From: a virus | Lineage: Duplodnaviria; Heunggongvirae; Uroviricota; Caudoviricetes | Virus record (IMG/VR): IMGVR_UViG_3300029841_000009 | Location: 4,544 to 68,543 of that record | Length of the DNA: 64,000 bases | Direction: 5' to 3' (one strand) | Shown here: one piece after another, positions 1 through 64,000 of the stretch | Layout of the letters: each line of letters starts with the position of its first letter | How positions within the stretch are numbered: the first letter of the stretch is position 1 | Notes under the pieces: generated by a model | Told to the model about the DNA's origin: nothing | What the model saw: the letters and a program-made list of their open reading frames with translations, nothing else | Databases searched by the model: none | Position numbers and translations under genes: made by a program

Positions 1-980
1 ATCCCCCAGTTATATGCTGCTCCGGTCAATATTTCTGAGCCGTACTTACCATACAGTTGATTTACATAGTCACTGGCAAGCATTTCATGCTGTTGTTCGT
101 CCGTAGGGTTGTATTCAACGCCACGTTTGGCCGCCAGTTCTTTCCCTGTGCCCGGCATTAACTGGTATTTCCCCTGGGCCCTCTCTCCAGAAGATGTTTT
201 CGGTCCTTCAAGAATACTACCATCAGGATTAAAGTGACGATCACCTGATTCAACAAGGCGTATGGCACGCATGTCCATGCCTCCAGAATCATTTTTCTGA
301 AACTGACCATTTAACCATCCTTCCGGGTTAGCAGCGGCATAATTCTTCGCCCGCATTTCTGTGGCACTGCGATCATCACTTTCTATTTCTTCCAGAATGC
401 GTTCTTGTGACCATCCCCTGGCTGCTCCATATCTGGCAATGGCTACCATTCTGGAATTTCTGGCTAAAGTGGCAGTTTGCGGGTCATTCCAGGCATCCGC
501 TTCATTTTGTATCCATAATTTTCTCGTTGCCTGATATTGCTCATCTTCATAGGCATTTGTCTGCCCTATCTCATGTCTGAGAACTCCAGTACTGAACTGA
601 ATTTTCTGTGTTCTGGCTTGTTGCAAAAACATATTTCTTGCTGCTTCATCAGTCAATGAAGCAGCTATTTCTTCCACATCCTGATCAAATCCAGATATGT
701 ACTCTTGCCCCTTACCAATCGCATTTTTGCCTTGTTGTGCATAAAAACCGGTTTGAGGGTTATAAAGACGTTCATTGCTGCGCTGATTAAGCTGAAGTAT
801 GGCATCCTGAGACAATGCAACATTCGCTTTCTGCCTGGCTTCACCATATGCCACCGCATACTGATCTGCGACATTCGCCAGCACCTGACCTGCTTGAGGA
901 ACATCGAAGATCTGAAAACCACCGGTTTGCACACCACGACTTTGCACCTGGCGTCCGGATGTAGTAGGAACAACAGGCAT
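1..980 (-). CDS. Internal virion / ejection protein with lytic-transglycosylase-like motif (N-terminal part; gene runs off the left edge)
   Basis: Manual translation from ATG at 980 (overlaps the TGA of the upstream gene as TGATG) gives an uninterrupted frame to position 1: MPVVPTTSGRQ...GKYQLMPGTGKELAAKRGVEYNPTDEQQHEMLASDYVNQLYGKYGSEILTGAAYNWG. Not in the ORF track because no stop lies inside the window. Follows gp13/gp14-like genes as in T7. Confidence 0.55.
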   Translation of the reverse strand, partial: MPVVPTTSGRQVQSRGVQTGGFQIFDVPQAGQVLANVADQYAVAYGEARQKANVALSQDAILQLNQRSNERLYNPQTGFYAQQGKNAIGKGQEYISGFDQDVEEIAASLTDEAARNMFLQQARTQKIQFSTGVLRHEIGQTNAYEDEQYQATRKLWIQNEADAWNDPQTATLARNSRMVAIARYGAARGWSQERILEEIESDDRSATEMRAKNYAAANPEGWLNGQFQKNDSGGMDMRAIRLVESGDRHFNPDGSILEGPKTSSGERAQGKYQLMPGTGKELAAKRGVEYNPTDEQQHEMLASDYVNQLYGKYGSEILTGAAYNWG

Positions 981-1546
981 CAGTAACCTCCTATTTTGAA
1001 TCGGGAGTCAGAATTCATAAAACCTGAGTTAGATAACATTGGCGTGTTTCCTTGCTTACTAATCGGATTGATACTTCCGCTACCCAACTTATATGCACCG
1101 TATGCTTTTAGTGGTGCCGTTAACAAAGTGCTGGTCATCGATGATTTAGCAGCCGACTGAGCAGCAGCCCCCTGTGCCTGAGCATTCATTCCCTGAACCT
1201 GATACCCATATGCCTCACGCTGAGCATTATTCACTGTCGTTAACGCATCAAGAGTGCCGAACTGAGCATTATCCGCAAAAACGTCAAGAGCTGTTCCGCT
1301 ACTTAATTCCGCACCGGTAGCCCCCATAGTGGCCGCCGCAGTGCCTGAGCGTTGACGCATTTCACGACGACGCTGATCCGCTTCAATATTCCCACGATTG
1401 ATTGAATCCTGTGCCTGAGCTTCAGCAATTTCAGCATTCCGATCAGCTATGGCTGACTGGTATTTTGCCTGCTTGCTCTGGCTGTACATTGACGCGGCTG
1501 TGGATGCCACTGTGACGGCAACCAAAGCGATGGCTGGGTTACACAT
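980..1546 (-). CDS. Internal virion protein (T7 gp14-like position), Ala/Gln-rich
   Basis: 188-aa ORF tightly coupled to neighbours in the tubular-protein operon; size and position match T7 gp14. Confidence 0.45.
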   Translation of the reverse strand: MCNPAIALVAVTVASTAASMYSQSKQAKYQSAIADRNAEIAEAQAQDSINRGNIEADQRRREMRQRSGTAAATMGATGAELSSGTALDVFADNAQFGTLDALTTVNNAQREAYGYQVQGMNAQAQGAAAQSAAKSSMTSTLLTAPLKAYGAYKLGSGSINPISKQGNTPMLSNSGFMNSDSRFKIGGY

Positions 1547-2010
1547 TATTTTCTCTCCATGTGAAATCTGTGGAAATTAAGACCAAGAGCACCATAAGGC
1601 GCGGCTTCTTCAAGCCTGAATCCAAGCCAGTGCAGCCATGCTTTGGCAACATGGTTTCGCTCGTCGACATAGTTTTCCAGGCGCGGATAAACTGCCAGCA
1701 TCTGCTGCAATACAGGGCGGCAGTGGCGAAGAAATGTCTTCTGATATTTTTCGATACGGCTGGTTCCGACCAGCCAGGGCGTACCATTGCCACCGATCAT
1801 TGACGCCGGAGATACGCCAAACATGGTTACCAGTTCTCCGTTCGCGAACCCTGACCAGGCCATAGTCGCAGTGCGCAGACCAACACGCAGCGCATCTTTG
1901 GTAGTCATCAGCGATACCGCATACAGTTCGTCAATATCAGCCTGACGAACATCCGGCAAAATCATCTGAAGATGCTCTTCGGTTGCGGGAATAATTTGAA
2001 CATCGATCAT
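1546..2010 (-). CDS. Internal virion protein (T7 gp13-like position)
   Basis: 154-aa ORF directly downstream of the tubular B gene, sharing its stop/start junction. Confidence 0.4.
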   Translation of the reverse strand: MIDVQIIPATEEHLQMILPDVRQADIDELYAVSLMTTKDALRVGLRTATMAWSGFANGELVTMFGVSPASMIGGNGTPWLVGTSRIEKYQKTFLRHCRPVLQQMLAVYPRLENYVDERNHVAKAWLHWLGFRLEEAAPYGALGLNFHRFHMERK

Positions 2011-4481
2011 CAGAATCCCCCAACAGTAAGGCGAGGAATAACGGCAAGAACAGACAGCGGCAACGGATCAAGCTGACGGATTTTTACACGTCCGTTTTTG
2101 CCCCAGTTACTGTCCAGTTTCACTTCTACTTTTCCGGTAGCATCATCAACAGGATCATCGTAGAACTCGAATTCACGCTGTGGATATTCGTACCATTTAC
2201 CGCCGGGCGTAGTCGCCCAGATGCCGCGACTGGCATTCACAACCAGAGTAACGGACGGGATCACCTGTTTTTTGTCCAGCAGCGTTTCCTGTCCGTTAAT
2301 GTTGATATCCAGTGTTTCGAATTCAGCAGTTATTGGCAGGCCGATGTGCACTACAGCCCCCGGTGATTCCAGCGTGACGGCACCTCCGGAAACCACTTTC
2401 TGTGGTTCCACGTTCGCATCAGAGAGAATGTTTACGGTCTGGCCTTCAAGATGAGACAGGCCTCCAAATGTCCGGCGCGCCATCTGCCAGTTCGTGGTGG
2501 CCACATTCCTGAGGGATGGCGGGACGTTCCTGTTAGCACGAACCACTACAGCGGTATTGCTGGTTACAGAAATAATGTCGCAACGTAATTCTTTTGACAC
2601 CTCATCGCCAGTATCAGGATCAGTTCCGGTATAAGGGAACTGTAGTTGCGCGCCGACATCACTACTGGTGAAGTACGCACCACCAGAAACACTGATTGTA
2701 TATTCCGCGCGGTAATCCCATTCGCCAGAACCACCAGTGATGATCATCGTTCTGTCAGACGTATTTCTTCCATCATAGCTAAGGCCAGAATCAACAAAGA
2801 AAGCATCTTCATCGCTGGTAAATAAACGGCTGGACAGTCGCTCGATGTATCTCACTGTTTGCCCGTTAACGGTTCGGTTAACGACGAAATACACCGCATC
2901 TTCATTGCCTTCGCTGATACTGCATGTGCTTTCATATTTTCCGGTACTGGATTGTGGTGCCCATGCAAAAACCTGCTGATCACGCAAATAGGTCATCACC
3001 AGTAATTTACCGTCATCACGGATGCAGAAGGCGCTGGAGTAAGGGACTATTGAGAAGCACCAGTCAACAATGCTGTGCTTCTGAAAAAGATGATTGGCAA
3101 GGATAGTAAGGTCGTTCCCCTGATAGCCGTCAACATCGAATGAGTAGGCCAGATCACGGACAACACTGCCTTTCTCCTGGACGAACAGAGCAATATTCGC
3201 CACGGCAATTGGTGGGACATTGCTCGAGCCATTTGATCCCTGAGAGCTGAATGCAAATGATGATGGGGTAAGCACTTTGTTCTGGTCGCCAGTGATGACG
3301 TACTCACCTCCGGAAGTCAGCGCCACCAGCGAACCAACATCAATCAGGTGGCGGATCTCATTAACCTGACGCCCGGCATAGGTGTAGATAATTCTGTCGT
3401 CATCCTGCGTAGGATTGCTTTTGCCAAAATCCTTATAATCCCCGGTACGGCTGGCCCAGATAGTCTGAGGAAACGCAGTCGATGCGGCGAAGTAAAGACG
3501 TTGTTGATAATAAACAACAGTGCCAGGATAACCATTAACACTGTTCCAGGCATATTTAGCCCATTTATAGCTGGCATTATCCTCGCCAACTACCTGCGAA
3601 GGGATATAGGAAATCACCTCGGCAGTTGCAGTAGTTCCATTTGCAGCAGAGATACGGGCAATGCCAAAACCACTGTGCAGATACTCCCACTCAATGCCGG
3701 TATCATCATCACCGGATCCGCCCCAGCCATCCCATGATGTGCCTTCTGTATGCGAAGGGCGCAAAGTGCCTGTTTTGCCTACTGTAACGGCGCGATAGTA
3801 GTTACTGTCTGCACGGCGAATATCGCCAATTGACGTACTCTTACTGGTTTCCCATACCGGCACAGAATCCACTGCAGGCTGTTCCAGATAGAACAATTTG
3901 CCTACCTGCTCCGCGCCAAAAATAGAGGCGCTTGCCGTTAACGTAATTGTCCCGGTGCTGGCGCTGGCATAAACCGTCACTGACTCGTCAATATTGATAT
4001 CTTCAAATGGTCCGTTCTTCGTTACCACATCAACCAGTTGCCAGTTGTCATGCGCATAGCGACGCAACTCTTTCGGCGGGTATGCCGGATGAACAAGCGT
4101 AAGCACGTCGGCGCTTTGCGTGAATTTAATTCGGAACAGATCGGCTTCAGTATATGGCGTGGCAATTTCATAAATAACATTGCTGCTGTTCAGCACCAAC
4201 GCACCATCTTTGATAACGCGCATGTACTGGTGTCCGAACTCCAGAGCATAGGTCTGAACCGTCGAGAACTGGAACGGGATCAGGCGGCATTTCCGATTTG
4301 GGTATTTGGCGGCACCGACAAAACGCGTACCTGGTCGATTCTCAACGCCGCCATACTGCCGCACGATAAAGTTATCGCACTTGCGCAATGCCACCTGGTA
4401 CTTCGCCATGTCAATACGCCCGTACAACGACGGTCCAATCTCACCACCGGCAAAGCTGGGCTGGATCCAACTGATAGCCAT
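2010..4481 (-). CDS. Tail tubular protein B-like (T7 gp12-like)
   Basis: 823 aa; N-terminus MAISWIQPSFAGGEIGPSLYGR resembles the gp12 N-terminal pattern; follows the tubular A gene. Confidence 0.55.
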   Translation of the reverse strand: MAISWIQPSFAGGEIGPSLYGRIDMAKYQVALRKCDNFIVRQYGGVENRPGTRFVGAAKYPNRKCRLIPFQFSTVQTYALEFGHQYMRVIKDGALVLNSSNVIYEIATPYTEADLFRIKFTQSADVLTLVHPAYPPKELRRYAHDNWQLVDVVTKNGPFEDINIDESVTVYASASTGTITLTASASIFGAEQVGKLFYLEQPAVDSVPVWETSKSTSIGDIRRADSNYYRAVTVGKTGTLRPSHTEGTSWDGWGGSGDDDTGIEWEYLHSGFGIARISAANGTTATAEVISYIPSQVVGEDNASYKWAKYAWNSVNGYPGTVVYYQQRLYFAASTAFPQTIWASRTGDYKDFGKSNPTQDDDRIIYTYAGRQVNEIRHLIDVGSLVALTSGGEYVITGDQNKVLTPSSFAFSSQGSNGSSNVPPIAVANIALFVQEKGSVVRDLAYSFDVDGYQGNDLTILANHLFQKHSIVDWCFSIVPYSSAFCIRDDGKLLVMTYLRDQQVFAWAPQSSTGKYESTCSISEGNEDAVYFVVNRTVNGQTVRYIERLSSRLFTSDEDAFFVDSGLSYDGRNTSDRTMIITGGSGEWDYRAEYTISVSGGAYFTSSDVGAQLQFPYTGTDPDTGDEVSKELRCDIISVTSNTAVVVRANRNVPPSLRNVATTNWQMARRTFGGLSHLEGQTVNILSDANVEPQKVVSGGAVTLESPGAVVHIGLPITAEFETLDININGQETLLDKKQVIPSVTLVVNASRGIWATTPGGKWYEYPQREFEFYDDPVDDATGKVEVKLDSNWGKNGRVKIRQLDPLPLSVLAVIPRLTVGGF

Positions 4482-5086
4482 CAGGACAACCTCGCAATGG
4501 TAAACTCGTCAACCGGTGGCTGTGGTTCCTGTGATTCATTCTGGCTATGCGAGCCAGCACTAAGAATCACGCGATTGTACATATTGAGAGCAAATGTACC
4601 GAGATCCGCATTCCCAGTCAGCGCCATGTTAATGGCTGCCGCAAGACGCCAGGCCAGCGCCTCCATAAAAATGGCATCAAACATGTTTACATCTGAAACG
4701 CGAGAGACATACTTGAGCCATGCCTGCGGCTGGTCTGTGTAGATCAATTTTCCTGTTCCGTTGGTGTCTGCACCAACTTCGTACTGAACGCGCATTGCTG
4801 CTGTTGGATTGCGTACACCAGGAAGCATAATTTCAGTAATGCGCAGACAATCTGACGGGTACTGGTACGCATATTCCCAGTCAGGCGGTGGATTGCTCGT
4901 ATCTGCAAGCGCCACGCGTTTGGTAGCAAAGTTCCAGTCAAAATCAGAAAGCACAGCATCACGGCAGGCCTCAAAGTGCAGCGAACATTCCCCCGCTTCC
5001 TTGCTGGCTTCCGTCAGGCTGTTAATGCTGCGGCTGTTGCCAATATTGGACAGCGCACGATTGCAGATCTCTACTACAGAGGCCAT
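4481..5086 (-). CDS. Tail tubular protein A-like / head-tail adaptor (T7 gp11-like)
   Basis: 201 aa; N-terminal pattern ...ALSNIG...W.F resembles gp11-type adaptors; size and order fit. Confidence 0.55.
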   Translation of the reverse strand: MASVVEICNRALSNIGNSRSINSLTEASKEAGECSLHFEACRDAVLSDFDWNFATKRVALADTSNPPPDWEYAYQYPSDCLRITEIMLPGVRNPTAAMRVQYEVGADTNGTGKLIYTDQPQAWLKYVSRVSDVNMFDAIFMEALAWRLAAAINMALTGNADLGTFALNMYNRVILSAGSHSQNESQEPQPPVDEFTIARLS

Positions 5087-5142
5087 AAGTTTCTATACTC
5101 CTGCAATAAAGGGGCCGAAGCCCCTTGTCTGATTCGCGAGGC

Positions 5143-5487
5143 TTACACGCCCAGTTCTTTACGCTTATCTGCGATCTTCTCGCGTAGCGTTTCGGCTTTG
5201 GCGTTATGGTGTGGCTTCTCGTTAAAGAGCAATTCGTACTCTTCACGGAGCTTATCCAGTTCACCATCATCTGACACATCGTTGATGATTTTGGTGCTGG
5301 TTGCTGCCATTGACACCTTTCCTGCAACTTTTGCTTTTGCCTGTCTGGCTGCATCGTTAACAGGTTCCAGTGCGCTACCAGGCTCACCTTCGTATTCGAT
5401 TTCTGCCCCCTCCGGCCACAGAGTGTTATGGATATGAGAGAGGCGCAGAACGCGGTATCTTGGTTTCTCACCTGACATCGATATCAC
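5143..5487 (-). CDS. Hypothetical protein in virion module
   Basis: 114-aa ORF between capsid-associated genes and tubular A; charged C-terminus. Confidence 0.35.
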   Translation of the reverse strand: MISMSGEKPRYRVLRLSHIHNTLWPEGAEIEYEGEPGSALEPVNDAARQAKAKVAGKVSMAATSTKIINDVSDDGELDKLREEYELLFNEKPHHNAKAETLREKIADKRKELGV

Positions 5488-5488
5488 C

Positions 5489-5926
5489 TTAACCAGTTAC
5501 TTTTGAGCGGATCGGGTACGGCGTATTGGCATCAACATCCAGACTGATACCCGCAGTGAATTTGCCAGCCGTTAGTGGGCCAGTTGCGACGGAGTAGTTA
5601 ACACGCAGATATCGCTGAACACCGGCAGGCACCTTTGCAGAAACAACTCGTTTACCTGCTGTCAGGGCGGTCTTTGCCAGTGCGCCACTATCATAAATAG
5701 TGGTCCATGAGCTGTTATTCTCACTCGTCTGCAACTGGATGTTTACAGTTGCATCACCGCTTGCCGCGGCGGCTGCGTTAACCAGCGCCCAAAACTCAAG
5801 CGGGTAACCCACGCCGATATCACGACGTTTTCCGTCAATTGGACCGAGATCGATTACGTCAGTAGAAGCCGCGGTATTCGTAACCGCCTGAGCTTCGGAG
5901 AACATCAACAGTTTGTCGGTGATCAT
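5489..5926 (-). CDS. Hypothetical capsid-associated protein (possible decoration / minor capsid)
   Basis: 145-aa Ala/Thr/Gly-rich ORF immediately downstream of the major capsid gene. Confidence 0.35.
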   Translation of the reverse strand: MITDKLLMFSEAQAVTNTAASTDVIDLGPIDGKRRDIGVGYPLEFWALVNAAAAASGDATVNIQLQTSENNSSWTTIYDSGALAKTALTAGKRVVSAKVPAGVQRYLRVNYSVATGPLTAGKFTAGISLDVDANTPYPIRSKVTG

Positions 5927-5977
5927 CTTCTTTCTCCATTAGTGGGTCTGTTACGACCCACAGGTTAATAACAGGCG

Positions 5978-6970
5978 TTACACCACGCGGGCTTCTGTTT
6001 CCAGAAGCGCATCAGTTTCACGGATTGGTACACCACGGAATGAAGTCCACCACTCGCCTTCAGTCTCTTTTACGCTGATAGCCAGAGATGTTTTCTCCAG
6101 AGATTGCAGATCAAGAGCCTGGCCTACAGTGCGGTTCATGTAGAACACCGGGCGGCCCATGCCACGGTTTGGAATGCGATGTAGTGCTTTAACCATCAAC
6201 TTCGCAATATTTGCGGCAGAGGATGGTTCTGAAATATTGCTGACATCGATGTTTGCAATGCGAACAACATAACGCCAGTCACGCAGAGCAAGTCCGTTAT
6301 CCCATTTGTAATGGGTGCGATAGCCTTCGTACTTGCCGCCATTAGCATCTTCCAGTGTCACCTGGCCTTTATCTTCCATCTGGATGCCAGCCTTCTGCCC
6401 TTTCGGGAAGATGCCATGCACGGTGTTTTCGCCCCACACCACTAACCAGATTGAGGTGTTATCTGTACCCGTGCCACCAGCATCAATGATGTTCTGAGCA
6501 TTACCCGCAGACAGGCTGGAATAGCGGGAGGACAGTCCCATAAACTGCTGAGGGTTAACGCTGGAATCACCATAAAACAGCGTCTGCGCCATCTGCTGAT
6601 TCATCGCTTCAATAAATGCGCGGTCTTCAGACAGGCGGAATTCGGCGGTATTGCCGTTCAGATCAGCCAGTGACTTATCGACTTCCGCATAGGTTTCCAG
6701 CATGCCAACGGAATCGGTTACCTGCACTGTGGTTGATTTGCTTGGCTGTACGCCATAGTTCAGCAAACGCCAGGTAGCTGAAGGTAAACCAGAACGAATG
6801 GTGGTTCGGTGTCCGGTAGGAAGGTTCCCTTCGACAAAAGGCATATCCTGAAGGATCGGGTTAGTTTGACCGAGAAGCTCGATAATCTTATCGACTTTCC
6901 CGTTTGGATCGACGCGCTTACCCCAGTCAGCCAGCGTTAGCGCAGTTAAGCCTTTAACAGCCATTGTCAT
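5978..6970 (-). CDS. Major capsid protein
   Basis: 330 aa, between scaffold and tail genes; size and position of T7 gp10-like capsid protein. Confidence 0.65.
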   Translation of the reverse strand: MTMAVKGLTALTLADWGKRVDPNGKVDKIIELLGQTNPILQDMPFVEGNLPTGHRTTIRSGLPSATWRLLNYGVQPSKSTTVQVTDSVGMLETYAEVDKSLADLNGNTAEFRLSEDRAFIEAMNQQMAQTLFYGDSSVNPQQFMGLSSRYSSLSAGNAQNIIDAGGTGTDNTSIWLVVWGENTVHGIFPKGQKAGIQMEDKGQVTLEDANGGKYEGYRTHYKWDNGLALRDWRYVVRIANIDVSNISEPSSAANIAKLMVKALHRIPNRGMGRPVFYMNRTVGQALDLQSLEKTSLAISVKETEGEWWTSFRGVPIRETDALLETEARVV

Positions 6971-6978
6971 TTCCTCTC

Positions 6979-7680
6979 TTATTTGCCATAGAGCACTTCG
7001 GCCGCACTACGCTGGCCTTCATTACCACCGGTGACCATGCCATCTTCAGACATCGCCTTTCCGATTTTCACGAACGTTTTGACCAGATCAGGGTGATTAC
7101 CCAGCCCGGTGGTGTTCAGATATTCTTTGAGTTCAGGTGTCCCGAACTGGTCAAGCGCACGCTGTGCGGCGCTAAGGTTAGAAATCAACTTGTCGCCACC
7201 GATTTCTTTGTCGGCTTTTACATCCGCTGCCCACTGCTCGGTTGTTTTCTGCCAGGCTTCTGCCTGGCGCTGCTGAACACCTGCCAGAATCTTCGGATAA
7301 GCATCAACCAGCTTTTGCGCTTGCTCGTTGGTCAGGTTTAGTTCTCGCGCCACCGGCTCGAATTCCTTCAACGCTTCTGTATCCAGCTCTACGCCTTCGG
7401 CAGCCTGAAACTCGTACTTTTCAGGCGCACCCTCTGGTTTATCGCCGTCCTTTTTTTCATCCTGCTTATCGTTTTCAGGCTTTTTGTCATCAGCAGGTTT
7501 ATCGCCATCAGCAACAGGTTGTGGCTTATCACCTTCCTGTTGTGATGGATCACCAACTGGAGCAGGGTTATCACCTGCAGGCGCTGACGGTTCTGACGCA
7601 GCCGGAGCTGCTCCACCATCGACTGGTTGCTCATTGCAAAGACGGCGATACAGCAAACGCTCAAATAAATTCATGATCAC
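6979..7680 (-). CDS. Scaffolding protein
   Basis: 233 aa, highly acidic with a Pro/Ala/Asp/Lys-rich low-complexity N-terminus and helical C-terminus; lies between portal and capsid. Confidence 0.6.
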   Translation of the reverse strand: MIMNLFERLLYRRLCNEQPVDGGAAPAASEPSAPAGDNPAPVGDPSQQEGDKPQPVADGDKPADDKKPENDKQDEKKDGDKPEGAPEKYEFQAAEGVELDTEALKEFEPVARELNLTNEQAQKLVDAYPKILAGVQQRQAEAWQKTTEQWAADVKADKEIGGDKLISNLSAAQRALDQFGTPELKEYLNTTGLGNHPDLVKTFVKIGKAMSEDGMVTGGNEGQRSAAEVLYGK

Positions 7681-7973
7681 TCCTGTTCACTGGCCTCTTT
7701 GGCCATCTTCAAATACTGTTCAGGGCAATGCGCCATAACGCGCTGAAACAGTTCCAGCGCCAGATTGCGTTGCCCCTCATTAAATGCCATTGCCATAGCG
7801 TCCATCGGTGAGATAGCGGAAAACACACGGCCTTTCTCCAGCACCGACCAGACAACGCGACGCCCCTGTTCACTGCTCATGACAAAGCGAATGTCATCAA
7901 TTTCACGCTGTGCCATGTCACGTTGCTTACGGGCGTTTTCTTCTTTCAGTTGATCATCTTCGTAATCTGTCAT
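7677..7973 (-). CDS. Hypothetical small protein
   Basis: 98-aa ORF between portal and scaffold, overlapping both. Confidence 0.35.
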   Translation of the reverse strand: MTDYEDDQLKEENARKQRDMAQREIDDIRFVMSSEQGRRVVWSVLEKGRVFSAISPMDAMAMAFNEGQRNLALELFQRVMAHCPEQYLKMAKEASEQE

Positions 7974-9649
7974 TGTGATTGCCCACCCTGACCACTAACT
8001 GCATTCGCCATAGCTGACAAAACACTCGGATCCGAAGTTTTAGCTTCGCTTAGCGTCTTGGCACCCTGTGCCGCCGCCATCCCCATCGCCATCATTTGTT
8101 GCTGCTGTTGTTGCTGTGCCCGTTGCTGGCGAGCCTGCTCAACCTGTTCCTGCGGAACAATGACGGTTGGAGACACTCCGGACATATCAGCGAATGCATC
8201 GATCGCCTGATCAACGTTGAGTTTGTCGAGAGCTTCTGGTTTCGCTTGCGCAAGTTGACCAATGAAGTTAACCGTGGACGCCAGACTGGACAGGCCGATA
8301 GACTTCTGCGCCTGAGCCATGACGGAAATGTATTCGACCTTCAGGGGCATACCTTCCATCACGTCTGGCGGTGGCGGCAGCATGTTTTTACGCACCATCA
8401 TCGAGAAAGAGCGGTCAATGAGAGGATTAAGACATTCGTCGTTCAGACGCTCCAGAACCGGCCCCAACATCAGAAGTTTTTCTTCTTTCATTTCGATCAC
8501 CGCTTCAACAGGCATCGAGCGGGTATTGATGTTCTGCAACATCATGAACAGATCGACAAAGTAGGCGCTGTTAATGATTTGACGAGTGTCCTGAATGTCT
8601 GCCACCAAATCTGCTGTACTGGGGTTAACCAGATAAGCAGGCCTGAAACCATCCTGACCAGTAATCTGATCGATATACGTGATGTCGCCAGGAAGAAGGG
8701 AGGCACGCTGATTCTTGAGGGAAGTCGGAGCAACCATCGGCGGATTGGTGGCTTTATCAATCAACTGCGACTTGCGCTTCTGGAGAAGCTGCAATGCCTT
8801 AACAGGTCCAAGCGCCAGCATACCCGGGCATGATGATCCATAAACATCTTCGCCGTTAACTTCCCAGCGCGGGGCCATAATTGGAAACTCATCGAATCCG
8901 GACTCACGCAACAACTTGTCGTTATCGCCACCAACCTCGTAATAAACCGATTTGAATGGCTTGTTCTTGCTATCCAGCTTCGATGTATCGCGGTCAATGT
9001 TCGGGTAAACCGAATGCATCACTTCAATCCACTTCTCGTAGGTTCCGCTTTCCCACATGCTTTTTACGGATTCGCTGACGTTATTTAGCCCGAACTCCTG
9101 AACAAGCTGACGAACAGTCATAGAGAACTTGCGAAAACAGGTGTCCACACTGCCACGAGGTGAGTTAGCCAGGTAGTAACTGCCTATCGGGAATGGCATT
9201 GTGCGAATGATGTCCTCGTCATCCTCCAGCACTGCCATTGCACCAGTGCTGTATGTGCCGAGGCTTCCGTATAACTGCGGCAGCGACTGATAGAGATTCG
9301 ACTTATTGAACATATCGTTCATGCGGTTCTGCACCGCCTCAAGCCACAACTTAACAGGGCCATAATCCATCATTTCAGGATCTGGCGTAGCCAGGCGAAA
9401 CCACGGACGCGCGGGGCTTGTGATGCCTGACATCATGCCGCTGGCGAGAGTGCGCGCCGCCATAGTCCCGGTCGAATCAATAATGCGTGTATTGCGTCGA
9501 TCGTTACGGTTGACCTCAGAAGTCAGAAAGCGGGAACCACGCGGGTTGATGTAATCACTCAACTCGCGCCAGTGCGGCTCGAACGACTGACGCTCGCTTT
9601 CAAGTTGTGCGAACTGTTTGTTCAATCGCTCTTTAGTTGTTTCCGCCAT
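7970..9649 (-). CDS. Portal / head-to-tail connector (T7 gp8-like)
   Basis: 559 aa; C-terminus QQQQQQMMAMGMAAAQGAKTLSEAKTSDPSVLSAMANAV resembles the Gln/Ala/Met-rich C-terminus of T7-type connectors. Confidence 0.75.
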   Translation of the reverse strand: MAETTKERLNKQFAQLESERQSFEPHWRELSDYINPRGSRFLTSEVNRNDRRNTRIIDSTGTMAARTLASGMMSGITSPARPWFRLATPDPEMMDYGPVKLWLEAVQNRMNDMFNKSNLYQSLPQLYGSLGTYSTGAMAVLEDDEDIIRTMPFPIGSYYLANSPRGSVDTCFRKFSMTVRQLVQEFGLNNVSESVKSMWESGTYEKWIEVMHSVYPNIDRDTSKLDSKNKPFKSVYYEVGGDNDKLLRESGFDEFPIMAPRWEVNGEDVYGSSCPGMLALGPVKALQLLQKRKSQLIDKATNPPMVAPTSLKNQRASLLPGDITYIDQITGQDGFRPAYLVNPSTADLVADIQDTRQIINSAYFVDLFMMLQNINTRSMPVEAVIEMKEEKLLMLGPVLERLNDECLNPLIDRSFSMMVRKNMLPPPPDVMEGMPLKVEYISVMAQAQKSIGLSSLASTVNFIGQLAQAKPEALDKLNVDQAIDAFADMSGVSPTVIVPQEQVEQARQQRAQQQQQQQMMAMGMAAAQGAKTLSEAKTSDPSVLSAMANAVSGQGGQSQ

Positions 9650-9663
9650 TTCAATGACTCCGG

Positions 9664-9870
9664 TTACTGACCAAGCAGCGTTTTACCGCTGGTATTAGCG
9701 GTTGATGTGTCGCCCTGAGAACCGGTAAGCAGCGTAGAACTACGACCAGCAGCAGCGCGACGGCGACGAGTTTCTTCGTCGCGGGCATCAACAACGGCGG
9801 CATCCTGCTCCTGTGGTGCTGCCTGAACTTCTGGTGTTGCAGGCACTGATGGTGAGCTACCCATGCACAT
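9664..9870 (-). CDS. Hypothetical small low-complexity protein
   Basis: 68-aa ORF ending 15 nt before the portal start; Ala/Thr/Gln-rich; coding status uncertain. Confidence 0.25.
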   Translation of the reverse strand: MCMGSSPSVPATPEVQAAPQEQDAAVVDARDEETRRRRAAAGRSSTLLTGSQGDTSTANTSGKTLLGQ

Positions 9871-10297
9871 ATCAATGACTCCGTACGCAATTAAATTATT
9901 ACCAATTTAACCACATATGATTTATTTATCGTAGATAGTTGACATTTAACGCACAAATTATTACCTTTCAGGTAACCAAAGAATTCATTCCGGTTACTAA
10001 CCTGACTGGCTTGTCGTTAAATTGAACAGGTGGAGTGAGCTTTTATTTTGAGCAGTACGGCGTATGGCACATGCGCCGATAGCGGTCTGGATACGTTTAA
10101 GGGGCACCCTCCCTGGCTGTGGCAAACGAACCAGGTAGCCGGAATGTGCAAGTCGAGCGGTTTTATTCCGCGCACGGGGATTCACCATCCCGGCGATTCG
10201 GTGTGACGCCTCGGAAGAGACGAGGGTACAACGATGAGAGCATTTATGGAGCCGCGACAAAGTGTGGCGCCTTAACAGGCTAAGTGCTCTCAGCGTT

Positions 10298-10374
10298 GTG
10301 GCATTAGCTCAGTCGGACAGAGCAACCGCCTTCTAAGCGGTTGGTCGCAGGTTCGAATCCTGCATGCCACGCCA
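10298..10374 (+). tRNA. tRNA-Arg (anticodon UCU)
   Basis: Cloverleaf read by hand: acceptor GTGGCAT/ATGCCAC, D-arm GCTC..GAGC, anticodon stem ACCGC/GCGGT with loop CTTCTAA, T-arm GCAGG-TTCGAAT-CCTGC, discriminator G, CCA. Confidence 0.8.
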
Positions 10375-10537
10375 GAATCACGCCTAAGGACCGTGATGCC
10401 AGAAGTTCCAGGTGCTTGGCGGTGATGGTTTCCCTTGAAGGACTATCACCACCCTTTTTACAGCAGGACGCCATTGCGATGACTTCATGCTGTAAACCAG
10501 TACAGCCACGGAAGGCATAACTCATTGCTTCCAGTTC

Positions 10538-10561
10538 GCCCGATTCGCCGGGCATTTTTTT
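10538..10561 (+). terminator. Rho-independent terminator downstream of the tRNA
   Basis: GCCCG-attcgc-CGGGC hairpin followed by ATTTTTTT. Confidence 0.5.
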
Positions 10562-10572
10562 AAGGTGAGATT

Positions 10573-10944
10573 ATGAACGACCAGCAAATCGAAAAAGAAA
10601 TCGTTGAGAAAGGCAAAACGGCACCGCGCGTTACGCCAGACCATATCGAAGGCATTATTGCTCAGGAGGCATATTTCACAGCAGAAGATGGTGCCTTTGG
10701 CAAAGCCATAAAAGAGAAACATACTGGCGGAGAGGTAAACTACCAGCCGCACGAATCACTTTCTCTGCTGACGTTCTGCGTCCTGGTGCTGCGCAACGGC
10801 TTCACCGTCACCGGAGAGAGCGCCTGTGCAAGCCCGGAAAACTTTGATGCGGAAATTGGTCGGAAGATTGCCCGGCAGAATGCTGTAAACAAAATCTGGA
10901 TGCTCGAAGGTTACTTGCTGAAGCAGAAGCTAAGCGAGCAATAA
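10573..10944 (+). CDS. Hypothetical moron protein (opposite orientation to the structural operon)
   Basis: 123-aa ORF with strong SD (AAGGTGAG) 4 nt upstream of the ATG; sits with the tRNA between TerL and portal on the opposite strand. Confidence 0.5.
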   Translation: MNDQQIEKEIVEKGKTAPRVTPDHIEGIIAQEAYFTAEDGAFGKAIKEKHTGGEVNYQPHESLSLLTFCVLVLRNGFTVTGESACASPENFDAEIGRKIARQNAVNKIWMLEGYLLKQKLSEQ

Positions 10945-11034
10945 CGCCGTGACATGTCACAATCAGCCAGCCTATGAGCTGGCTTTGTTTTATCCTCACC
11001 AGAGGATATCAGCAGCATTATCCCATCCAGCGGA

Positions 11035-12510
11035 TTAAGCATAGGGATCGTAATCTGTGATGGCTTTGCCTTGCTGGTTCTGCTGCCCGGGAATTCGCAG
11101 ACGCTTCGACACAGGGAACGCAAACGTCAGCAGTAGCGCATCGCCTTTACCAGGAGAACGCCCAAGTCGCTCTTTGATATCTTCCTTCGGTTCGATAACG
11201 ATTTTACCGTCCACGCGAACTTTGTACTCTGCCGTCGACAGGTCGTCCGCTGTTTCCTGGTCATCCAGCATGCCGCCGAGCCTCAGCCATGTCTTGCATG
11301 AGTTGAACATCTCCCCACGCTTGTTGAGCATCTGCGGGTCAGTAGACGCGCCACCGAACGGAACAAGTTGCCATGTACGACCCCAGCCGTCACCGATTGA
11401 CTTCAAACCGGTTCCGTAACCGAAGTCGATGAACACCGCGTCAGCCTGATACTGGTCTTCAAAGTCAGCGATACGCTTCGCCATAATCAGATCGTCGGTA
11501 GTCTTGTTGCCAGTCCACAGCACCTTACTGTGTAGCCCCTGCCGCAGGTATATCACCGCGTCATCAACGCCTGAATATGCCGGGTCAACACCGATTATCA
11601 CCGGAGCATGTGCAACCTGCGCAGCGGTTACCACCCGTTTCATTGCCTCGTCAGTAAGACCGGTAGGGATAAACTGCAATTCAGATGCATCAGGGAATAT
11701 GCCACGCACACGGATTTTAACGAAGTCGCTATCTTCCCCGTAGTCATCAACCCATTTCTGCAACTGCTGTTTGTTGGTGCCTTCCACCGTCCTGCTGTCA
11801 ATCTGCGCAGTTTTCCAGCGGTGTTTGTATTTGCGGAAACATTCACGGAAACGCCCGGTGTTACGTGTAGGGTTTCCGAAAGCCACCCAGATAATCTCAG
11901 TGTCTTCGTCCGTTAGCGCACCCTCGGCAACTTCCCACACCAGATCCGCAATGTTCGACGCTTCATCAAATACCACAATGATGCGTTTACGCTCGTTGTG
12001 TAGTCCGGCGAATGCCTCAGTGTTGTGCTCAGACCAGGGGATTGCGTCAGCTCGCCACCGCTTGTCGTGCCCAGGGTCATTGCTGTACATCGCGGTAGCG
12101 GTACAGGTAAACCAGTCTTTCGTGATAGCAAGGTTTGACCACTTGATAATTTCCGGCCAGGTCTTCGTTCGTAGCTGGTTGTCGGTGTTGGCGGTCACCA
12201 CGACCTTACAATCCTCGCAAGTGGACATGCCCCAGTTGATCAGCATTGAGATGAATGCGGATTTACCAATACCGTGACCAGAAGCACGTGCCAGCATAAG
12301 CGGCTGATATCGCGTCTCTGGATTCTGCAGGTGATCACGTATCTCTCGGAACGCATCAGCCTGCCACTGACGTGGGCCGGTGGCATGTGCCAGTTCAGTC
12401 CCCTCTTCCCCCCATGGGAACGCATAGAGGGCATAGCCAAGCGGATCGTGAGTGAACCCTGCAATATCCTCGATTAACTGCTCTTCAGGAGATAACGCTG
12501 TATCTGTCAC
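11035..12510 (-). CDS. Terminase large subunit
   Basis: 491 aa; Walker-A-like GHGIGKS near the N-terminus; directly downstream of TerS. Confidence 0.8.
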   Translation of the reverse strand: MTDTALSPEEQLIEDIAGFTHDPLGYALYAFPWGEEGTELAHATGPRQWQADAFREIRDHLQNPETRYQPLMLARASGHGIGKSAFISMLINWGMSTCEDCKVVVTANTDNQLRTKTWPEIIKWSNLAITKDWFTCTATAMYSNDPGHDKRWRADAIPWSEHNTEAFAGLHNERKRIIVVFDEASNIADLVWEVAEGALTDEDTEIIWVAFGNPTRNTGRFRECFRKYKHRWKTAQIDSRTVEGTNKQQLQKWVDDYGEDSDFVKIRVRGIFPDASELQFIPTGLTDEAMKRVVTAAQVAHAPVIIGVDPAYSGVDDAVIYLRQGLHSKVLWTGNKTTDDLIMAKRIADFEDQYQADAVFIDFGYGTGLKSIGDGWGRTWQLVPFGGASTDPQMLNKRGEMFNSCKTWLRLGGMLDDQETADDLSTAEYKVRVDGKIVIEPKEDIKERLGRSPGKGDALLLTFAFPVSKRLRIPGQQNQQGKAITDYDPYA

Positions 12511-13184
12511 TGATTGCCATCCTGACGTTCTTTCAGTCTCTTCCTGGCTGCCGCTATGCGATCAGCAATTGTCACATTCACATTAACATCCAGGCGTTCT
12601 TTGAATGCGTTGACGTCGACGTGCTTACCAATCAGTTCGAGGTTCTTCACCTTGTCAGGCCATTTAATTTTTTTGAGGATGCCAACCAGCTCTTTCTCGT
12701 CTCCACGGCCTTCGAACATGTCGGCCAGTTCGAAACCTGTCAGGTACTGCCGCCAGACCTTAGGCCATTCCGAGACCGGCTTGATGCTCATATCGTCGTT
12801 GAGAATGTCAATCACGTCCATCTGGTCGATCTCCACCAGGCGCATGAGAACGTAATCAGCACTGACGCGCATTCGTTTGTTGCGCTCCTCCATCAACTCG
12901 GCAATCCGTTTCTGAATGCGTTCATCGCGCATCATGACACTGGCTTTAACTGCCGCTGTATTTGGGGAGAATCCTGCATTAATCGCAGCCTGAGTCTGGT
13001 TTTCAGGCGTTTTGATGTATGACTGGCAATAAGCCTCCTGCATTGCTGTTAGTGGCTTAAATTGCGTTGATTTGCGTTTATAGGTTTTAGGTTCAGCAGG
13101 CATCATAACCACCGTGGTAATAGTTACCGTTGTGGTAATAGTACCATGCAAAATAAAGCCGCCATAGTTGGCGGCAGTATTCAA
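12507..13184 (-). CDS. Terminase small subunit (true start probably near 13106)
   Basis: Helical DNA-binding N-domain pattern (QEAYCQSYIKTPENQTQAAINAGFSPNTAAVKAS) of small terminases; the poly-Thr N-terminal extension in the ORF is probably untranslated. Confidence 0.65.
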   Translation of the reverse strand: MNTAANYGGFILHGTITTTVTITTVVMMPAEPKTYKRKSTQFKPLTAMQEAYCQSYIKTPENQTQAAINAGFSPNTAAVKASVMMRDERIQKRIAELMEERNKRMRVSADYVLMRLVEIDQMDVIDILNDDMSIKPVSEWPKVWRQYLTGFELADMFEGRGDEKELVGILKKIKWPDKVKNLELIGKHVDVNAFKERLDVNVNVTIADRIAAARKRLKERQDGNQ

Positions 13185-13224
13185 AACCCATCAAATTCAT
13201 CATGCATAACCCACTCGTGACATG

Positions 13225-13578
13225 TCACAATATTAATTTCGTTTCATGCCAGCCTTTAGTCACCCAGCATTGCGAGTCACCATTACACGGGCATGAATTC
13301 ACAGGAACTCTCTCGCCGCACTTACCGCAACGTTTTCTGCTGATCGATTTTATACGCCCGTGCACGCGCGCATCATCCTGGCGGATCAGTAACGCTATAT
13401 ACTCACCAAATTCGTAAGGCGCACGCCCGGGGCGACGTGTGGCACAGTTACGCTCCAGCATTTCAATTTCCTGAGCATCAAGCACAATCTCCAGCTTACG
13501 CACACCAGATGCAGCTTGTCTGGCTCTCTGAGCGGCTTTGCGCTCTGCTGCTGCCTTAGCCATTACCATATCCACCAA
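13225..13578 (-). CDS. Hypothetical protein with Cys-rich C-terminus
   Basis: 117-aa ORF upstream of TerS; CGKCG...CPC motif suggests zinc binding. Confidence 0.35.
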   Translation of the reverse strand: MVDMVMAKAAAERKAAQRARQAASGVRKLEIVLDAQEIEMLERNCATRRPGRAPYEFGEYIALLIRQDDARVHGRIKSISRKRCGKCGERVPVNSCPCNGDSQCWVTKGWHETKLIL

Positions 13579-13648
13579 ACTTCACCAGACATGATTCTCG
13601 CAATCACTATCATCACCAAAGTGATAATCACAACTTTAACTGGCGGCA

Positions 13649-14026
13649 TCATTCACCATCCTGCTCCGGCGGTTCTGGCAGCGGCATCCAGTGGGTTACC
13701 TCCTTGAGATACAGGTCTTCGCCACCACCGTCATCCCAAGTGGGCTTGCCATCATTAAACCAGTCGCCATATACGCCGACCTGAGTGTTGGGGATGCTTG
13801 GTGGGTAGTTGTTTTTAAAGTCAGCAGCTAACACATAGCATTGTCGCTCTCCCATTTCTGGCATTCGTTCACTACAGCTTATCCAACTCTCCGGAGTTAC
13901 CGGAGAGTTGCCAGCCTCATACGCCACACGCATCCAGTGCATAAGCGTTTCAGTGCTCACACAGCCGCAATCAACATCAATTTTGCCGTGCTGCTGTTCC
14001 AGCCATTGCTCAAGCGTAGTGCTCAT
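13649..14026 (-). CDS. DUF551-like protein
   Basis: C-terminal THWMPLPEPPE motif typical of lambdoid DUF551 proteins. Confidence 0.55.
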   Translation of the reverse strand: MSTTLEQWLEQQHGKIDVDCGCVSTETLMHWMRVAYEAGNSPVTPESWISCSERMPEMGERQCYVLAADFKNNYPPSIPNTQVGVYGDWFNDGKPTWDDGGGEDLYLKEVTHWMPLPEPPEQDGE

Positions 14027-14256
14027 TTTTCATCCCCCCGATGATGCCATCTGCATCGCATCTCATAACACCCCCACTCAACACGAAAACCACATAGCCT
14101 GTGCAGATCCACCCACTTCTGCGCCATCGCTGGCGACGTGTAAATCACAGTGAATGCGTTATCTTCGTTGTCGATTTGCGTAAACGTCACTTTGTACAAC
14201 AACCCACCGTCGACACATGCTGTGTTCAACGATTTATTGCTAATACCCTCAATCAT
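14023..14256 (-). CDS. Hypothetical protein
   Basis: 77-aa ORF coupled to neighbours. Confidence 0.35.
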   Translation of the reverse strand: MIEGISNKSLNTACVDGGLLYKVTFTQIDNEDNAFTVIYTSPAMAQKWVDLHRLCGFRVEWGCYEMRCRWHHRGDEK

Positions 14257-14900
14257 TCGTACTCACCCCCCGCTGTTTTGAATTTGATCTCCGCTGCCTG
14301 CAATGCGTGTTCGACGTCGAAGCGGTCCAGCCATCCACCAAAGTGGTGCGGCATCATTACCACCCGCTCACCGCTATTTATTGGGTGGCCCATACGGGGT
14401 TCGTAGCCGTCCGGTAACTCGACTTCCCGCGCTTCCAGTTCTGCTATGCGCTTCTCTGATGCTTCAAGTAACGCCTGCTTATCGCGTAGCGCTTCTTCCA
14501 GTTCAGCAACATGGCACTCACTATCAATAAGGTTGTTCTCTGCGGCTTCCAGCTCAACACGCAGCTTCCCTACCGTTAGCGCAATATCCTCGTTCTCTTG
14601 GTCGCGGCGTTTGATGTATTGCTGGTTTCTTTCCCGTTCATCCAACAATGCCAGCACGGTAACTGGATTGGCTGCGGCGATGAATTCAGCATTGGCCTGC
14701 TGTTCCATTTGGAAATCTTCATCGAAACCGCTTTCAGGATGCGCTCCTTCAATTCTGCAAATGGGAAGATATCCAACAACTTCACGATGAATTAGCGCAT
14801 CACCAGCATCAAATCTCTCCTCTCCATATTCTAGCGACCACACACCACACGTTGCTTTTTCTGCCTTAGCACGCAGTGCCTGGTAATTAATTTCGCTCAC
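14253..14900 (-). CDS. Ead/Ea22-like protein
   Basis: N-terminus MSEINYQALRAKAEKA and coiled-coil core LLDERERNQQYIKRRDQENEDIALTVGKLRVELEAAE, as in lambdoid Ead/Ea22 proteins. Confidence 0.55.
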   Translation of the reverse strand: MSEINYQALRAKAEKATCGVWSLEYGEERFDAGDALIHREVVGYLPICRIEGAHPESGFDEDFQMEQQANAEFIAAANPVTVLALLDERERNQQYIKRRDQENEDIALTVGKLRVELEAAENNLIDSECHVAELEEALRDKQALLEASEKRIAELEAREVELPDGYEPRMGHPINSGERVVMMPHHFGGWLDRFDVEHALQAAEIKFKTAGGEYE

Positions 14901-15137
14901 TGGCTGCCTCCTGCTTTTCTGCCTTCAACACCATGCGAGAACCATCATCCAGCTCCCACACTATCTCACCACCTTCAGCCATGACCAGTTGCCACACCAA
15001 TTGAGCAGCCTCATTGGTAACATCACGACCTGGATCATTGCCAACGCGCATACGTCCACCTTCAACATCGCGCATTTTTGCCAGCATGATAGTTTTTGAT
15101 AGCGGTGAAAAACCAAGCTGTAGTCGTGCTGAATTAC

Positions 15138-15764
15138 TCACTGGTTGCCTCCTTTGCGAAGCTGTTCCGCCCATTCTTCAAGGGATTTCTCCGCATATTC
15201 ACCGGACAGGCCATCAATCGGATGCGCTTCATTAACCAACTCTTCTTTCGCTGACAAAATCATGCGTGTAACGTCGAAAACTTCACGCAAAGACTTATTG
15301 ATAAATCCGTGATTGAACGCAGCAGCAAGACGGCTGGCGGTATAGTTAATCCCCTCGTTGCGTGCTTCCGCACGAATTTCAGCCAGAAAAGCATCGGTAG
15401 CTGGAGTTTCGCTGTGGTGTAGGGCATCATTGATAATCATTGCAGCAACACCAGCCTGCCCTGCATCCGTGACCGACACATGCTCAAGAGTTACGGCCAT
15501 TGCGTGTTTCAGTCCGTCGTTCTCCACCACCAGCGCAGCGAGATTAGTCTCATACTCCGCAATTCGGCACATAGCATCGATATTTGTGTCCTCCAGCCGC
15601 TTAATTTCATCCAGTAGCGCCAGCACAACCTGCGGTGTGACCTTCATACGAAACGCGAGCAATTTTTGCGGCGTTGCCACGACTTTTATTGCTTCTGCTG
15701 CCTCACGCAGTGCCTGGTAATTAATTTCGCTCACTGGTTGCCTCCTGAATACGCTTAAACTCAA
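15138..15764 (-). CDS. Ead/Ea22-like protein (paralog)
   Basis: Contains SEINYQALREAAEA; its 3' ~250 bp is near-identical to 63750-64000. Confidence 0.5.
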   Translation of the reverse strand: MSLSVFRRQPVSEINYQALREAAEAIKVVATPQKLLAFRMKVTPQVVLALLDEIKRLEDTNIDAMCRIAEYETNLAALVVENDGLKHAMAVTLEHVSVTDAGQAGVAAMIINDALHHSETPATDAFLAEIRAEARNEGINYTASRLAAAFNHGFINKSLREVFDVTRMILSAKEELVNEAHPIDGLSGEYAEKSLEEWAEQLRKGGNQ

Positions 15765-16491
15765 TTACCCATACCCACGGGTTAGATAGCCAGTTCTCTT
15801 GCCCGTAAATACCGCGCCAGATATCACCAAAGCCAACGCGATAAACAGCTTCCGGCGGTGTAATCTTGTACGTCGCCGGAGATGCGCCTTCCGCTTTAGC
15901 ATCTGCCTCGCTCATGTCATGCAGCCGTTCCACACGCACGTCGGTAATTTCCAGCAAAATACGCGAAGCCCAGCGCGGCATGTGAATTGATGGACACCAC
16001 CCGCCATCAAACTTTTCATTCACAGTGTGAGGTTTCCAGTCGGCATCATCGGGTATCGACCACAGGCCGTAATCACCAGGCTTTTGCTCGCAACTGGCCC
16101 GATAAATCCTTGCTGCGTTCTTCTCATCGCCACGACAAAGGTTGTCGTTCCAGTCCACACTGCAACCATCCTCATTGCCTAATATCGCCCACGCTTCACG
16201 GACCCATATGCGATCACCAACGTTACCGAACGGACATAAACCATGTTCAGGTGCATCCATAACGTGGGTATAGACACCATTGCGTTTCTTTGTCGGTTTA
16301 CGGATAACCAGGCAGTTATCGGCCCTGACATTTTTTACAGGTCGGCGAGTCTGCGTCTTCCTGCCTTCGAGGATGGCCCTGACCATCGCATCATTAAAAA
16401 TCATGCCGCGCTCTTTCATCTTGCTCACTTCAACTCCTCCCGACGACGTTCCTGAAGCTCTAGCATTGCTGCTCGGAAATCCTGCCACCAT
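15721..16491 (-). CDS. Hypothetical phage protein (probable start at internal MKERGMIFNDAMVRAILEGRKTQTRR)
   Basis: 256-aa ORF; the conserved-looking segment starts about 24 codons in. Confidence 0.4.
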   Translation of the reverse strand: MVAGFPSSNARASGTSSGGVEVSKMKERGMIFNDAMVRAILEGRKTQTRRPVKNVRADNCLVIRKPTKKRNGVYTHVMDAPEHGLCPFGNVGDRIWVREAWAILGNEDGCSVDWNDNLCRGDEKNAARIYRASCEQKPGDYGLWSIPDDADWKPHTVNEKFDGGWCPSIHMPRWASRILLEITDVRVERLHDMSEADAKAEGASPATYKITPPEAVYRVGFGDIWRGIYGQENWLSNPWVWVIEFKRIQEATSERN

Positions 16492-16790
16492 TCCTCATCT
16501 GCAACGGGGGTGTTCCGCTCCAGCACCTTGTCCGCATCGGAGATCAGGTTTGCCAGACTCTTGTCTGAAATCTTCGTTACCGGAGTCGTTGGTTGCTCAA
16601 CCTGCCCGATAGGTTTTATCGTGCTCAAAAGGAGGCGACGGCGGGAAAGTGGTGCCCCACAACGACGGCCATCTTCCTTGCGATATGTTTCTTTCGGACC
16701 AACACACCAGGTTGTCGGCGTCTCGCGCAACTTCACTTTTTTCTCACCATCATTGGTAATGATTATTCCGGTATGGGTTTTGATGCTCAT
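16425..16790 (-). CDS. Hypothetical protein
   Basis: 121-aa ORF, charged. Confidence 0.35.
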   Translation of the reverse strand: MSIKTHTGIIITNDGEKKVKLRETPTTWCVGPKETYRKEDGRRCGAPLSRRRLLLSTIKPIGQVEQPTTPVTKISDKSLANLISDADKVLERNTPVADEEWWQDFRAAMLELQERRREELK

Positions 16791-17089
16791 GCCACAGCCC
16801 CTCTCAACGGCTTAACTTTGGCTAATAAGGTGTTAAACAACATGGAGTTAGGATTCATGCCAAATGGCAATTCCGGTTTAGCGGAGTAGTACAGGCAACC
16901 ATTTATTTTCCTGGTTGTTATCTGTCCTTCGGCAACCATGCTTCTCAGTCTGCAACGCATAGAGTTCTGCGACACACCAATGTGCTCCGCGATTACGTCC
17001 ACTTTTGAACATGGGTGATCGGTCAGGAAATTAATCACATCTTGGGGGTTAATAATTTTGCGTTTCATTGTCGAGGCGTCCTTATACAT
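16787..17089 (-). CDS. Putative DNA-binding protein (probable start at MKRKIINPQD, about 17068)
   Basis: Helix-turn-helix-like segment; AT-rich iteron lies just upstream. Confidence 0.4.
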   Translation of the reverse strand: MYKDASTMKRKIINPQDVINFLTDHPCSKVDVIAEHIGVSQNSMRCRLRSMVAEGQITTRKINGCLYYSAKPELPFGMNPNSMLFNTLLAKVKPLRGAVA

Positions 17090-17117
17090 TTATATAAATA
17101 TATAATTCTATATACGG
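17084..17117. repeat. AT-rich iteron (TATATAAAT..TATAATTCTATATA family)
   Basis: Shares the TATAAAT / TATAATT core with seven other copies in the window. Confidence 0.5.
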
Positions 17118-17145
17118 CGGGAGACATCCCGCCGTAGGCTTACTG

Positions 17146-18213
17146 TCAGGCTTTCAATAGCGATTCTTTCAGATATCGGGCATCAGCCAGGGCATTTGGA
17201 GTAATCTTGCGAACCCATGCATTACGGGTTGGACTCCACTTAAAGGCGCGTGATTTAAGCAGCGAACGAATGTTTGCCTCTGGTTTGCCAGGGAAATAAA
17301 ACAGGATGCGGTTATCCTCTGGATCTATCTCCATAGAAAAGTCGTCGTATTCTTCGCGCTGTGCTCCTGTTACAGACTTGACCGATTCAAGCTCCTTAAT
17401 ACGGCTCTGTAGTCGTTTGATCTCGGCGTTATTGTTGCTCAGTGCGTATGAAGGGAATCCGATGTGCCCACAGAAATCTCCGGCCAGTAACTCTTTGGCT
17501 TCGCTTTCTGTAAACCTGAGATCGATTAATGCAGAAAGCTGCTGTAATTGGTCTTTTTTGTATTTGCGAATGGCCTTATTTGCGGCCTTCATTTTGACGT
17601 GTGACTTCATGCAGCCTTGCAGCTTACGAAGCAACTTAAATAGCGCATCAGGATCATCAGACGAAATTCCATTACGACCAACACCTGCGGCTTTGCTCTC
17701 GTAGTGTGATGCTTTACTTTCGCATTCAACAAACGCTTTTCTTAATAACGCATCAGCTTTAGACAAACGGCGGCGATGGCCTTTCGCGCTATAATGGTCA
17801 ACTAAAATCGGCTGGCCTAACGGGATCACATCCAACAGGTCATGCGCTCGCTTATGCGCTACCGCACCTTCTTTTCTGGCTTTTTCTGCACGAGCAATAT
17901 ATCGGGCAAGACGCGCGTTCTGGCGTTCCTGATAGGTGTTTACGTAATCATCTCCGCGCTGCTGCTGTTCAAGCCATGCTTTGCGCAGATCTTCTGTTAC
18001 GTCCACCAGCTCCGCAGGGATACAACCAGTTTGGGCTTCATAAGAGTAACCATCCTCATAGATACGCCCATCATCTTCAACAAAGAAAAAGGTTTCGTGC
18101 TCATCGCTTTTGACCATACGACCATTAACATGGCGTAATAGGTAGCCAGTATCAGTGCTTAACAGGCTGTTAGGGTTGTTGATCCAGTCAGAAATAATTA
18201 CTTGTTTATTCAT
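17146..18213 (-). CDS. DUF3560-like protein
   Basis: 355 aa; central IPLGQPILVDHYSAKGHRRRLSKAD segment typical of DUF3560. Confidence 0.5.
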   Translation of the reverse strand: MNKQVIISDWINNPNSLLSTDTGYLLRHVNGRMVKSDEHETFFFVEDDGRIYEDGYSYEAQTGCIPAELVDVTEDLRKAWLEQQQRGDDYVNTYQERQNARLARYIARAEKARKEGAVAHKRAHDLLDVIPLGQPILVDHYSAKGHRRRLSKADALLRKAFVECESKASHYESKAAGVGRNGISSDDPDALFKLLRKLQGCMKSHVKMKAANKAIRKYKKDQLQQLSALIDLRFTESEAKELLAGDFCGHIGFPSYALSNNNAEIKRLQSRIKELESVKSVTGAQREEYDDFSMEIDPEDNRILFYFPGKPEANIRSLLKSRAFKWSPTRNAWVRKITPNALADARYLKESLLKA

Positions 18214-18335
18214 CAGATTTCTCCGGTTTAACCAGGGCGGGTATCGCTCGGTTTCGGGTATAACCTTAGGAAATTTTTTCCCACCTGTAAAGCACTTTTT
18301 ATATAAATCTATAATTATATATTTATAGATTTTCG
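18214..18335 (-). promoter_or_regulatory. Conserved promoter-leader cassette, copy 1
   Basis: AT-rich iteron, then -35 TTTACA, 17 bp, -10 TAAGGT, about 50-nt leader with GGAG SD; near-identical copies at 28215-28333 and 58794-58911. Confidence 0.5.
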
Positions 18336-18382
18336 ATGTTCCCGATGTCTACACACCATCAAAACAGCTCAAAATGACACTT

Positions 18383-18760
18383 TTACTCTCTTCGCTTTTT
18401 CAAATAGTCGACAACATACGCCCTGGCTTTTGCCAGCTTCCGGCGATACTGTCTGAGGCTAAGAGAAAGGGCGTGGGCTTTATCAATATGCGGTGCATTT
18501 ATGTCGAGGCCCCGAATCTCCCACGCCCCGTATTCAATTCGGACAACCAGCGCCGCAGTCTCATCAACTACCGTGAGGGCCGTCACCGCTCCCTCTATAC
18601 TGGTTTCCAGTGAGTCATTTGGTGCGCCGCCCCCTCCGGTAAACTGGCAGCGCGTAACCATCATCATTTCTAACATCGACGCGAAACCGCTACGGGCGTT
18701 GCAGCCATTGCGCACCCACAGCGCCCATAGCTCAAACAAGCTATCCAGATCGCGTCTCAC
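18383..18760 (-). CDS. Candidate late-gene antiterminator (Q-like), low confidence
   Basis: 125 aa; N-terminal MRRDLDSLFELWALW resembles the start of 82-type Q proteins; sits immediately upstream of the promoter cassette. Confidence 0.3.
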   Translation of the reverse strand: MRRDLDSLFELWALWVRNGCNARSGFASMLEMMMVTRCQFTGGGGAPNDSLETSIEGAVTALTVVDETAALVVRIEYGAWEIRGLDINAPHIDKAHALSLSLRQYRRKLAKARAYVVDYLKKRRE

Positions 18761-18763
18761 TGT

Positions 18764-19096
18764 TCAGATCTCCCGTATCGTGACGGGATAAAGCGCCTCT
18801 ACCTGCTTTTTCTTCATGATGTAGACGTCTGTTCGCACACCTTTAGTGTCGACACAATCAATCGTCCCATCGTCATAAAACACCATGAAATCAAGTTTAT
18901 AAACGACACCACCTGGCAGATGAAAAGGCACCTGCATAAGAAACGTCACAACGCGGCCAGCTTTTCTCAGTAGCTTCAGTTCGCAGTAGTAATCAGCCTC
19001 TTTTTTGCTATCAAAAGAGATATCATCGACAACAGTTTTTTTATTGCCGTATTTGCTTTTCCTGGTCGCTGGTTTGCGAAAGCCGGTATATCTCAT
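18764..19096 (-). CDS. DUF1064-like protein
   Basis: MRYTGFRKP...KSKYGNKKTVVDDISFDSKKEADYYCELKLL matches the DUF1064 pattern. Confidence 0.55.
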   Translation of the reverse strand: MRYTGFRKPATRKSKYGNKKTVVDDISFDSKKEADYYCELKLLRKAGRVVTFLMQVPFHLPGGVVYKLDFMVFYDDGTIDCVDTKGVRTDVYIMKKKQVEALYPVTIREI

Positions 19097-19497
19097 TTGG
19101 TATCCCCTGGTACTTCACCAAGACTAAGATCAAACCCAATTTCGTCTTTAACTGACTGCGGCAACAGCTCCCACGTCTGCGCACACAAAAATTCATCGGT
19201 GCCATAACGCTCAACAAAGCGAGCACAATTACTCAGGGGAGGGTGACGAACGGCAATATGCGGAGGCACGCGCCCACCACCAGGCACAACACCGCGATGA
19301 TGTGGTGCGCACAACCCAAAGCTATGGAAGTGGCAATTCTCATCAACGCTGCCGTAATCAGGATCGTGATGTAGCTCCGTCCACAGCTCTGGATTCTCAA
19401 TTTCACGGCCATCAATAATGCAAGCTATGCAACCCACGTGAGTGAGCACCGCTTGTATATAAAGTTTCTCTTTCTTCGTTGGTGTACGTCCGTTCAT
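19093..19497 (-). CDS. Ref-like HNH nuclease (recombination enhancement function family)
   Basis: GCIACIIDG...ELHHDPDYGSVDENCHFHSFGLCAPHHRG: His/Cys-rich HNH-like motif as in P1 Ref-type proteins. Confidence 0.45.
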   Translation of the reverse strand: MNGRTPTKKEKLYIQAVLTHVGCIACIIDGREIENPELWTELHHDPDYGSVDENCHFHSFGLCAPHHRGVVPGGGRVPPHIAVRHPPLSNCARFVERYGTDEFLCAQTWELLPQSVKDEIGFDLSLGEVPGDTK

Positions 19498-19730
19498 CAG
19501 CGCCCCTTACCATTGATAAAGAGGTTGAACTCGTTGATTAACTGGACATACATGCTTCTGGCCGCGTAGTTCTTTGCCAGCTCTTTACGGGATGAGATCC
19601 CGCAAAACTCACGCAGAATCACAGAGGCCTCAGAACTGTTTGAAACGTTCTTCCCTGTTTTACTGGTCAGAAAGCGCCAGAATTGGGGATTCTGGCAATG
19701 CATCGCAGCACCGCGAACATAACTACTCAT
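19497..19730 (-). CDS. Hypothetical protein
   Basis: 77-aa ORF, coupled. Confidence 0.35.
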   Translation of the reverse strand: MSSYVRGAAMHCQNPQFWRFLTSKTGKNVSNSSEASVILREFCGISSRKELAKNYAARSMYVQLINEFNLFINGKGR

Positions 19731-20242
19731 TGATGGCCCCCGTCATTTCTGGTGCTTTTCACCGTGCGGCTTCTTAAAAACCTGCCATCACGAACAACAG
19801 ACACTTCTCGTTTACCCAACCTCATTTCACGGCGGTAACATTCAGAAAATGCCTCGTCCGGCATCATATAAATGCGACGCTTCGCCTCCGTATCCAGAAG
19901 GGAACGGCTTGGGGTTACATATAAAAACGACTCATCAATAGGGACAAAACCACGAGCAAGAATTGCTGGCAGAATGCCAGGAAGAACGCAGAAAACAGCT
20001 CCACGATGCAGCAACATCTGGTACTCCATGACCTCCGTTATCCCCGTGACTACTGTTACGGTGTCACGTCTGTTACGGCTGGCAACCAGTCGCTGCACAC
20101 GTCCAATTTTCTGATCTACAGATAGATGTTTGCTATCGTTATCAATATGATCGATAGCAAATCCTTTAATCGTTTGATCAAGGTAGTGCACCACCTTCGA
20201 TTGAATCTGGTGATTATCACCAAAGAAGGCCAGAATCATCAT
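19727..20242 (-). CDS. Hypothetical protein
   Basis: 171-aa ORF. Confidence 0.35.
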   Translation of the reverse strand: MMILAFFGDNHQIQSKVVHYLDQTIKGFAIDHIDNDSKHLSVDQKIGRVQRLVASRNRRDTVTVVTGITEVMEYQMLLHRGAVFCVLPGILPAILARGFVPIDESFLYVTPSRSLLDTEAKRRIYMMPDEAFSECYRREMRLGKREVSVVRDGRFLRSRTVKSTRNDGGHQ

Positions 20243-20733
20243 TCCTCAAGCCTCCCAAGTGCTGAACGCCGGGCGTTGCTAATCTCCTTATGAATCAGCT
20301 CGATATCGCTGGAATCTTTATTCTTAAGCTCCAGCACGGTAATCGCATCACGAACCTCTGAAACGGTTACGTGTGAGTGTTTCCAGCGAGCAATGAATCG
20401 CGGACCGCGTAGATTGCAACGCTCCGCAGGCATCCCCAACTCAGAGAAAACCGCTTTCAGCCTTGATAAGCAGTTAACAGGGAGATTCCCTTTGATCTTG
20501 TTCTGCCGAACCGATGTGCCATCGCTACGCTGGCGCTGACGTTCGGCAAAATCTGCCGCCCATTGCTGGACGTTAATCCGGCCTTCCGAATACGCCACCA
20601 GCAGCGTCAGGTTATCCGCACGAGGGAATCTCTCGAAGCGATACCAGGCACCAATCAGTGATGACGTAAAGCCAAACTTTCTGGCAACACCAATTTGGCC
20701 TCCATTTTCGTCAACCCACTCCTGAAAGGTCAT
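20239..20733 (-). CDS. Cro-like HTH regulator with C-terminal extension
   Basis: N-terminal HTH (QIGVARKFGFTSSLIGAWYR); divergent from the CI-like repressor across an operator-containing intergenic region; GGAG SD 8 nt upstream. Confidence 0.45.
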   Translation of the reverse strand: MTFQEWVDENGGQIGVARKFGFTSSLIGAWYRFERFPRADNLTLLVAYSEGRINVQQWAADFAERQRQRSDGTSVRQNKIKGNLPVNCLSRLKAVFSELGMPAERCNLRGPRFIARWKHSHVTVSEVRDAITVLELKNKDSSDIELIHKEISNARRSALGRLEE

Positions 20734-20752
20734 TTAACGAACTCCAGTTAAA

Positions 20753-20870
20753 ACCACGATATGTGGTATTAAAACCACATATCGTGAGTTTTTCAATGGG
20801 CAAAACAAAAAATAACCTTCTATTTGTGGTCCACCTCTCGTCTTACCATGTGAAAACCACTAAATGTGGT
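20753..20870. promoter_or_regulatory. Operator cluster between cro-like and CI-like genes
   Basis: Three 15-bp palindromes: ACCAC-GATAT-GTGGT (20753-20767), ACCAC-ATATC-GTGAG (20774-20788), ACCAC-TAAAT-GTGGT (20856-20870). Confidence 0.55.
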
Positions 20871-20907
20871 AATGTATAAATAACCCACCATTCACGATTG
20901 ATGAGAC

Positions 20908-21564
20908 ATGAAAAGCAACGACGAGAACATCAAGAAAGAAATAGGTCTGCGCATTCAGACTCTACGGAAACAATCCGGCATGACTGCCGGAGATCTCCAG
21001 CAAGTCACTGGAATAGGCTTAAGCACCTTGCAGAACTATGAGGCCGGATTAAGACAACCATCTATACCTGCCATCAAGAAAATCGCGCACGCCCTGAAAG
21101 CATCAGCGCCTTATATCGCGTGCTTAACAGATAACCCGTTCCCACCCCAGAATACTAACGCTCCTGTTATTCCTGGGCTTGTAGCTATAAAAAATGACAT
21201 AGCATCGCACGCCGGAGAAAAGCCAGTGCTGGCGATAGAACAGGAGATTCTACGAAGCAAGAACATCAACCCATCGTCTCTGTCAGTTCTCCAGAGCAAC
21301 GATGAGTTAATGTCACCAACAATATCCCCTGGCTCCCAAGTCCTGATTGATACAGACGATACAGAGATTCATGAGGGGATCTATGCCCTTGAAGACAGAA
21401 ATGGCCTGGTTGTTTTGAGGCACTGTAGAGTCATACCGGGTGACAATGCTGTTATGCTGTCAACCGAAAGGGATGCTGAAATGAACACTAAGCATCTGAA
21501 TAACGAGGAATTTAAGCGTTATAAAGTTCTGGGCCGCGTAGTTAGTGTTGTCAACTGGTTATGA
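20908..21564 (+). CDS. CI-like repressor (HTH-XRE N-domain + S24 LexA-like peptidase C-domain)
   Basis: N-terminal HTH (IGLRIQTLRKQSGMTAGDLQQVTGIGLSTLQNYEAG); C-terminal S24-like segment (ELMSPTISPGSQVLIDTDD). Confidence 0.8.
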   Translation: MKSNDENIKKEIGLRIQTLRKQSGMTAGDLQQVTGIGLSTLQNYEAGLRQPSIPAIKKIAHALKASAPYIACLTDNPFPPQNTNAPVIPGLVAIKNDIASHAGEKPVLAIEQEILRSKNINPSSLSVLQSNDELMSPTISPGSQVLIDTDDTEIHEGIYALEDRNGLVVLRHCRVIPGDNAVMLSTERDAEMNTKHLNNEEFKRYKVLGRVVSVVNWL

Positions 21565-21570
21565 TACACA

Positions 21571-21594
21571 GCACGGCGAAAGCCGTGCATTTCT
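21571..21594 (+). terminator. Terminator-like hairpin after the repressor gene
   Basis: GCACGGC-gaaa-GCCGTGC followed by ATTTCT. Confidence 0.4.
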
Positions 21595-21606
21595 ACGCTC
21601 AAAAAA

Positions 21607-21621
21607 ACCACATTTTGTGGT
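21607..21621. promoter_or_regulatory. Operator site (ACCAC-ATTTT-GTGGT)
   Basis: Perfect palindrome of the same family, upstream of the 21657 gene. Confidence 0.5.
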
Positions 21622-21656
21622 TTTGACAACATGTGAAAGTATAAAAGAGGCTACGC

Positions 21657-22031
21657 ATGGAATTACATACAGCCAATAAAAACGAAACTCTGATCACTGC
21701 TGGAATCGAAATCCAAGCGTTGAACATAGCGATTGAGTGTATGTTATGCCAAATCATTGATAATGAGAAAGATATCGACTGGATATCATCTACCCTTCAT
21801 CTTGCTTACGAGCAAAAAGCCTGCCTCAAAACAGCCTTACAATACGATGTGCCTTCTGTATCAAAGCTGTGCCAGTCATTGATGGCATATAACAGAGCTA
21901 TCATTTCTGTATGCCTCATGATTCTCGATGAGAATACCCCTCTTAGCGACCGCTCAGAAGCAGCTCTAACCCTCTCACGTAAACAGCGACAGCTAGCAAA
22001 TCAACTGATATCAACGATAGCTGACCTCTGA
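21657..22031 (+). CDS. Hypothetical protein downstream of the repressor
   Basis: 124-aa ORF preceded by an operator and followed by a hairpin. Confidence 0.4.
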   Translation: MELHTANKNETLITAGIEIQALNIAIECMLCQIIDNEKDIDWISSTLHLAYEQKACLKTALQYDVPSVSKLCQSLMAYNRAIISVCLMILDENTPLSDRSEAALTLSRKQRQLANQLISTIADL

Positions 22032-22036
22032 CTGCA

Positions 22037-22054
22037 AGCGGGCTAACGCCCGCT
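22037..22054 (+). terminator. Terminator-like hairpin
   Basis: AGCGGGC-taac-GCCCGCT. Confidence 0.4.
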
Positions 22055-22055
22055 T

Positions 22056-22160
22056 ATATGATTATAGATTTATATAATTATATAAAACGCTTTTCATCCG
22101 CCAAAAAGTTGGTTATGCTTACCTCGTTCTATAAATATAGATTTATAGAATTATATAACC
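22056..22160. repeat. AT-rich iterons flanking the parA promoter (centromere/operator candidate)
   Basis: TATGATTATAGATTTATATAATTATATAA (22056-22088) and CTATAAATATAGATTTATAGAATTATATAA (22129-22160). Confidence 0.55.
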
Positions 22161-22166
22161 AAACAC

Positions 22167-22835
22167 ATGGAGTCTCGACAAATGACTATCTCTGTAGGTA
22201 TTTTCAACGGAAAAGGCGGCGTAACCAAATCAACAATTGCCCGTGCTTTAGCAGTTGCTTATGCAAAGGCTGGCTGGAATGTATGCCTGATCGATATGGA
22301 TGTGCTTAACGGAACGGTAACGCGTTGGGTACAACGCAGAATGGCCAACAATATCGAACCAGCAATCGCGGCGCAGCCGTGCGGCACACCATCACAAGTC
22401 CAGAAAATCATCGAATCAGAAGTATACGACCTGGTTATCGTCGATGGCGGTGCCTACGCATCTGAATCAGTACCGAAGCTCTCTGAATTTCTGGATATGG
22501 TTATTTTGCCAACCAGATTCTCTACCGATGACCTGGAAACCACCGTTAACACAGCTCACGGCATCGTTAAAAAGGGTGTACCAATCAAGAAAATTTGCAT
22601 GGTGTTTTCCGGCGCGGCTGAAAACGAAGCTGACTATATTGAAGCCCAAGAGTACCTGGCTAATACGCCATACTTTGTTGTCGATAAGTACATTCCCCAC
22701 AAGCCAGCTCTGAGCAAAGCTCAGGATAAGGGCTTAAGCCTTATTGAGTGCTCATACGTTGCGCCACGCAAAAAGGCAGACGATGTTATCCAGGGGATTA
22801 TCAATCAGCTTGAGGCTCTGACTACTGCCGCGTAA
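22167..22835 (+). CDS. parA: ParA/Soj-family partition ATPase (start possibly 22182)
   Basis: Deviant Walker A GIFNGKGGVTKST; about 220 aa, typical small ParA; GGAG SD 9 nt upstream of the second ATG. Confidence 0.8.
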   Translation: MESRQMTISVGIFNGKGGVTKSTIARALAVAYAKAGWNVCLIDMDVLNGTVTRWVQRRMANNIEPAIAAQPCGTPSQVQKIIESEVYDLVIVDGGAYASESVPKLSEFLDMVILPTRFSTDDLETTVNTAHGIVKKGVPIKKICMVFSGAAENEADYIEAQEYLANTPYFVVDKYIPHKPALSKAQDKGLSLIECSYVAPRKKADDVIQGIINQLEALTTAA

Positions 22836-22872
22836 TATATAATTATAGTTTTATAGATTTATATAAAAGGGG
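22835..22872. repeat. AT-rich iteron between parA and the RHH gene
   Basis: TAATATATAATTATAGTTTTATAGATTTATATAAAAGG. Confidence 0.5.
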
Positions 22873-22878
22873 ATACAC

Positions 22879-23127
22879 ATGGCCGCACCATCAAAACCAC
22901 CGAAAAAGAACAGCAAAGGCGTACCGCCATCAATCGAACAACCGCAGGTTTTCGACCCGACTGAAACGCCGACCAGAACCAAATCAGGTGGGGCACAAAT
23001 GGCGTTTAACGTCGACCCTGAATTTAAACGCGAGTACAAAACGTTCGCCAGCTCAATGGATATGTCATTGAAAGAAGTGCTGACAAAATCTTTTGAGTTA
23101 CTCAAGGCTCAATACAACCAGAAGTAA
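22879..23127 (+). CDS. ParG-like ribbon-helix-helix partition / centromere-binding protein
   Basis: 82 aa with disordered basic N-terminus and C-terminal RHH-like MAFNVDPEFKREYKTFASSMDMSLKEVLTKSFELLKAQ; directly downstream of parA. Confidence 0.55.
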   Translation: MAAPSKPPKKNSKGVPPSIEQPQVFDPTETPTRTKSGGAQMAFNVDPEFKREYKTFASSMDMSLKEVLTKSFELLKAQYNQK

Positions 23128-23156
23128 GAGAAGGTGACGGCCTCCAGCGCCAACTG

Positions 23157-23339
23157 TTGGCCGTCGCGACACAACAAGGGGAATTTGTTATGTCCGAGCA
23201 ACAATATACACGGTTACTGAAAACTCGTCTAACCGACCTCAAACGGCTGCAAGCTGGTTGCTTATTTGCCCTGCTATCTACCAGGCCAGAATGGGTACGT
23301 GAAGCAGTTCTGAAAGGTTTAATGCGCTCCAGCGTTTAA
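23157..23339 (+). CDS. Hypothetical small protein
   Basis: 60-aa ORF after the RHH gene. Confidence 0.3.
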   Translation: MAVATQQGEFVMSEQQYTRLLKTRLTDLKRLQAGCLFALLSTRPEWVREAVLKGLMRSSV

Positions 23340-23349
23340 ATTCAACCAT

Positions 23350-23371
23350 AAAAAAGGCCCCCGAAGGGGCC
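23350..23371 (-). terminator. Rho-independent terminator (minus-strand orientation)
   Basis: GGCCCC-cgaa-GGGGCC hairpin with T5 on the minus strand. Confidence 0.5.
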
Positions 23372-23377
23372 TAATCG

Positions 23378-23500
23378 CTACTTGCTGCTAATGTTTATCG
23401 TCACATTCAGAGCGTTATCAGTAATCTTCCAACCCTCCCCATGTGGCGTAAACAAAGCTCCAGTAACAACGATAAAAATACACATACAGTATTTTTTCAT
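23378..23500 (-). CDS. Small hydrophobic protein (40 aa, MKKYCMCIFIVVTGALFTPHGEGW...)
   Basis: Internal start of the 23378-23560 ORF with AAGGG SD 7 nt upstream; hydrophobic N-terminus; terminator downstream. Confidence 0.3.
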   Translation of the reverse strand: MKKYCMCIFIVVTGALFTPHGEGWKITDNALNVTINISSK

Positions 23501-23731
23501 TGTATGGCCCTTACAGGCCGTTTCACGGCATCCCCACCGACGAAAACAACGCGAGAGCAAGCACGGCTGCTTGTGCTTGCATGTACGGCAACGGAGAATC
23601 CTCCCCTAAAGTCGGTGCCCGGGTGCGAATCGGCGGGAAGGTCCACAGGTATTTTACGATTATTTTAAGATTAGTTATAGGAAAGAAATTAAACGAAAAA
23701 ACTCGTTTATTTTCACAAAATCAGTAACCTA

Positions 23732-23746
23732 CCCACAATCTGTGAG
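23732..23746. promoter_or_regulatory. Operator-like site (CCCAC-AATCT-GTGAG)
   Basis: Same half-site family as the cro/CI operators. Confidence 0.35.
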
Positions 23747-23943
23747 TTTGCAGGCACAACAAGAACCACAATTTTATGAAGCATAATAGTGGACTATTAT
23801 TACCTTTTGGGTAAAATTAACTTGCTGCTTGTGCTTGCGTGGTTGTTTATACAACAACGTAATGCTGAAAGGACCGCGAATCCGATCAGCACGAAAGAAC
23901 CGTCCTCAATAGGGCGGTTTTTTTGTTTCTGCCTACCAATAAA

Positions 23944-23958
23944 CCCACACTATGTGGT
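23944..23958. promoter_or_regulatory. Operator-like site (CCCAC-ACTAT-GTGGT) upstream of the antirepressor operon
   Basis: Palindrome of the operator family, next to a TTGACA -35-like hexamer at 23985. Confidence 0.45.
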
Positions 23959-24014
23959 TGTCTCTGTTAAAATCCCGCCGTATTGACATAAATGCGCCAT
24001 TGGTGGACACTTTC

Positions 24015-24095
24015 CGAGCCGTAGCAAAATCTACGGTCGGGATTGGAACCCCGATAATCATCATGGCGCATACCGCGTTAGCGGTTTTTTTATGC
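24015..24095 (+). ncRNA. Candidate c4-like antisense/regulatory RNA in the antirepressor leader
   Basis: Hairpins CCGTAG-caaaat-CTACGG and TCGGG-AUUGGAA-CCCGA, then terminator ACCGC-gtta-GCGGT plus T7; loop UUGGAAC is complementary to GUUCCAA at 24175-24181. Confidence 0.3.
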
Positions 24096-24256
24096 GTAAA
24101 GCACTGCTACACCCAAATTATGGTGGGGCGTGCGGGGGAGTCGTAAGACTCGCCGGATTCCATGGTGACCGGTAGTTCCAACCCTGTACGTCTCACCACC
24201 CAATGATTGGAACCAGACGGTGGTGAGTATCCTTAACCTTTAAGGGAACTATCACC

Positions 24257-24448
24257 ATGACAAACCTACCCCATGACTATTACGTCAACCTCGTAAAGAT
24301 CCTTCTCAAGAAAGCCTCATACGCCGATAAATTCCGCCTGGCTGAAATCATCGAGCGCGAAGCTATGCGCATCGCCAGCAACGATAACGCTGTTTCTGTC
24401 GCAAAAATCTCCCTCGTAACCAAAGTAGTTATGGGAGGTGCAAAATGA
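24257..24448 (+). CDS. Small protein translationally coupled to the antirepressor (Icd-like position)
   Basis: 63-aa ORF; its stop overlaps the ant ATG (ATGA). Confidence 0.4.
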   Translation: MTNLPHDYYVNLVKILLKKASYADKFRLAEIIEREAMRIASNDNAVSVAKISLVTKVVMGGAK

Positions 24449-25626
24449 AAACGCTTCCGACCGTTAACACCCTACAGCCTATCCTGCATAACCAGCTCCC
24501 CGTTATCACTACTGAACTACTGGCGCAATTGTATGGAACCGAGCGCCAACGTCTGACAAACAATTTCAATAGAAACAAGGAACGTTTTATAGAAGGTAAA
24601 CACTTTTTTAGGATAGAAGGTAAAGAGTTACGAGAGTTGAAGAACAAAAACTCTTTAAGAGTTCCTGTGAGAGTAGTTAACGAACCATCTTTAAGAGGGT
24701 TACAAATTCCCCCGAAAGTTCGCTCCCTCATCCTCTGGACAGAACGCGGGGCTGCACGTCACGCCAAAATGCTTGAAACTAACCAAGCGTGGGATGTGTT
24801 CGAACGGCTGGAAGACAGCTACTTCAACCAGAACGCACAAACGGCCGCGACCGTAACCGTCTCACCAAACAATGCTCGTGAGGTTGTCGATACGCTCAAC
24901 GCCAAACCAATGTATTACGTTAAGGTGTGCAACAACGAGCCACTCACAACCTCAGCCGATGTTGCCCAAGCATTCAGCACCACAAACAATTCCATCGTTA
25001 TGGCCATCGATGCGTTACGCATTCCTCGCACGGCTGCGGCGCGTCACTTCTTTAAAGAACAACGACCGCTGGAAGGAAGCGACCGCGAAATAACAATCTA
25101 TCGCATGACAAAAGACGGATTTACCTTGCTCATGGAAAGTATCGACGGTCCAGGCGTGAAGGATATCAAGCTGGCCTACATTGAAGCCTTTAACGCTATC
25201 AGCAGCGTGTTAAAGGCAGAATACGAGCGAATGCTATACAACCGACTGTATCAGGAAACAAAGATTATCCGAACGGCAACAGAACATCATCGGCTATTAA
25301 CGGAACCAAACTACCGCAAGACACTAATCAAAGAGTTTGACAAGGCGACGGAGAAAACTAAAGCGGCACTAAATCTACCAACAATGACTAAAGATGATGT
25401 GATATCAGCCTTACTTCTTGATCTGCTCAGAAACGCCAGAGCACTTATCAGTTTTGACGAAAACCTGAATCCTCAGCTCAAGCTACTACCACCGACAGGC
25501 AAAGTAGTCGACCAAGCAGATCACAACAGCATACTCAGCGTACTGGATGCAAACCTGCCAGCCAGGACACTACAGGAGCTGATAAAAATATCTGCGGATA
25601 AACTGGCCGCAGGTGCAAAACCATAA
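24445..25626 (+). CDS. Antirepressor (ORF6N-like N-domain + Rha-like domain)
   Basis: N-terminal LYGTERQRLTNNFNRNKERFIEGKHFFRIEGKELRELKN; central ITIYRMTKDGFTLLMESIDGPGVKDIKLAYIEAFN (Rha-type). Confidence 0.75.
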   Translation: MKTLPTVNTLQPILHNQLPVITTELLAQLYGTERQRLTNNFNRNKERFIEGKHFFRIEGKELRELKNKNSLRVPVRVVNEPSLRGLQIPPKVRSLILWTERGAARHAKMLETNQAWDVFERLEDSYFNQNAQTAATVTVSPNNAREVVDTLNAKPMYYVKVCNNEPLTTSADVAQAFSTTNNSIVMAIDALRIPRTAAARHFFKEQRPLEGSDREITIYRMTKDGFTLLMESIDGPGVKDIKLAYIEAFNAISSVLKAEYERMLYNRLYQETKIIRTATEHHRLLTEPNYRKTLIKEFDKATEKTKAALNLPTMTKDDVISALLLDLLRNARALISFDENLNPQLKLLPPTGKVVDQADHNSILSVLDANLPARTLQELIKISADKLAAGAKP

Positions 25627-25630
25627 AACA

Positions 25631-25650
25631 AAGCGCCCGATTTGGGCGCT
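25631..25650. terminator. Bidirectional terminator hairpin between convergent genes
   Basis: AGCGCCC-gatt-GGGCGCT with A/T runs on both sides. Confidence 0.5.
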
Positions 25651-25660
25651 TCTTCAATTC

Positions 25661-26296
25661 TTAATATTTCGGTGTAATCAGTAGCGATACATGCCCTGAT
25701 TTGTCACGAGAAACGTAATACTCGCCTCTCTTAGTCTTGAACTCAGCTTTCTGCATATCTGATTTAACAATCTGCTCTAACTGCGCAATCACGGTGTCTC
25801 TTTCACTTGACGCATCCAAGACTTCAACTGCTACGGCCATAGAAAGCAAGGAATCAGAGTTAGGCTTGGATACTCGCCATAATAACTCAGAAATCTTCCC
25901 ATCCTTATCAACTCTAGCCCGACCGTTAACAGATGAGTTGATGGCAAATTCAACGGTGTTATTACCTTGTTTAACAGACTTAATTCTTATAGTGGAGGTG
26001 GCTTTTCCTGATGTAACGATGCCTTCAAGGTCATCATTATATAACTGCTTAAACTTATCTACGGTCACACCATCAAAAGCAGCTCCGGTAGTAGCCGCAG
26101 TGTTGGAGTCTTCTGGGATCAAGGTCACAGCCGCAAGAGTATTAACAACTACAAAAGTAGCAATCCCGAGAAAGCCACTCACTAAAACAGCTTTGAACTT
26201 ACCACCAGAAGACGAGGCACATTGTTTCCGATATGCGCCACGAACTACGAAGAAACACAAAATCAGGCTAATAATAAACGCCACCAGCATCCCCAT
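25661..26296 (-). CDS. Membrane-anchored hypothetical protein
   Basis: 211 aa with two predicted N-terminal TM helices and a Ser/Thr/Asn-rich soluble domain. Confidence 0.45.
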   Translation of the reverse strand: MGMLVAFIISLILCFFVVRGAYRKQCASSSGGKFKAVLVSGFLGIATFVVVNTLAAVTLIPEDSNTAATTGAAFDGVTVDKFKQLYNDDLEGIVTSGKATSTIRIKSVKQGNNTVEFAINSSVNGRARVDKDGKISELLWRVSKPNSDSLLSMAVAVEVLDASSERDTVIAQLEQIVKSDMQKAEFKTKRGEYYVSRDKSGHVSLLITPKY

Positions 26297-26862
26297 AGAA
26301 ATCTCCTTTTAGATATAAGGGTAAAGCAATATCGTATTAGATCTTCCTTAAGACACAACCCCCCCTCCCCCCATACAGGGTGCCCTTTACCGGAGTTCCG
26401 GCCCCTTCTCAAAAGCATCAAAAAAAGCTCGAGATCGAGTACCGGAACTCATGCCACCAGATAGCTCCACATCGTTTCCAATGCTTCGCCGCCGTGTGCG
26501 CCCTGTGGCCCACAATCATGCCATTGGTCGTCTGATATACCTTCTTCTGCTCATTGAGCACAGGCGAGTTGTCGCACTCCTGCCTTTCTCAGACTCGACT
26601 TAGTTTAGATCGCTGTTCCTGGCTTGCGTCAGCACACTTTCCCCTTGTACGCATACCCGCGCGCCACTTCGCCCAAAAACACCGAACCCAACGAAGTAGC
26701 AAAGACAACGACGCGAGCGTGAGTCTGAAACGTGCACCAGTAAAAAAGGGGTTGCAGGCGCAAAAAGATTTGATTATCTTTAGACGCAAGAAAGCCGCCC
26801 CAATCAAGAGGTGTCTTTTTAAATCCAGCCTACCAAGCAAGATTTAAATTTCAGACTGAAAA

Positions 26863-26890
26863 CCGCCCGGCAAGGCGGTTTTTGTCTTTC
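26863..26890 (+). terminator. Rho-independent terminator closing a 600-bp noncoding island
   Basis: AACCGCC-cggcaa-GGCGGTT followed by TTTTTGTCTTT. Confidence 0.5.
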
Positions 26891-26931
26891 TGGCGCTTAC
26901 ATTACACCACCAGAAAACGATCCGTAAAGGA

Positions 26932-27204
26932 TCATTTGATCCCTTGTTCCAATTCTGCCGACACTTTAACCTTTTCCCATACAAGGGTTTGCAGCCTTAA
27001 CAGAATCGCATCTTTATCAAGGTGTGAAAGATCCTTAACCATATCGTCAAACGACAGAACGCGAATGGCCATCTCAATGACCCTCGGCGGCTCCCCCTTC
27101 TCATATCGCTTATATGTAGCCAACGATATCCCAAACTCTTCGGCTGCTCGCTCCTGCGTCCAGTTCATCCCACGACGCCATAATTTCAATTCGTAACCCG
27201 TCAT
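26932..27204 (-). CDS. HTH-XRE family transcriptional regulator
   Basis: ELKLWRRGMNWTQERAAEEFGISLATYKRYEKGE: Cro/C1-type HTH. Confidence 0.6.
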   Translation of the reverse strand: MTGYELKLWRRGMNWTQERAAEEFGISLATYKRYEKGEPPRVIEMAIRVLSFDDMVKDLSHLDKDAILLRLQTLVWEKVKVSAELEQGIK

Positions 27205-27305
27205 TACATCCTCTACCTTTCCCTAGATATTCAATAAATTAGACATAGCCACTCACGACAAAATAAGATGTATTAACAATCCAATCTTTAGGCTTTAGGT
27301 AAAAA

Positions 27306-27731
27306 ATGAGTTCATCTGCTTTTGTCACCGTGGTCACTGGTGTAAGTGTTTTTGTTCTAGGCCAACTCATCGTCAAAGGAGCTATTGAGCCTTACATTTC
27401 ATTCAGGGAACAACTAGGGAAAATATCCAATCTGTTATTATGTAACCAAGCAAAAATAGTGAATCCTAGCTCGAACTTAAAGCCAGAAATCATTCATGAT
27501 CTAAAAGATTCCGCAGCACAGTTAATGGCAAAATATTCCACTTTACCTTTCTATATCAAAAAGTTACATATCGGCTTTCGTCTTGTTCCATCAGCCACCG
27601 AGATTCTTGGGGCAGCTCGAAATTTGAACTATATAGCGTCAATACATGAAGGTAAGACTGGGGAGAATCCATCTAAGCATCTCGAAGAGATTGGCCATAT
27701 GCTCAAAATACCAACTACCTATTCAAGCTAA
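27306..27731 (+). CDS. Hypothetical protein with N-terminal TM helix (AT-rich gene)
   Basis: 141 aa; AFVTVVTGVSVFVLGQLIV TM segment; divergent from the HTH gene; visibly lower GC than its neighbours. Confidence 0.45.
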   Translation: MSSSAFVTVVTGVSVFVLGQLIVKGAIEPYISFREQLGKISNLLLCNQAKIVNPSSNLKPEIIHDLKDSAAQLMAKYSTLPFYIKKLHIGFRLVPSATEILGAARNLNYIASIHEGKTGENPSKHLEEIGHMLKIPTTYSS

Positions 27732-27833
27732 CCCAATGTAAGTTATCGGCTTGCCCCACAATAAGTTATCTATCTTCAAACGCCCCTATATTAACACTCG
27801 CAAAGTGTCAAAATGACACTTTGCGCATTGTGT

Positions 27834-28214
27834 TTACTTAACGAGGAATAAAAATGGTTTATCGTTCGGCGGTGTACTCGGGGCTGGCTCGCTTTTGCTC
27901 ATACGATCAGTGTACCAGGCCAGCTCCTTGTCAAAGTAAGCCTGATTAAAATAGGCCATGAATGTGGTTTCAAATCCATAACGACCGCTAATACGCAGCA
28001 TCTGATTGCCGTTCTCTGTTTCCAGATATACCTGGGCACGTTCCTGATTCTCCTTCAGCCAAGTTAAAGCCTCGTCGCACGAGGACACACGATACTCATC
28101 ATCGTAGCCGTCATCGATGCGGCTTGAAGAAGAACGGCAAATCACGCCAACAGAACCAGCCAGGATAGTTTGAATTTTAAGGAAAGCGTTTTTGCGGATT
28201 TTAATCATGCTCAT
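27834..28214 (-). CDS. Hypothetical protein driven by cassette copy 2
   Basis: 126-aa ORF directly downstream of the conserved promoter-leader cassette. Confidence 0.45.
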   Translation of the reverse strand: MSMIKIRKNAFLKIQTILAGSVGVICRSSSSRIDDGYDDEYRVSSCDEALTWLKENQERAQVYLETENGNQMLRISGRYGFETTFMAYFNQAYFDKELAWYTDRMSKSEPAPSTPPNDKPFLFLVK

Positions 28215-28333
28215 CGGGTTATCTCCGGTTTAACCAGGGCGGGTATCGCTCGGTTTCGGGTATAACCATAGGAAATTTTTTCCCACCTGTAAAGCACTTT
28301 TATATAAATCTATAATTATATAATTCTATGAGC
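28215..28333 (-). promoter_or_regulatory. Conserved promoter-leader cassette, copy 2
   Basis: Near-identical to 58794-58911; -35 TTTACA, 17 bp, -10 TATGGT, leader, GGAG SD, ATG. Confidence 0.5.
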
Positions 28334-28334
28334 A

Positions 28335-28361
28335 CAAAAAAGCCCCTTTGCAACAGGGGCT
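28335..28361 (-). terminator. Rho-independent terminator after the higBA operon
   Basis: AGCCCCT-ttgcaac-AGGGGCT with T6 on the minus strand. Confidence 0.55.
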
Positions 28362-28376
28362 TATCATTCGTTCTGA

Positions 28377-28676
28377 TCAGATGTTAAACGCTATTCGTTT
28401 TCCTGTGGGAAGCTCAACATCCAGGCTTAATTTGCCTCCCATAGCTTCAACGTAACGCTTTAATGTCGCCAGCTTTAAATCATTTCCGCGCTGCTCCAGC
28501 TTTGTTACTGCTGGCTGGCTTATACCCATCGCCTCAGCAACCTGCTTTTGTGATAACTGGAGTTCTTCACGCATCATCTGCAAGCCGACCTCAAGAATCA
28601 TCTCATCTGCCATTTCTTTAATTCGCGCCTGGCTTTCCGGTAAACGGCTGGCAATCACCTCATCTAATGTTCTCAT
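28377..28676 (-). CDS. higA: HigA-like antitoxin (HTH-XRE)
   Basis: 99 aa with HTH (LSQKQVAEAMGISQPAVTKLEQ); immediately downstream of and overlapping the toxin gene. Confidence 0.65.
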   Translation of the reverse strand: MRTLDEVIASRLPESQARIKEMADEMILEVGLQMMREELQLSQKQVAEAMGISQPAVTKLEQRGNDLKLATLKRYVEAMGGKLSLDVELPTGKRIAFNI

Positions 28677-29029
28677 TACTTGCTCTCCAGTGTGTTCAGA
28701 TGTGCTGCAAACTCATCCTCAGCTATACGCACCAGTTTTTTATAAAACCGCTTATCGTTACTTTTGTCTCCTGCACAAAGAACGATAGCCCGGCGAATCG
28801 GATCGAACGCATAAAAGGCTCTTATCGGACGGCCAGAAAACTGAACGCGAAGCTCTTTCATATTTTTGTACCGAGAACCTTTTACGGTATCGGCATATGG
28901 CCTGGGTAACTCAGGTCCGTAAACCTGTAGCTTTTTCAAATCAGCCAAAACCTTTTCCTGAAGAGCGTCTTCTTGCTCATTTAGCCAGCCGTCAAATCGC
29001 TGGCTAAAAAGTACCGTCCACATGCTCAA
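28676..29029 (-). CDS. higB: HigB-like toxin (RelE/ParE superfamily)
   Basis: 117 aa; toxin-first order; resembles the HigB / Gp49-like killer family. Confidence 0.65.
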   Translation of the reverse strand: MSMWTVLFSQRFDGWLNEQEDALQEKVLADLKKLQVYGPELPRPYADTVKGSRYKNMKELRVQFSGRPIRAFYAFDPIRRAIVLCAGDKSNDKRFYKKLVRIAEDEFAAHLNTLESK

Positions 29030-29267
29030 TCCTATAACCTGTAGTTTATATCACTAACTATATAACCTGTGAGTTATAATTTCAAGAAAAACGGGGCCAT
29101 TTAACATAATGGACGTTATCGGCACCACCGGATCACCGTTCATTGTCGGATCTAAAAAATCCGCTCAAAAGATCATGTTTTCCTGGGCGTTTTCCACCGT
29201 TTTTTATGTTGCTTATTTGTTAATGAAATCTCGTTTTCAGTTTCGCCTCATTTTCGACGCGAAAGCC

Positions 29268-29558
29268 CTATTTTTGTGACTTTACTCCTGGCATATGGAC
29301 TTCCCAGCGACGAATCCCCATAGCTGCGCAAAAATCAGCCACATAATTCAATCCCGCCCATTCGCGGATACCACCACGGGCTTTTTCAATGAAAACGGCA
29401 ATCCCTTTTTTATTGAGAGCAAAAAGCCGCCAGCTTTTTGTCACTTCGTCCTGGGTAGCCACAACACAAGTGAAAGCTCCCATGCGATACAGGTCCAAGA
29501 ACTCTTTGCGTGTTTTGCGTACAAGTTCCATAACAAACCTCATATTTGCATGTTTCAA
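29268..29558 (-). CDS. Hypothetical protein (plasmid backbone)
   Basis: 96-aa ORF near the replicon. Confidence 0.35.
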   Translation of the reverse strand: MKHANMRFVMELVRKTRKEFLDLYRMGAFTCVVATQDEVTKSWRLFALNKKGIAVFIEKARGGIREWAGLNYVADFCAAMGIRRWEVHMPGVKSQK

Positions 29559-29854
29559 ACATCTGTTTTGTTATCAATGAAGATTAACCCTAACCCAGCG
29601 AAGTAACACAGCAGCGCCCAGGCTGCATACGGAATGCTGGATCTGGATGTGGACTCCTTTAACATCTGCCAGTTGCGAACATTGCGACTATCTTTTAAGC
29701 CTAGTTTTTTGGCTAACTGCGAGCCGCTCATTCCGGTCAGGCCAATGACTGCCCGAACTTCTCCACATGTAGGAGATTCCCATTCATCCGCTTTTTTTAA
29801 ACAAGCCGGATTCAACATTTTTAAAACAGTATCTTTATCCATAACCATCTCCAT
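29555..29854 (-). CDS. Putative DNA-binding protein with C-terminal hydrophobic segment
   Basis: HTH-like GEVRAVIGLTGMSGSQLAKKLGL plus C-terminal IPYAAWALLCYFAGLGLIFI. Confidence 0.3.
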   Translation of the reverse strand: MEMVMDKDTVLKMLNPACLKKADEWESPTCGEVRAVIGLTGMSGSQLAKKLGLKDSRNVRNWQMLKESTSRSSIPYAAWALLCYFAGLGLIFIDNKTDV

Positions 29855-30039
29855 TTATTATATCTACGATGATAGGAAATCTTTTCCTATGTGGCAATAG
29901 AAATTTACTACATTGCGTATAAGACAAGTTTTCTATGTCTAATAGGAAATGATGTTTCTTACATTTTATCGCGTTCTGATGGCTACTGTGTGCGTATTTA
30001 TCGACGTTTATTGATAAGGCTCGCCCCTTCCTCCTGCAA

Positions 30040-30350
30040 AGCCCGGCCGTAGGCCTTATTTCGGCCTTATATAAATTGATTTTGTATAGTTCGAAACGTG
30101 CCGTTTCGAAAAGGATGATCAGGCTGCTCCATGCCTCCGGCAAGTGCCGGAGGAGGTATATTTGAGCGTAGCGACTCGAACCGGCGCGAGCTTTAGCTCG
30201 CTGCAAGGGCGAACATATTCACAGGCAAAGCCTGTGTAAGTTAAATAAAGAAAGTCTTAATAAAAGAAAGTGATTTTGCATTTATTTGTTTAGTGCATCT
30301 ATTATAAAAAACCATTTGCATATACATATCAGAACTGTGGATAACTTTAT
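30040..30350. other. Candidate oriR: hairpin cluster, AT-rich tract and DnaA box
   Basis: DnaA box TGTGGATAA at 30336-30344; palindromes at 30092-30108, 30134-30153, 30186-30201, 30221-30237; TTTGCAT repeats; directly downstream of repA. Confidence 0.5.
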
Positions 30351-30485
30351 TAGCCGATGCCTGTAAAGGCGATATTTTTGCTGTGTTCAGGTTTAGAGAA
30401 AATTAATTTAGATTGTTTTTTGAACAGATATTTTATTGCGACGTAGATAATCCTCCGGTAAAACCGGATTCATCATTCAGGTGGG

Positions 30486-31334
30486 TTAATGTTGGAGTGA
30501 TTTCCAGGTCTTTCTTAACCTGTTATAACGCTGCTCAACGAGGGATCGTAAATATGCAAGGTCAGCACCAGGATACATGCCATCAGCAAATTCCTGACTA
30601 ACCTCTCTGGTGATTTGATGACGAAGTTCGGCCTCTCCCTTTTCCCGAACAAGACGCGCAGCTCTCTCCGCTGCTTTCTGTTTTGCCTTTATCTCTCTGG
30701 CCGTCTTCCTCTGACGCCATACATTCTCCATCTGCTCCTGAATAACAATACGCTTATAATCAGCCTCCGTTATCGCTTTTTTAAGCCGTTCGCTATTCTT
30801 CGCATTGAAGTAATTAAGTTTCTGGCTAACCGCACGTCTCCATGCTTGTTCAGTAATACCAACGGTTTCCAGCAGTTGATCACGAATCTCTATTTTCGCT
30901 GGCCAATACTGTTTATTCACCCGATCCCAGCGACGTTCATAATCAATAAAACCTAACGCTTTCAGTTGCGACAACGCCCTTGTACAGCGCGTTATAGACT
31001 TGTTCCCAGCTTCGGATACGGTAGACAGGCCGCAAAAATCAGCCAACGCCTCAGCACTAGCCAGAACCCGCTTAGAAATGATGTTTACATGGTGCAAAAT
31101 CGCAGCGATCACAGCATTAATCGCCCGACGACGATGCTCGTTTATCCGGCGCTTCCGCTCTGACGGTTGATTAACGTAGAACGCAACCTCACACGTAAGA
31201 TCACGCCCATTAATGCGCTGTAAAGCATCAGATAACACCAGCGGCAGCTTGTGCGTATGGTGCTTTGGAGGCTGGAACTCCGGCGACAAATTACAAACGT
31301 AAGCTGAACGTAGAGACGGCATTGGTCTATCCAT
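30486..31334 (-). CDS. repA: IncFII-type replication initiator RepA (ORF extends to 31466 but likely starts at MDRPMPSL)
   Basis: Segment KSITRCTRALSQLKALGFIDYE and basic C-terminus resemble IncFII RepA1; the upstream in-frame extension overlaps an antisense promoter/terminator. Confidence 0.75.
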   Translation of the reverse strand: MDRPMPSLRSAYVCNLSPEFQPPKHHTHKLPLVLSDALQRINGRDLTCEVAFYVNQPSERKRRINEHRRRAINAVIAAILHHVNIISKRVLASAEALADFCGLSTVSEAGNKSITRCTRALSQLKALGFIDYERRWDRVNKQYWPAKIEIRDQLLETVGITEQAWRRAVSQKLNYFNAKNSERLKKAITEADYKRIVIQEQMENVWRQRKTAREIKAKQKAAERAARLVREKGEAELRHQITREVSQEFADGMYPGADLAYLRSLVEQRYNRLRKTWKSLQH

Positions 31335-31378
31335 ATGTTCGCTCTTGCGTCCACGGAAAACCAACGTATAATGGGAGT

Positions 31379-31460
31379 TGTCGAGGCGCCCATGGATTGT
31401 TGTTGTTGGTTTTCCGTGGATGTCGCAAGAAGCCCGCAGATTTATCTGCGGGCTTTTTGT
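31379..31460 (+). ncRNA. CopA-like antisense RNA candidate opposite the repA leader
   Basis: Plus-strand promoter TTGCGT-16 bp-TATAAT (31345-31372), stem-loop, and terminator GCCCGCAG-attta-TCTGCGGGC-TTTTT (31430-31458). Confidence 0.35.
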
Positions 31461-31502
31461 TTCCATATCTGGTCACTTTCCAACCAGACACCCACAATCA
31501 TA

Positions 31503-31517
31503 ACCACGTTACGTGGT
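31503..31517. promoter_or_regulatory. Operator site (ACCAC-GTTAC-GTGGT) in the repA promoter region
   Basis: Perfect palindrome of the same family as the cro/CI operators. Confidence 0.45.
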
Positions 31518-31829
31518 TTTAAGAGAACTCTACCACAACACTTTCGGTCATGCACGAAGTCTCTCACTGATCGAACGATAATCCACCAGTAAAAGGATCT
31601 AAATTGGATCTCGTTTTGCGAGCATCATACTACTGGCCTAACTCCAGTCAATGATTCCCAGCCAGAAACCTGCGGTAAACTCATCGTTCAGCAATATGCT
31701 GTCCGGCTTCAAAGATAAGGTGACATCATCCCTTAACAGCGCGGCCAGCTCCGTTAAAGGGTTGTTTTGACTTAATGCAAAACCGCTAATAAACATATTG
31801 GCGGTTTTGTTCCTTAAATCATCTTGCCT

Positions 31830-32405
31830 TTACACTAATTCTGGCCATTCGATATCAGGGGCATTTTCCGGCTGAACGCGATTCAGTAGCACACGGTATT
31901 TTTTCCAGTGTGTCAGGCTTAACTTTTCTTCCTCGGTAGCCATATCTAAATCGACAGCATCCTGCAGAGTGGCAATAATTTCACCTGCATATGCAATCAG
32001 CTCTTTCTTCTGAGAGTCAGCCGCTCTGACAAGCGCATCACGCTCTGCATTCTCATCATTCACCCACGCATTGCCGTTCCATTTCTGATAATCCCCCTCC
32101 GGGGAAATGGCTGTCACGTCTGGAGGTAATACGCCAAGTTCAGAAATATAAATGGCTGCTCCCGTTTTCGTTTCATAGACGGTCTTTCCGCGATGGTCTT
32201 CCATCAGTTCCCATTTCATTTCATCTGCATTGAAAACGGCTGCATAACCCGCCGGAATATCAGGCGGTGCAATATCTGTACTGTTTGCAGGCAGGCCAGT
32301 ATACGGTGGGATATATGCGTCACTTTCGCCAATAAATTCATTGGTTCCATCAAGTAAATTGAAAACGCGGATAGTTTGTGCTTCTGCACTCATTCTGAAA
32401 GCCAT
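31830..32405 (-). CDS. Tail fibre assembly protein
   Basis: 191 aa directly downstream of the tail fibre gene; Tfa-like size and composition. Confidence 0.7.
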
Positions 32406-35209
32406 TATGCAAGCCTCACAATATAGTTAAATGCGATGTTTTTGACGGTGTTTTCGGTATTACCCGTAGCATTTACCGTGATGGTGTGTCCGTGCGCACC
32501 TAATGCTACAGTGTGTGCATGGGCACCAATACCTACAGTGTGGTTATGCTGACCAATATCCACCGTATGGGCGTGCGCTCCGGCGGTGCTGGACACCTGA
32601 TTGTTTCCTGAAGCCTGTACACGCTGTTTTCCACCGACAGAGTCGCCGCCATAAACACCACCGACAGTGTGCGTATGATTGCCCGTATTGTTCGTTGATT
32701 TTGTGCCATGATTAAACGTACTGACCGTCTTCGTGCCGTAATCAAACGAACTGGTTGTTTTCGTTCCCAAATCCGTATTTGACGCACTGGCACTGTGAGT
32801 ATGCGATTTAATCCCGTCCTGTTCCTGTGACAATACGGCACGCCCACTGGCGGGTTTGCCCTTGATTGTCCAGCCGCGCATATCTGGAATAACACCAGAA
32901 GGATAGGCTATAGCCAGTTTCGGATATGCTGCCTTATCAAACGTCTGCCCCTGCATAATTGCATAGCCCGCAGGTGGTGTATCTGATGGCCACGGCAACG
33001 GAACACCTGGCGGAAATGCTTCAATATTTGCCGAGCCGTCAAATTTTACGCCGTTAATTGTCCTTGCCGTTTTCAGCTTTGTAGCTGTAGCCGCATTGCC
33101 GGACAGTTCACCAGAAAGACCACCGCTGAATGTCTGTTTCGCCGCCCATGTCTGAGCTTCGTCGATAATTGGCACACGTCTTGTCGTGATCGTGCGGCTT
33201 CCCGGATTTCCTGAAATACGCACCATAAAAAAGCGGTAATTCGCTTTACTTACAGTGCTGCGCCATACATGCATTGAGCGCCCCGTACCGGAATCATCAC
33301 TCGGACCAACTGCGATGTTTATCAGGTTGCCATCAATGACGCCCCAGTCCATACCGTCGGGAATGTTGGTCATGTTATCAAGCCGAACGGTTATCAGACT
33401 GCCCGGCACAAAGTCGTGGGTCTGCCAGTCCAGGCTGGTGAGCTTTGCCACTGCACCGCCGATACCCAGATTCAGGGGAAGTGAATACGAGGTGTAGACT
33501 TCCCGCCATTCGCTCCATGAGCTGCCGGTAAAAACGCGCTCAAACGTGCGACCTTTAAGGGTTGTACCTGTTCCGGCAGTTGTATAACGCTGCCATACGT
33601 TAACACCATCAAAGCGCCTCAACACTTCCAGAATACCGAGGACTGTCACGCCGTTTCCGTCCAGTATTGGACCATTGGTCGCTTTACCTGTAACGCTGTA
33701 AATACCTGGTGAAGTCACATCATTCAAATCCCCGTCGTAATAACGACTCTCTGACTGATGACCGACTCTTAACCACGGTTCCCACTGCGGATTTGATGCA
33801 TCCCAGCTTGCCGCAAGGCAGCGGACATACATATTTCCACGGCGAGTGGTATAACGTTGCGTTCTTCCATAATTCCCGCCTTCGAGGATCTCAAGCGTCC
33901 CCTGAGCAAAGCCGCCTTCCTCTGGATAATTGCGTTCATATGAAGCTATAGCCGAGCTACTGTTACGCCATAAACCAAGATGCTCGGCGGCTCCAAGCGT
34001 ATTCAGGTCTATAGTCGTACTCAAAGGGCGGGTAGCAGATTGAGTGTGACGCCATACGCCCCACGGACCATCAGTGCCATTCCACTTACTGGCGAGTTTA
34101 CGCATGTATACATTGCCGTCTCCCGTGGTAAAGCGTTGAGTACCTGCAAAATTGCCGGCAGCAAAAACCTCAAGCACACCGACAGCATTATCTTCCGGGA
34201 AATTTTTCTCCAGTGTTGCGTTAGTTGAGGTAGCTTTAGACCAGATCCCCAGATAAGCCTTAACGGGACCAAATGTATTCAGGTCGGCATCAACCGGCAT
34301 TTCGCCATTGTTTTTCATAAACGTCAGGCTAGTAACGCCAACATTGTCCAGAAAAGCTGATTTATCCTGGATATCTGCACCGTTCTGATTTTTCGCCAGA
34401 CGTGAATTTGCGTTGTCATTTGCTGCCTTGACCGCTTTTGGCGTTGCCGCCTGCGTTTCAGACGTACTGTTAGTGGCACTACTGAGCTGAACAATCCCTT
34501 TTCGCGCCGTGGTAGCGTCCTGTGCGGTGTATTTAGCGTTAGCCAGGTCATATGCAGCCTTAACAGCCTTAGGCGTCGCTGCGAGCTTTTCAGACGTGCT
34601 ATTGGTGGCATTACTGAGTTGAACAATGCCTTTTGATGTTAAAGTTGCATCAGGATGATTACGTGATTGCTCATGTTTTACAATAGCTTGCTTAAGCCGC
34701 TTTGCTGAAACAGCCAGGGAATCATCTGTACCTGCATCAATTTCTTGTTCATTAGCAAATCTTGCTACTCCAACAACAGTTTCGGTTGCGGGAGGGTTAA
34801 TAAACTCAACATCACCAAATGTAATGTTTTTAGTATCAAGATTTTTAATTGCTATATCACTTGATATTAAAGCAATTGTAGAAGATGCTTTATTTATTAT
34901 TACTTGTTCTTGCGAGTATACAGCAAACAATGTTCCTTTATTTGTATACAAACCTATTGTATGGACAACATACTCATCTTTACTATCATCCTTCGCAGTT
35001 ACATGAATGGTATCAGGAGAAACGACTTTGCCTCCTATTGTGGTAAGTCGCTTTATTTCATCTGTTATTTTTGTTTGTGTGGTTGATGTGGCATAATATC
35101 TACTACCTAAACCAACAGAAACGATCTCAACTTTATTTGTTCCAGTCTTGTTGGCATTAACCAGCGCCTTACGCCCGGCGTCAGTCATCGTAAATAATAA
35201 TTTACTCAC
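32405..35209 (-). CDS. Tail fibre protein
   Basis: 934 aa; internal tandem repeat [24 protein letters not shown] x2; C-terminal His-box repeats (HTHTV, AHAHTV, HNHTV, AHAHTV, HGHTI). Confidence 0.8.
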
Positions 35210-35239
35210 GCTTAATTCCTTGGATTAACAAATCGCAAA

Positions 35240-35821
35240 TTAGCACTCACCAATTAATCGTACATAAGACACAGGCTGGAAAGCACCGACAATACCAACA
35301 CCACCTGAAACATTGGTTGCTTGCGAAAATGTAAATAGTGTTCTTGCCGACTTTGCACTCTTGATACTTCTTAACGTATCCTCCAACATCTCTTTCGAAG
35401 GAACAGCACCATCAAAAGAGTTAATCGAAGCAACAATTGAGGCTGTATATGGTTCGCCAGGTGGTGATGTTTCAAACCATTCTGTTATGTTTACCTCTCC
35501 ACCCAAGCTATTTACTACATCTTCAACCGCTGCCCTTGTACCCTTTATTCGCTTTGTTCGTATTATTGATTTAAAAACAGAACGCTTTAACGATACAGGC
35601 CAACTATCCCTCCATGTATCAGCATTCCATTGCCAAGCTAAATGATCGAGAACAACTGAGTCCAGGTTATCAACAACGCTATATATTTCTGTCTTATATA
35701 TTAAATTGTTAATTGCTTGTAGTTCATCATCAATAGCTTTCGACATAGCTATCACGTTGGGATCGCTAGCTAAGTTAGGAGGTAAAACATCCAACAAGCT
35801 AACATTAAAGATATCAGCCAT
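35240..35821 (-). CDS. Tail protein I-like (baseplate)
   Basis: 193 aa between the J-like gene and tail fibre, P2 gpI position. Confidence 0.6.
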   Translation of the reverse strand: MADIFNVSLLDVLPPNLASDPNVIAMSKAIDDELQAINNLIYKTEIYSVVDNLDSVVLDHLAWQWNADTWRDSWPVSLKRSVFKSIIRTKRIKGTRAAVEDVVNSLGGEVNITEWFETSPPGEPYTASIVASINSFDGAVPSKEMLEDTLRSIKSAKSARTLFTFSQATNVSGGVGIVGAFQPVSYVRLIGEC

Positions 35822-36938
35822 CCTCTAACCCCGCATACTGGCAATTTATATTTCTCTCTCTGGCGACCTGTGTCTCTCCAACCACATTAAAAACAGGACT
35901 TGATATTTCTAATCTTTTAGCCCCAGCATTTTTTAAACGTTGAATAATTTCATCTGGATTTATATCTCTTCCCATAACCGAACGTTGCCATTGTTTATAC
36001 TCATCAATAGCTTTCTCAACCTCACTTTGAATTAAAGTTGTTCTGTTTTTGTCCGATGAGTTAATCCAGTATTTAATTATTATATCGTATTCAATGCTCT
36101 CTGGTTTCTTAACAAGAACTTTATCTGTGAATGGTCGAATATTAGTTGCAGAGAGAACGCTATTTATCTGCTCTAATAGTTCATCAGAAGGTATATCTCC
36201 GTTCTCTAACAAAGAACGGATTTCTACAATTCCGGGCGATGGTGTATATACATTCACATCTTTTATATTCTGATTGGCTGTTCTTGTCCAATATTTATAA
36301 GAATCCTCCGGCCCTGCTGTAGACAGTTTTTCCGGCGACAGTTTTATTCTTTCAGCATAATTATCATCTGACTCCGTATCAGCACCAGAATTAGATGTTG
36401 TTACATTCCTTACTCTGGAAACATACGGCAACGGAGTCACCAACTCATTTATTTGCCCTGGTAAAAAGCCATTCCCAGATAAACCAGGTATAACAGCATA
36501 TCCTGAGACTGTACCAACTGTTTTCCCAGCAGGTATTTCCAACAAAATATCTGTTTGGAAAATAACACCATTTCCAGTTGAAACTTGAGTGCCAGCAGGT
36601 ATTGTATATATCCCCGATAATTTTGTTGACAGATTAAACTCAAATGTAGTCAAGGCAGATTGAGCTTCCAGCCTAGGCGTATCCGTCAGATAGCCTATAT
36701 GGTCGAGATATTCACCTTCACCATATGTAAGAAGGTTTTGTTTTGCAGAAAAATCGATAGCTTTTCTTTGCTGTATAATAATCTCACACAATGATAAGAT
36801 GAATAATCTACGTGGATCAGCAGGTGCTAATGTTTCACCTGTTATACTCTCAAAAGCCCTGATTGAACGAGTTGTTATATCAGTCGGGTTAGAATCTGCG
36901 AAAGTAATATCTGGCAAACCACCACGCGGCAACGTCAT
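35814..36938 (-). CDS. Baseplate assembly protein J-like
   Basis: 374 aa; position and size of P2 gpJ / Mu gp47-type baseplate wedge. Confidence 0.7.
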   Translation of the reverse strand: MTLPRGGLPDITFADSNPTDITTRSIRAFESITGETLAPADPRRLFILSLCEIIIQQRKAIDFSAKQNLLTYGEGEYLDHIGYLTDTPRLEAQSALTTFEFNLSTKLSGIYTIPAGTQVSTGNGVIFQTDILLEIPAGKTVGTVSGYAVIPGLSGNGFLPGQINELVTPLPYVSRVRNVTTSNSGADTESDDNYAERIKLSPEKLSTAGPEDSYKYWTRTANQNIKDVNVYTPSPGIVEIRSLLENGDIPSDELLEQINSVLSATNIRPFTDKVLVKKPESIEYDIIIKYWINSSDKNRTTLIQSEVEKAIDEYKQWQRSVMGRDINPDEIIQRLKNAGAKRLEISSPVFNVVGETQVARERNINCQYAGLEDG

Positions 36939-37255
36939 TCTCTAACTCCTATCACAAGTTTTGGCCTAATAAAACCATCAGAAACGTCCGTTCTTTCAAA
37001 AGTAACAGAATGGATAATCGCTCTAGGCTCAAACTCACTAATTTTTTGAATTATTTCTCGTGTTGCTGTAGCAATAAAAATTGGACTAGAGCTATCAACA
37101 AGACTTGAATTAATTCCTAATTTTCTGGCATATGGTACAGTGCCAATTTGAGTATTAATAATAGTAGAGACATTTTGCAAAACTTCTTCTACAACTGTTT
37201 TGGGCGACCAATCAATCGAGTAAGAAGGTGATGATATGGTAAACGTATTATTCAT
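36935..37255 (-). CDS. Baseplate assembly protein W-like (gp25-like)
   Basis: 106 aa, coupled upstream of the J-like gene. Confidence 0.65.
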   Translation of the reverse strand: MNNTFTISSPSYSIDWSPKTVVEEVLQNVSTIINTQIGTVPYARKLGINSSLVDSSSPIFIATATREIIQKISEFEPRAIIHSVTFERTDVSDGFIRPKLVIGVRE

Positions 37256-37719
37256 AATAATTTACCTAACGCACTTCTAGTTTTTGACTCTATATTGCCA
37301 GCAATATCAACTAATGCTTCTTTCAGAGAGGTCTGTCCGACTTCCTGTAATTTAATGCCGACGATAATCACTCGTGGATTCCCAGTTGGACCGAAATAAG
37401 TCCATGATTCCTCTATATCTGTAATTATAAAATTACCAAAATACTGAATACCAATTACAACAGGATTTACTTCCTGAATTGATTGCATTGTCCTAAGTAA
37501 TGAAAGCGCAGCCAATGGAACAATGCCAAGTGTTGTATCCAACCGCATATTAAAACTAACTTCATCCAGATCTGGACCTATATCCTCCAGAACAGGTTTA
37601 AGCCCAATAACATCATGGCGCGCTACACGACGCTTTGACGTCCTTTTAAAATTGTTGAACGTATTCACCACTATTGATGAGGCAACAAAAGGCATTGTAC
37701 CAAGCATACCCACAATCAT
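37252..37719 (-). CDS. Baseplate protein (hypothetical)
   Basis: 155-aa ORF between the V-like and W-like genes. Confidence 0.4.
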   Translation of the reverse strand: MIVGMLGTMPFVASSIVVNTFNNFKRTSKRRVARHDVIGLKPVLEDIGPDLDEVSFNMRLDTTLGIVPLAALSLLRTMQSIQEVNPVVIGIQYFGNFIITDIEESWTYFGPTGNPRVIIVGIKLQEVGQTSLKEALVDIAGNIESKTRSALGKLL

Positions 37720-38336
37720 GCCTGAGCCTCCGTTGTCGGAGCGTATTCCCCCTGAGCTGTGTGATGGTGGCCTTTAGATTTAATCCCATCAACATCTATA
37801 TCACCACCAACAACCTTAACATTCCCAGAAATTGTAGCTGCAACACCTCCAGCAGAAGATCCTTTCATTCCACCTTTGAAGGTTAGTAATCCTTCAACTG
37901 TAGCATTTCCGGTAATGATGGTTTCTGGAGCATCAATAGTTACGGTTCCTGTAGCCTTAATGGTTACATCTCCGACAGCATCAACAAGGAGTAAATTAGA
38001 TTCTCTGTCTATCTCAATACGAGTTCCGTTATTAAATCTAATGACGCGTTTATTAACAGTATTAGATGGCGGCTTCTGTGTTTCATCATAAAAACTACCA
38101 AGAATAAAACCTTGTTGCGGCCCCGCGGGATGAAAGATACACAAAACTTGCTCACCAATATCTGGCATCCAGTAATCAGCATTCTTATCTGTATTTTTCA
38201 CAATAACTGATAACTTTGCCGAAGTGACGCTATCCTGATCATCGAAAGTAACTCTTGCTGTAACATCACCATCATCAATATCAGAAACAACGCCAACTCT
38301 TATAGTCTGACGTAATAATGTTTCTAAATCATTCAT
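37716..38336 (-). CDS. Baseplate spike protein V-like
   Basis: 206 aa; N-terminal pattern LLRQTIRVGVVSDID...WMPDIGEQVLCIFHPAG...GFILGSFY typical of gpV. Confidence 0.7.
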   Translation of the reverse strand: MNDLETLLRQTIRVGVVSDIDDGDVTARVTFDDQDSVTSAKLSVIVKNTDKNADYWMPDIGEQVLCIFHPAGPQQGFILGSFYDETQKPPSNTVNKRVIRFNNGTRIEIDRESNLLLVDAVGDVTIKATGTVTIDAPETIITGNATVEGLLTFKGGMKGSSAGGVAATISGNVKVVGGDIDVDGIKSKGHHHTAQGEYAPTTEAQA

Positions 38337-38338
38337 AA

Positions 38339-39340
38339 TTAATACCCATTAATTACTCTTCGGACATCAATCGAGGTGGTATAACCACTAGTCCCAATTG
38401 AATGCACAGCTTTCGATATAAGATATTTTCCAGAAAATGAACCGAATCCCTCCAGATTTATAGTTACACCAGCTACCAATCTGGTGTCTCCAACCAATAC
38501 TAAAGATCCGGTATTTTGATATCTATTTTTAAGCCGCAAAGCAGCCTTTGCCTTACGTTTTGCTTCATCTAAATTAGCTACCAGTTTTCTTATCTTAAGA
38601 TTCGACCCTTCTTCTACGGATGGATCTACCCAAGTATACGAAAGCGACTTTCTTTTTTTAGGTACGCGATATTTGCACGTGCAACTTTTATACAAATCTG
38701 TAGATTGTGTGCTAAAGCTATATCTGATTATCTCATCAATACCTAACGTAAGCGTAGCGATAGGATCTTTTTGCTCAAACATCTCTTGAGCAAATATTAT
38801 TAATTGGCTATCAGTGACCTTTAACGACAACCCTTCATCCTGGCAAAGTCGATGGAGAAATTTTAAATCGCTTTCCTCCATTTGATCTTCACGCGCATAA
38901 TATGGATTACTATCACCATCAATAAGAAACAACAGTTCAAGGTTAGCTAATTTAGCTATAGAAGTTGCTATATCTTTAAGAGTTGTTTTTTCCCATGCAT
39001 TACTTTTTAAATCACGTCTAATGCCTGATGAAACAGGAACAGAAACAGCAGTTACCTCAACCACAGAAGGTGGTCCAGAGCAAGTTATGCCATCTACCTG
39101 GAATTTCCCGCACTCAAGGACGATTTGATTTATAGGCTTAAAGCTCAAATCAATAAAATCACCCTTTTTAGGTGTCCAGTCTCCAGACCATTTCCCATCA
39201 TCATTTTTTAATATAATAGAAATATCATCGACCTGACCATCTTCATTATCTGTATAAGACATTGACAAAACATCAGGTGACATATGAGCGGTAATATTTA
39301 CATTCTGATATATAACATCAAAAAGCGTTTTACGTAACAC
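38339..39340 (-). CDS. Tail protein D-like (late control D family)
   Basis: 333 aa; N-terminal DVLSMSYTDNEDGQVDDISIILKNDDGKW resembles P2 gpD. Confidence 0.65.
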   Translation of the reverse strand: MLRKTLFDVIYQNVNITAHMSPDVLSMSYTDNEDGQVDDISIILKNDDGKWSGDWTPKKGDFIDLSFKPINQIVLECGKFQVDGITCSGPPSVVEVTAVSVPVSSGIRRDLKSNAWEKTTLKDIATSIAKLANLELLFLIDGDSNPYYAREDQMEESDLKFLHRLCQDEGLSLKVTDSQLIIFAQEMFEQKDPIATLTLGIDEIIRYSFSTQSTDLYKSCTCKYRVPKKRKSLSYTWVDPSVEEGSNLKIRKLVANLDEAKRKAKAALRLKNRYQNTGSLVLVGDTRLVAGVTINLEGFGSFSGKYLISKAVHSIGTSGYTTSIDVRRVINGY

Positions 39341-39548
39341 TATTGCGTCTCCACGGAGGAAAATTGTTTACTGATATTGGCATAACCGGAGCATCAGGAA
39401 CTTTAAGAATAATTCCCGCAGAAAAAAGCACCGTAAAGCGGTGCTCAGTATTAGCATCAATAAGAAGATAAGACAGGTACTCATTACCATACAACTTTAA
39501 AGCGATACTATCCCATGAGTCCCCTTGAACCGTTCTATAATCATCCAA
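39330..39548 (-). CDS. Tail protein X-like (LysM-like small protein)
   Basis: 72 aa; MDDYRTVQGDSWDSIALKLYG pattern of tail protein X. Confidence 0.55.
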   Translation of the reverse strand: MDDYRTVQGDSWDSIALKLYGNEYLSYLLIDANTEHRFTVLFSAGIILKVPDAPVMPISVNNFPPWRRNSVT

Positions 39549-42333
39549 AACTTAATCTCCGTTGTTGGAACATATGAGCACTCAATTTCTTCTCAAAATC
39601 AGAATATCCCGCATCTAATGCTCTTTTAGCTGCCGCCTCAGTTTCCTTTGGTGAACCAGCCGGAAGATTGATTACAGGTGAATAGGTTATTCCACCAGTC
39701 ACAGCGTTAACGTTCTGGCGAGGTCCAGAAGTCCCAGCGGCAGATATCCCGTGAGGTGATAAATTTGATTGCCCGAACTTGCTTGCTATTGCATTCTGTA
39801 AGCTGTTATTCCTGCTAACACCTGATGCCAGAGTAGTCATTATTGCACCACCTGACTTTGTTAGCTGTGAGAATGGACCTTTTTTCGCGTCAGAGAACGG
39901 TAAATACTCACGTACAGAAGAAAAAACGCCTTTCACTTCATTAATTAAAGCATTTGCTTTTGATTTTATCCCAGTGATTAACGTCTCAATTATTTTTGCG
40001 CCTGACTCACTCCAGTTTATTCCAGATAAATAAGTCGTTACAGATTGGAATGCTCTTATAAAGAGTCCAACTGGTGAAAAACGCATAAAAACAGATACCA
40101 GTGTATCTATGATTTTCTTTCCTGTTTCGCTCCAGTTAATGCCAGAAAGGTAATTTGTTGTAATTTTAAATGCTTTAATTAAGAACGGAAGCGGAGACAT
40201 CCATTTAAAAGCACTAATTAATGTACTGTAAATTCTTACTCCTGCCGAACTCCAGTTTATGTTGGAAAGATAATCCCATGCTTTACCAAACATAGATATA
40301 ATCCATCCATTGAGGTCAAAGTTTAAGATAAAGTTTTTTATAGCCTCAAATGATTTAACTGTATATTCCTTAACAGAAGGCCAAACTCTGACAGCATAAT
40401 CTCTGATCTTATCCCAATTCTGATAGAGCAATATTCCTGCGGCAACCAGCGCAGATATAGCCATCTGAATCCACCCGAAGGGTGTTAGCTTTGTCGCTAC
40501 AGATAAAGCCAGCATAGCTACCCTACACGCTATAACCACACTTTTCATGGTTAGAAACGCACCTGCCGCCATCACTATCTGAGACACAAAATTGGGGTTG
40601 TTAGCTACAAATTCACTAATTTTTGTAATCAGCGGAACCAAAACACTAAGCGCGGCATTCAAAGCAGGTTGCAAGGCCTGACCAAAACTTAATGATGCAT
40701 TGCTAGCCTGAATACGTAATTGTTTCAATCGCTCCGCATTATCTTTCGTTATGTTGGCAAAATCGCGGTCAATAACAGCACTTCCAGCTCCAAGAGATGT
40801 TGCTTTGATTCTCTGGTATTCCTTCCAGTTTTGAATCATCGGACGAACAAAGTTCTGAACCTGCATATCGCCAAATAGTTCACCAAGTAACTTCTGATCT
40901 CCGTTCTTAGTCATTTTCATGACAGAATGCATTGCAGCTTCGAATGGATTCTTCCCTTTTTTCTGCGCTGTTGTAACAATTTTATATAAATCTACACCGA
41001 AATTTTTCTTTGCTTTTTTTAGTGTTTCAGGGGAAAGTATTTTTGCCAAAAAGTTGTTCATATTATTAGCAGCCTCATCCGAAGTTGCAGCCCCCTTGCG
41101 AGCTATCTGCAAAGCTGCACCCATCGTCGCGGCTGCTTCTTTACCTCCCATTTTTAATGCCTGGAACTGAGCACCAAGCACAGGAAGATTTTTGGCCATA
41201 TCTTTAAATTCAAAGTTCCCCTCTTTCCCTGCCTGAACCAGAATCCCCATTGCAGACTTCATTTGAGATGGATCAATCTTCAATGAGTCACTTAATGTAA
41301 ATGATGCTTTCGAGACATCGAGGATATCAGAGCCAGTAGCTGTAGCTGTTCGCCCAATAGTTAGTAGATTCGCCTGAGCCTCTTTATAATCCTGCCCAGC
41401 AGCGACGAGAAAACCCTGAGCGGCCTGAATATCAGATGCAAACTGGTTGGTAGCCGTTCCGGTAACAAGCATCGCCTGCCCCATCGCCTGAACTTCTTCC
41501 GGCTTCATATCTGCCGTAAGACCAATCATTTTGTTTTCACGATTGAAATTTGCTGCATTGTTAGCAGCAGCAAATGCACCAGCCGCTACAGCACCAGTTT
41601 GTAATCCTGACCTTACAAGTTGACTCTTTGCCTCACCAAGATGCTCTCGCTTCAATTCACGCTGCCTTTCCAACGCGCGGTTTAACTCCTCCTGAGCACG
41701 TTTTACTGCAAGAACATTTTTCCGTGCTTCAGCCAACGCATTTTTATAGCTGTTAATTTTATCAATACGTTGTTTTTCTAATGCCCGGTTAAGTTCCTCC
41801 TGCTGTTTTTTCACTTGCTGAACATTTGCTCTGGCTAAAGCCAAAGCCGTTCTGTAGCGGTTAACCTGCTCAACGCTACGGGCCTGAGCCTCACGATTAC
41901 GATCAATGCTGGCTTTAAGCTCTTTCTCTCTTGAGGCCAAAGCTCTGGCAGATGTATCAGCTCCCTGATAGGCAGACTTTAAAGCGGCCAGTTCTTCACG
42001 CTGAGAACGTAGTGATGCTCGTAAATTTGATGAATGTGTTTTTGCCTTCTCAAAGTCACGAAGCATCGCTCTGGTTGGATTGGCCGTGTTTTTTATTTGC
42101 TTCTGTAACTCTTCAACGCGAGCGGCAGCTTTATGATATTCGAGGGCAGTCTGTCCAACCTTTACTTTTACAGATTGTAGCTTTTGAATTTCCCCATGTT
42201 CTTTCGTTAACCCAGCAAGCTCTGCATTTAATTTAGCAACAGCCTGATTAGCTGTAGTAAAACTTTTGGGGAGAGAGGCGGCAACTTTGCCGCCAATTTC
42301 AAAAGCCAGCTTAAAGTTCTTATTGCTGGCCAT
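39541..42333 (-). CDS. Tail tape measure protein
   Basis: 930 aa; long coiled-coil N-half, hydrophobic central segments, and repeated motif ..W(S/M)..G..I..T(L/Y)...F. Confidence 0.8.
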   Translation of the reverse strand: MASNKNFKLAFEIGGKVAASLPKSFTTANQAVAKLNAELAGLTKEHGEIQKLQSVKVKVGQTALEYHKAAARVEELQKQIKNTANPTRAMLRDFEKAKTHSSNLRASLRSQREELAALKSAYQGADTSARALASREKELKASIDRNREAQARSVEQVNRYRTALALARANVQQVKKQQEELNRALEKQRIDKINSYKNALAEARKNVLAVKRAQEELNRALERQRELKREHLGEAKSQLVRSGLQTGAVAAGAFAAANNAANFNRENKMIGLTADMKPEEVQAMGQAMLVTGTATNQFASDIQAAQGFLVAAGQDYKEAQANLLTIGRTATATGSDILDVSKASFTLSDSLKIDPSQMKSAMGILVQAGKEGNFEFKDMAKNLPVLGAQFQALKMGGKEAAATMGAALQIARKGAATSDEAANNMNNFLAKILSPETLKKAKKNFGVDLYKIVTTAQKKGKNPFEAAMHSVMKMTKNGDQKLLGELFGDMQVQNFVRPMIQNWKEYQRIKATSLGAGSAVIDRDFANITKDNAERLKQLRIQASNASLSFGQALQPALNAALSVLVPLITKISEFVANNPNFVSQIVMAAGAFLTMKSVVIACRVAMLALSVATKLTPFGWIQMAISALVAAGILLYQNWDKIRDYAVRVWPSVKEYTVKSFEAIKNFILNFDLNGWIISMFGKAWDYLSNINWSSAGVRIYSTLISAFKWMSPLPFLIKAFKITTNYLSGINWSETGKKIIDTLVSVFMRFSPVGLFIRAFQSVTTYLSGINWSESGAKIIETLITGIKSKANALINEVKGVFSSVREYLPFSDAKKGPFSQLTKSGGAIMTTLASGVSRNNSLQNAIASKFGQSNLSPHGISAAGTSGPRQNVNAVTGGITYSPVINLPAGSPKETEAAAKRALDAGYSDFEKKLSAHMFQQRRLSFG

Positions 42334-42338
42334 TAGTA

Positions 42339-42769
42339 TTAATCCTCATTAAACACGTCAATCCATGCGACGATTCGCCTCAACCGAAGAGAAAGCCAGT
42401 AGGATATAGGTGTTGATTGAGATGATTGAGATAGAGAACTCGCGGCCCTCATTATTTGCTTATCAATAGGTTTTTGCTCATCAAAACCTACGAGAGCAAA
42501 AAATTCTGTACCTTTTGACAAACTTTAACAAAGTCTTTCGCTGGTAATCCATTCAGATACTCTATTGGACGACCAATACAGCGAGCAGCCAAGGCTGCAT
42601 GGACTTTATTATCAAGTGATGTTTGAACTGAAACATGCCCTTGAGATTGCAGTAAGTCCGATACCTCTAAAATATCACTGCCTTTTAGGTTGTCTAAATC
42701 AAGGTTGAGTTCAGTCACCGGCTCAAAGTCTTCAAAACGATATTCTTTACTTAATTTAACGGTTTCCAT
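42339..42769 (-). CDS. Tail assembly chaperone with candidate frameshift extension
   Basis: 93-aa ORF (42488-42769) overlapped in another frame by a 60-aa ORF (42339-42521), between tube and tape measure as in E/E' or G/GT. Confidence 0.5.
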
Positions 42770-42778
42770 TTTGTCACC

Positions 42779-43300
42779 TTATAAACCTAAATCATCACGA
42801 ACGCTTTTTAATATATCTTCACCATCAAAGATACAAATAAAGTTCAACTTATCAATTTCCAGGACTTCTTTTCCATCAATAAATAATTTGATATAGAGAA
42901 CTTCAAATTCATTCTCTGAATCAGTAGCCTTTGCCACCTGTAGCGAACCTAAATCCAGTTTTTTAGGGTTTAGCTTCATTGAAGCCCGAATAGGAACCGT
43001 TTTATATTTTCCTGTTCCTGCATCATAAACCTGCTGGCTACCGCGAAAATCTACCTGATGCGATGAGGATAGAAATAATTTTGTACCAGCAGAGGTCAGA
43101 GTTCGCCATTTAAGAGAGACAGTCATTGGTTTGAAATGCCCCAGCGTTCCGCTCTCAAGCTCTCCAGCGATACCTGCACCACTAACAGTTTCTGTCATCA
43201 TCTCAATTGATGGCAGCTTTGCGTCAGCAACACCGATAATACGGTTTCCTTCACCGTATACTGTAAAGTTAATAAGTCTCTCAGGAATTTGATTGCTCAA
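42779..43300 (-). CDS. Tail tube protein
   Basis: 173 aa immediately downstream of the sheath gene (P2 FII size). Confidence 0.7.
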   Translation of the reverse strand: MSNQIPERLINFTVYGEGNRIIGVADAKLPSIEMMTETVSGAGIAGELESGTLGHFKPMTVSLKWRTLTSAGTKLFLSSSHQVDFRGSQQVYDAGTGKYKTVPIRASMKLNPKKLDLGSLQVAKATDSENEFEVLYIKLFIDGKEVLEIDKLNFICIFDGEDILKSVRDDLGL

Positions 43301-43316
43301 AGCAACCTCCTATTAT

Positions 43317-44780
43317 TTATTCAGAAAACAAGTTCAGCAGATAATCAGGATTATATTCCATGACGAACTCTATATCTCTGGCAGGTGAGAATGGTGTCAT
43401 TTTTACATGGAATTTAACAATCCCGTCCATCAATGACGTAATCGTGTTTTCAGACTGATCAAAGGTAACAACACCACCTGCAATATCCTGATTACCAGTG
43501 AGGCCGTTAAGCCAAATATTCGCACTAGTAACAATCGATTCAATTAATCGACGGTTTGCAGGATTGTCTATTTTTGACCAATGCGAAAGAATTAACGTAT
43601 TACCCACCCAGTTAAACATACGTCGGCAAACACGAAATGCGTCTTTGGGGTCTGTAGATGTTGGATAAATAGCATTACGGTTTCCCCATGATTTCCAACC
43701 ATCAAAATTAAGGCTTGTTACAATCCCCTGTCCATTTAAGTAGTTTGCCTGGCTAATGTTAAGCCATACCTCACTGCCATCTTTACGTACAGCACCGTCC
43801 ATCTGTAGTTTTATATTTGACGGAGAACGTGATGGAATATCACCATACTGACTATCCAGCAAGCATGTTGCTGCAGCTAAATGGGTTGAGTGATGGTAAA
43901 TATTGTCACCAAGTTTCACCATCGGCCAGCACACTGTCTGGTTAGCTGCCATATGATTATTGTTCTGCTTCCATTCAGGAACAGCAGAATAATCACTGAT
44001 AGTAGATTTATCAGTCGGCGCATCGGTGATAGCTTCTGCTTTGAACAATTCACTAATCAGCGCAGCTTTAGCCGCCATTAGCTGGCCAACTTCACTATCA
44101 GAACTAAATCCAGGCGCAATCACTTGTCCAGGAACCAACTTGAAGCGGGGATACACATCAGACAGTAACTCAAGCCCTGTATTGGCTTTAGTGTTGGAAT
44201 CCACACCACCGATAATGTCATTTTTAGTTACGGCACCGGGATCAAGATGCGTATAACTAACCTTAAGAGTAGCGTCTTTTTCGGTAATTTTTCCTCCGCT
44301 AATAGCGGTAATGACCGTATAGCCATTATCATCCAGCGCCAGCACATAATCGGTGTCAACCGTTAATCCTGCCGAATCACCATCTGCTTTTTTCACAACA
44401 ACAGATTTATATAAGACACCATCGTTAGAGAGCGTACCTTTCCCGCCAGAAAGTTTTACTACCTCATCAGGTACGTCTTTCTTATGCTTTGCTGGATCAA
44501 GCACATTAATAAATACAACTGGCGCAACACCATATATTCCAAATGCGACTTTAATTACTTCGCTTAAAGTATATTTCTCGAAGTTTGTGCTATATCCTAT
44601 TTTAGATACGGCCTCTGCGTATGTATAAGCAATGATAGGTTTATTTACCGCTGAGGCTGGATCTTCTAACTGATTAACAGGAGCTGTACCAAATGCGACA
44701 ATCAACCCAGCACTAACTTGTACTGGAGGAGTTATAGATGTAGCCAGCTCAGATATATAAATACCGTGGCGATATCCCAT
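43317..44780 (-). CDS. Contractile tail sheath protein
   Basis: 487 aa; N-terminus MGYRHGIYISELATSITPPVQVSAGLIVAFGTAP resembles P2 FI / Mu L sheath proteins. Confidence 0.8.
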   Translation of the reverse strand: MGYRHGIYISELATSITPPVQVSAGLIVAFGTAPVNQLEDPASAVNKPIIAYTYAEAVSKIGYSTNFEKYTLSEVIKVAFGIYGVAPVVFINVLDPAKHKKDVPDEVVKLSGGKGTLSNDGVLYKSVVVKKADGDSAGLTVDTDYVLALDDNGYTVITAISGGKITEKDATLKVSYTHLDPGAVTKNDIIGGVDSNTKANTGLELLSDVYPRFKLVPGQVIAPGFSSDSEVGQLMAAKAALISELFKAEAITDAPTDKSTISDYSAVPEWKQNNNHMAANQTVCWPMVKLGDNIYHHSTHLAAATCLLDSQYGDIPSRSPSNIKLQMDGAVRKDGSEVWLNISQANYLNGQGIVTSLNFDGWKSWGNRNAIYPTSTDPKDAFRVCRRMFNWVGNTLILSHWSKIDNPANRRLIESIVTSANIWLNGLTGNQDIAGGVVTFDQSENTITSLMDGIVKFHVKMTPFSPARDIEFVMEYNPDYLLNLFSE

Positions 44781-45070
44781 TATTTAATCTCCATGATAGA
44801 AGAAGAAACTCTAGAGTACATTACATACTCGACACTGGTTTTATCAGAAAGTCTTTTTTCTGCATCTGCAAAATCACTGGTTGCCACAAACAAACACTTT
44901 GCACCAGGAATATGTGATATTAATTTTTTACACTCTGGAGATAAACCATTCTTAAATAGTTTATGCTTCAAAATTGAGAGTTGAGGGATTGTTGGTCCTA
45001 TATATACAAATGTTTGAGCAACATCTTCCTTCTTTTCTATATCTTCTTTACTACTTTTCTTATTAGCCAT
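44780..45070 (-). CDS. Hypothetical protein (head-tail junction region)
   Basis: 96-aa ORF between head and tail modules. Confidence 0.35.
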   Translation of the reverse strand: MANKKSSKEDIEKKEDVAQTFVYIGPTIPQLSILKHKLFKNGLSPECKKLISHIPGAKCLFVATSDFADAEKRLSDKTSVEYVMYSRVSSSIMEIK

Positions 45071-45556
45071 TTAGATAAACTCCTGAGACTGAATATTCTG
45101 AGGCTTTAATACTAGCCACGTTCCAGTTGCTTCCGTTATCCAATATGGATATGGTTGATCATCAAACATTCGCCATCTGATATCACCCTGAAAGAGAAAT
45201 TTCTCTTCAAGTAAAGGCTTCTCCTGAAAATGAAACATCATCCTTTCAAGAAGAGCCATTACCCATTCATATCCAGTATGGTCCTCACAAAAACCACCTA
45301 GAAGAAACTTAACCTTAACTTCATCCGTTTCAGGCTGCATTCCTCCTTCCGTGGGCCTGATAATCACATGAGGAAATTCTGGCGGTTTATCTGGAGATGG
45401 TTGTGATTTAGGAGGCAAGTACCCTTTAAATATTGTTGGAACAAACAATTTAATATCGCTGTCTGTTTCATCATAAGGAGGCCCCTGCACTAATAAATCA
45501 TGGAAAACCTCATGTTCCAACCGATTTTTTATTGCATCTATCAAAAGATTAATCAA
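45071..45556 (-). CDS. Hypothetical protein (tail completion / neck candidate)
   Basis: 161-aa ORF, coupled. Confidence 0.35.
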   Translation of the reverse strand: MINLLIDAIKNRLEHEVFHDLLVQGPPYDETDSDIKLFVPTIFKGYLPPKSQPSPDKPPEFPHVIIRPTEGGMQPETDEVKVKFLLGGFCEDHTGYEWVMALLERMMFHFQEKPLLEEKFLFQGDIRWRMFDDQPYPYWITEATGTWLVLKPQNIQSQEFI

Positions 45557-45897
45557 ATCGGCATTCCTCTGTTAGTATTAACAGTGAGAGTTATTTCCAA
45601 TACACCAACATTATCTGATACTTCATCAATAATATAATTTTTACCGTTGATTTTCATTGACTGGTCTTTGACAGGGAGAACAGGAAAATCTTTTCTTGAA
45701 ACAAATAATATTATTTGCCCCTGATTTATTCCCTCTGCAAACTCAGCATATGAGCGTTTATTCCGCTCATGAATAAGGTCTGTATCAATAACGGCAAGGA
45801 TATCCTTGCCGTCTATGTTATATGTATCGGCAAACTCTTTTTCATTGAGGAATATTGCAGAAATATCTTGCGCTATAACCTCTTTGAAGGAGTTCAT
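45553..45897 (-). CDS. Hypothetical protein (head-tail connector candidate, FII position)
   Basis: 114 aa downstream of the capsid gene. Confidence 0.35.
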   Translation of the reverse strand: MNSFKEVIAQDISAIFLNEKEFADTYNIDGKDILAVIDTDLIHERNKRSYAEFAEGINQGQIILFVSRKDFPVLPVKDQSMKINGKNYIIDEVSDNVGVLEITLTVNTNRGMPI

Positions 45898-46289
45898 TAC
45901 TTCTTATTACCTTTTTTTTGCGTTGATTTTTTCGCATTACTGGTATCAGAAGTAGCTACAGATTCAGATGAATCATCAGCAACCGTTTCCTCATTGCCGC
46001 CATCATCCTCAAACTCAACCTCGAATACACAGCTACCCGCCTCCGTTCGCGTAATCAACCCCGCGTCCACAGCATCATTAACAGCAGATGCGTATCCATG
46101 CTCAAAAGCTAACTTAGCAGCATCATAGCCCCCGGCCGATGCCAAATCACCATCCTCTTCGGTGGCAATAGCATGTCCTGACGCAATCAGTTCGGCAATT
46201 CTGGAGTTATCCATTAGCCCATTAAGCAAACGGCCCGCTTTTAGCGAGCCGTGGCTTATCGTATCAATGTTTTTAATCAGTCTGGCCAT
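45897..46289 (-). CDS. Hypothetical acidic protein (FI position)
   Basis: 130 aa, acidic, immediately downstream of the major capsid gene. Confidence 0.35.
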   Translation of the reverse strand: MARLIKNIDTISHGSLKAGRLLNGLMDNSRIAELIASGHAIATEEDGDLASAGGYDAAKLAFEHGYASAVNDAVDAGLITRTEAGSCVFEVEFEDDGGNEETVADDSSESVATSDTSNAKKSTQKKGNKK

Positions 46290-47333
46290 TTAAACCACCT
46301 TAGCCACCAGATAGGCATCAGCCACACCAGGATTAGGCAGTGGAGATGACTTCATGGCAACATAACGGCCAGCCGGCTTACGAGTTACCCAGGTGTCTGG
46401 AACTCGTGGTGACTCAACAATCGTTAGAGTCTTTTCGGCGTCATCTACAAGCTCTACAGCACCATACAGCATCGTTCCTCGACCAGGAGAGCCAAAGAGG
46501 ATCTTATCTTCCGGTACTAATGGTTCTGGTTTTCCTGTTTTATCATTGCGAATAAGTTCGTCGTAACCATAAAAATCGACACCTTCAAGATTGCCATAAT
46601 GAGTTACGCCTTCTTCTAACTCCTTAGGCTCAATATACCCAAGCTCTTTTCGGCGATTATCAAGATATTTAGTTACTGCTTCATTTTTAACGAAAGCATC
46701 AACAACTTTTGCGCCCATTACGGCAACACGAGGTGTAAAACCTGAAGTTAGTGATACCCGACGTTTCCAGTTGCGAACATTGACCAACGGATCTGATTTT
46801 GCAGCACTCCATAAATCATCACCTGTCAGTTCAAGATATGGTTTATCTCCTTCCTCTTCAGGCCAAAAATAAACTGTGTCATCCACACCTTCACCAACAA
46901 TATCAACCTGCCCCGTAAACAAGACTTGTGCACACATCCATTCTTCACGGCGGTTAACCATTTCATCAAGCTCAAGCAAATCTTTACCTAATTGCTCGGC
47001 GGCTCGTTCTGCTGGCGATTTTGCGTTGTAAATATTCTCACCCGGAAGCCTGTTTAAAAGCAGCTCTGCTGTTGTTACCAAATCAGGTGCAACAAGTGGT
47101 GGCTCCAGAGTTCTCGTTACAAAGCCGCGTCGCTCAACGGTTTTTGAGCCAAAACCTTTACCAACAAACGGAGCCATAGTACGGCCACCGCGAACAAAAT
47201 CCAGATCAACTTTCTTTGTATTAAAGGTCTGAACACCAGGAAAAAAGGTACGAAGAAGAAAACGACGAGCCTTGAAATTCTGAATAACAGGCTCAAGCAT
47301 TGTACGTCGTTCAAAAATATCAATATTCGGCAT
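46290..47333 (-). CDS. Major capsid protein (lambda gpE-like)
   Basis: 347 aa; follows the D-like decoration gene; lambda E is 341 aa. Confidence 0.8.
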   Translation of the reverse strand: MPNIDIFERRTMLEPVIQNFKARRFLLRTFFPGVQTFNTKKVDLDFVRGGRTMAPFVGKGFGSKTVERRGFVTRTLEPPLVAPDLVTTAELLLNRLPGENIYNAKSPAERAAEQLGKDLLELDEMVNRREEWMCAQVLFTGQVDIVGEGVDDTVYFWPEEEGDKPYLELTGDDLWSAAKSDPLVNVRNWKRRVSLTSGFTPRVAVMGAKVVDAFVKNEAVTKYLDNRRKELGYIEPKELEEGVTHYGNLEGVDFYGYDELIRNDKTGKPEPLVPEDKILFGSPGRGTMLYGAVELVDDAEKTLTIVESPRVPDTWVTRKPAGRYVAMKSSPLPNPGVADAYLVAKVV

Positions 47334-47353
47334 AAAAATACGACCTCTTTATA

Positions 47354-47737
47354 TTATGCAGATGGATTTTGTTGTGCGGTGTTAAGGAATATCCCAACCT
47401 TCCGGCAAGCCAGATATACATCGGCAATCTTTGCTGATTCAGGAAGGATAACCGCATGTGCATTGAACATTCCGGTCAGCCATGCTGTTCCAACTTGCGC
47501 TGAATCAGTCGCATCAATACTGTGTTGAGCGATACAATACGGTTCTTTTGCCACCCCCTCACCAGAGAGATTTATTGGTGCTACAGTGACAACATTTGTT
47601 GTCTGATCAATACTGACAAAAGCAAGCAACTCACCTCGATTTACTTTACCGCTGGCAAGTTTAATACTTGTTGTAATTGCTGGCATACCACCAGAAATAA
47701 TCAGATTATCTGGTTCAAATGAAAAAGACTCTCGCAT
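47354..47737 (-). CDS. Head decoration protein (lambda gpD-like)
   Basis: 127 aa between protease and capsid genes. Confidence 0.65.
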   Translation of the reverse strand: MRESFSFEPDNLIISGGMPAITTSIKLASGKVNRGELLAFVSIDQTTNVVTVAPINLSGEGVAKEPYCIAQHSIDATDSAQVGTAWLTGMFNAHAVILPESAKIADVYLACRKVGIFLNTAQQNPSA

Positions 47738-47746
47738 AAACTCACC

Positions 47747-48835
47747 TTAATTTTTATCGCGGTTTTTAAATACTGACCCAATAACATTTTTTACTACTTC
47801 AGCTTGTTTATCTCCGTTGTTTTCTGGTTGATTAACATCAACTGAATCATTCACCTCATTTGCGTCTTCTTGCCGTTGATTAAGAAAGTTTTTGTTACGC
47901 GCTCGCTCTGCATTCATAATTTCCAAAGCAAGTTCAGCCGCAGAAACTCCCGTTTTGAATTTTGCATTCTTAACCAGGTCGTCATGACCTGGAATCACGC
48001 TATTCTCGATTGTTTCAATGCGCTCGCGTTCTGATTTAACGCCCTCGTCTTTACCAGCATTAAAAACCTGATTGTATAATTCTGGATGTTTATTTTTTAA
48101 TTCATCAAGAGTCACAACATCGTCCTCATTTTGTTCATTTAATTCAGTAGATAATTCATTTTTATTTTGTGGCAACTTTGCGAGCGAATCAGGTAATTTT
48201 GAAAACCTTGATGCTTCAAAAGTTATTCCATTGAGCGAAAGCATCCCTTCCTTTATAGAAGCGGATAAGCGCATTGGTTTTTCAACTTCGTCAGCAAATC
48301 CAAGCTCTACAGCCTCTTCTGCATTTAGCCATGTTTCCTGATCCATTAGTTCAATTAATTTATCCTCAGAAAGCCCTGTTTTCTCCTTATATGCAGATAA
48401 AATACTATCTCGTATCTTATCCATCATCTCAGCAATATCACGTAGTTCATCCGCATCACCAGCAGCAAATGTCCACGGATTATGGATCATCATCATAGCA
48501 TTAGATGGGATAACAACTTTATCACCTGCCATTGCAATAATGGTTGCAGCCGATGCAGCAATACCATCAATATAAACAGTAATATTAGCCTTATGACGTT
48601 TTAATGAAGAAAGAATAGCTTGAGCAGTAAAAACAGAACCACCATAACTATTAATTTTTACGTTGATAGCATTTGATGATATATCCTTTAATTTATTAAC
48701 TATGTCAGAAGAAGAAACCTCATCAAATTCGCCAATATATCCGTAGATTAAAAGTTCAGCCGGAGAGTCATCTTCACCCGTGCTATTTTTTATTTCCCAC
48801 CAATTAGGCATCATCTGTCTCCATATTTTGTTCAT
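47747..48835 (-). CDS. Head maturation protease (S49/ClpP-like, lambda gpC-like)
   Basis: 362 aa; ClpP-like core YGYIGEF...INSYGGSVFTAQAI...IDGIAASAATIIAMAGDK. Confidence 0.75.
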   Translation of the reverse strand: MNKIWRQMMPNWWEIKNSTGEDDSPAELLIYGYIGEFDEVSSSDIVNKLKDISSNAINVKINSYGGSVFTAQAILSSLKRHKANITVYIDGIAASAATIIAMAGDKVVIPSNAMMMIHNPWTFAAGDADELRDIAEMMDKIRDSILSAYKEKTGLSEDKLIELMDQETWLNAEEAVELGFADEVEKPMRLSASIKEGMLSLNGITFEASRFSKLPDSLAKLPQNKNELSTELNEQNEDDVVTLDELKNKHPELYNQVFNAGKDEGVKSERERIETIENSVIPGHDDLVKNAKFKTGVSAAELALEIMNAERARNKNFLNQRQEDANEVNDSVDVNQPENNGDKQAEVVKNVIGSVFKNRDKN

Positions 48836-50378
48836 TTACCTCAGAAACAGGAGGCGTAATCAGCCCCAACTCACGGCGAGCATTCTCTTCTCTGCCACAA
48901 ATTTGTGCGGTTTCTTCCCAGTTAAGACCTGACATTTCAGCCGCTTCCTTTTCACGGGTAGAGAATGTTTCCTCAACACGCAGTTTTGCAGCTTTGACTT
49001 CTTTAAGGGGATCTAATTGGCCTTGTGATGGGCCATACCATTGAGCGCCACTCCATGCAGCGCGATATTCAGGCCCATAAAAAAAACCAGGGGCAATAAC
49101 ACGACCTTTAGCAACGGCTTCGGCCAACCATTCCTCATAGATCGGTTGGCAAAATGACTGAACCATCCAGTCACGTCGCATACGGAACATTTTCCAGGCT
49201 TCAAGTAATGCGGCCCTGCTTGCGCTATAACTTGCTGTAAAATGCTTTACCAAGAGTTCGTAAGGGAGTTCTAAAGCAGCCCCAATTTGACGGCATATGG
49301 CGACAACAAAACCATCAAATGCCGTATTTGGTCGCCCGGGATTTGCTGTATCTATCGACTCACCTTCACCCAAACTTACTATGGAGCCATTCCCCATTTC
49401 TTGGGTGTTATCATCATGGTTATCGATCTGCTCGTACTGAGGGATACCCGATTCACCGACTGGTCCATCAGGAGCGTCTGTTTTAATAAAGACAGTAAAC
49501 ATCCCTGACACAACCGCAGCAACCAATTCAGCATCGGTGTATCGTCCTAACTGCTTCAATGCTTCAATAACAGGAGCAAGGACAGGAACGCCACGACGTT
49601 GCCCAGGCCTTTCAAAATCCTGCATGACATGCAGAATATTTCTTCTTCCTGTTTTACTCCCATATGCGGGAATACGTTCCCACTTGCGGGTTACAAAACC
49701 AGAAGTCCCGGCTGGGTGATGTTTTGCAACCCAGTACGCCACAGGCTCGCTAAATTCACCAACCTCTACGCCACCGTAAAGATTTGGTATAAAACGATCC
49801 TCTGGATTGCAAACACGATCACCTTCAATTAAATAGACGCACAAATCATATATAACACCCTTACGCTTAATAACTGGTAGCGCAGCAAATATATCGCCAG
49901 ATGTTAACGCAGATATTTGGACCAATGATTGCAATTGTCCAAAAGTACACATTCTTGATGCATCACAATTTGGAGAATCAGCCCATAATCTAAACTCACG
50001 CTCAACATGCTTTTCCCATGCTCGCGCTTCTTCCTGCGTCATCCCCAAGAAATCGGCATCAATGTTCGCATTTAGTTTTAAACCGGAACCAACAACGTTT
50101 GTCCTGATAGTTTTTATTGCGCCAACCGATAGCGGGTTTCCCATGAAGAGATCACGAGAACGCTCACGCAATTTATCTATATTTTTAACAATATCATCAT
50201 CAGGAGAACCAGCTTTACTAAACCAACCCCTTAATGATTTTTTATGAGTGCTTGCACCATGACGTGAATATCCAAGGTTATTAATACCTTCAAGTGCTTC
50301 TAACCGTTTTCTTGCCAAAGCTCGATTTAATGCCCTCTGAGGTGAAAACGGCGCAATAACTCGATCAAGAATATTCAT
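48804..50378 (-). CDS. Portal protein (lambda gpB-like)
   Basis: 524 aa between the W-like gene and protease; lambda B is 533 aa. Confidence 0.8.
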   Translation of the reverse strand: MNILDRVIAPFSPQRALNRALARKRLEALEGINNLGYSRHGASTHKKSLRGWFSKAGSPDDDIVKNIDKLRERSRDLFMGNPLSVGAIKTIRTNVVGSGLKLNANIDADFLGMTQEEARAWEKHVEREFRLWADSPNCDASRMCTFGQLQSLVQISALTSGDIFAALPVIKRKGVIYDLCVYLIEGDRVCNPEDRFIPNLYGGVEVGEFSEPVAYWVAKHHPAGTSGFVTRKWERIPAYGSKTGRRNILHVMQDFERPGQRRGVPVLAPVIEALKQLGRYTDAELVAAVVSGMFTVFIKTDAPDGPVGESGIPQYEQIDNHDDNTQEMGNGSIVSLGEGESIDTANPGRPNTAFDGFVVAICRQIGAALELPYELLVKHFTASYSASRAALLEAWKMFRMRRDWMVQSFCQPIYEEWLAEAVAKGRVIAPGFFYGPEYRAAWSGAQWYGPSQGQLDPLKEVKAAKLRVEETFSTREKEAAEMSGLNWEETAQICGREENARRELGLITPPVSEVNEQNMETDDA

Positions 50379-50614
50379 AAATCTCTTATCACCACTCGTT
50401 TAATTCGTGGGCCTCGGCGTATACCTGCTGATAATCTTTCTACTTCATTACGCCAGTAATCCATCTCTTTTCTGACTTCTGATAAATCCGCACGAGTTAA
50501 CTGCCGCGTACCAAATTTATATGACTGACCGCCAATAGCAATAGCGCGATATGCTTCCCGCCAGACAGATAACATCTCTCTGGCTTCAGTCAGAGAAAAT
50601 GCTTCATTGTTCAT
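50375..50614 (-). CDS. Head-tail joining protein W-like
   Basis: 79 aa between TerL and portal, as lambda gpW. Confidence 0.6.
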   Translation of the reverse strand: MNNEAFSLTEAREMLSVWREAYRAIAIGGQSYKFGTRQLTRADLSEVRKEMDYWRNEVERLSAGIRRGPRIKRVVIRDL

Positions 50615-50625
50615 TTATATTTCCT

Positions 50626-52482
50626 CTATATGGTTACGCCTTTACTTATAACTCTACGGCGTCTTCTACGTATACCTGACGAGTTCTGCACATACACATT
50701 ACCTCGCATTTCCTGTTCGGCAAGCCAGTTAAAATTAGGGTTCAGAATTTCCATCGCGGCAGTTGCATAGTTACGGCAATCAAGAGGCTCGTTACGCTCG
50801 TAGACTTTCACCCACTTTTCTTTTGTCTGCCCATTTTTATATTCAAATATTTTCTTCTCTGATAATAATCCTTTAAAGTATTCGGTATCATATCCTCTGT
50901 CAGAATCTAATGGGAAATGCATATAACCAGGACCAGGATCATGTAGTTTAATTCTTGCCATGATGGTCCCTTTACCATCATCAACCCCCAAATTAAACAA
51001 CATAGCACCCACACGGTTATTATTACTTGGCTTTCCTATAAATGGTAAACCTACCCCACCACGCCCCCTGATAGAGTATATTCGCCTTGATTCTCTCGGC
51101 TTAGTAAAGCGATATACCTCTGTCGTAAAATGCCCACCAGAGTCAATACAAACGGAAGAAATCTGTAATTTTCGACCGTCACGGAATGACCAGCTACGGA
51201 GTAAGTATTCATCAAGTTGTTTCCAGACAACATCTTGTGCGGGATCACCTGGGAATATTTTATATTCTATCCCCCATGACTCCTTACCTTTTCCCCAACC
51301 GACCAATTCACAAACTAAATACGTGTCCTGTACGTCAACACCAGCACTTAACAATAAAACATCATCTGGTAAAAACTCTTCAAACCTTATTCTGCGTTGC
51401 AACAAGTATTCAGGATCGATATCGTCTTTAGCATCCTCTTTCCATGGCTCACCCAGCTTAAGGTTAATAAACTCCATTAATCCATTTTTATCGCGGTTTC
51501 TGGTTGCTTCCGTAAATTCTTCAACCAGCTCTGACAATGCAACCCACGGGGAGTAAAGACTGTTAATATGAAAACCAACAATACCTTTAACTCCAGTATG
51601 TTCAGCTATCCATACCCCCTTCGCCAACCAATCAACGTCTGGTTTACCAGATCCGCGCATAATCCCGCCGCACTCACAGCACTCATATCTGGCCGTTTCC
51701 GGTAACGCCTCACCTGAATCGCTCTTATCCCATCTGACTTGCGACCATTTCATCACCTGCATGGTGCCACAACATGGGCAAGGAACATGGTAGTAACGCT
51801 GATCGGAGAGCTTAAACCACTTGTGGATTTTGCTCGTTTCCTCCAAAACAGGAGTAGAAACAAAAACTTTCTTACGATTATGAAAGTTGGTAGTACGCTG
51901 AATACCTAGTTTTAGTGGGTCGCCCTCCTGCGTCACACCGTAACGATCAATCTCATCAGCTAACAGTATTCGAATTGGCCTGGATGCAAGACCTGCTGGG
52001 GAATTAGCACCAACAAGTGCTATATATCCACCAGCGTAATGCTTCATACGTATAGTCGTGCTGGACTTTTTGGCTGCACCGCGCCCCTCTTTCCCTTCAT
52101 GCAGCTTGTGTTTCAAACCAGGGGAATATTTGAACGTCGGATCAATACGCTCTTTTGAAAAAGCCTCAGCCGCCTCTACCGTTGGATAAATCATCAACTG
52201 AGGAGATGGCTCCTGATCTGCAAAGTAACCCATAACATTTAGCTGTAATTCGGATTTACCAATTTGCGAGCTACATTGCATCACTACTGTTTCTGTATCA
52301 GCGTCACCAATAACATCCATTGGTTCACGCAAATATGGCACTCGGCTTGTACGCCACGGCCCTGGCTCTGGAGACGTTCCCGGCGCTACATGACGATACT
52401 TATCAGCCCATTCGGAAACAGTTAGCCGTGATTTAGGGCGAAGCGCACGGAAAAAAGCGGTGCTCCATACTGTTTCGCCCAT
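50626..52482 (-). CDS. Terminase large subunit (GpA-type)
   Basis: 618 aa with Walker-A-like QCSSQIGKSE; Cys-rich segments VPCPCCG and CCECGG; lambda gpA-like size. Confidence 0.85.
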   Translation of the reverse strand: MGETVWSTAFFRALRPKSRLTVSEWADKYRHVAPGTSPEPGPWRTSRVPYLREPMDVIGDADTETVVMQCSSQIGKSELQLNVMGYFADQEPSPQLMIYPTVEAAEAFSKERIDPTFKYSPGLKHKLHEGKEGRGAAKKSSTTIRMKHYAGGYIALVGANSPAGLASRPIRILLADEIDRYGVTQEGDPLKLGIQRTTNFHNRKKVFVSTPVLEETSKIHKWFKLSDQRYYHVPCPCCGTMQVMKWSQVRWDKSDSGEALPETARYECCECGGIMRGSGKPDVDWLAKGVWIAEHTGVKGIVGFHINSLYSPWVALSELVEEFTEATRNRDKNGLMEFINLKLGEPWKEDAKDDIDPEYLLQRRIRFEEFLPDDVLLLSAGVDVQDTYLVCELVGWGKGKESWGIEYKIFPGDPAQDVVWKQLDEYLLRSWSFRDGRKLQISSVCIDSGGHFTTEVYRFTKPRESRRIYSIRGRGGVGLPFIGKPSNNNRVGAMLFNLGVDDGKGTIMARIKLHDPGPGYMHFPLDSDRGYDTEYFKGLLSEKKIFEYKNGQTKEKWVKVYERNEPLDCRNYATAAMEILNPNFNWLAEQEMRGNVYVQNSSGIRRRRRRVISKGVTI

Positions 52483-52487
52483 GAGGT

Positions 52488-53048
52488 TTATTCTTCCTGC
52501 TTAATAAATCGGGATTCCTGGAGCGCCTGAAGCGCAAAATTAATCTCGTCTTCAATAATGCGTTCGATCTCCCTGGCTGTTTTGCCTTCACAACGGGGAG
52601 CTGCTCTTGGAGCAATACTAAATAAGCGGCTACGCAATTCATTAGCTGCCAGAAATGCATCATCCCTGACCGCATCTTTAGCGATGAGAGAGCCTTCCTT
52701 TTCTTCAAATTCAAGGCGTTTCAGCTTTGCCTGATAAATTTTTTCTGCGGTCTTAGCCTTGTTGAATTGCACCGCAACACCGGAAGTACCACCAGCTAAT
52801 CCGGCATCATCAGCGGGTAACTCTGGTTGTTCCGAAGATATCCCATGCCCTCTTTTTCCATTTTCAGCAGATACCTCACGACCAACCTGTCGGCTCGCTT
52901 CATAAGCCGCACTGGCTTTATCAAAATCCAGCTTGCCGCTTTTCAGCACTGGAATGCGACCGGAACGACAGAGCTTCGTAACCATTGCCGGAGAAATACC
53001 TTTCCGGCGAGCAAACTCTGACTTACTGACGATGGCCATTACTTGCAA
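52488..53048 (-). CDS. Terminase small subunit (HTH-containing; start possibly 53039)
   Basis: N-terminal HTH (SKSEFARRKGISPAMVTKLCRSGRIP); directly upstream of TerL. Confidence 0.55.
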   Translation of the reverse strand: MQVMAIVSKSEFARRKGISPAMVTKLCRSGRIPVLKSGKLDFDKASAAYEASRQVGREVSAENGKRGHGISSEQPELPADDAGLAGGTSGVAVQFNKAKTAEKIYQAKLKRLEFEEKEGSLIAKDAVRDDAFLAANELRSRLFSIAPRAAPRCEGKTAREIERIIEDEINFALQALQESRFIKQEE

Positions 53049-53629
53049 CCATTAGCAAGATACTGAACAAATCCCTCATGCGTTTCATGCGCGTCGTGGT
53101 ACTGACGATAAACATCCAGCAACAATGCAATTTCCATATCCGTCGCGGGAATACGTTCTTTATCAATAGCCAGGTACTTAATTTGAACAACAGGGGAAGA
53201 ATTATCGTCTTCTTCCTGCGGCTGTTCATCGCTTAACATTTCGTCAAGCTCTGCATCATTAAACCCAAGCAGATCAATATCAAAATCATCATCCATTAAC
53301 TCTTTGACTTCTTCGGCCAGAAGCTGCATATCCCAGCCAGCATTTAAGGCCAGCTTGTTATCTGCAATCCTGTAAGCCTTCTTCTGTTTTTCAGAAAGGT
53401 TACTCAACCGAATCGCCGGAACTTTATCCATTTCCAGAATTTCGGCTGCTGCAAGCCGACCATGCCCCGCAATCAGTTCATTCTTTTCATCGATCAGCAC
53501 AGGATTAGTGAAACCGAACTCACGGATACTGTTCACCAACTGTTCAACCTGCTCATCTGAATGAGTCCGTGAATTTTTGGCGTATCTGAGCAGCTTACCG
53601 ACTGGTAAATATTCGATTTTTAGAGCCAT
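53039..53629 (-). CDS. ParB-like nuclease domain protein
   Basis: ParB/Srx N-domain motif LIAGHGRLAAA; paralog of 56296-56919. Confidence 0.65.
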   Translation of the reverse strand: MALKIEYLPVGKLLRYAKNSRTHSDEQVEQLVNSIREFGFTNPVLIDEKNELIAGHGRLAAAEILEMDKVPAIRLSNLSEKQKKAYRIADNKLALNAGWDMQLLAEEVKELMDDDFDIDLLGFNDAELDEMLSDEQPQEEDDNSSPVVQIKYLAIDKERIPATDMEIALLLDVYRQYHDAHETHEGFVQYLANGCK

Positions 53630-53639
53630 TTTTTAACCG

Positions 53640-54000
53640 CCATAACACAACAGGTTAAAGAAAACTGTTTAACTTATTGATACTAAAAGAGAAAAATGAC
53701 GATCTTTTTACTCATAAAAAATCACACAAACCAGCATAATCATCTGATTTTATTAAGTTTTTATAAGTAAAAAGGATCTTGAGATGGTGTTTTGGTTAAA
53801 AGATTGGATGTATTTGCATGATTTATAACGATTTTTATCAGAACAACATCACATTGGTTAAAGATCTGCGCGTATCTTGATGATCTAAAAGAAAATTTTC
53901 TACTTTCTTTTTACCAGCACAAATACAGCAAAAAATCACGTTTTCCCGATATTTTTCAATGAGATGAGTAAATTTCTTTTACCGCAACTTTTAACCTAAC
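53640..54000. repeat. AT-rich region with direct repeats TGGTTAAA(A)GAT (candidate cos/pac or late-promoter region)
   Basis: GGTTAAAG at 53652, 53794, 53856 and inverted TTTAACC at 53989; GATCTTGA repeated. Confidence 0.35.
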
Positions 54001-54186
54001 TTTTTTCACGTTTAGCTAGCCGAACATCGGGGTTCGAATGACCCGCATCCAACGCTTTTGTCCAGAAGGACCCAATTCTGCCGGACGATGAAACGATGCT
54101 CGTGCACCCCCACAGACAGCCAGCGAGCGACGCTACAGAACACAGTGAATACACTCTGCATAACAACACCATCAACCACACGATGA

Positions 54187-54906
54187 TTAACGAGAGAAGG
54201 TCTTGGAAAGAATGTCATCAATAGCCTTTGTGACTTCATCAGCAAACGCATCCTCACCAGCACGCAGCGCCACGCCATGCCAATCAAGACGCTGCGAATA
54301 GTTAGGTTGCTGGATAAACGTAAGGATCAACGTAGGACGCCGCCCAACGCGCTGCCAGACGCCTGGTTGAAGCGGGTTACTTGTACCAGGTCGAACAACA
54401 AAAAACTCCGTAGGCTTGCCCTGACGGCGATTTTGATGCGCATCTCGCTGAACTCTTAGGCCAGATAAGACCTGCTGTAATTGCCCCCGCGAAATATTCC
54501 CGTATTTGTCCAGCTTTGCGCCGGGACCAGGAGCAATCTGCCAGCCGTTAGGCAAATATCCACCAGCCCTTAGCGCCCCTTCTGAGCGTTTGTACTGTCG
54601 TTGGCCACCTTCGATTTGCGGAGTCAACGTTACAGGGGCTGGCGTTCCTCCCCATTCACGAGCATACACAATGGCTGTAGGATCACTCTTCTTTGCGGCC
54701 AAAACGTAAGTAGAGTTCTGAATCCACGGCGTGGGCCTGTCAAATACCCGATTAATTTCATTCTTAATCGCAGCCTGAGAAGCCTTTGCCGTTCTGGTTG
54801 CCGCAAGCGCCATTGCGAACGGCAATTCGCGTTCTTCAAGGCGCTGGAGTTGTCGTTGAATATCCTGAGAAGAAAAATCCATCTTTATCTCAATTCTGTC
54901 AGCCAC
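54187..54906 (-). CDS. Hypothetical protein
   Basis: 239-aa ORF between the ParB-methyltransferase gene and the AT-rich region. Confidence 0.4.
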   Translation of the reverse strand: MADRIEIKMDFSSQDIQRQLQRLEERELPFAMALAATRTAKASQAAIKNEINRVFDRPTPWIQNSTYVLAAKKSDPTAIVYAREWGGTPAPVTLTPQIEGGQRQYKRSEGALRAGGYLPNGWQIAPGPGAKLDKYGNISRGQLQQVLSGLRVQRDAHQNRRQGKPTEFFVVRPGTSNPLQPGVWQRVGRRPTLILTFIQQPNYSQRLDWHGVALRAGEDAFADEVTKAIDDILSKTFSR

Positions 54907-54922
54907 CAGCGCCTCCTACACA

Positions 54923-56302
54923 CTACTTAATCAACGGCCGGAAAGCCGCCAGCACATCATCAGATCGTCCGATTGTTGAACCACCAGGCAACGGCAACTC
55001 AAACTCAAAACGAACAGCTTTCTCCAGACTCGCCCAACTAAGGGAATCATCGTTAATGACGTGCAAATACCAGCTCTTACAGTTGAATATTGACCGCTTA
55101 ATCCTGAAACCATGTACACGACACAACTGCTTCACTTCCTCATCAGAGTGAAACTTCTGGTAAAACCAGTGCCCCTTCCGGTACAACGCGGTAAAACCGT
55201 CATGATCAATAAAATAAAGCCGGCTTTTGGAACTCGCCGCTTGTGTTTGCTTCAGGACTGTTTCCAGTTCTCCACGGCTACGGCCAGAAAAGAATATTGA
55301 CCCACCAGCTTTACACAGGCCTTTCAGAACCGTCAGAACGGACCATTCAGCCTCGACACTATCGACCGAGTTCAAAACGCTATCGCAAATCACGTAGTCG
55401 TAACGCCCTCGCGTTTTTAAGTCGTCCACCAGCGTATCAATCATCCGGTTTGTTGCGGCCCTATCCAGAGTGTTTCCAGCGCCCTTACGGCGGAAAAGCT
55501 CGAGATCATGCAGGTTATATCCCTTTGCCCTGAGCATTCGCGCGTAGTCTCCCTGCCCCGAACCAAAATCAATTCCTCTTGGCGTCTTGGCAATGATCGG
55601 GAGGATCAACGACTCATACAGATTTGATTTCAGGCTGCCACCATTACGCAACCGCATAAGCTGCGCATACGTCTGGATGTATGTTGTTTTCTCCAGATGA
55701 GAATACTCAAATACACCATAAGTTTTATTCAGATAACTTTGGTATTTTTCCTTCTCAACATCAGGGATCACAAACACCGTTAGCGGTGTGCGCGTCATTT
55801 TCGCTGCTAATGCATACTGAGCACAGTGAATAACCTCACCAGACTGAGTAGCAACACAACCACCCCACGGACCATACTTGATAACCAGTTCCGCTATGTT
55901 CTTTCGAACATATGCCATTTTCGCGCGCATATTGCCTGAGATCTGGCTTGCCGATACCTGAACAAAACCATGCTTATCTTCCAGACCGGACACCCTGCAA
56001 CGCTCATCTCCGCTATCAAAATCCGTTCCGTTATGCAGTTGGTTAAACCGTACTTCGTCGTATACCGTCGTTTCACAGGGCAACACATACACCGCAGCAC
56101 GCGTTATTCCCAACTTACGTAGCGCCTTCGTCCTTTGGTGTCCCGCCACCAGCAAATCGCCGCGCACTATCAATGGCTTCACAAGCCCCAGCTCCCTGAC
56201 GCTTTCCGCCAGCCTCGCAAGATCATCCTCACCGATAAAACGCGGGTTATATTCCGCGCCGCGTAGGTGCGTTATGTCGTAATTGAGGTGAAGCATCAGC
56301 AC
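54923..56302 (-). CDS. ParB-like N-domain fused to class I SAM-dependent methyltransferase
   Basis: N-terminal ParB/Srx motif LVAGHQRTKALRKLG; C-terminal motif I IDFGSGQGDYARML and post-I DYVICDSVLN. Confidence 0.65.
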   Translation of the reverse strand: MLMLHLNYDITHLRGAEYNPRFIGEDDLARLAESVRELGLVKPLIVRGDLLVAGHQRTKALRKLGITRAAVYVLPCETTVYDEVRFNQLHNGTDFDSGDERCRVSGLEDKHGFVQVSASQISGNMRAKMAYVRKNIAELVIKYGPWGGCVATQSGEVIHCAQYALAAKMTRTPLTVFVIPDVEKEKYQSYLNKTYGVFEYSHLEKTTYIQTYAQLMRLRNGGSLKSNLYESLILPIIAKTPRGIDFGSGQGDYARMLRAKGYNLHDLELFRRKGAGNTLDRAATNRMIDTLVDDLKTRGRYDYVICDSVLNSVDSVEAEWSVLTVLKGLCKAGGSIFFSGRSRGELETVLKQTQAASSKSRLYFIDHDGFTALYRKGHWFYQKFHSDEEVKQLCRVHGFRIKRSIFNCKSWYLHVINDDSLSWASLEKAVRFEFELPLPGGSTIGRSDDVLAAFRPLIK

Positions 56303-56919
56303 ACCTCCCCAGCCAGCAATGCGGATACAAATCCGATATAGCTGCCATTATCATCAACATAACGAGACACCGCGCAGTCAAAACGATCCGCTTCCTCATC
56401 CGTTGCCGGGATTTTATGACCTCCAAATGACAGGTACTGAACTTTTACGCCTGATTTGGCCTCATCCTTCTCAAATGGGATATCCATACCCTCTGTGTCA
56501 TCGTAGACTGCCGCACTCAATAAGTTATCCAGTTCGCGCTGAGTAAAACCAATTGAGTCCAGAGCAAAATCATCGGCCGCAAGATCTGCAAGCTCCGCGC
56601 TTAACAACTCTTCATCCCAACCAGCATTCAGCGGAATACGGTTGTCGGCCAGACGATATGCCTTCTTCTGATTCTCCGTTAGCCCAGCCAGAACAATGCA
56701 GGGAACATCATCCATCCCCAACTGAGTGGCCGCAGCAATTCGACCATGACCAGCAATTACAACGTTGTTCTCGTCTATCAGGATCGGATTAGTCCATCCG
56801 TACTCCTGTATGCTGGCAACAATCTGATCTACCTGCTCCACGGAGTGTGTGCGAGCGTTCTTTTCATAACCAATCAACACAGAAAGTGGTAAAGAAACCA
56901 CATTAAGATGTTTTGTCAT
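56296..56919 (-). CDS. ParB-like nuclease domain protein (paralog)
   Basis: VIAGHGRIAAA motif; shares architecture and the C-terminal IPATD segment with 53039-53629. Confidence 0.65.
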   Translation of the reverse strand: MTKHLNVVSLPLSVLIGYEKNARTHSVEQVDQIVASIQEYGWTNPILIDENNVVIAGHGRIAAATQLGMDDVPCIVLAGLTENQKKAYRLADNRIPLNAGWDEELLSAELADLAADDFALDSIGFTQRELDNLLSAAVYDDTEGMDIPFEKDEAKSGVKVQYLSFGGHKIPATDEEADRFDCAVSRYVDDNGSYIGFVSALLAGEVC

Positions 56920-57153
56920 GCCGTTTATCCGCTAAAATCCCCTCGCTTGTGCAAGCAAGTGGGCCTCGGTTTGTATCCACGGCACCCTGTGGGTATGAAT
57001 GACTGTCGTCAGGTCGCAACTGACGGCGGTCGCCCACCTTCCAGTAATAAAAAAGCCACCAGCATTAACTCCACAGCGAGCAGGAGTTAATGAGGCAGCT
57101 TTGGTTTGCGCATTATCGCAGCCCCTGATTAGCACAAGAGCTGCTGTAATGCG

Positions 57154-57564
57154 TTACGCAGGGATCAAACAGATGTGGCCGTTATTTACCTCAATACGGG
57201 AATATTCCGGCTTACCATCCACGATTCCGGTAATGACAAGTTCGCCATCAGGCGACCATTCTTCTTTGTCGTCTTCAAGTACCGCGCCTTCTGGCAAATC
57301 AATACAGGCAAAAACAGGGCAGCCAGGATGACGTTTATCCTCCATCGCAATCAGCATCGACTCACCGAACCACTCTGTGGTAGCACGGCCATCAGCCGCC
57401 TGATAGTGAATCAGATACTGGTTTTCGCCATTTGCATACTGAGCACGGGCTTGAACTTCTCCCCACTCTTCACTGATACGCATTGTTACCAGTTGGGATA
57501 ATTCAAACTTAAACGGAACAGACTCTGCACCAATGGCAATCGGTTTATCTTCTTTCTTTTCCAT
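57154..57564 (-). CDS. Hypothetical protein (start at MEKKEDKP)
   Basis: ORF-track start at 57633 lies upstream of a terminator; internal ATG at 57564 has AGGTGA SD. Confidence 0.4.
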   Translation of the reverse strand: MEKKEDKPIAIGAESVPFKFELSQLVTMRISEEWGEVQARAQYANGENQYLIHYQAADGRATTEWFGESMLIAMEDKRHPGCPVFACIDLPEGAVLEDDKEEWSPDGELVITGIVDGKPEYSRIEVNNGHICLIPA

Positions 57565-57581
57565 AACATCACCTGAAAATA

Positions 57582-57606
57582 AAAAGCCCCGCGACACCGC
57601 GAGGCT
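57582..57606 (-). terminator. Rho-independent terminator after the small membrane-peptide pair
   Basis: GCCTCGCG-gtgt-CGCGGGGC hairpin with T5 on the minus strand. Confidence 0.5.
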
Positions 57607-57607
57607 G

Positions 57608-57766
57608 TAAGAGTTACTTTCGATATAAATCAAGGCGCATTTGCTCCCGCTTAAGCCGAAAAGCCCTCTGCGCCACTAAGATGCGCCACAGGACACCAGC
57701 GATAACCACCAGCGAGATACAAAAACACACGGCCACAACCATCAGAAAAATGCCAACACCATTCAT
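57608..57766 (-). CDS. Small hydrophobic peptide (52 aa), toxin-like
   Basis: Manual translation: MNGVGIFLMVVAVCFCISLVVIAGVLWRILVAQRAFRLKREQMRLDLYRK; ATG overlaps the upstream stop (ATGA); below the ORF-track size cutoff. Confidence 0.4.
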
Positions 57767-57975
57767 GAAACTATCCATTCTTCAATGAATATCTCCAGTA
57801 ATGTCAAGAGATACGCCGTCCCCAGCGCGGTTCCTACCGATATAGCTAAGACAAACCTCAAAGATAACGAGGTGTCTTTCGCTTTTCTCCAGACGTAAGC
57901 GCCAGCTAGAAATACCAACAAATCTCTTATTGGAAGCGGAAACCAGAACAAATCACTCGGCATAAGCACGATCAT
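57763..57975 (-). CDS. Small membrane protein (70 aa, two hydrophobic segments)
   Basis: LLVFLAGAYVW and FVLAISVGTALGTAYLLTLL segments; coupled to the 52-aa peptide. Confidence 0.4.
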   Translation of the reverse strand: MIVLMPSDLFWFPLPIRDLLVFLAGAYVWRKAKDTSLSLRFVLAISVGTALGTAYLLTLLEIFIEEWIVS

Positions 57976-58252
57976 CTTCCGCTGCTGATTTACATGCCGC
58001 AGTTACTGATATATTGATAACCGGTGCGCTAATCGTGATGGACGACGCTGTCGGTTGACGCGATATAACTGAACGATGGCTATCAATGAAGTCCACAATC
58101 TCATTCAGGCACTCTTTAGCTGCCTCATCGTGACTTTTTCCGTATGCTTCATGGAGGACTTTCATCCTCATCATTGCTCCGTCACATATAGTCGAAAGCG
58201 CGTAAAGCACATCACTAACCGCCATTTCTTTTTTGGTGCTTGTCGAAGGCAT
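57953..58252 (-). CDS. Hypothetical protein
   Basis: 99-aa ORF. Confidence 0.35.
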   Translation of the reverse strand: MPSTSTKKEMAVSDVLYALSTICDGAMMRMKVLHEAYGKSHDEAAKECLNEIVDFIDSHRSVISRQPTASSITISAPVINISVTAACKSAAEDDRAYAE

Positions 58253-58326
58253 CCCATGTTCTCCTTTGTCTGGATGTAAAAAAGCCCCGGCAATTGCCGA
58301 GGCTCGTTGTTCGTTATCGTTACGGT

Positions 58327-58527
58327 TTAATGCTCGCGTCGTCCGGCGACAACTTCGGATTTGTATTTCAGGTCGCCCAGCAAGAATTGCAGTTTAAGCA
58401 TCTTTGCCGCCGTGTAGTTCCCTGATTCCACAACCTCTTTCATGAGGTCATAAACGGCCGCTACATCATCAGCCAGGAACTCTTTGCGTTGCTGCTCAGT
58501 CGCACGTTTGAAGGAAATACGCATCAC
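58327..58527 (-). CDS. Hypothetical protein
   Basis: 66-aa ORF coupled to the 58524 gene. Confidence 0.35.
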   Translation of the reverse strand: MMRISFKRATEQQRKEFLADDVAAVYDLMKEVVESGNYTAAKMLKLQFLLGDLKYKSEVVAGRREH

Positions 58528-58793
58528 TCATCATCTCCTGCCGCACATACAACCTCACAAAAAAAATCAGCAGAATGTTTCTCCTTGAACGAATGACGCT
58601 CAAAACCGCACTCAATATCAGGCGCAAAAACATCCACCACATACGGTCTTTCAGAATGTTTGTTTTCCCAACGATAAACCGTAGTGACGTTGAAATGTTT
58701 TAACGCTTCACGGAACTCAACGCTGCCAGTCAGGTTTTTTGAGGTCAGGTATTGCAGGAGGTTTTTTACTACTTCACGGTCTTGTACTTTCAT
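58524..58793 (-). CDS. Hypothetical protein driven by cassette copy 3
   Basis: 89-aa ORF immediately downstream of the conserved promoter-leader cassette. Confidence 0.45.
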   Translation of the reverse strand: MKVQDREVVKNLLQYLTSKNLTGSVEFREALKHFNVTTVYRWENKHSERPYVVDVFAPDIECGFERHSFKEKHSADFFCEVVCAAGDDE

Positions 58794-58911
58794 CGGGTTA
58801 TCTCCGGTTTAACCAGGGCGGGTATCGCTCGGTTTCGGGTATAACCATAGGAAATTTTTTCCCACCTGTAAAGCACTTTTATATAAATCTATAATTATAT
58901 AATTCTATACC
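58794..58911 (-). promoter_or_regulatory. Conserved promoter-leader cassette, copy 3
   Basis: -35 TTTACA (58872-58867), 17 bp, -10 TATGGT (58849-58844), leader with GGAG SD; AT-rich iteron 58877-58911. Confidence 0.5.
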
Positions 58912-59492
58912 ACTTGCCAGAGAGCATCATGCAACTGGATACTTCCATTGCACTGGTTGCCCCAGCCATGCCAACCATCAGGTAAATCACCGCGAGCAAA
59001 CAGCTCAATACGAGGAACATCACCTAACAGCCTTACCAGCTTGTCACGAACCACATCAGGCTTCCGAGAATGCTCCAGACGAGGCGATGTAAACGACTGA
59101 ATGATCCCCGCATCAAGGCGGGTCGGCAATTTGCCTTTTACCGCAAACAAGCAATCTTCACTGTTTGCACGAGTCATATGCCCCATCCCCATCACCAGCT
59201 TATCTGGTTGTCGGCTACCACATTTGTTCCATGTGAAGCCCTTCATGGTCATAAGCCTGAATCCCCATGCTTTCACCACCAGCAACGCTTCTTCTGGCTG
59301 AGTCGGAACCCACCACATGGCCAACAAACACGATTCAGGATTAGCAAGCTGCCAGACAGGAATACGAGCAATATCCTCAGCTTTCATCGTTGGATACTTA
59401 AAACCAGCTCCACGATTCCCATCCTTACACTTATCTTTGTATTCCCAGGGGGGATCTGCATAAATCAGATTAAACAATGCAATTGCCTCCAT
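58905..59492 (-). CDS. MT-A70 family DNA adenine methyltransferase
   Basis: N-terminal LIYADPPWEY (DPPW catalytic motif); 195 aa. Confidence 0.75.
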   Translation of the reverse strand: MEAIALFNLIYADPPWEYKDKCKDGNRGAGFKYPTMKAEDIARIPVWQLANPESCLLAMWWVPTQPEEALLVVKAWGFRLMTMKGFTWNKCGSRQPDKLVMGMGHMTRANSEDCLFAVKGKLPTRLDAGIIQSFTSPRLEHSRKPDVVRDKLVRLLGDVPRIELFARGDLPDGWHGWGNQCNGSIQLHDALWQVV

Positions 59493-59800
59493 GTTAGTTG
59501 TGCCTCCGGCGCTTATCTCCGGCAGTCATAACGCTGGCCAGCTCTACAGCAGACGCAACGAAAAGGGCACTAACCAGACTGATTAATGCCCTTGCCTGTT
59601 GTGTGCCGGATATCGCCCGACAACGCTGTTTTGGTAACACGGCTACAGTTCCGTGCCGCTCCAGCTTTTACCCCTTTGCGGATAACAGGCCCTGCCTGTA
59701 ACTTAGCCCCACGTTCGCCCGAAATGCGCACCAGGCACGCATAAAGATGAGCACGAAGGAAGTAACTCCACCGCGCTTATCTTTATGTGTGAGAGTGAAT

Positions 59801-59876
59801 TGGTGGCCCCTACCGGATTTGAACCGATGACCGTGCGATTATGAGTCGCCTGCTCTAACCACTGAGCTAAGGGGCC
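59801..59876 (-). tRNA. tRNA with CAU anticodon (tRNA-Ile2-like, or Met)
   Basis: Minus-strand read GGCCCCTTAGCTCAGTGGTTAGAGCAGGCGACTCATAATCGC...GGTTCAAATCC...GGGGCCACCA; close to my recollection of E. coli ileX in acceptor, D and anticodon arms. Confidence 0.8.
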
Positions 59877-59883
59877 ATATTTG

Positions 59884-59972
59884 ATCTGTTTGTCTGGTGT
59901 GGCGCCGCGCACGAAAATCCCAGCCAATAAATTCAGGATTTTTGGGCGCGGCGGCATATCAGACAAACATGG
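59884..59972. repeat. Large imperfect palindrome upstream of the tRNA
   Basis: Arms CTGTTTGTCTGG..GGCGCCGCGC and GCGCGGCGGC..CAGACAAACATGG around an inner inverted repeat GAAAATCC...GGATTTT. Confidence 0.45.
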
Positions 59973-60012
59973 TTGATGCGTGCGCCCATGAGAAAAGCGC
60001 ATAGAATGTTGT

Positions 60013-60047
60013 AACTATATATTTATATAATTATAGAAATATATATT
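60013..60047. repeat. AT-rich iteron downstream of the spanin genes
   Basis: AACTATATATTTATATAATTATAGAAATATATATT, same family as the parA-flanking iterons. Confidence 0.45.
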
Positions 60048-60255
60048 ACTTGGGGCAGTTGATTTCCCATGCCCTGTTATGAGCCAGAATATCTTTCTTT
60101 GTCTGGCGGTCCATAACATCGATATCGTGATCAGTCAGGTAGATGGGCTTTACCCAATCACAGGCGGTATCAACCACCACCGGGACGCTTCCACGACTCC
60201 CGCAGCTCGCGATCAACATCGTCATCAGCCATATGGTTAACACTCTGCTGTACAT
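60046..60255 (-). CDS. o-spanin (outer-membrane lipoprotein, Rz1-like), overlapped arrangement
   Basis: 69 aa with signal peptide and lipobox IASC; start lies inside the i-spanin gene in another frame. Confidence 0.55.
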   Translation of the reverse strand: MYSRVLTIWLMTMLIASCGSRGSVPVVVDTACDWVKPIYLTDHDIDVMDRQTKKDILAHNRAWEINCPK

Positions 60256-60448
60256 TGCCCACCTCTTTTGTCACTTCTATACGCCGCTCCGCAGTGGCTT
60301 TTACGGCGGCTGCATTCTCATTAATGCGCTGCTTTTCAGCTTCATCTTCGGCCTTTTCTCGCCCCTTCATACGACCAAAACCAAACGCACCGAATGCAAC
60401 CAATATAACGGTGCCGATAAATGACAAAACGGCTTTCAAACCAGTCAT
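60170..60448 (-). CDS. i-spanin (Rz-like) candidate
   Basis: 92 aa; N-terminal TM (AVLSFIGTVILVAFGAFGFG) then charged helical region; follows the endolysin. Confidence 0.5.
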   Translation of the reverse strand: MTGLKAVLSFIGTVILVAFGAFGFGRMKGREKAEDEAEKQRINENAAAVKATAERRIEVTKEVGNVQQSVNHMADDDVDRELRESWKRPGGG

Positions 60449-60987
60449 ACCACCACTCGCTCTTTCATCCAGCCATAGACAAACGACTCATTTGCTTCGC
60501 GTTTCTCCGCCAGGTCCAGATAACGGTCGCCCTGCGTACAGTTCAGGGCCGTCAGCATTACCCGTTCGCCGTCTTTTCCCCGATTCCCAAGATAAGCACG
60601 TAATGCCGCAATGGTGCGCGGGCCGATTCGCCCATCCACATCCATATCTGGATACAACTTCCCGCCACGGTTGAAAACATTCAGCCAACGTTGAAGCATC
60701 TTCGTAGCCACAGTCGGCCCCATGTTGACGCCCGTATCGCACATCTCAGCCGCAATATCAGGGGAAAATTGCGCCACCTGGTCAAAACGAGGCCCATACC
60801 AATAATCACCTTCAAGAATCATCAGAGCCTGTTCTCGCGTCAGATCTCGCATATCGCCACGGTATCCGTGAGCACGGGCAGTATTCTGAGTAATGCCCCA
60901 CTTTGTTGGGCCTCCCTTGTCGTCAGGGTGATCCACATAGCCGCCCTCTTTTCCAAGAATGCTGTTAAAAATCTCATCTTTGGTCAT
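60445..60987 (-). CDS. Endolysin (GH108-type lysozyme with peptidoglycan-binding domain)
   Basis: N-terminal ILGKEGGYVDHPDDKGGPTKWGIT motif characteristic of GH108 endolysins. Confidence 0.75.
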   Translation of the reverse strand: MTKDEIFNSILGKEGGYVDHPDDKGGPTKWGITQNTARAHGYRGDMRDLTREQALMILEGDYWYGPRFDQVAQFSPDIAAEMCDTGVNMGPTVATKMLQRWLNVFNRGGKLYPDMDVDGRIGPRTIAALRAYLGNRGKDGERVMLTALNCTQGDRYLDLAEKREANESFVYGWMKERVVV

Positions 60988-61270
60988 GATTAAACCCTAA
61001 TGCGTCAACTATCCGCGCCAGATTGCCCCTGAAATACAGAACAACGATGCAGATAATCAGATTTCCAATAACCACCAGCCAGTGGGATTCTTGATAAAGA
61101 CCGAACACATAACGGAAGGGAACATTGGCGTATACAATGACGTAGATATAAGCCAGAAAGGAAACAAATGGACGATGCCTGGAGTCTTTCCGTCGATAAA
61201 GCATCAGCGCCATTACTATTACTGTGCAAAGCACCGCATTAATCAGTGCTGACGGGTCACTGCTTACCAT
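60974..61270 (-). CDS. Membrane protein (antiholin/holin candidate; start at MVSSDPS)
   Basis: About 98 aa with 2-3 predicted TM helices, between the holin candidate and endolysin. Confidence 0.4.
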   Translation of the reverse strand: MVSSDPSALINAVLCTVIVMALMLYRRKDSRHRPFVSFLAYIYVIVYANVPFRYVFGLYQESHWLVVIGNLIICIVVLYFRGNLARIVDALGFNHDQR

Positions 61271-61652
61271 TTGAACCCCCTCCACGTAAGCGGGAAAGCA
61301 TTCCAAAGATGCTACCGAGATCCTGGCTGTTTACGAACGTGAGGATTTTAATGGTCAATGCAGCCACAATAACCGCACCAAGCGCATCCAGAGGACGATC
61401 GTTGTAGCTGGTCCATTTGGCAAGAAATGAGCCAACTAACGGCGCTCCAATCACTCCAACAATGAACGATGTAAAGAAATAGCCAATCAGCTTGAGACGG
61501 CTAATATTCACCGCTGTAGCAACATAGAAAACAGCGCCAGCAAATGCCCCGAATACAACGCCGTAATCAATACCAGTTGCAATACCAAAAACGCTGGCAC
61601 CCATCAGGCCACCAGCAGCAACGGCCGTACCGGAAATTGGTTCTGCTGACAT
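61257..61652 (-). CDS. Holin candidate (start at MSAEPISG)
   Basis: About 131 aa, multiple Gly/Ala-rich TM helices and charged C-terminus; first gene of the lysis cassette with GAGGA SD. Confidence 0.45.
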   Translation of the reverse strand: MSAEPISGTAVAAGGLMGASVFGIATGIDYGVVFGAFAGAVFYVATAVNISRLKLIGYFFTSFIVGVIGAPLVGSFLAKWTSYNDRPLDALGAVIVAALTIKILTFVNSQDLGSIFGMLSRLRGGGSNGKQ

Positions 61653-61665
61653 TGAAATCCTCGTT

Positions 61666-61694
61666 AAAAAAAAGCCCCGCCGAAAAGGCAGGGC
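61666..61694 (-). terminator. Rho-independent terminator immediately upstream of the lysis cassette (tR'-like)
   Basis: GCCCTGCC-ttttc-GGCGGGGC hairpin followed by T8 on the minus strand, ending about 12 nt before the holin SD. Confidence 0.55.
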
Positions 61695-61840
61695 TTCATA
61701 AAGCAACAAATTACGCGGTAATCGCTTAACGCAGTTTTACTACGTTAAATGAAACACTACACCCAGTTACCACCTAAAACAAGGTTTCTTCATAAAAAAA
61801 CCTTCAAAATGTGGTTGATCGATCAATAAAAAAACAATAC

Positions 61841-62158
61841 TCACAGTAGTGCAGAAAAGAATAGCGGCTTAACTGCTTTCCTCACCTCACTAGCGTACAT
61901 CCCCGCAGCTATCTCAGTTGTGAACAAACGCCCTCCAACTAGCCATGCAACAGGTGCAGATGCCAGGGATGCCAGTGCAATTTCATCTGTAGCAAGCTCT
62001 CTTTCAAGATATTCACGAAATCCGGGGTTAATAGTTACCGTATCCAACATTCTCTGGCGCGCTTCCTTACGTTCACGAATATGGGCAATCAATTGCTCTT
62101 TGGTAAAAGTAGCCATATCACTTTCCTTTCCCATGAAGCATAGCCGCGCGGCAGGCAT
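61841..62158 (-). CDS. Hypothetical protein (probable start at MATFTKEQ, 62116)
   Basis: Contains the LASLASAPVAWL motif shared with the 62118 gene. Confidence 0.35.
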   Translation of the reverse strand: MPAARLCFMGKESDMATFTKEQLIAHIRERKEARQRMLDTVTINPGFREYLERELATDEIALASLASAPVAWLVGGRLFTTEIAAGMYASEVRKAVKPLFFSALL

Positions 62159-62492
62159 TCCAGCCTCTCACCTCTGCAATAGCGGCAACAGCATCAACCG
62201 CGTACATGCTAAGAGGATTAGGCATTGGTTTTTCTTCCGGTACTACTGGCACTGGAGGGGTGGCGTAGAGTGGAACTCCTCCCCCTCCACCAGAAAATTC
62301 ATTGCGAGCGTTATACTCACGACCATCTGCGTCATCACGCATCCACGCCACCGGTTCTGCTTCCAGCGATGCAAGTGCAATTCGTGCCAGTTCTTCCGCT
62401 TCTTCTGCTGGCAGTACAACGTTGCTATCAGGTCCGTATGTTTCGCGCCACTGCTTGATTGTCAGCAGTCGCTCTTTGGTAATAGTGATCAT
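62118..62492 (-). CDS. Hypothetical protein
   Basis: 124-aa ORF with LASLEAEPVAWM motif. Confidence 0.35.
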   Translation of the reverse strand: MITITKERLLTIKQWRETYGPDSNVVLPAEEAEELARIALASLEAEPVAWMRDDADGREYNARNEFSGGGGGVPLYATPPVPVVPEEKPMPNPLSMYAVDAVAAIAEVRGWNACRAAMLHGKGK

Positions 62493-62848
62493 GCCGTATC
62501 CCCTTCTTGATATTTACCGTACCACCAACCATCAGCATTTTTTTCCAGCTCGATGAAAGCTTTTTTATGTCCTGAAGGTATAACCACATCCCCAAACTTT
62601 TTAGTTACTGAGAATGTCCCTCTGCTTGCACCAGACATCTTTGCACCCTTTTCATCCGAGGTTGGCATCACCCTGATCTGCCTGTTTTCCTCATCCAACT
62701 CAACGAAAATAAATCGACTGTTCGATCTGACATCAACTCCGATATAGCACTGCACAGATCCTGATTTTGAATATCTAACGGATATTCCTGCCGTGTCACG
62801 CTTGCGACCTCTGCCACCAGTTATGATTGATACAAAAGCCATACTCAT
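62489..62848 (-). CDS. Hypothetical protein
   Basis: 119-aa ORF coupled to neighbours. Confidence 0.35.
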   Translation of the reverse strand: MSMAFVSIITGGRGRKRDTAGISVRYSKSGSVQCYIGVDVRSNSRFIFVELDEENRQIRVMPTSDEKGAKMSGASRGTFSVTKKFGDVVIPSGHKKAFIELEKNADGWWYGKYQEGDTA

Positions 62849-63531
62849 TCCCCCTTCACGCCAATGCCAGCGGCGCGCTCGGCTTTACTTTGTTCCCAAA
62901 ACCACTTGTGAAGCTCCATAAGCTTTTCGTCAATCGGTGCATATTTGCGATTAAAGTAGGCCTGAGCATCTTTCTCAGATTCGTCCGGCAATTCGCCTGG
63001 GCCAAACAGTGTGTTATAAATCCATGCCAGTCCGCTCTTAGCGTCGCCAGTTGCCTGCCATTCGATAATCGCAGCCTGCATGACCAGAATGTTTTTCCCG
63101 ATTAACAGGTCCAGTTCTTTGTACCGGTTGCGGATGTATGCATTCTCGCTTTGTAATTTTGCGTTGCGCTTCTCTGCGGCTTCCAGCTCAACACGCAGCT
63201 TCCCTACCGTTAGCGCAATTTCCTCGTTCTCCTGGTCGCGTGATTTGATGTATTGCTGGTTTCTTTCCCGTTCATCCAGCAGCGCCTGCACTACTTCAGG
63301 GTTGAAAGCTGCGATATAACGAGCGTTGTTCTCTGCGTTTTTCTGTTCGTCGAATCCTGGCCAGTCGACAATATCTCCGTGATGATTATCACCTGGTGTG
63401 TGTACGGCGTACGTGCCGTATTTGCCCGGCGAAATAAATGCGACCCATTCACCCTGTGTTGCCTTTTCTGCCGCATCACGCAGTGCCTGATAGTCAATTT
63501 TGCTCATTGTGCCTCCTCGATTTCGTCCCAT
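62845..63531 (-). CDS. Ead/Ea22-like protein (probable start at MSKIDYQALRDAAEKA, 63507)
   Basis: Shares MS.I.YQALR.AAEKA and the coiled-coil core LLDERERNQQYIKSRDQENEEIALTVGKLRVELEAAE with 14253-14900. Confidence 0.5.
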   Translation of the reverse strand: MGRNRGGTMSKIDYQALRDAAEKATQGEWVAFISPGKYGTYAVHTPGDNHHGDIVDWPGFDEQKNAENNARYIAAFNPEVVQALLDERERNQQYIKSRDQENEEIALTVGKLRVELEAAEKRNAKLQSENAYIRNRYKELDLLIGKNILVMQAAIIEWQATGDAKSGLAWIYNTLFGPGELPDESEKDAQAYFNRKYAPIDEKLMELHKWFWEQSKAERAAGIGVKGE

Positions 63532-63737
63532 TCCACCCAGGCATTCTCTCCATCAGCATCGATTTCACCTTTGTGACCGCATTTGGAACAGACAGCCTCA
63601 TCACCCGCCCACAAAGAATCTTTGGTTACCGACCATCCTGTTACCTTGGCTTTGCCGTGCTGGCACTTAGGGCAATCATCAAGCCATTCGACTTCGACTG
63701 TTGAAGGACCAAATCCATGTTCAGTTCGGATGCTCAT
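63504..63737 (-). CDS. Small zinc-ribbon-like protein (start at MSIRTEHGF, 63737)
   Basis: Two CxxC pairs (CPKCQ, CSKCG); ATG overlaps the stop of the upstream Ead-like gene. Confidence 0.4.
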   Translation of the reverse strand: MSIRTEHGFGPSTVEVEWLDDCPKCQHGKAKVTGWSVTKDSLWAGDEAVCSKCGHKGEIDADGENAWVEWDEIEEAQ

Positions 63738-64000
63738 AACTGAACTCCTTTGCGAATCTGTTCCGCCCATTCTTCAAGGGATTTCTCCGCATATTCACCG
63801 GACAGGCCATCAATCGGGTACGGTTCATTAGCCAACTCTTCTTTCGCTGACAGAATCATGCGCGTAACGTCGAAAACTTCACGCAAAGACTTATTGATAA
63901 ATCCGTGATTGAACGCAGCAGCAAGACGGCTGGCGGTATAGTTAATCCCCTCGTTGCGTGCTTCCGCACGAATTTCAGCCAGAAAAGCATCGGTAGCTGG
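63734..64000 (-). CDS. Ead/Ea22-like protein, C-terminal part (gene runs off the right edge)
   Basis: Near-identical at DNA level to the 3' end of 15138-15764; stop TGA at 63734-63736. Confidence 0.5.
   Translation of the reverse strand, partial: PATDAFLAEIRAEARNEGINYTASRLAAAFNHGFINKSLREVFDVTRMILSAKEELANEPYPIDGLSGEYAEKSLEEWAEQIRKGVQL

Follow-up and report, generated by a model that had tools for sequence, protein, structure and literature searches.

A Gp49-family HigBA-type toxin-antitoxin cassette beside the IncFII-type replicon of an E. coli phage-plasmid and its predicted role in addiction

The window, i.e., the whole stretch of 64,000 nucleotides of viral DNA analyzed here, possesses on its minus strand two small genes, side by side and in the same orientation, that stay paired across lineages, which is the arrangement of a type II toxin-antitoxin operon (Table 1). 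The sequence-only reading had described a module with the toxin gene first at 28377-29029, and two open reading frames were recovered there in this order, at 28676..29029 (117 aa from a TTG) and 28377..28676 (99 aa), the stop codon of the toxin overlapping the start codon of the antitoxin as TAATG. The toxin frame is open up to the in-frame TTG at 29029, while the ATG at 29023 is the likely start, because an AGGA Shine-Dalgarno motif, read off the sequence, lies 6 nt upstream of it, all toxin homologues begin with MW, and the toxin CDS annotated in RefSeq is 348 nt long. The pair is a genuine, ordinary two-gene toxin-antitoxin cassette, and it is already known, being annotated in RefSeq/GenBank as RelE/ParE toxin and higB2.

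Table 1. Positions of the genes and predicted elements of the cassette and of the neighboring replication gene in the window
Feature	Position	Strand	Evidence
Intrinsic terminator, AAGCCCCUGUUGCAAAGGGGCUU then U-run	28334..28362	-	Terminator scan, fold, sequence
Antitoxin gene, 99 aa, HigA-like	28377..28676	-	ORF, HTH Pfam matches, PDB matches, pairing
Toxin gene, 115 aa, Gp49/PF05973, HigB-like	28676..29023	-	ORF, Pfam, PHROG, AF2, Foldseek, RefSeq
Operator-like palindrome 2, between -10 box and Shine-Dalgarno; minus strand TATAAACTACAGGTTATA	29033..29050	.	
Predicted sigma-70-like promoter, TTGAAA, 17-nt spacer, TATAGT	29057..29085	-	Consensus scan 10/12
Operator-like palindrome 1, in promoter spacer, overlaps -10 box; minus strand TATAACTCACAGGTTATA	29061..29078	.	
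IncFII-type RepA, plasmid replication initiator	30486..31466	-	PF02387 1.3e-43; NF040977 RepA_IncFII_LM 231.5 bits, cutoff 70

By its profile match, the toxin is assigned to Pfam family Gp49 (PF05973) and hence to the RelE/ParE superfamily named by the sequence-only reading, with an E-value of 6.5e-23 (81 bits against a gathering cutoff of 23.9) over profile positions 2-89 of 90. PF05973 is also present in all of the 120 toxin homologues listed, and the toxin matches PHROG 3445, which is described as "toxin", at 1e-32. Its family is large, comprising 3263 representative clusters at E<=1e-3. PF05973 was the only Pfam family reported for the toxin, and PF05015 and PF09907, to which the Rts1-type HigB belongs, gave no match at E<=0.01. 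The designation of the module as HigBA-type is thus appropriate in the broad sense of gene order and antitoxin type, while it does not extend to the Rts1 toxin families. As well, the NCBIfam equivalog TIGR02683 (upstrm_HI1419 RelE/ParE toxin) scored 17.9 bits with the toxin, under its curated cutoff of 62.85.

A fold search was used for the toxin because searches against PDB chains, with the single sequence as well as with a 34-sequence profile, gave no significant sequence match. The AF2 model (pLDDT 91) has a beta-alpha-alpha-beta4-alpha topology with strands and helices at E3-6, H8-15, H19-38, E44-46, E55-62, E65-73, E78-86, and H91-114, and is predicted to form a RelE-like (BECR) fold, in which an antiparallel beta-sheet lies on the N-terminal helices and is accompanied by a long C-terminal helix. 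Such a long alpha3 helix was described as a trait of the Gp49-like toxin group (PMC9098466). Foldseek assigned a probability of 1.00 to RelE, HigB, and HigB2 structures, and the top PDB matches included RelE (2KHE, 4FXE, and 1WMI), Streptococcus pneumoniae HigB (6AF3/6AF4), and Vibrio cholerae HigB2 (5JAA), the last of which was placed in PF06296 (PMC11980606, Table 1). The fold is, therefore, predicted to be closer to RelE/HigB than to ParE.

Residues K56, E57, R59, R68, K87, and Y94 are 90-99% conserved among 102 representatives from different 50%-identity clusters, and all of them are present in the window toxin, as is K91; among E57, R59, R68, K87, K91, and Y94, most reach 92-99% conservation in this set. 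The six conserved residues are probable active-site residues, and their mapping is tentative because the HMM and profile alignments to RelE and HigB-TAC are non-significant. For instance, an HMM of the 102 representatives gave weak (about 5 bits), non-significant alignments, in which the conserved residues fall in the expected register against E66/R68/R77/K95 of Mycobacterium tuberculosis HigB-TAC and R61/Y87 of E. coli RelE, while hhalign of the toxin family profile against the same two proteins was also non-significant and misregistered the HigB-TAC alignment. By motif and register in these non-significant alignments, E57, R59, R68, K87, and K91 would correspond to E66, R68, R77, K95, and K99 of HigB-TAC, and equivalents of its N73 and F93 are missing from the window toxin. 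The residue roles in both reference proteins were taken from PMC9098466; the reference sequences themselves were checked against the residue numbers in that paper alone.

The antitoxin consists of an N-terminal helical region followed by an XRE-type HTH at residues about 32-83, in agreement with the HTH-XRE protein of the sequence-only reading. It matches HTH_3 (3.9e-10), HTH_37 (1.3e-7), and HTH_31, all over cutoff. According to its matches to PDB sequences, which are M. tuberculosis HigA3 (6LTY, 3.2e-5) and HigA2 (7EWC, 3.2e-4) and S. pneumoniae HigA (6AF3, 4.8e-3), the closest solved relatives of this XRE-type HTH protein are M. tuberculosis HigA3/HigA2. The toxin gene is followed by an antitoxin homologue within 0-53 nt in 84/84 loci examined, which include 80 species representatives from Enterobacterales, Pasteurellales, Moraxellales, and Burkholderiales, and the gene order is thus kept in all 80 related loci of other species. 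Such constant order, together with a toxin family of 3263 representative clusters, places the gene pair far beyond chance, and an origin as chance ORFs was rejected on these grounds.

Upstream of the toxin gene, a sigma-70-like element is predicted as the operon promoter, and no internal antitoxin promoter was found in a promoter scan of the toxin gene. Two 18-bp palindromes, which are 28 bp apart, flank the -10 box, and the arrangement of -35 box, palindrome, and -10 box is also seen upstream of diverged homologues. At least one palindrome with 7-nt arms occurs in 95% of 78 homologous upstream regions, compared with 44-45% in controls, and at least two occur in 64% of these regions, compared with 7-9% in controls. 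These stricter definitions replaced one with 6-nt arms because its background was too high, two or more sites being found in 36% of shuffles. Moreover, the half-site classes co-vary with the recognition helix of the antitoxin. The combination of an HTH protein with promoter palindromes suggests, in silico, that the antitoxin may autoregulate the operon through these predicted operators.

The operon is followed by an intrinsic terminator, as the sequence-only reading had noticed, although it lies just outside the coordinates given there. It consists of an 8-bp stem (5 G-C pairs) at 28362..28340, followed by UUUUUUGUG, and lies 14 nt past the antitoxin stop codon; the hairpin alone has a folding energy of -15.5 kcal/mol (z -1.8), which is modestly better than shuffles. 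An Rfam scan of the module found no RNA family.

The cassette is located 1.46 kb downstream of an IncFII-type repA on the same strand, so that its description as lying next to the replicon is correct. It belongs to the core genes of a 48-kb E. coli phage-plasmid of myovirus type: of 60 terminase-positive plasmids of this lineage, at least 57 carry it, and it is also retained in three lineage plasmids of about 28 kb without a terminase match. The pair thus sits on an extrachromosomal replicon, close to maintenance genes, and is conserved there, as in an addiction module. All of these features, from gene structure, family, and fold to the conserved pairing, the operator layout, and the occurrence by repA throughout the lineage, were established in silico. 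The lineage includes a plasmid of the E. coli reference strain ATCC 25922. In this window, phiV10-like prophage DNA directly adjoins the phage-plasmid, and the two appear to be joined; the plasmid state is therefore uncertain here, and the element in this window may replicate other than as a plasmid.

Several known systems are comparable to this cassette. The HigBA systems of Acinetobacter baumannii plasmids (HigBA1Ab/HigBA2Ab, pAB120) have the same plasmid-borne order of a Gp49 toxin followed by an XRE-HTH antitoxin, with palindromes upstream. A plasmid HigBA pair of this family from Acinetobacter pittii shares 54% toxin and 63% antitoxin identity with the window pair. The A. baumannii family was demonstrated to be toxic and to act as RNase in vitro, with HigA autorepressing the operon and HigB as corepressor, and higBA2 stabilizes an unstable vector plasmid (PMC5906591). 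The operator half-sites are of TATAGAC type in Acinetobacter and of TATAAC type in the window. Unlike the A. baumannii HigBA, the pair in the window resides on a phage-plasmid with an IncFII-type RepA.

Going by the title of the 2007 work of Dziewit and colleagues, tad-ata of Paracoccus aminophilus pAMI2 and its N15/SXT homologues are said to be stabilizing systems. Tad-ata, N15 gp49 with its partner, and the SXT pair are founding members of COG4679/DUF891, which is Pfam Gp49, with XRE-HTH antitoxins (Makarova et al. 2009, PMC2701414). Their settings, namely a plasmid, a phage-plasmid, and an ICE, are the same biological setting as that of the window pair. However, the group is only distantly related in sequence to the window pair, and the linear phage-plasmid N15 is of siphovirus type and has another replicon; no direct N15 similarity is claimed because a tblastn search of the phage collection with the window toxin missed N15 at E<=1e-3.

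The M. tuberculosis systems HigB-TAC (HigB1) and HigBA2/HigBA3 share the Pfam family, the RelE-like fold, and the long C-terminal helix with the window toxin, while their toxins are too distant from it for significant pairwise or profile alignment. HigB-TAC, moreover, belongs to a tripartite system (TAC), whereas the window locus lacks a SecB-like chaperone gene. Over its full length, the toxin model is structurally best matched by S. pneumoniae HigBA (6AF3/6AF4), with a TM-score of 0.64-0.74 at only 13-16% identity between the two toxins. This complex was shown to bind several palindromes of its own promoter, and its toxin acts as an RNase in which R68, R73, F90, and K92 are key (PMC7984235). 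The S. pneumoniae system is chromosomal, comes from a Gram-positive host, and has four palindromes, compared with two in the window. Finally, HigBA of Rts1 (Proteus vulgaris) is a RelE-like ribosome-dependent mRNase system, and shares with the window pair the toxin-first order, the HTH antitoxin, and, as predicted for the window pair, the RelE-like mRNase type and the plasmid stabilization role, although its toxin family differs, as described above. The two toxins are both called "HigB" on account of gene order and fold rather than orthology.

The reading that we favor, with a probability of about 0.72, is that the pair is a type II toxin-antitoxin operon of a Gp49 (HigB) toxin and an XRE-HTH (HigA) antitoxin that stabilizes the 48-kb phage-plasmid by penalizing its loss. 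We infer addiction as the best-supported role from the position of the pair, its presence in at least 57/60 lineage members, and the experiments on homologues (PMC5906591). A single promoter would give a transcript of toxin and then antitoxin, the TAATG overlap would link their translation, and the intrinsic terminator would end the transcript. An antitoxin dimer on the two 18-bp palindromes around the -10 box would repress the operon, with binding that is probably tighter as a complex with the toxin, while the N-terminal region of the antitoxin would bind and neutralize the toxin. In a cell that has lost the element or degraded the antitoxin, the free toxin would act as a RelE-like mRNA endonuclease, probably ribosome-associated, and arrest or kill that cell, so that loss of the element would be penalized by post-segregational killing. 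For the window pair, toxicity, RNase activity, neutralization, autorepression, antitoxin lability, and stabilization are expected from homologues only. In a native A. baumannii plasmid, deletion of higBA2 caused no measurable plasmid loss (PMC5906591), and therefore stabilization by HigBA of this type can be context-dependent.

The presence of the pair on a temperate element is also compatible with a defense moron, and the sequence-only reading had allowed for a contribution to phage defense. The pair might mainly serve as an anti-phage module, through abortive infection or superinfection exclusion, with plasmid stabilization as a side effect: an infecting phage that stops host transcription or degrades the antitoxin would free the RNase toxin and the infection would be aborted. 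RelE/ParE-superfamily toxins were treated as defense toxins in a review (PMC11980606), and matches to PADLOC were found at the domain level, the toxin weakly matching the C-terminal 100 positions of NsnC (1.2e-6) and the antitoxin matching HTH_VI (1.9e-8) as a generic HTH. However, no defined defense system of PADLOC-DB 2.0 was matched as a system, the cassette is without an extra sensor or effector gene, and the literature search found no defense activity reported for any member of the ortholog group. Moreover, the cassette is found widely among plasmids, whatever their mobility class, and occurs on the 9.6-kb pPCP1, where stabilization is the simpler reading. A defense contribution thus remains without support, and we regard a mainly anti-phage function as unlikely. 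Even further from the evidence lies a toxin acting as a ParE-type DNA gyrase poison instead of an mRNA endonuclease, to which the generic RefSeq name "RelE/ParE family toxin" and the occurrence of ParE2 (5CW7) among the fold matches might point. ParE2 ranked only 14th (E 1.7e-2), well below the RelE and HigB structures (8e-5 to 6e-3), and the ParE family PF05016 gave no match to the toxin at E<=0.01; the ParE-type toxin, being highly improbable, was rejected. As well, the conserved KELR...R...K...Y pattern aligns with RelE/HigB catalytic positions, the relatives are RNases, and Gp49 is listed under ribosome-dependent mRNA degradation (PMC11980606, Table 1).

It was also considered whether the toxin is attenuated or inactive, so that the pair works mainly via its HTH protein, either by regulating transcription or through anti-addiction, whereby the antitoxin neutralizes near-identical toxins of competing replicons, such as pPCP1, and lets the phage-plasmid displace or coexist with them. 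As a counterpoint to a toxic HigB, M. tuberculosis HigB2/HigB3, whose antitoxins lie nearest to the window antitoxin among solved structures, lack several catalytic residues and showed no toxicity in M. smegmatis (PMC9098466). In addition, A. baumannii HigA variants cross-neutralize toxins differing by 42% (PMC5906591), the window and pPCP1 proteins are 97% (toxin) and 94% (antitoxin) identical, and the lineage virions vB_YpM_39/41/44 were isolated on Yersinia pestis EV76. On the other hand, the polar residues aligned with catalytic positions are all intact in the window toxin and highly conserved family-wide, the more closely related HigB of the A. baumannii family (54% identity) is a toxic RNase, and the retention of the toxin gene before the antitoxin gene in every locus examined argues for a working toxin. 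An inactive toxin is, accordingly, judged to be quite improbable.

Y. pestis plasmid pPCP1 carries a copy of the cassette that is 95% identical in DNA over about 700-760 bp and is without the terminator found in the window. Our literature search found nothing specific on toxin-antitoxin systems of pPCP1 or of this phage-plasmid lineage. Cross-talk between the two modules is possible because they are near-identical and virions of the lineage infect Y. pestis; still, it is rather doubtful that the cassette is a mobile unit whose phage-plasmid and pPCP1 modules cross-talk, which would tie the retention of the pla plasmid to a temperate phage. If this were true, the antitoxin of an incoming phage-plasmid might neutralize the pPCP1 toxin (anti-addiction) and allow pPCP1 loss, or the module already resident on pPCP1 might instead affect how the phage-plasmid becomes established or how stable it is.

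Beyond correct annotation, the significance of the cassette is small. Its copy on pPCP1 is a small, concrete example of a toxin-antitoxin system moving between a phage-plasmid and a virulence plasmid, and the predicted operators and candidate catalytic residues are targets for curing or engineering these elements. As a conserved Gp49/HigA-type toxin-antitoxin system beside an IncFII-type replicon, the cassette fits the borrowing of plasmid stability functions by phage-plasmids.

The window carries a pair of minus-strand genes which very probably constitutes a toxin-antitoxin module of the Gp49/HigA type. The sequence-only reading had described a HigBA-type addiction module with a toxin-first gene order, a RelE/ParE-superfamily toxin, an HTH-XRE antitoxin and a following terminator, situated next to the replicon, and each of these elements was recovered, including an IncFII-type repA on the same strand. 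The name HigBA-type holds in its broad sense, as the toxin comes first, the antitoxin is of the XRE type and the toxin has a RelE fold, whereas the toxin falls outside the classical HigB Pfam families and belongs to Gp49/PF05973.

Features located in the window, with strand and supporting detail
Feature	Position	Strand	Detail
IncFII-type repA	30486..31466	-	NF040977, 231 bits; 1.46 kb upstream of the pair
Small conserved ORF	29555-29854	-	PHROG 8351, function unknown; between repA/ori and the pair
Small conserved ORF	29268-29558	-	PHROG 4595, function unknown; between repA/ori and the pair
Sigma-70-like promoter	29085..29057	-	TTGAAA, 17 nt, TATAGT
Palindrome 1	29078..29061		minus strand reads TATAACTCACAGGTTATA; fills promoter spacer, overlaps -10 box
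Palindrome 2	29050..29033		minus strand reads TATAAACTACAGGTTATA; between -10 box and Shine-Dalgarno
Toxin ORF	28676..29029	-	117 aa counted from TTG
Antitoxin ORF	28377..28676	-	99 aa
Terminator hairpin	28362..28340	-	8-bp stem, 5 G-C pairs, then U-run; 14 nt past antitoxin stop
126-aa ORF	27834-28214	-	PHROG 8090, function unknown; just downstream of the pair
ryfA (Rfam)	23350-23646	-	above gathering score
isrK (Rfam)	24018-24091	+	above gathering score
C4 antisense RNA (Rfam)	24116-24203	+	above gathering score
tRNA gene	10298-10371	+	phiV10-like part
tRNA gene	59804-59876	-	phage-plasmid part

The toxin matches Gp49/PF05973 at 81 bits (cutoff 23.9), with no second Pfam family at E<=0.01, and also matches PHROG 3445 'toxin' (1e-32), while a PDB sequence search with the single sequence or a profile returned no significant match. 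An AlphaFold2 model, computed from an alignment of 34 homologues, was confident (pLDDT 91) and shows two N-terminal helices, a four-stranded antiparallel sheet and a long C-terminal helix; its Foldseek neighbours are RelE (T. thermophilus, E. coli and archaeal), V. cholerae HigB2 and S. pneumoniae HigB, the last with a TM of up to 0.74. Judging from the sequence, the most likely start codon is ATG 29023 rather than the TTG at 29029: an AGGA Shine-Dalgarno precedes it by 6 nt, MW is the N-terminus of all toxin homologues, and the RefSeq CDS on the near-identical E. coli ATCC 25922 plasmid is 348 nt.

Residue conservation was assessed in 102 toxin representatives, each from a different 50% cluster. 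Position 56 is K or R in 100% of them, followed by E57 (99%), R68 (98%), R59 (96%), Y94 (94%) and K87 (92%), and the window toxin possesses all six of these near-invariant polar residues (K56 included). Tentatively, they may be the counterparts of E66/R68/R77/K95 in HigB-TAC (HigB1 of M. tuberculosis) and of R61/Y87 in E. coli RelE, whose roles are taken from a previous study (PMC9098466); this mapping draws on motif, predicted secondary-structure position and weak, non-significant HMM alignments. Equivalents of HigB-TAC N73 and F93 are absent from the window toxin.

The antitoxin gene overlaps the toxin stop in a TAATG, and its product carries an XRE-type helix-turn-helix (HTH_3, 3.9e-10, with HTH_37 and HTH_31 likewise over cutoff), the best PDB sequence matches being HigA3 (3.2e-5) and HigA2 (3.2e-4) of M. 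tuberculosis and S. pneumoniae HigA (4.8e-3). The toxin belongs to a large family, with 1186 clusters at 90% identity and, at E<=1e-3, 3263 representative clusters at 50%. Among 80 loci, one per species, from Enterobacterales, Pasteurellales, Moraxellales and Burkholderiales, together with the ATCC 25922 plasmid, phage vB_YpM_39, an Acinetobacter plasmid and Y. pestis pPCP1, a same-strand homologue of the window antitoxin lies 0-53 nt after the toxin in 84/84.

Upstream of the toxin gene are two imperfect palindromes of 18 bp each, spaced 28 bp, and the layout of -35, palindrome, -10, second palindrome and Shine-Dalgarno recurs upstream of diverged homologues. When palindromes with 7-nt arms and no more than one mismatch were counted in 80-nt regions, 95% of 78 distinct upstream regions had at least one and 64% at least two non-overlapping ones, compared with 45% and 9% of real flanking controls and 44% and 7% of composition-matched shuffles. 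In a qualitative in silico comparison, half-site classes (TATAAC, TATAAGC, TATAAAC, TATAGAC, TATAGC) track the recognition-helix sequences of the adjacent antitoxin, as expected if the antitoxin binds the palindromes. This predicted operator arrangement agrees with experiments on relatives, in which A. baumannii HigA2 represses its own promoter with HigB2 as corepressor (PMC5906591) and S. pneumoniae HigBA binds palindromes of its own promoter.

Several further elements were noted near the pair and elsewhere in the window. Three copies of a 119-nt AT-rich direct repeat are present (18209-18327, 28211-28329 and 58790-58908; two copies identical, the third 75%), one of them directly downstream of the terminator and ahead of the 126-aa ORF. 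Within the repeat are a promoter-like site (TTTACA, 17 nt, TATGGT) and short ATCTATAATTATA-type repeats, and it may serve the phage-plasmid as a shared promoter under repressor control. At its N-terminus the 126-aa product is hydrophobic, with a Cys following (…ILAGSVGVIC…), and it may be a secreted protein or a lipoprotein moron. On the repA side, the first small ORF shows a weak HTH-like match to 'mobile mystery protein A' (1.1e-4), and the two small ORFs could be another regulator/partner pair or serve in replication control. The ryfA, isrK and C4 matches (23.3-24.2 kb) lie near parA and HTH regulators, and C4 suggests antisense-RNA control of an antirepressor, a functional link that we infer.

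The 48,488-bp ATCC 25922 plasmid shares the 1-kb region with 99.3% identity, and Yersinia phages vB_YpM_39, 41 and 44, whose records call the toxin higB2, share it with 98.6-98.7%. That plasmid is a complete myovirus-type phage-plasmid encoding terminase, portal, capsid, sheath/baseplate, tail fibres with an invertase, holins and endolysin, as well as ParA, IncFII-type RepA and the toxin-antitoxin pair. At least 57 of the 60 PLSDB plasmids with a terminase-gene match are also among the best 60 cassette matches, and three plasmids of 27.7-28.5 kb (NZ_CP037908.1, CP100008.1 and NZ_CP140467.1), absent from the terminase matches, have a 98%-identical cassette and are probably deletion derivatives retaining it; the module is thus in effect a core component of the lineage. 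The toxin may be inactivated in E. coli plasmid NZ_CP037450.1, where the 714-bp query has a 707-bp match (17278-17984) with no CDS annotated in it, and in a Y. pestis toxin variant, P0010, with local scrambling at residues ~73-82 (FESDSSGYRS for FDPIRRAIVL) that would fit a compensated frameshift around beta3-beta4.

The cassette also adjoins pla on the 9.6-kb Y. pestis virulence plasmid pPCP1 (NC_019235), where positions 1491-2204 match window 28387-29090 from promoter to antitoxin stop (~700-760 bp) at 95% DNA identity, the toxin being 97% and the antitoxin 94% identical, while the terminator and outer flanks differ. The cassette occurs in about 52-55 records of Yersinia plasmids, and vB_YpM_39/41/44, phages of the window lineage, were isolated on Y. 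pestis EV76. As for the window itself, 1 to ~14,600 is phiV10/TL-2011b-like podovirus DNA (97% identity) with structural, terminase and lysis genes, and 15,128-63,745 is one full 48.6-kb phage-plasmid circle, bounded by an ead/Ea22-like repeated segment (15128-15405 and 63745-64000, also 14536-14694 and 63170-63328; copies 84-97% identical). The arrangement suggests a single-crossover cointegrate, in which the phage-plasmid would have entered a phiV10-like prophage, or else an assembly chimera; the junction was found in no complete E. coli genome of the searched collection.

Other functions were weighed against addiction. A ParE-like gyrase poison is disfavoured by the Pfam result, by ParE2 ranking after the RelE/HigB structures (E 1.7e-2) and by the known activities of the Gp49 family, whose members gp49, tad, HigB1 and HigB3 degrade mRNA in a ribosome-dependent manner and are encoded in toxin-first operons (PMC11980606). 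An attenuated toxin in a regulatory or anti-addiction pair has a precedent in the non-toxic HigB2/HigB3 of M. tuberculosis (PMC9098466), but is likewise disfavoured, as the conserved residues are all intact in the window protein and closer relatives are toxic. Anti-phage defence, which the sequence-only reading had also raised, is an unlikely role that draws only on a weak partial match of the toxin to PADLOC NsnC and on general precedent.

The toxin-antitoxin finding is already known. RefSeq names the exact proteins 'type II toxin-antitoxin system RelE/ParE family toxin' and 'helix-turn-helix domain-containing protein', Makarova et al. traced the family to pAMI2 tad-ata and phage N15 gp49 (PMC2701414), and such modules are established on plasmids, transposons (PMC7157771) and the phage-plasmid N15. 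In the title of Dziewit et al. (2007), tad-ata and its N15 and SXT homologues figure as stabilising systems. The present analysis adds the corrected start, a comparatively supported promoter/operator anatomy, candidate residues for catalysis and conservation throughout the lineage.

A HigBA pair on an Acinetobacter plasmid shares 54% (toxin) and 63% (antitoxin) identity with the window pair. The A. baumannii family is toxic in E. coli and rescued by its antitoxin, its purified toxin is an RNase blocked in the complex, and the system is autorepressed and stabilises an unstable vector, while deletion of the pair from its native plasmid gave no measurable loss (PMC5906591). From these characterised relatives, the best explanation, to which we give a probability of roughly 0.7, is that the pair would act as an autoregulated type II system whose RelE-like mRNase toxin punishes loss of the phage-plasmid; its toxin-antitoxin identity is held more confidently than addiction as its main role, which we modestly favour.

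Follow-up and report, generated by a model that had tools for sequence, protein, structure and literature searches.

Replicons of the IncFII group, as typified by R1 and R100, share the arrangement copB-copA-tap-repA-CIS-oriR. In R1, unidirectional theta replication depends upon a 188-bp oriR, in which RepA is bound immediately downstream of a DnaA box (PMC5883639). The IncL/M, IncB and IncI1 replicons employ RNAI/Inc RNA together with a repB/repY leader peptide and a pseudoknot. Phage-plasmids such as P1/P7, N15 and SSU5/pSLy3 (PMC7969092) are temperate tailed phages that exist as low-copy plasmids, each with its own replicon, the class of which varies (iteron RepA/IncY in P1, RepB in SSU5). 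Phage-plasmids spread genes, including those for resistance, by infection and persist as plasmids. To our knowledge, their copy number and compatibility determinants are known for only a few models, namely P1, N15 and SSU5.

The current study examines a locus within a 64,000-nucleotide stretch of viral DNA (the window), for which an initial annotation had proposed an IncFII-type replicon in a phage context. The best explanation for this locus is a plasmid maintenance replicon of a ~48-kb tailed phage-plasmid, theta-type, RepA-dependent and belonging to the RepA_IncFII_LM superfamily. It is very probable that the locus is a functional RepA_IncFII_LM-type replicon with antisense RNA control and a downstream oriR-like origin. 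All of the features previously described are present and the overall reading holds with qualifiers, some coordinates having been slightly corrected. The replicon is a distant relative of the IncFII/IncL/M replicons, and its control region fits no RNA family described in Rfam.

The replicon resides on a phage-plasmid

Positions 15.1-64 kb of the window constitute a complete ~48-kb myovirus-type phage-plasmid and are collinear with NZ_AP022164.1, which served as the source of the gene annotation. The ~48 kb surrounding the replicon encode terminase, portal, capsid, sheath/tube, baseplate and tail fibre genes, as well as annotated ParA, ParB-like genes and a toxin-antitoxin pair, which are likewise found in P1/P7, N15 and SSU5/pSLy3. 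The replicon region is present at 95-99.9% identity in 62 circular PLSDB records of 47-52 kb from E. coli, Salmonella and Klebsiella, in all of which repA is the sole annotated initiator/rep gene, and at 98-99% identity in three isolated Yersinia phages (vB_YpM_39, 41 and 44). The element thus combines a complete virion module with replicon and partition genes, and it has been encountered among circular plasmids as well as among isolated phages, which bears out the proposed phage context. It resembles the aforementioned phage-plasmids in its lifestyle as a temperate tailed phage kept at low copy in plasmid form with a replicon of its own, but its virion module is different and its replicon is of the RepA_IncFII_LM class, unlike those of P1 and SSU5. 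By terminase, the nearest named phages are the Vibrio myoviruses X29, phi 2 and Rostov 7 (63-65%). MOB-suite typing in PLSDB assigns these records no replicon type and a literature search found no publication on this ~48-kb phage-plasmid group. The present analysis delineates the replicon of a group of E. coli, Salmonella and Klebsiella elements that is widespread, yet undescribed, and that has also been isolated as Yersinia-infecting phages.

RepA and its translation start

30486..31334, minus strand: repA coding sequence, 282 aa, start ATG 31334-31332
31335..31466, minus strand: N-terminal extension of the ORF, 44 codons, annotated by RefSeq as the RepA N-terminus

The full ORF (30486..31466, minus strand; 326 aa) matches the Pfam family IncFII_repA (PF02387) with an E value of 1.3e-43 and 149.8 bits (cutoff 22.9) over profile positions 2-272 of 275. 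Its best-scoring family is NCBIfam NF040977 RepA_IncFII_LM, matched over its entire length (positions 1-266 of 266; 232.2 bits, cutoff 70), which is also a likeness of this protein to the IncL/M-IncB-IncI1 group. R1/R100 RepA belongs to the same Pfam family and has the motif SITRxTRAL...LG.I.Y in common with it; the segment NKSITRCTRALSQLKALGFIDYE, originally cited as evidence of an IncFII RepA, aligns with KLSITRATRALTFLSELGLITYQ of the R1-type protein. Beyond this, the similarity to R1-type RepA extends over only about one third of the length (40% identity over 97 aa, E 2e-19) and the strict IncFII equivalog TIGR03474 incFII_RepA is not reached (79.2 bits versus a cutoff of 446.9). The designation "IncFII-type" is therefore valid at the level of the superfamily, but not in the strict sense.

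The 44-codon extension is probably untranslated leader rather than protein, as had been suggested previously. The match to PF02387 begins at residue 53 of 326, and a search of the homolog alignment for a conserved N-terminus reaching 31466 showed that RepA conservation begins only at about residue 49-53. The extension is missing from all relatives at 58-85% identity, the RepA proteins of which span 277-284 aa; in L004 and L005, the repA frame does not stay open further upstream; and the RepA paralogue associated with the second of two leader types (A and B, see below) aligns from Met-45 of the window ORF, which corresponds to ATG 31334. In addition, ATG 31466 is located immediately upstream of a hairpin complementary to the terminator described below. 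The RefSeq version of RepA is thus probably ~44 codons too long. A Shine-Dalgarno sequence (SD), AAGAG, is found at 31346-31342, 5' of ATG 31334-31332, and the ATGGA context at this start is kept in both leader types. ATG 31322-31320 is a second candidate, and it is the one selected by gene callers on relatives. The SD-ATG is in frame with repA in the window and in L012, and out of frame in L004, L005 and L006.

A probable origin downstream of repA

30451..30473, minus strand: hairpin AATCCGGTTTTACCGGAGGATT just 3' of the repA stop, corresponding to where the CIS spacer of R1 begins
30336..30344, minus strand: DnaA box TTATCCACA, perfect and invariant in relatives
30275..30324, unstranded: three TGCAT-centred repeats (30277-81, 30294-98, 30317-21), candidate RepA-binding sites
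30237..30335, unstranded: AT-rich tract, including a tandem 15-mer TTAAATAAAGAAAGT / TTAATAAAAGAAAGT at 30241-30271 (direct repeat D1)
30215-30223, unstranded: second DnaA-like box ATATTCACA, inverted relative to the first and overlapping hairpin 4 (together 30215..30236)

The proposed oriR downstream of repA is substantiated by a layout like that of R1, by detectable similarity to an R1-type plasmid and by conservation of the whole origin among relatives. As in R1/R100, an antisense unit opposite the leader is followed by repA, a hairpin spacer, a DnaA box and an initiator-binding/AT-rich region. The DnaA box found downstream of repA, with conserved repeats and an AT-rich tract (22% GC) after it, is also what would be expected of an IncFII oriR in the strict sense. 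Between the post-repA hairpin and the DnaA box, the sequence resembles that of the R1-type plasmid L013 (nhmmer E 6e-8), and the distance between the repA stop and the DnaA box is comparable as well (141 nt versus 174 nt in L013). Among nine relatives, the post-repA hairpin is either invariant or covarying (TCCGG/CCGGA versus TCCAG/CTGGA).

The DnaA box noted previously is the sole perfect TTATCCACA in 64 kb, where 0.78 would be expected by chance. Since this count is close to chance, the weight of the box derives from its position after repA and its invariance in relatives. The AT-rich tract was likewise confirmed, with GC content dropping to 0.22-0.25 at 30250-30339, and it is the probable unwinding region. 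The ATGCA columns of the repeats are invariant in the origin alignment (A3; direct repeat D2), and the position of the RepA site in R1 (PMC5883639) makes these repeats candidate RepA-binding sites. The RepA-site region lacks sequence similarity to its R1 counterpart. At the position of the second DnaA-like box, most relatives have a box with no more than one mismatch, and L019 and L023 have a perfect one. Overall, the DnaA box, the ATGCA repeats and their flanking blocks are near-invariant across relatives down to 37% RepA identity, and the origin and hairpin block match those of L014 with an nhmmer E value of 2e-49. RepA, acting preferentially in cis, would open this origin 141 nt downstream of its gene with the aid of host DnaA, and replication would then presumably run away from repA.

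A hairpin cluster beyond the origin

30220-30236, unstranded: hairpin 4, CACAGGC-AAA-GCCTGTG, overlapping the second DnaA-like box
30186-30201, plus strand: hairpin 1, GCGAGC-TTTA-GCTCGC, flanked by invariant blocks CGAACCGGCGCG and CGCTGCAAGGGCG (30177..30211)
30134-30153, plus strand: hairpin 2, CCTCCGGC-AAGT-GCCGGAGG, from DNA folding; also flagged as terminator-like
30090-30110, plus strand: hairpin 3, TTCGAAACG-TGC-CGTTTCGAA, from DNA folding

Four palindromes in this region had been likened to primosome assembly or ssi sites. All four exist at the corrected positions listed above, and two of them covary among 15 relatives. Hairpin 1 retains full (100%) pairing across 15 sequences, and 3 of its 6 pairs show compensatory changes; hairpin 4 exhibits double-sided changes at 3 of 7 pairs. 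Taken together, 90.9% of the cells of hairpins 1 and 4 are paired versus 31-40% with slid partners, and none of 500 shuffles reaches the observed covariation score. Within type A, neither hairpin 2 nor hairpin 3 varies, and the two show no covariation; in type B and in L014, a different GC hairpin occupies the hairpin 2 position and hairpin 3 is missing.

The architecture agrees with the suggested ssi function, whereas the sequence lacks similarity to the G4 oric. Plasmid "G-site"/G4-type ssi signals were reportedly described for R1 and R100 by Masai & Arai in 1989. As in the G4 complementary-strand origin, three GC-rich hairpins (30090-30110, 30134-30153 and 30186-30201) all lie 5' of a CTG on the plus strand, in this case just beyond the origin; the CTG (30201-30203), which we take to be the primase start trinucleotide in the G4 oric, sits at the 3' foot of hairpin 1 on the predicted leading-strand template. 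The corresponding motif is CTGCAAAG in G4 versus CTGCAAGG here. Only one of the three hairpins covaries, and no significant oric similarity was detected (best local score 32 versus a shuffled mean of 27 and maximum of 41), a comparison of low power, as L013 is equally undetectable. The cluster at 30090-30211 may accordingly be read as a "G-site"-like primase entry (ssi) signal for the leading strand, which is the most speculative step of our model and for which we consider the chances to be evenly divided.

The palindromes at 30090-30236 could instead be transcription terminators, binding sites for RepA or a partition/host factor, or insulation of the origin from downstream genes, a possibility that deserves serious weight even though it falls somewhat short of an even chance. 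It would account for the terminator-like character of hairpin 2, the missing oric similarity, the invariance of hairpins 2 and 3 without covariation, the absence of hairpin 3 from type B and L014, and the overlap of hairpin 4 with a DnaA-like box. In 12 of 15 sequences, in addition, the G·T pair of hairpin 4 occurs on the repA-sense strand and not on the predicted leading-strand template. On the other hand, the block travels with the origin rather than with the flanking genes. It is kept among different neighbours in L008 (a conjugative plasmid context) and L014 (a KPC plasmid), with CGAACCGGCGCG and CGCTGCAAGGGCG invariant even at the 63% and 37% RepA identity of these two relatives. Moreover, its most invariant sequence, CGCTGCAAGGGCG, places the CTG at the 3' foot of the best-covarying hairpin on the expected leading-strand template, with two further hairpins 5' of it, much like G4.

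The predicted repA promoter and the leader

31624..31651, minus strand: predicted repA promoter, TTGACT (31651-31646), 16 nt, TATGAT (31629-31624)
31596..31610, unstranded: two GATC sites 11 nt apart, GATCCAATTTAGATC, just 3' of the predicted repA transcription start
31502..31518, minus strand: conserved leader hairpin, AACCACG-loop-CGTGGTT
31343..31430, minus strand: long hairpin H of the repA mRNA leader, from RNAalifold and covariation

The predicted repA promoter scores 10/12 in a consensus scan, and its hexamers are kept in L004, L005, L006 and L012 amid diverging sequence. It falls outside the interval covered by the initial annotation. The adjacent GATCC-N6-7-GATCC arrangement is present in L004, L005 and L006. 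Within the AACCACG hairpin, the stem is conserved and the loop is variable (alignment A2); in L004 and L006, it includes a G·U pair that is possible on the sense strand only. Hairpin H consists of a lower stem, including the SD (31430-31424 with 31349-31343), an upper stem (31419-31405 with 31365-31351) and a 39-nt loop with an invariant core, GCCUCGACAACUCCCAUUAUA. In type A, RNAalifold predicts 38 pairs, four of which exhibit double-sided compensatory changes. Type-B relatives have a hairpin at the same place with entirely different arm sequences.

Burial of the repA SD within leader structure is a feature in common with R1/R100. No copB-like gene was found, as the interval from the repA promoter to the tail-fibre assembly gene contains a single 52-aa ORF without a Pfam match, nor does the window contain a tap-like short ORF that has a ribosome-binding site and ends at the repA start. 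In L013, copB, tap and repA are all annotated.

A predicted antisense RNA opposite the leader

31345..31372, plus strand: antisense promoter, -35 TTGCGT (31345-31350), 16-nt spacer, -10 TATAAT (31367-31372)
31379..31462, plus strand: predicted antisense RNA of ~84 nt, two hairpins, from folding and covariation

The plus-strand promoter proposed previously is present, and its TTGCGT, TATAAT and 16-nt spacing are invariant in seven distinct type-A sequences. Its spacer is the 3' arm of hairpin H and varies in step with its pairing partner within that hairpin. Type B has TTGCAT-18-TATAAT, retaining the -10, the RNA 5' end, the terminator and a long hairpin, with arm sequences unrelated to those of type A. 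The promoter was missed by the consensus scan because its -35 matches just 3 of 6 consensus positions. The predicted RNA begins with a single-stranded UGUCGA tail, followed by stem-loop I (31385-31424), the 16-nt loop of which is rich in U, and by stem-loop II (31425-31460), which is an intrinsic terminator and precedes UUUUUGUUU. The stem-loop and strong terminator reported earlier are real structures, as the 84-nt RNA at 31379-31462 folds with an MFE of -41.1 kcal/mol (z = -6.5 versus shuffles). Its consensus fold comprises 27 pairs, three of them compensatory: two in stem-loop I, which also has U·G and G·U pairs possible on the plus strand only, and an A-U to G-C change in the terminator stem. 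A promoter and an intrinsic terminator opposite a rep leader, with structure conserved by covariation, are the hallmarks of a cis-encoded copy-control countertranscript, and all of them are seen here.

This RNA had been termed CopA-like, which is appropriate as an analogy, but not as a statement of homology. It is similar to CopA in size (~84 nt, the Rfam model of CopA spanning 92 positions) and likewise consists of two hairpins, the second being the terminator. In contrast, an Rfam search of 28000-34000 yielded no match to CopA (RF00042), PK-repBA or PK-repZ at E<=1, and the same three families were unmatched in L009 at E<=0.1, whereas the classical IncFII control L013 scored 106.3 bits for CopA; a CopA homologue was therefore rejected. 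The terminator portion gave sub-threshold partial matches to CsrC (22.7 bits, gathering 61) and Thr_leader (31.3 bits, gathering 55), which reflect hairpin shape only. If the assignment is correct, the hairpin targeted by the antisense RNA itself contains the promoter of that RNA, within its loop and 3' arm, unlike the arrangement in R1/R100.

One could also envision that there is no antisense regulator, with the hairpins serving as cis elements of the repA mRNA (stability, a translational operator or an RNA thermometer) and the terminator-like hairpin merely insulating repA from neighbouring tail-fibre transcription. Any hairpin folds on the complementary strand too, the antisense -35 is weak and the antisense RNA is a predicted one; hairpin H, moreover, is clearly a sense-RNA element, since its 3' arm is upstream of the antisense start. 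We nevertheless regard this scenario as quite improbable. Every type-A sequence has the promoter hexamers exactly 16 nt apart despite the freedom of the arm to vary, and TATAAT is retained in type B. The U-run follows its hairpin on the plus strand only. Both stem-loop I and the extended terminator stem contain G·U pairs, which on the sense strand turn into C·A mismatches, and no upstream plus-strand gene requires a terminator at this location.

Proposed control of RepA synthesis

Under the antisense reading, repA would be transcribed leftwards from the promoter at 31651-31624 through a structured leader of ~280 nt. The ~84-nt antisense RNA would be produced from the constitutive-looking promoter within this leader (31345-31372) and end at the terminator at 31425-31460. 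By pairing with the leader, it would lower RepA synthesis as gene dosage rises and thereby presumably control copy number, as do CopA and Inc RNA. In the free leader, hairpin H would pair 31430-31405 with 31365-31343. Antisense binding to the 5' arm would free the 3' arm CGUUGGUUUUCCGUG, which could re-pair with UAUGGA.AGACCAAUG and bury both candidate repA start codons. When 31380-31462 was blocked in silico, the probability that the second ATG is unpaired fell from 0.90 to 0.09; that of the first ATG was low throughout (0.39 to 0.26). Shuffling the 3' arm abolishes start codon occlusion in five type-A leaders, with native accessibility below all 150 shuffles in four of the five and below 98.7% of them in L012. 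In type-B leaders, the effect is not significant relative to shuffled arms. The fold of the free leader sequesters the SD that precedes the first ATG (P(unpaired) 0.03-0.05), and the folding model therefore leaves RepA translation unexplained. As a specific mode of inhibition, this refolding switch is a tentative proposal, to which we assign slightly less than an even chance. A leader ORF (MGASTTPIIRW..., ATG 31393) starts inside the antisense target and continues across the 3' arm, the SD and the repA start. Its translation could open the hairpin, but the ORF lacks an SD of its own and a conserved stop, and it is absent in type B.

This ORF also features in an explanation modeled on IncL/M-IncB-IncI control, whereby translation of a leader peptide runs across the repA ribosome-binding site, a pseudoknot joins the hairpin loop to a site adjacent to it, and the antisense RNA blocks both, in which case the refolding switch would be a folding artefact. 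The closest non-phage RepA relatives, L008 (63%) and L014 (37%), share the same origin and hairpin block and carry PK-repBA (49.3 and 56.7 bits, gathering score 45) as well as CopA-like matches on the opposite strand. In L005 and L006, the ORF is 32 codons long and ends 26 nt past the repA ATG, much like tap, and the buried repA SD is reminiscent of R1. Such control in the window is nonetheless unlikely. Unlike the IncL/M-type leaders, that of the window matches neither PK-repBA (RF01089) nor PK-repZ (RF01087), just as it lacks a CopA match, at E<=1. It has UGGGCG in the hairpin H loop in place of the UUGGCG/CGCCAA loop pair, and inspection found no pseudoknot partner, that is, no complement of at least 5 nt to the invariant loop near the ribosome-binding site. 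The AUG at 31393 is itself paired (P(unpaired) 0.06), the leader ORF stop ranges from 32 to 83 codons and type-B leaders have no AUG in the loop. Conservation of the leader peptide is attributable to the conserved promoter and hairpin nucleotides.

Conservation thus extends to RepA and the origin, but not to the RNA control region, and the control module appears to have been replaced within the phage-plasmid lineage. A broader scenario, which we consider doubtful, is that an ancestral IncL/M-type module of leader peptide, pseudoknot and CopA-like RNA, which the nearest plasmid relatives still have, gave way to a three-element antisense switch burying the repA starts, and that the adjacent invariant hairpin/CTG block is a hitherto uncatalogued primase entry site common to more of the RepA_IncFII_LM replicons. 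The general significance of these findings is modest, because the replicon class itself is textbook; they include the proposal of a concrete antisense mechanism that is open to experiment.

A further observation concerns one sub-lineage, in which a truncated second copy of repA is located between the control region and the full-length gene.

An IncFII-like replicon and its initiator

The present analysis confirms what the initial annotation had observed, an IncFII-like replicon (RepA, antisense unit and downstream origin) in a phage context, and it supports the interpretation given there. Judged from its sequence, the replicon is a member of the RepA_IncFII_LM superfamily that would function in the manner of IncFII replicons without being IncFII proper, and the IncL/M-type control of its nearest plasmid relatives is absent from it. 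Beyond the current annotation lie an RNA control region, a probably mis-annotated RepA start, and a conserved hairpin/CTG block.

The likeness of RepA to IncFII RepA1 holds at the level of the superfamily (NCBIfam NF040977 RepA_IncFII_LM, 232 bits, cutoff 70) and of the motif first quoted for it, which is included in a 97-residue stretch of 40% identity to R1-type RepA, but it does not extend to the strict IncFII equivalog (TIGR03474, 79 vs a cutoff of 447). Identity to a Klebsiella KPC-plasmid RepA is 37% over the full length, and a PDB sequence search with RepA gave no meaningful match.

The ORF at 30486..31466 (minus strand) encodes 326 aa, the same length as RefSeq WP_224158527.1, the protein assigned to repA in both of the annotated plasmid records that were inspected. 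Its N-terminal extension (31335-31466) had been suspected of being leader rather than protein, and the homologues, which are shorter, bear this out. The conserved N-terminus does not reach 31466, since, among 27 database homologues, those of 81-85% and 58-63% identity (274-284 aa) begin at window residue 49 when aligned, conservation sets in at R53, and the upstream frame is closed in relatives. The Pfam IncFII_repA match (E 1.3e-43) likewise begins only at residue 53. The true RepA is therefore probably about 278-282 aa. Among the candidate starts, the ATG at 31334 (ATG1) has a conserved AAGAG 7 nt upstream and an ATGGA context common to both classes of repA leader found among the relatives (types A and B, the window being type A), and a truncated RepA paralogue of type-B relatives aligns from exactly this Met. 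The ATG at 31322 (ATG2) is the start chosen by gene callers in relatives, and in the related loci L004, L005 and L006 ATG1 does not share the reading frame of repA.

The origin and its hairpin block

The DnaA box and AT-rich tract reported downstream of repA are both present, within an origin array that is common to relatives down to 37% RepA identity (nhmmer E 2e-49 to the KPC plasmid L014).

Features of the origin array
30451-30473: hairpin directly after the repA stop, with G-C/A-T covariation
30336-30344: DnaA box, part of the conserved array
30275-30324: three TGCAT-centred repeats, from the origin alignment
AT-rich tract: 22-25% GC with a tandem 15-mer, from base composition and repeat search
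30215-30223: DnaA-like box ATATTCACA in inverted orientation, the second of the array; it overlaps hairpin 4 and is a perfect box in L019 and L023

In the R1-type control plasmid L013, similarity to the window origin is detectable only over the segment that runs from the hairpin after repA up to the DnaA box (E 6e-8). Its parts follow the same order, consistent with the oriR layout described for R1 (PMC5883639). No Ter site was found near the origin, where R1 has one, the only good Ter-like site being some 30 kb off. This site, AGAATGTTGTAACTAT at 60001-60016 (plus strand) in an AT-rich intergenic gap, matches 15 of the 16 positions of the Tus-binding Ter consensus AGNATGTTGTAAYKAA; in the orientation in which it lies, it would stop forks moving towards higher coordinates.

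All four short palindromes reported downstream of repA are real by sequence reading and DNA folding, and covariation provides a further check; a repeat search at the settings used listed none of them. Among 15 distinct relatives, 100% of cells are paired in hairpin 1 (30186-30201), where 3 of 6 pairs are compensatory, as are 3 of 7 in hairpin 4. Overall, 90.9% of cells are paired vs 31-40% with slid partners, and none of 500 shuffles reached the covariation score. Within type A, hairpins 2 and 3 do not vary; outside it they are missing or another hairpin takes their place. No sequence of the block is as invariant as CGCTGCAAGGGCG (30199-30211); read on the plus strand, it puts a CTG at the 3' foot of hairpin 1, and hairpins 2 and 3 lie on the 5' side of that hairpin. 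The plus strand would be the template of the leading strand should replication travel away from repA, as it does in R1. The same hairpins-then-CTG layout is found in the G4 complementary-strand origin, and sequence similarity to the G4 origin (blastn, Smith-Waterman) did not rise above shuffled controls for either the window or the R1-type control. We put the chance that the hairpin/CTG block is an ssi priming signal at slightly better than even.

A conserved, predicted antisense unit opposite the repA leader

A CopA-type antisense RNA had been proposed opposite the leader. Its promoter, stem-loop and terminator are all present and conserved, but homology to CopA was not detected with Rfam; the likeness to CopA is one of analogy.

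Features of the antisense unit
31345-31350 and 31367-31372, plus strand: antisense promoter, TTGCGT, 16 nt, TATAAT, from sequence and conservation in type A
31379-31462, plus strand: predicted antisense RNA of about 84 nt (fold MFE -41.1 kcal/mol, z = -6.5)
31385-31424, plus strand: SL-I of the antisense RNA, predicted fold
31425-31460, plus strand: 16-bp terminator hairpin followed by UUUUUGUUU, predicted fold

Type A comprises seven distinct sequences, namely the window, L004, L005, L006 and L012, whose RepA proteins are 62-85% identical to that of the window, and the viral contigs L016 and L028. Both promoter hexamers and their spacing are kept in all seven, while the spacer and the SL-I arms vary together. 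The consensus fold of the type-A RNA has 27 pairs, 3 of them doubly compensated, including an A-U to G-C change in the terminator. Several of its pairs are G·U, where the sense strand would have a C·A mismatch, and this makes the fold specific to the plus-strand transcript. Type B (L009-L011, L017, L019, L020, L022, L023) likewise has a terminator hairpin and a TTGCAT-18-TATAAT promoter. The two types have in common a 21-nt core, GCCTCGACAACTCC(C/G)ATTATA, made up of the -10 and the first ~13 nt of the RNA, as well as part of the stem of the terminator and, next to the antisense -35, a short GC(G/T)AA element (invariant columns of the leader alignment).

At E<=1, an Rfam search of the window found no copy-control RNA family, and neither CopA nor PK-repBA matched in the window or, at E<=0.1, in L009; as controls, CopA scored 106 bits in the classical IncFII plasmid L013, and PK-repBA exceeded its gathering score in L008 and L014. 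The sub-threshold matches were Thr_leader and CsrC (both by terminator shape), sR17 inside repA and IS009 inside the tfa gene. The IS009 match (31864-32062, minus strand; 52 bits vs a gathering score of 117), with a similar one in L009, probably reflects tfa coding-sequence similarity rather than an sRNA. A pattern scan of genome contigs returned one match, in an Actinomycetota MAG, which was judged to be chance.

Shortly after the point where repA transcription is predicted to start, there are two GATC sites 11 nt apart (31596-31610), an arrangement kept in several relatives; they may serve as a protein operator or be sensitive to Dam/SeqA.

A predicted refolding switch in the repA leader

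The leader of the repA mRNA is predicted to form a long hairpin (hairpin H), consisting of a 15-bp helix (31419-31405/31365-31351) and a 7-bp lower stem (31430-31424/31349-31343) that contains the Shine-Dalgarno sequence. Its 3' arm is the antisense promoter spacer, and H would therefore form only in repA mRNA. Since MAFFT does not align the arms of the two types collinearly, covariation was counted for each leader type on its own; type A has four compensatory pairs, and type B builds a hairpin in this position out of unrelated sequence. With the antisense target (31380-31462) forced unpaired in folding, the freed 3' arm pairs with UAUGGA.AGACCAAUG, and the probability that ATG2 is unpaired falls from 0.90 to 0.09, while that of ATG1 stays low. 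Native and shuffled arms were compared in five type-A leaders, which have ATG1-ATG2 spacers of differing sequence and length. Occlusion of the start region is stronger with the native arm, and its value is reached by 0/150 shuffles in four leaders and by 1.3% in L012. The effect is weak in type-B leaders.

Based upon the constrained folding and the excess occlusion by native arms, we favor a mechanism in which binding of the antisense RNA would trigger refolding of the leader, such that the released 3' arm of H pairs over the repA start region. A point against this model is that the Shine-Dalgarno is already buried in the free leader (P unpaired 0.03-0.05 by folding). Control of RepA translation by a tap-like leader ORF (ATG 31393), which looked conserved and is the obvious alternative, seems doubtful, as its conservation is explained by that of the nucleotides, and it has neither a Shine-Dalgarno nor a consistent stop and is absent from type B. 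Concerning a pseudoknot, in neither leader type did inspection find 5 nt or more in the vicinity of the ribosome-binding site that could pair with the invariant loop GCCUCGACAACUCC.

The nearest non-phage relatives of the window RepA, L008 (a conjugative-plasmid contig) and L014, have the origin and hairpin block in common with the window; their leaders (L008:2863-2989, L014:2350-2469) carry the classical PK-repBA pseudoknot and a CopA-like RNA with a CGCCAA loop. In type B, a 162-aa ORF (L009:2516-3004, L010:2516-3004) separates the full repA from the antisense control region and overlaps the repA start (ATGA). It encodes the N-terminal half of a RepA in diverged form (30% identity to window RepA, E 4e-14), and L011 retains a 63-aa remnant of it. 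This arrangement looks like a control-module swap by recombination that left repA translationally coupled to the relic.

The phage-plasmid and its surroundings

Over its full length, NZ_AP022164.1, a circular E. coli plasmid of 47,454 bp, is collinear with window 15128-64000 at 98-99% identity. It is annotated with holins, endolysin, terminase, portal, capsid, tail tube, tape measure, baseplate and tail fibre, as well as ParA, ParB-like proteins, a RelE/ParE toxin pair, and repA as the single replication initiator. The 1.8 kb spanning the replicon recurs in 62 PLSDB plasmids, mostly from E. coli and of 47-52 kb, all 'non-mobilizable', and in three isolated Yersinia pestis phages (vB_YpM_39, 41 and 44). 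By comparative genomics, the element is a phage-plasmid, because a collinear circular plasmid combines virion genes with repA, and further plasmids and isolated phages carry the replicon region. It falls outside the P1, N15 and SSU5/pSLy3 groups (PMC7969092). Membership of the pSLy3/SSU5 group was ruled out, those being siphovirus-type elements with RepB. The nearest named phages by large terminase are the Vibrio myoviruses X29, phi 2 and Rostov 7 (63-65%). Literature searches by accessions, protein id and phage names found no published description of this phage-plasmid group. Yersinia phage HQ103, published as a plasmid-like pseudolysogen, is not tied to this element in its paper and is absent from the phage records matching the replicon region.

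The first 15 kb (window 1-15128) are those of a different phage, with Bbp16 cement, portal and terminase, and are 97-98% identical to 41-kb 'plasmid' records. No complete E. coli genome has their junction with the phage-plasmid, which may thus have arisen by recombination, as a cointegrate or as a chimera of the assembly. The phage-plasmid is flanked by 256-bp ead/Ea22-like repeats (15149-15404 and 63745-64000) that are 97% identical to each other.

In the Yersinia phages and several plasmids, relatives where a hin/recombinase gene and an invertible tail-fibre segment adjoin repA, similarity to the window ends exactly at 31679, which lies 28 bp upstream of the repA -35. In place of the invertible segment, the window carries genes for tail-fibre assembly (31830-32405) and for the tail fibre (32405-35209) in a fixed arrangement. 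On the other side, some 1 kb past the origin, lies a pair (28377-29029, minus strand) made up of a RelE/ParE-family (Gp49/HigB-like) toxin and an HTH antitoxin; it is kept beside the replicon in relatives, some of which carry HicAB or ParE in its place.

Follow-up and report, generated by a model that had tools for sequence, protein, structure and literature searches.

Small ParB-like proteins and a ParB-methyltransferase fusion at the probable cos junction of an Escherichia coli phage-plasmid

Genes and features of the locus

The window analysed here, a stretch of 64,000 nucleotides, carries a locus belonging to a ~48-kb E. coli phage-plasmid that encodes RepA and ParA and is a plasmid prophage of the low-copy type. 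Three genes with ParB/Srx domains share the minus strand with the terminase genes and lie directly upstream of them, and the four open reading frames singled out in a preliminary description are all present on that strand where it had placed them. The features are as follows.

50626-52482, minus strand: terminase large subunit TerL, lambda GpA type (GpA_ATPase E 7e-76; GpA_nuclease E 1e-84)
52488-53039, minus strand: terminase small subunit TerS, 183 aa from the ATG at 53039 (PHROG 57, E 7e-42)
53039-53629, minus strand: ParB-S1, second small acidic paralogue, 196 aa, pI 4.5; first gene after cos
53632-53996, no strand assigned: AT-rich, cosB-like region separating cosN from the start of ParB-S1; contains five TTTAACC/GGTTAAA repeats
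54028-54044, minus strand: probable cosN, conserved block GGGTCATTCGAACCCCG, with an inferred 12-nt cohesive end GGTCATTCGAAC at 54032-54043
54187-54906, minus strand: p239, basic 239-aa protein, pI 10.1; last gene before cos
54923-56296, minus strand: ParB-(ParB-like)-methyltransferase fusion, 457 aa, pI 9.1 (PHROG 5475, 'unknown function')
55052-55591, minus strand: class I SAM methyltransferase domain of the fusion, residues ~236-415 (Methyltransf_23, UbiG-like)
55712-55984, minus strand: probable second, degenerate ParB/Srx-like domain of the fusion, residues ~105-195, with HCAQY in place of GxxR
56012-56296, minus strand: ParB/Srx nucleotide-binding domain of the fusion, residues 1-95, with invariant YNPR, AGHQR and FNQLHNGTD
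56296-56919, minus strand: ParB-S2, small acidic ParB/Srx protein, 207 aa, pI 4.3; partner gene of the fusion

The TerS call agrees with the RefSeq annotation of a 99%-identical plasmid. The likeliest start codon of the fusion is the ATG at 56296, which RefSeq and a 100%-identical protein (P0001) also have, and not a GTG at 56302; this ATG overlaps the stop codon of ParB-S2 as TGATG, and the stop codon of ParB-S1 overlaps the TerS start as TAATG.

The preliminary description had read the four genes upstream of TerS as one contiguous module, but a probable cos site splits them. It falls in the 557-bp gap that separates p239 from ParB-S1, where the cosN block is the only strongly conserved block across relatives whose fusions are 90% and 69% identical, and virion-derived Yersinia phage records begin at two positions here, exactly 12 nt apart. 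The TTTAACC/GGTTAAA repeats are far in excess of expectation (five against 0.10 in composition-matched shuffles, none of 20,000 of which reached five), and in a relative (L015) the corresponding 662 bp contain TTAACC 11 times. As judged from these sequence comparisons, the locus is probably the junction of two virion-chromosome ends, so the apparent bracketing by ParB genes spans that junction. The arrangement is best explained by a right end that carries a mobile late-gene cassette (ParB-S2, the fusion, and then p239) and a left end that begins with ParB-S1, translationally coupled to TerS. The cassette is flanked by lysis genes and the terminase, with the same strand used throughout. The protein p239 has an HK97-gp10-like fold of the neck or tail-completion type, with no Pfam match found at the sequence level; it differs from the HK97 gp10 family in being twice as long, with long terminal helices, and its gene lies at the far right genome end, outside the head-tail gene block.

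The fusion enzyme and its small ParB partners

Pfam, PHROG and family-profile matches bear out both the ParB/Srx assignments and the fusion to a methyltransferase. The fusion matches ParB_N (E 3e-5, 24.3 bits) and, over the cutoff, Methyltransf_23 (E 1e-7), and a profile of its family finds B. subtilis Spo0J (E 2e-8) and UbiG (E 1e-6). In a set of 1.84 billion representative proteins, 311 clusters (50% identity) reach E<=1e-30. Residues 1-95 align with the small-ParB family at 98.7% probability (E 2e-16, hhalign), with a Box II of GHQRTKA, that is, GHQR rather than GHGR. In the AlphaFold2 model (pLDDT 94.5), residues ~105-195 repeat the succession of secondary-structure elements seen in residues 1-95, and they give weak in-register profile matches to the first domain (E 0.098) and to the small-ParB family (E 0.005), which together suggest a probable second, degenerate ParB-like domain. 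The methyltransferase domain has a motif I of DFGSGQGDY, an acidic residue at E266 and a motif IV of CDSVLNSVD, and the SAM-binding motifs DFGSGxG and E266 are invariant. Its motif IV (DSVLN) lacks the DNA-methyltransferase signatures (D/N/S)PP(Y/F) and PC, its closest structures are small-molecule, tRNA and protein enzymes (UbiG, Trm9, GNMT-type and others, 11-16% identity), and its best 50 matches include no DNA methyltransferase. Judged by these motifs and matches, the enzyme is a non-canonical methyltransferase and not an ordinary DNA methyltransferase.

The two small ParBs are paralogues, as the preliminary description had proposed, with 48% identity over about 200 residues (E 5e-62) and a common GHGR and C-terminal 'IPATD' segment. 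Both match PHROG 620 'ParB-like' (ParB-S2, E 4e-74; ParB-S1, E 5e-75); against Pfam ParB_N, ParB-S1 scores over the 26.3-bit gathering score (E 4e-8, 33.7 bits) and ParB-S2 slightly below it (E 4e-5, 23.9 bits). In ParB-S2, an acidic linker connects the nucleotide-binding domain, which bears N-x-R, GHGR and ADN motifs, to a conserved C-terminal domain of ~45 aa. The nucleotide-pocket residues N19, GHxR and DN are retained in the small ParBs, and G55-H56-x-R58 and E166/G182/G186/F187 are kept in 42 non-redundant homologues. The small ParBs also contain a 50-residue segment of strong acidity (net charge -14 and -17), a feature that would fit DNA mimicry or binding to proteins as well. In ParB-S1, ParB-S2 and the fusion alike, no DNA-binding domain was recognised.

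In 60 of the 64 evaluable viral loci, and in most genome loci, the gene immediately before the fusion encodes a small ParB, and the pair recurs in genomes of Pseudomonadota, Bacillota, Bacteroidota, Chloroflexota, Planctomycetota, Myxococcota, Chlorobiota and Kiritimatiellota; the fusion family retains 33-60% identity across at least eight host phyla. Because two natural single chains of 658-659 aa (P0366 and P0369) join a full small ParB with its C-terminal domain to the fusion, the two proteins probably act together. The duplication of paralogues had been called unusual: the upstream small ParB is in fact the rule, and it is the TerS-coupled paralogue, ParB-S1, that is lineage-specific, occurring among the viral loci only in close relatives (L010, L012, L013 and L015) and also in the E. 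coli plasmids and phage records with matches to this DNA. The pair precedes terminases of at least four families (GpA, Terminase_1-type, Terminase_6 and Terminase_3). In most other lineages it is joined by a third gene, c150, which is absent in this phage, so the full system may be incomplete or altered here.

Known systems with related parts

Fusions of the ParB-CTPase fold to Methyltransf_23 (PF13489), with the same architecture as here and enriched in phages and prophages, are catalogued in the accessible part of a preprint by Kaljevic, Sukhoverkov, Johnson, Hocher and Le (10.1101/2025.10.10.680097), which reports the domain pairing and nucleotide binding and, in that part, no function. One protein listed there, GA118 (gut phage uvig_65837_18), is an ATP binder in Supplementary Table 6 and is 41% identical to the N-terminal domain of the window fusion (E 2e-19), with an identical Box II. 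An R-to-A pocket mutant was built for GA118, and according to the main text mutants of this type abolished binding in nucleotide-binding proteins. The preliminary label of 'nuclease' for the ParB-like proteins finds no support in the present analysis: the conserved residues are those of the nucleotide-binding Boxes I, II and III, and this homologue binds ATP. Relative to the accessible part of that preprint, the obligate pairing with a small-ParB gene, the probable degenerate ParB-like domain that follows the first, c150 and the fixed pre-terminase position are additional. The cassette is widespread but uncharacterised.

The small ParBs have two further sets of relatives. First, they match the first ~150 residues of ParB-N6/N4 DNA methyltransferase fusions (PHROG 498, PF01555; E about 1e-50, 30-60% identity; PADLOC MTase_II, E 2e-40), which in phages and prophages also sit near terminase genes and of which the nicking ParB-methyltransferase of B. 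cereus ATCC 10987 is one example. The small ParBs differ from these in having no methyltransferase domain and a different ~45-aa C-terminal domain, and the methyltransferase of the window fusion comes from a different family that does not resemble DNA methyltransferases. The small ParBs have a further match in PHROG 21315; the MT-A70 protein of the window matches the C-terminal part of that family. By these matches, their ParB subtype is one usually fused to DNA methyltransferases. Second, phage ParB-like proteins activate T-dioxygenases and are required for DNA oxidation in vivo (O'Toole et al., 10.1101/2025.08.14.668559). These activators lack a DNA-binding domain; a linker joins their nucleotide-binding domain to a C-terminal domain, and they carry Box I Q-to-N and Box II E-to-H/D changes; the small ParBs here resemble this class in domain layout, Box I Asn and Box II His/Asp. 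In those systems (5mYOX clade E with its cognate ParB), as proposed here, a small phage ParB adjoins a DNA-modifying enzyme, often near terminases, but the partner is a TET/JBP dioxygenase there and a SAM methyltransferase with ParB domains of its own here. Dioxygenase and T-hypermodification genes are absent from the annotation of the 99%-identical plasmid.

Proposed function and alternatives

Our tentative reading, to which we give a probability of roughly 40%, is that the cassette encodes a nucleotide-gated, ParB-partnered nucleic-acid methyltransferase of non-canonical chemistry that marks phage nucleic acid late in infection. By analogy with the dioxygenase activators, the small ParB, with its nucleotide-binding and C-terminal domains and no DNA-binding domain, would be a partner or activator subunit in a complex with the enzyme. 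Nucleotide binding at the GxxR pockets, likely of ATP to judge from the tested homologue, would gate this complex, and the basic enzyme would then methylate its target, most probably replicated DNA about to be packaged, with a chemistry unlike ordinary N6-adenine, N4-cytosine or 5-cytosine methylation. The charges fit these roles, the enzyme being basic and its partners acidic, and we infer late expression of the cassette from gene order only. The nucleic-acid modification role in the preliminary description is therefore retained as the most likely one, although the methyltransferase is not of the canonical DNA type. With no DNA-methyltransferase signature and with non-DNA enzymes as nearest structures, it is only association that points to DNA as the substrate. 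The phage also encodes an ordinary MT-A70 DNA methyltransferase (58905-59492), which counts against a DNA-marking role for the fusion.

That same methyltransferase, the small-molecule type of motif IV and the absence of DNA methyltransferases among the best 50 matches all speak for an enzyme that instead methylates a small molecule, a nucleotide, RNA or protein, which we consider a real but unlikely alternative. Its target might then be, for instance, a tRNA, a nucleotide used in signalling, some host factor, a protein of the virion or of packaging, or even its acidic small ParB partner, and the ParB/Srx domains would be ATP-using enzyme or sensor modules, comparable to sulfiredoxin and SerK, rather than DNA-associated switches. 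The closest folds and sequences (which also include METTL6, CcbJ, a protein lysine methyltransferase and Hen1) favour this possibility, as does the binding of ATP rather than CTP by the homologue, ATP-binding members of the fold including true enzymes in the accessible part of the preprint (10.1101/2025.10.10.680097). However, conservation across so many phyla argues for a universal rather than host-specific target, the place of the cassette, heading the packaging genes, is fixed, other occurrences of the partner's ParB subtype are as fusions to DNA methyltransferases, and a late-gene position would be unusual for anti-defence factors needed at entry.

Less probable still is a role in packaging, in which the ParB-like proteins, especially ParB-S1, would be nickases or factors binding DNA ends or cos that help the terminase, much as HNH endonucleases assist HK97-type terminases. 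ParB-S1 is the first gene after cos and the repeat array and is coupled to TerS, in nearly all loci the cassette comes before the terminases, the ends of several long contigs lie 0-520 nt upstream of the small ParB, and a ParB-methyltransferase encoded beside the terminase genes of a B. cereus ATCC 10987 prophage nicks non-specifically (PMC3592412). Against this, the four or more unrelated terminase families that the cassette accompanies probably differ in packaging strategy, which argues against a cos-specific cleavage helper, and phages with a p239 homologue before a GpA-type terminase package their DNA with no ParB gene called within 6 kb upstream. A packaging role would also fail to account for the invariant SAM-binding methyltransferase, conservation falls on the residues of the nucleotide pocket, and the small ParBs are highly acidic, with no DNA-binding domain recognised.

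That the three proteins are ParB components for plasmid partition or silencing, segregating the phage-plasmid prophage, is very improbable: the element's low-copy-type plasmid nature with RepA and ParA, and the name 'chromosome (plasmid) partitioning protein' that depositors gave to the small proteins, favour it, but parA lies about 31 kb away with its own small downstream gene, the window proteins score 16-40 bits against the TIGR00180 cutoff of 58, no HTH or other DNA-binding domain was found in them, their Box II is GHGR or GHQR and not GERR, and homologous cassettes occur beside terminases in integrated prophages and lytic-type contigs. The canonical CTP-dependent DNA clamps ParB, Spo0J and Noc share the N-terminal fold and the GxxR arginine with the window proteins, which differ from them in the missing HTH, the missing GERR and ENLQR motifs, the sub-cutoff TIGR00180 scores, the lack of an adjacent ParA and the ATP binding of a homologue.

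If the cassette does encode a nucleotide-gated nucleic-acid methyltransferase with a small ParB partner, its biological purpose would be the protection or marking of progeny DNA.

A small ParB and a three-domain methyltransferase beside the terminase genes

Three ParB/Srx-domain genes, one of them fused to a methyltransferase, lie co-oriented upstream of TerS and TerL, as the preliminary description had claimed; PHROG, Pfam, and profile matches bear this out, and the genes concerned all lie on the minus strand.

Genes of the region (window positions)
56296-56919, minus strand: ParB-S2, a small acidic ParB/Srx protein, 207 aa (PHROG 620, E 4e-74; ParB_N, E 4e-5)
54923-56296, minus strand: the fusion, a ParB-methyltransferase enzyme, 457 aa (PHROG 5475, E 6e-265; ParB_N, E 3e-5; Methyltransf_23, E 1e-7)
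54187-54906, minus strand: p239, a basic protein, 239 aa (PHROG 1924, E 3e-97; no Pfam match)
53039-53629, minus strand: ParB-S1, a second small acidic ParB/Srx protein, 196 aa (PHROG 620, E 5e-75; ParB_N, E 4e-8)
52488-53039, minus strand: TerS, 183 aa (PHROG 57, E 7e-42)
50626-52482, minus strand: TerL of the GpA type, 618 aa (GpA_nuclease, E 1e-84)

ParB-S2 and the fusion, together the cassette, are joined by a TGATG overlap with a GGGGAGG ribosome-binding site ahead, and p239 follows the fusion after 16 nt; a TAATG overlap joins ParB-S1 and TerS. The two small ParBs are 48% identical (E 5e-62). All three ParB-domain proteins belong to the ParB/Srx superfamily (PF02195): ParB_N matches have E-values of 4e-8, 4e-5, and 3e-5, one scoring above the gathering score and two just below it, the small ParBs match PHROG 620 at about 1e-74, and the Box II arginine is kept, as GHGR in both small ParBs and as AGHQR in the fusion family. 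Across 42 sequences, the small ParBs keep G55-H56-x-R58 at 90% or more, together with N19, D90-N91, and the C-terminal domain residues E166, G182, G186, and F187. They are very acidic (pI 4.3-4.5), have no helix-turn-helix detectable in Pfam and NCBIfam profile searches, and also match the N-terminus of common ParB-N6/N4 DNA methyltransferase fusions. A linker stretch at about residues 101-150 (window 53101-53188 and 56320-56469) has a net charge of -17 and -14 per 50 residues, which might be likened to DNA-mimic anti-restriction proteins. Assignment to a known defence or anti-defence family was rejected, PADLOC having returned just a Type II methyltransferase model, matched in its ParB part alone.

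The fusion combines PF02195 and PF13489 in one polypeptide of ~460 aa that matches PHROG 5475 over 457 of 458 positions (E 6e-265). In its AlphaFold2 model (pLDDT 94.5), residues 1-95 form a ParB nucleotide-binding domain, ~105-195 a second domain, and ~236-415 a class I methyltransferase, and helices make up the C-terminal part. Profile comparison matches domain 1 to the small-ParB family with 98.7% probability. Domain 2 has the same order of strands and helices as domain 1, lacks GxxR, and gives in-register but weak profile matches (E 0.098 and 0.005); it is probably a degenerate ParB-like domain (ParB*). The family profile matches the Spo0J structure 6sdk (E 2e-8) and UbiG (E 1e-6), and the residues invariant over 64 fusion homologues are YNPR, AGHQR, FNQLHNGTD, DFGSGxG, E266, and D305/N309/D312.

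The methyltransferase belongs to the class I SAM-dependent enzymes, with motif I DFGSGQGDY and E266 invariant and Foldseek probabilities of 1.00 to many members of that class. Its structural neighbours are generic small-molecule, tRNA, and protein enzymes (UbiG, Trm9, GNMT-type) at 11-16% identity, there is no DNA methyltransferase among the top 50, and Methyltransf_23 and Methyltransf_12 are the domain's only Pfam matches. Since searches of the fusion for (D/N/S)PP(Y/F/W), PC, PF01555, PF02384, PF05063, and PF00145 returned nothing, and its motif IV region reads CDSVLNSVD, we rejected a canonical DNA methyltransferase (N6-A, N4-C, 5-C). The whole protein has a pI of 9.1.

Two lines of published work bear on these proteins. 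According to a recent preprint, ParB-fold/Methyltransf_23 fusions are enriched in phages and prophages and their function is not known (Kaljevic et al., bioRxiv 10.1101/2025.10.10.680097), and the fusion described here is a member of that catalogued architecture; the finding is therefore not categorically new. The supplement of the same source counts among the ATP binders a homologue, GA118, whose Box II is GHQRTKA and which comes from gut phage uvig_65837_18; an R-to-A pocket mutant of it was made (10.1101/2025.10.10.680097). Over the available stretch of its sequence, GA118 shows 41% identity to the window fusion, along with the family motifs. ATP binding through the GxxR pocket, as reported there for GA118, may by analogy extend to the window fusion, whose Box II is the same. 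One class of small phage ParBs switches on a DNA-modifying dioxygenase (O'Toole et al., 2025, 10.1101/2025.08.14.668559); these ParBs have nucleotide-binding and C-terminal domains, no DNA-binding domain, a Box I Asn, and a Box II His/Asp (10.1101/2025.08.14.668559), features that the small ParBs of the window appear to have in common with them (196-207 aa, N19, GHGR, acidic linker, C-terminal domain). The partner in that system is a TET/JBP dioxygenase that needs the ParB, whereas here it is a methyltransferase fusion, and the annotation of a 99%-identical plasmid lists no dioxygenase. Elsewhere, a B. cereus ParB-N6/N4 DNA methyltransferase fusion nicks DNA and adjoins terminase genes (PMC3592412), and ParB domains of phage conflict proteins have been discussed as NTP-regulated modules (Iyer et al., PMC5512222).

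Conservation and partners of the pair

At least 716 homologues of the fusion are known, uniform in length and 45-100% identical to it, and a search of 1.84 billion representative proteins gives 311 clusters (50% identity) at E ≤ 1e-30. A small ParB gene stands immediately upstream of the fusion, often overlapping it, in 60 of the 64 evaluable loci (from 77 viral loci); in the other four it is slightly further off or was probably missed at the threshold used. The pair also occurs in genomes of Pseudomonadota, Bacillota, Bacteroidota, Chloroflexota, Planctomycetota, Myxococcota, Chlorobiota, and Kiritimatiellota. Judged from these gene neighbourhoods, the conserved unit is the small ParB plus the fusion. 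That the two proteins work together is further argued by P0366 and P0369, metagenomic homologues of 658-659 aa in which a complete small ParB, including its C-terminal domain, and ParB-ParB*-methyltransferase form a natural single chain. Several Chloroflexales genomes (L103, L105, L108, L110, and L111) have tandem arrays of two or three fusion paralogues, a sign that the enzyme may have diversified in filamentous Chloroflexota.

Downstream of the pair, a GpA-type terminase is found in 18 of 60 loci, and the sampled loci also include Terminase_6, TerL_ATPase/TerL_nuclease, and Terminase_3; ParB-S1 and p239 stand beside the pair in close relatives only. In 52 of the 77 viral loci, the gene after the fusion, or one not far from it, encodes a Cys/His protein of ~150 aa, c150, a possible third component of the system. 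It has the conserved pattern YLWxKxVxGFD...HCARCL...YLCGV...NLH...TCRNFQFG and no Pfam or PHROG match, and a six-frame HMM search found no copy in the window. Across loci L020-L085 and L092-L131 it lies directly downstream of the fusion (e.g., L021:2595-3044, L031:2045-2479), sometimes convergent with it. In the literature consulted, we found no account of an obligate three-part gene set, of how widely it occurs, or of its constant association with packaging genes, and the Yersinia pestis phage HQ103 paper and an E. coli phage-like-plasmid preprint hold nothing on these genes beyond the label "ParB partition protein".

The element and its probable cos site

From 14.5 to 64 kb the window is ~99% identical to circular E. 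coli plasmids of ~48 kb. Matches occur in 72 of 5,426 complete genomes, where 78 of the 79 matching places are plasmids; these encode RepA, ParA, lysis genes, a lambda-like head, and a contractile tail, a combination of plasmid and phage genes that identifies the element as a phage-plasmid. Infectious relatives, the Yersinia phages vB_YpM_39, 41, and 44, have been deposited. Positions 1-14500 lie outside the 48-kb plasmid and are an unrelated, common chromosomal E. coli prophage (portal, capsid, SLT transglycosylase), and positions 63745-64000, within 61839-64000, resemble 15149-15404 at 97%. The window is thus either a junction of two phage elements or a recombinant in the ead/Ea22-like region.

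The 557-bp gap between p239 and ParB-S1 holds one conserved block, GGGTCATTCG(A/T)ACCCCG, which is kept in relatives whose fusion is only 69% identical, the remainder of the gap having diverged. The vB_YpM_39 record starts with GGTCATTCGAAC followed by CCCGATG, and the vB_YpM_44 record starts with CCCGATG and ends with GGTCATTCGAAC, so that the two starts differ by exactly 12 nt and both fall inside this block. Window 54032-54043 is therefore the probable 12-nt cohesive end GGTCATTCGAAC of a cos site. Between it and the start of ParB-S1 are five TTTAACC/GGTTAAA repeats (0.10 expected; 0 of 20,000 shuffles), and in a relative, L015, the equivalent 662 bp contain 11 copies of TTAACC. The inferred position would give the virion order cos, ParB-S1, TerS, TerL, ... 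lysis genes, MT-A70, ... ParB-S2, fusion, p239, cos, and the probable cos would divide the region, with ParB-S1 on the far side from ParB-S2, the fusion, and p239. The preliminary description had read the paralogues around the methyltransferase as an unusual bracket; its domain calls hold, its functional reading is supported in part, and the bracket resolves into two separate explanations, ParB-S2 being the enzyme's obligate partner and ParB-S1 a lineage-specific copy beyond cos.

We treat p239 as a virion or packaging-associated protein outside the enzyme cassette. It has an HK97 gp10-like fold; sequence searches gave no Pfam, NCBIfam, or PDB match, and a Foldseek search nothing at E < 1. In other phages (e.g., L086:6001-6729, L087:6001-6747) its homologues regularly stand immediately ahead of TerS and a GpA-type TerL, and in Pseudomonas phages F10, MD8, and JBD68 a p239-like gene lies at the right genome end, apart from other head-tail genes. 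A place in the enzyme module was rejected because p239 stands beside the fusion only in the close relatives L009-L015, elsewhere precedes GpA-type terminases whose upstream 6 kb contain no called ParB gene, and has a virion-protein fold.

Further features surround the cassette. A stand-alone MT-A70 family methyltransferase (58905-59492, E 3e-23) and a tRNA gene (59804-59876) lie 2-3 kb upstream of it; the tRNA was the only significant hit in an RNA-family search of 52.0-60.5 kb. PHROG 21315 is matched in its N-terminal part by the small ParBs and in its C-terminal part by the MT-A70 protein, a split which implies that ParB-MT-A70 fusions probably exist, and the window MT-A70 enzyme could be a further partner of the small ParBs. 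A promoter and terminator scan of the cassette region found no more sites than in shuffled sequence, save one strong hairpin upstream of the cassette. This terminator-like hairpin (57585-57606, minus strand; 9 bp, 7 of them G-C, then TTTTATTTT) lies just upstream of a 136-aa gene preceding ParB-S2 and could be a regulated terminator inside the late transcript. Lastly, a sequence of 113-122 bp occurs three times at 94-100% identity (18209-18327, 28211-28329, and 58790-58908). Each copy, on the minus strand, stops at or within a few bases of a start codon (of genes for a DUF3560 protein, a 126-aa hypothetical protein, and an 89-aa ORF) and has an AT-rich 5' half and GGTTAAA, the same heptamer as in the repeats adjoining cos; the sequence resembles a promoter or leader common to these genes.

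Possible functions

With a probability of about 0.4, we propose that the small ParB and the fusion form a nucleotide-gated complex that acts late in infection to methylate phage nucleic acid, most probably DNA awaiting its packaging, by a non-canonical chemistry. The small ParB would be the partner or activator, nucleotide would gate the two-protein complex, and the basic three-domain enzyme would be its catalyst. DNA is favoured as the substrate by association: this small-ParB subtype is repeatedly fused to DNA methyltransferases, there is a precedent in the ParB-activated DNA dioxygenase, and the cassette keeps its place ahead of the terminases. The methyltransferase fold argues for caution on this point, and a non-DNA substrate, somewhat improbable in our judgement, is the alternative that survives best. 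The proposal can be extended: small ParB and ParB-ParB*-methyltransferase, with c150 in most lineages, might constitute a previously undescribed ATP-gated system in phages of at least eight phyla that installs a non-canonical methyl mark (not m6A, m4C, or m5C; e.g., on the backbone, ends, or an unusual base position) as DNA passes to the terminase, and in this full form it is unlikely. An accessory role in packaging would be most plausible for ParB-S1, with its coupling to TerS, and is doubtful enough that we place it lower still. Plasmid partition (ParABS) is highly improbable and was rejected, since the element's sole ParA gene lies ~31 kb away with its own small downstream gene, no helix-turn-helix is detected, and TIGR00180 scores (29.8, 16.4, and 40.1 bits, with only the N-terminal ~75 residues aligning) fall below the 58.45 cutoff; the GERRxR/ENLQR motifs of partition ParB are absent, with GHGR or GHQR aligning with GERR and Box III reading ADN in the small ParBs and FNQLHN in the fusion.

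Recent work has recognized ParB-fold proteins as versatile nucleotide switches, and this locus is a second candidate pairing of a ParB with an enzyme after the dioxygenase, and a much more widespread one (about 300 clusters at 50% identity, at least eight phyla), distinguished by an enzyme with ParB domains of its own and a methyltransferase unlike any known DNA methyltransferase. The system should be easy to test, given an E. coli host and related infectious phages isolated on Yersinia pestis. If DNA is what the pair modifies, phages would have a further, novel DNA modification and the ParB switch a novel use, with a bearing on restriction evasion, host range in phage therapy, and enzyme tools; with any other target, the family would still represent a late function of phages that is as yet uncharacterised.
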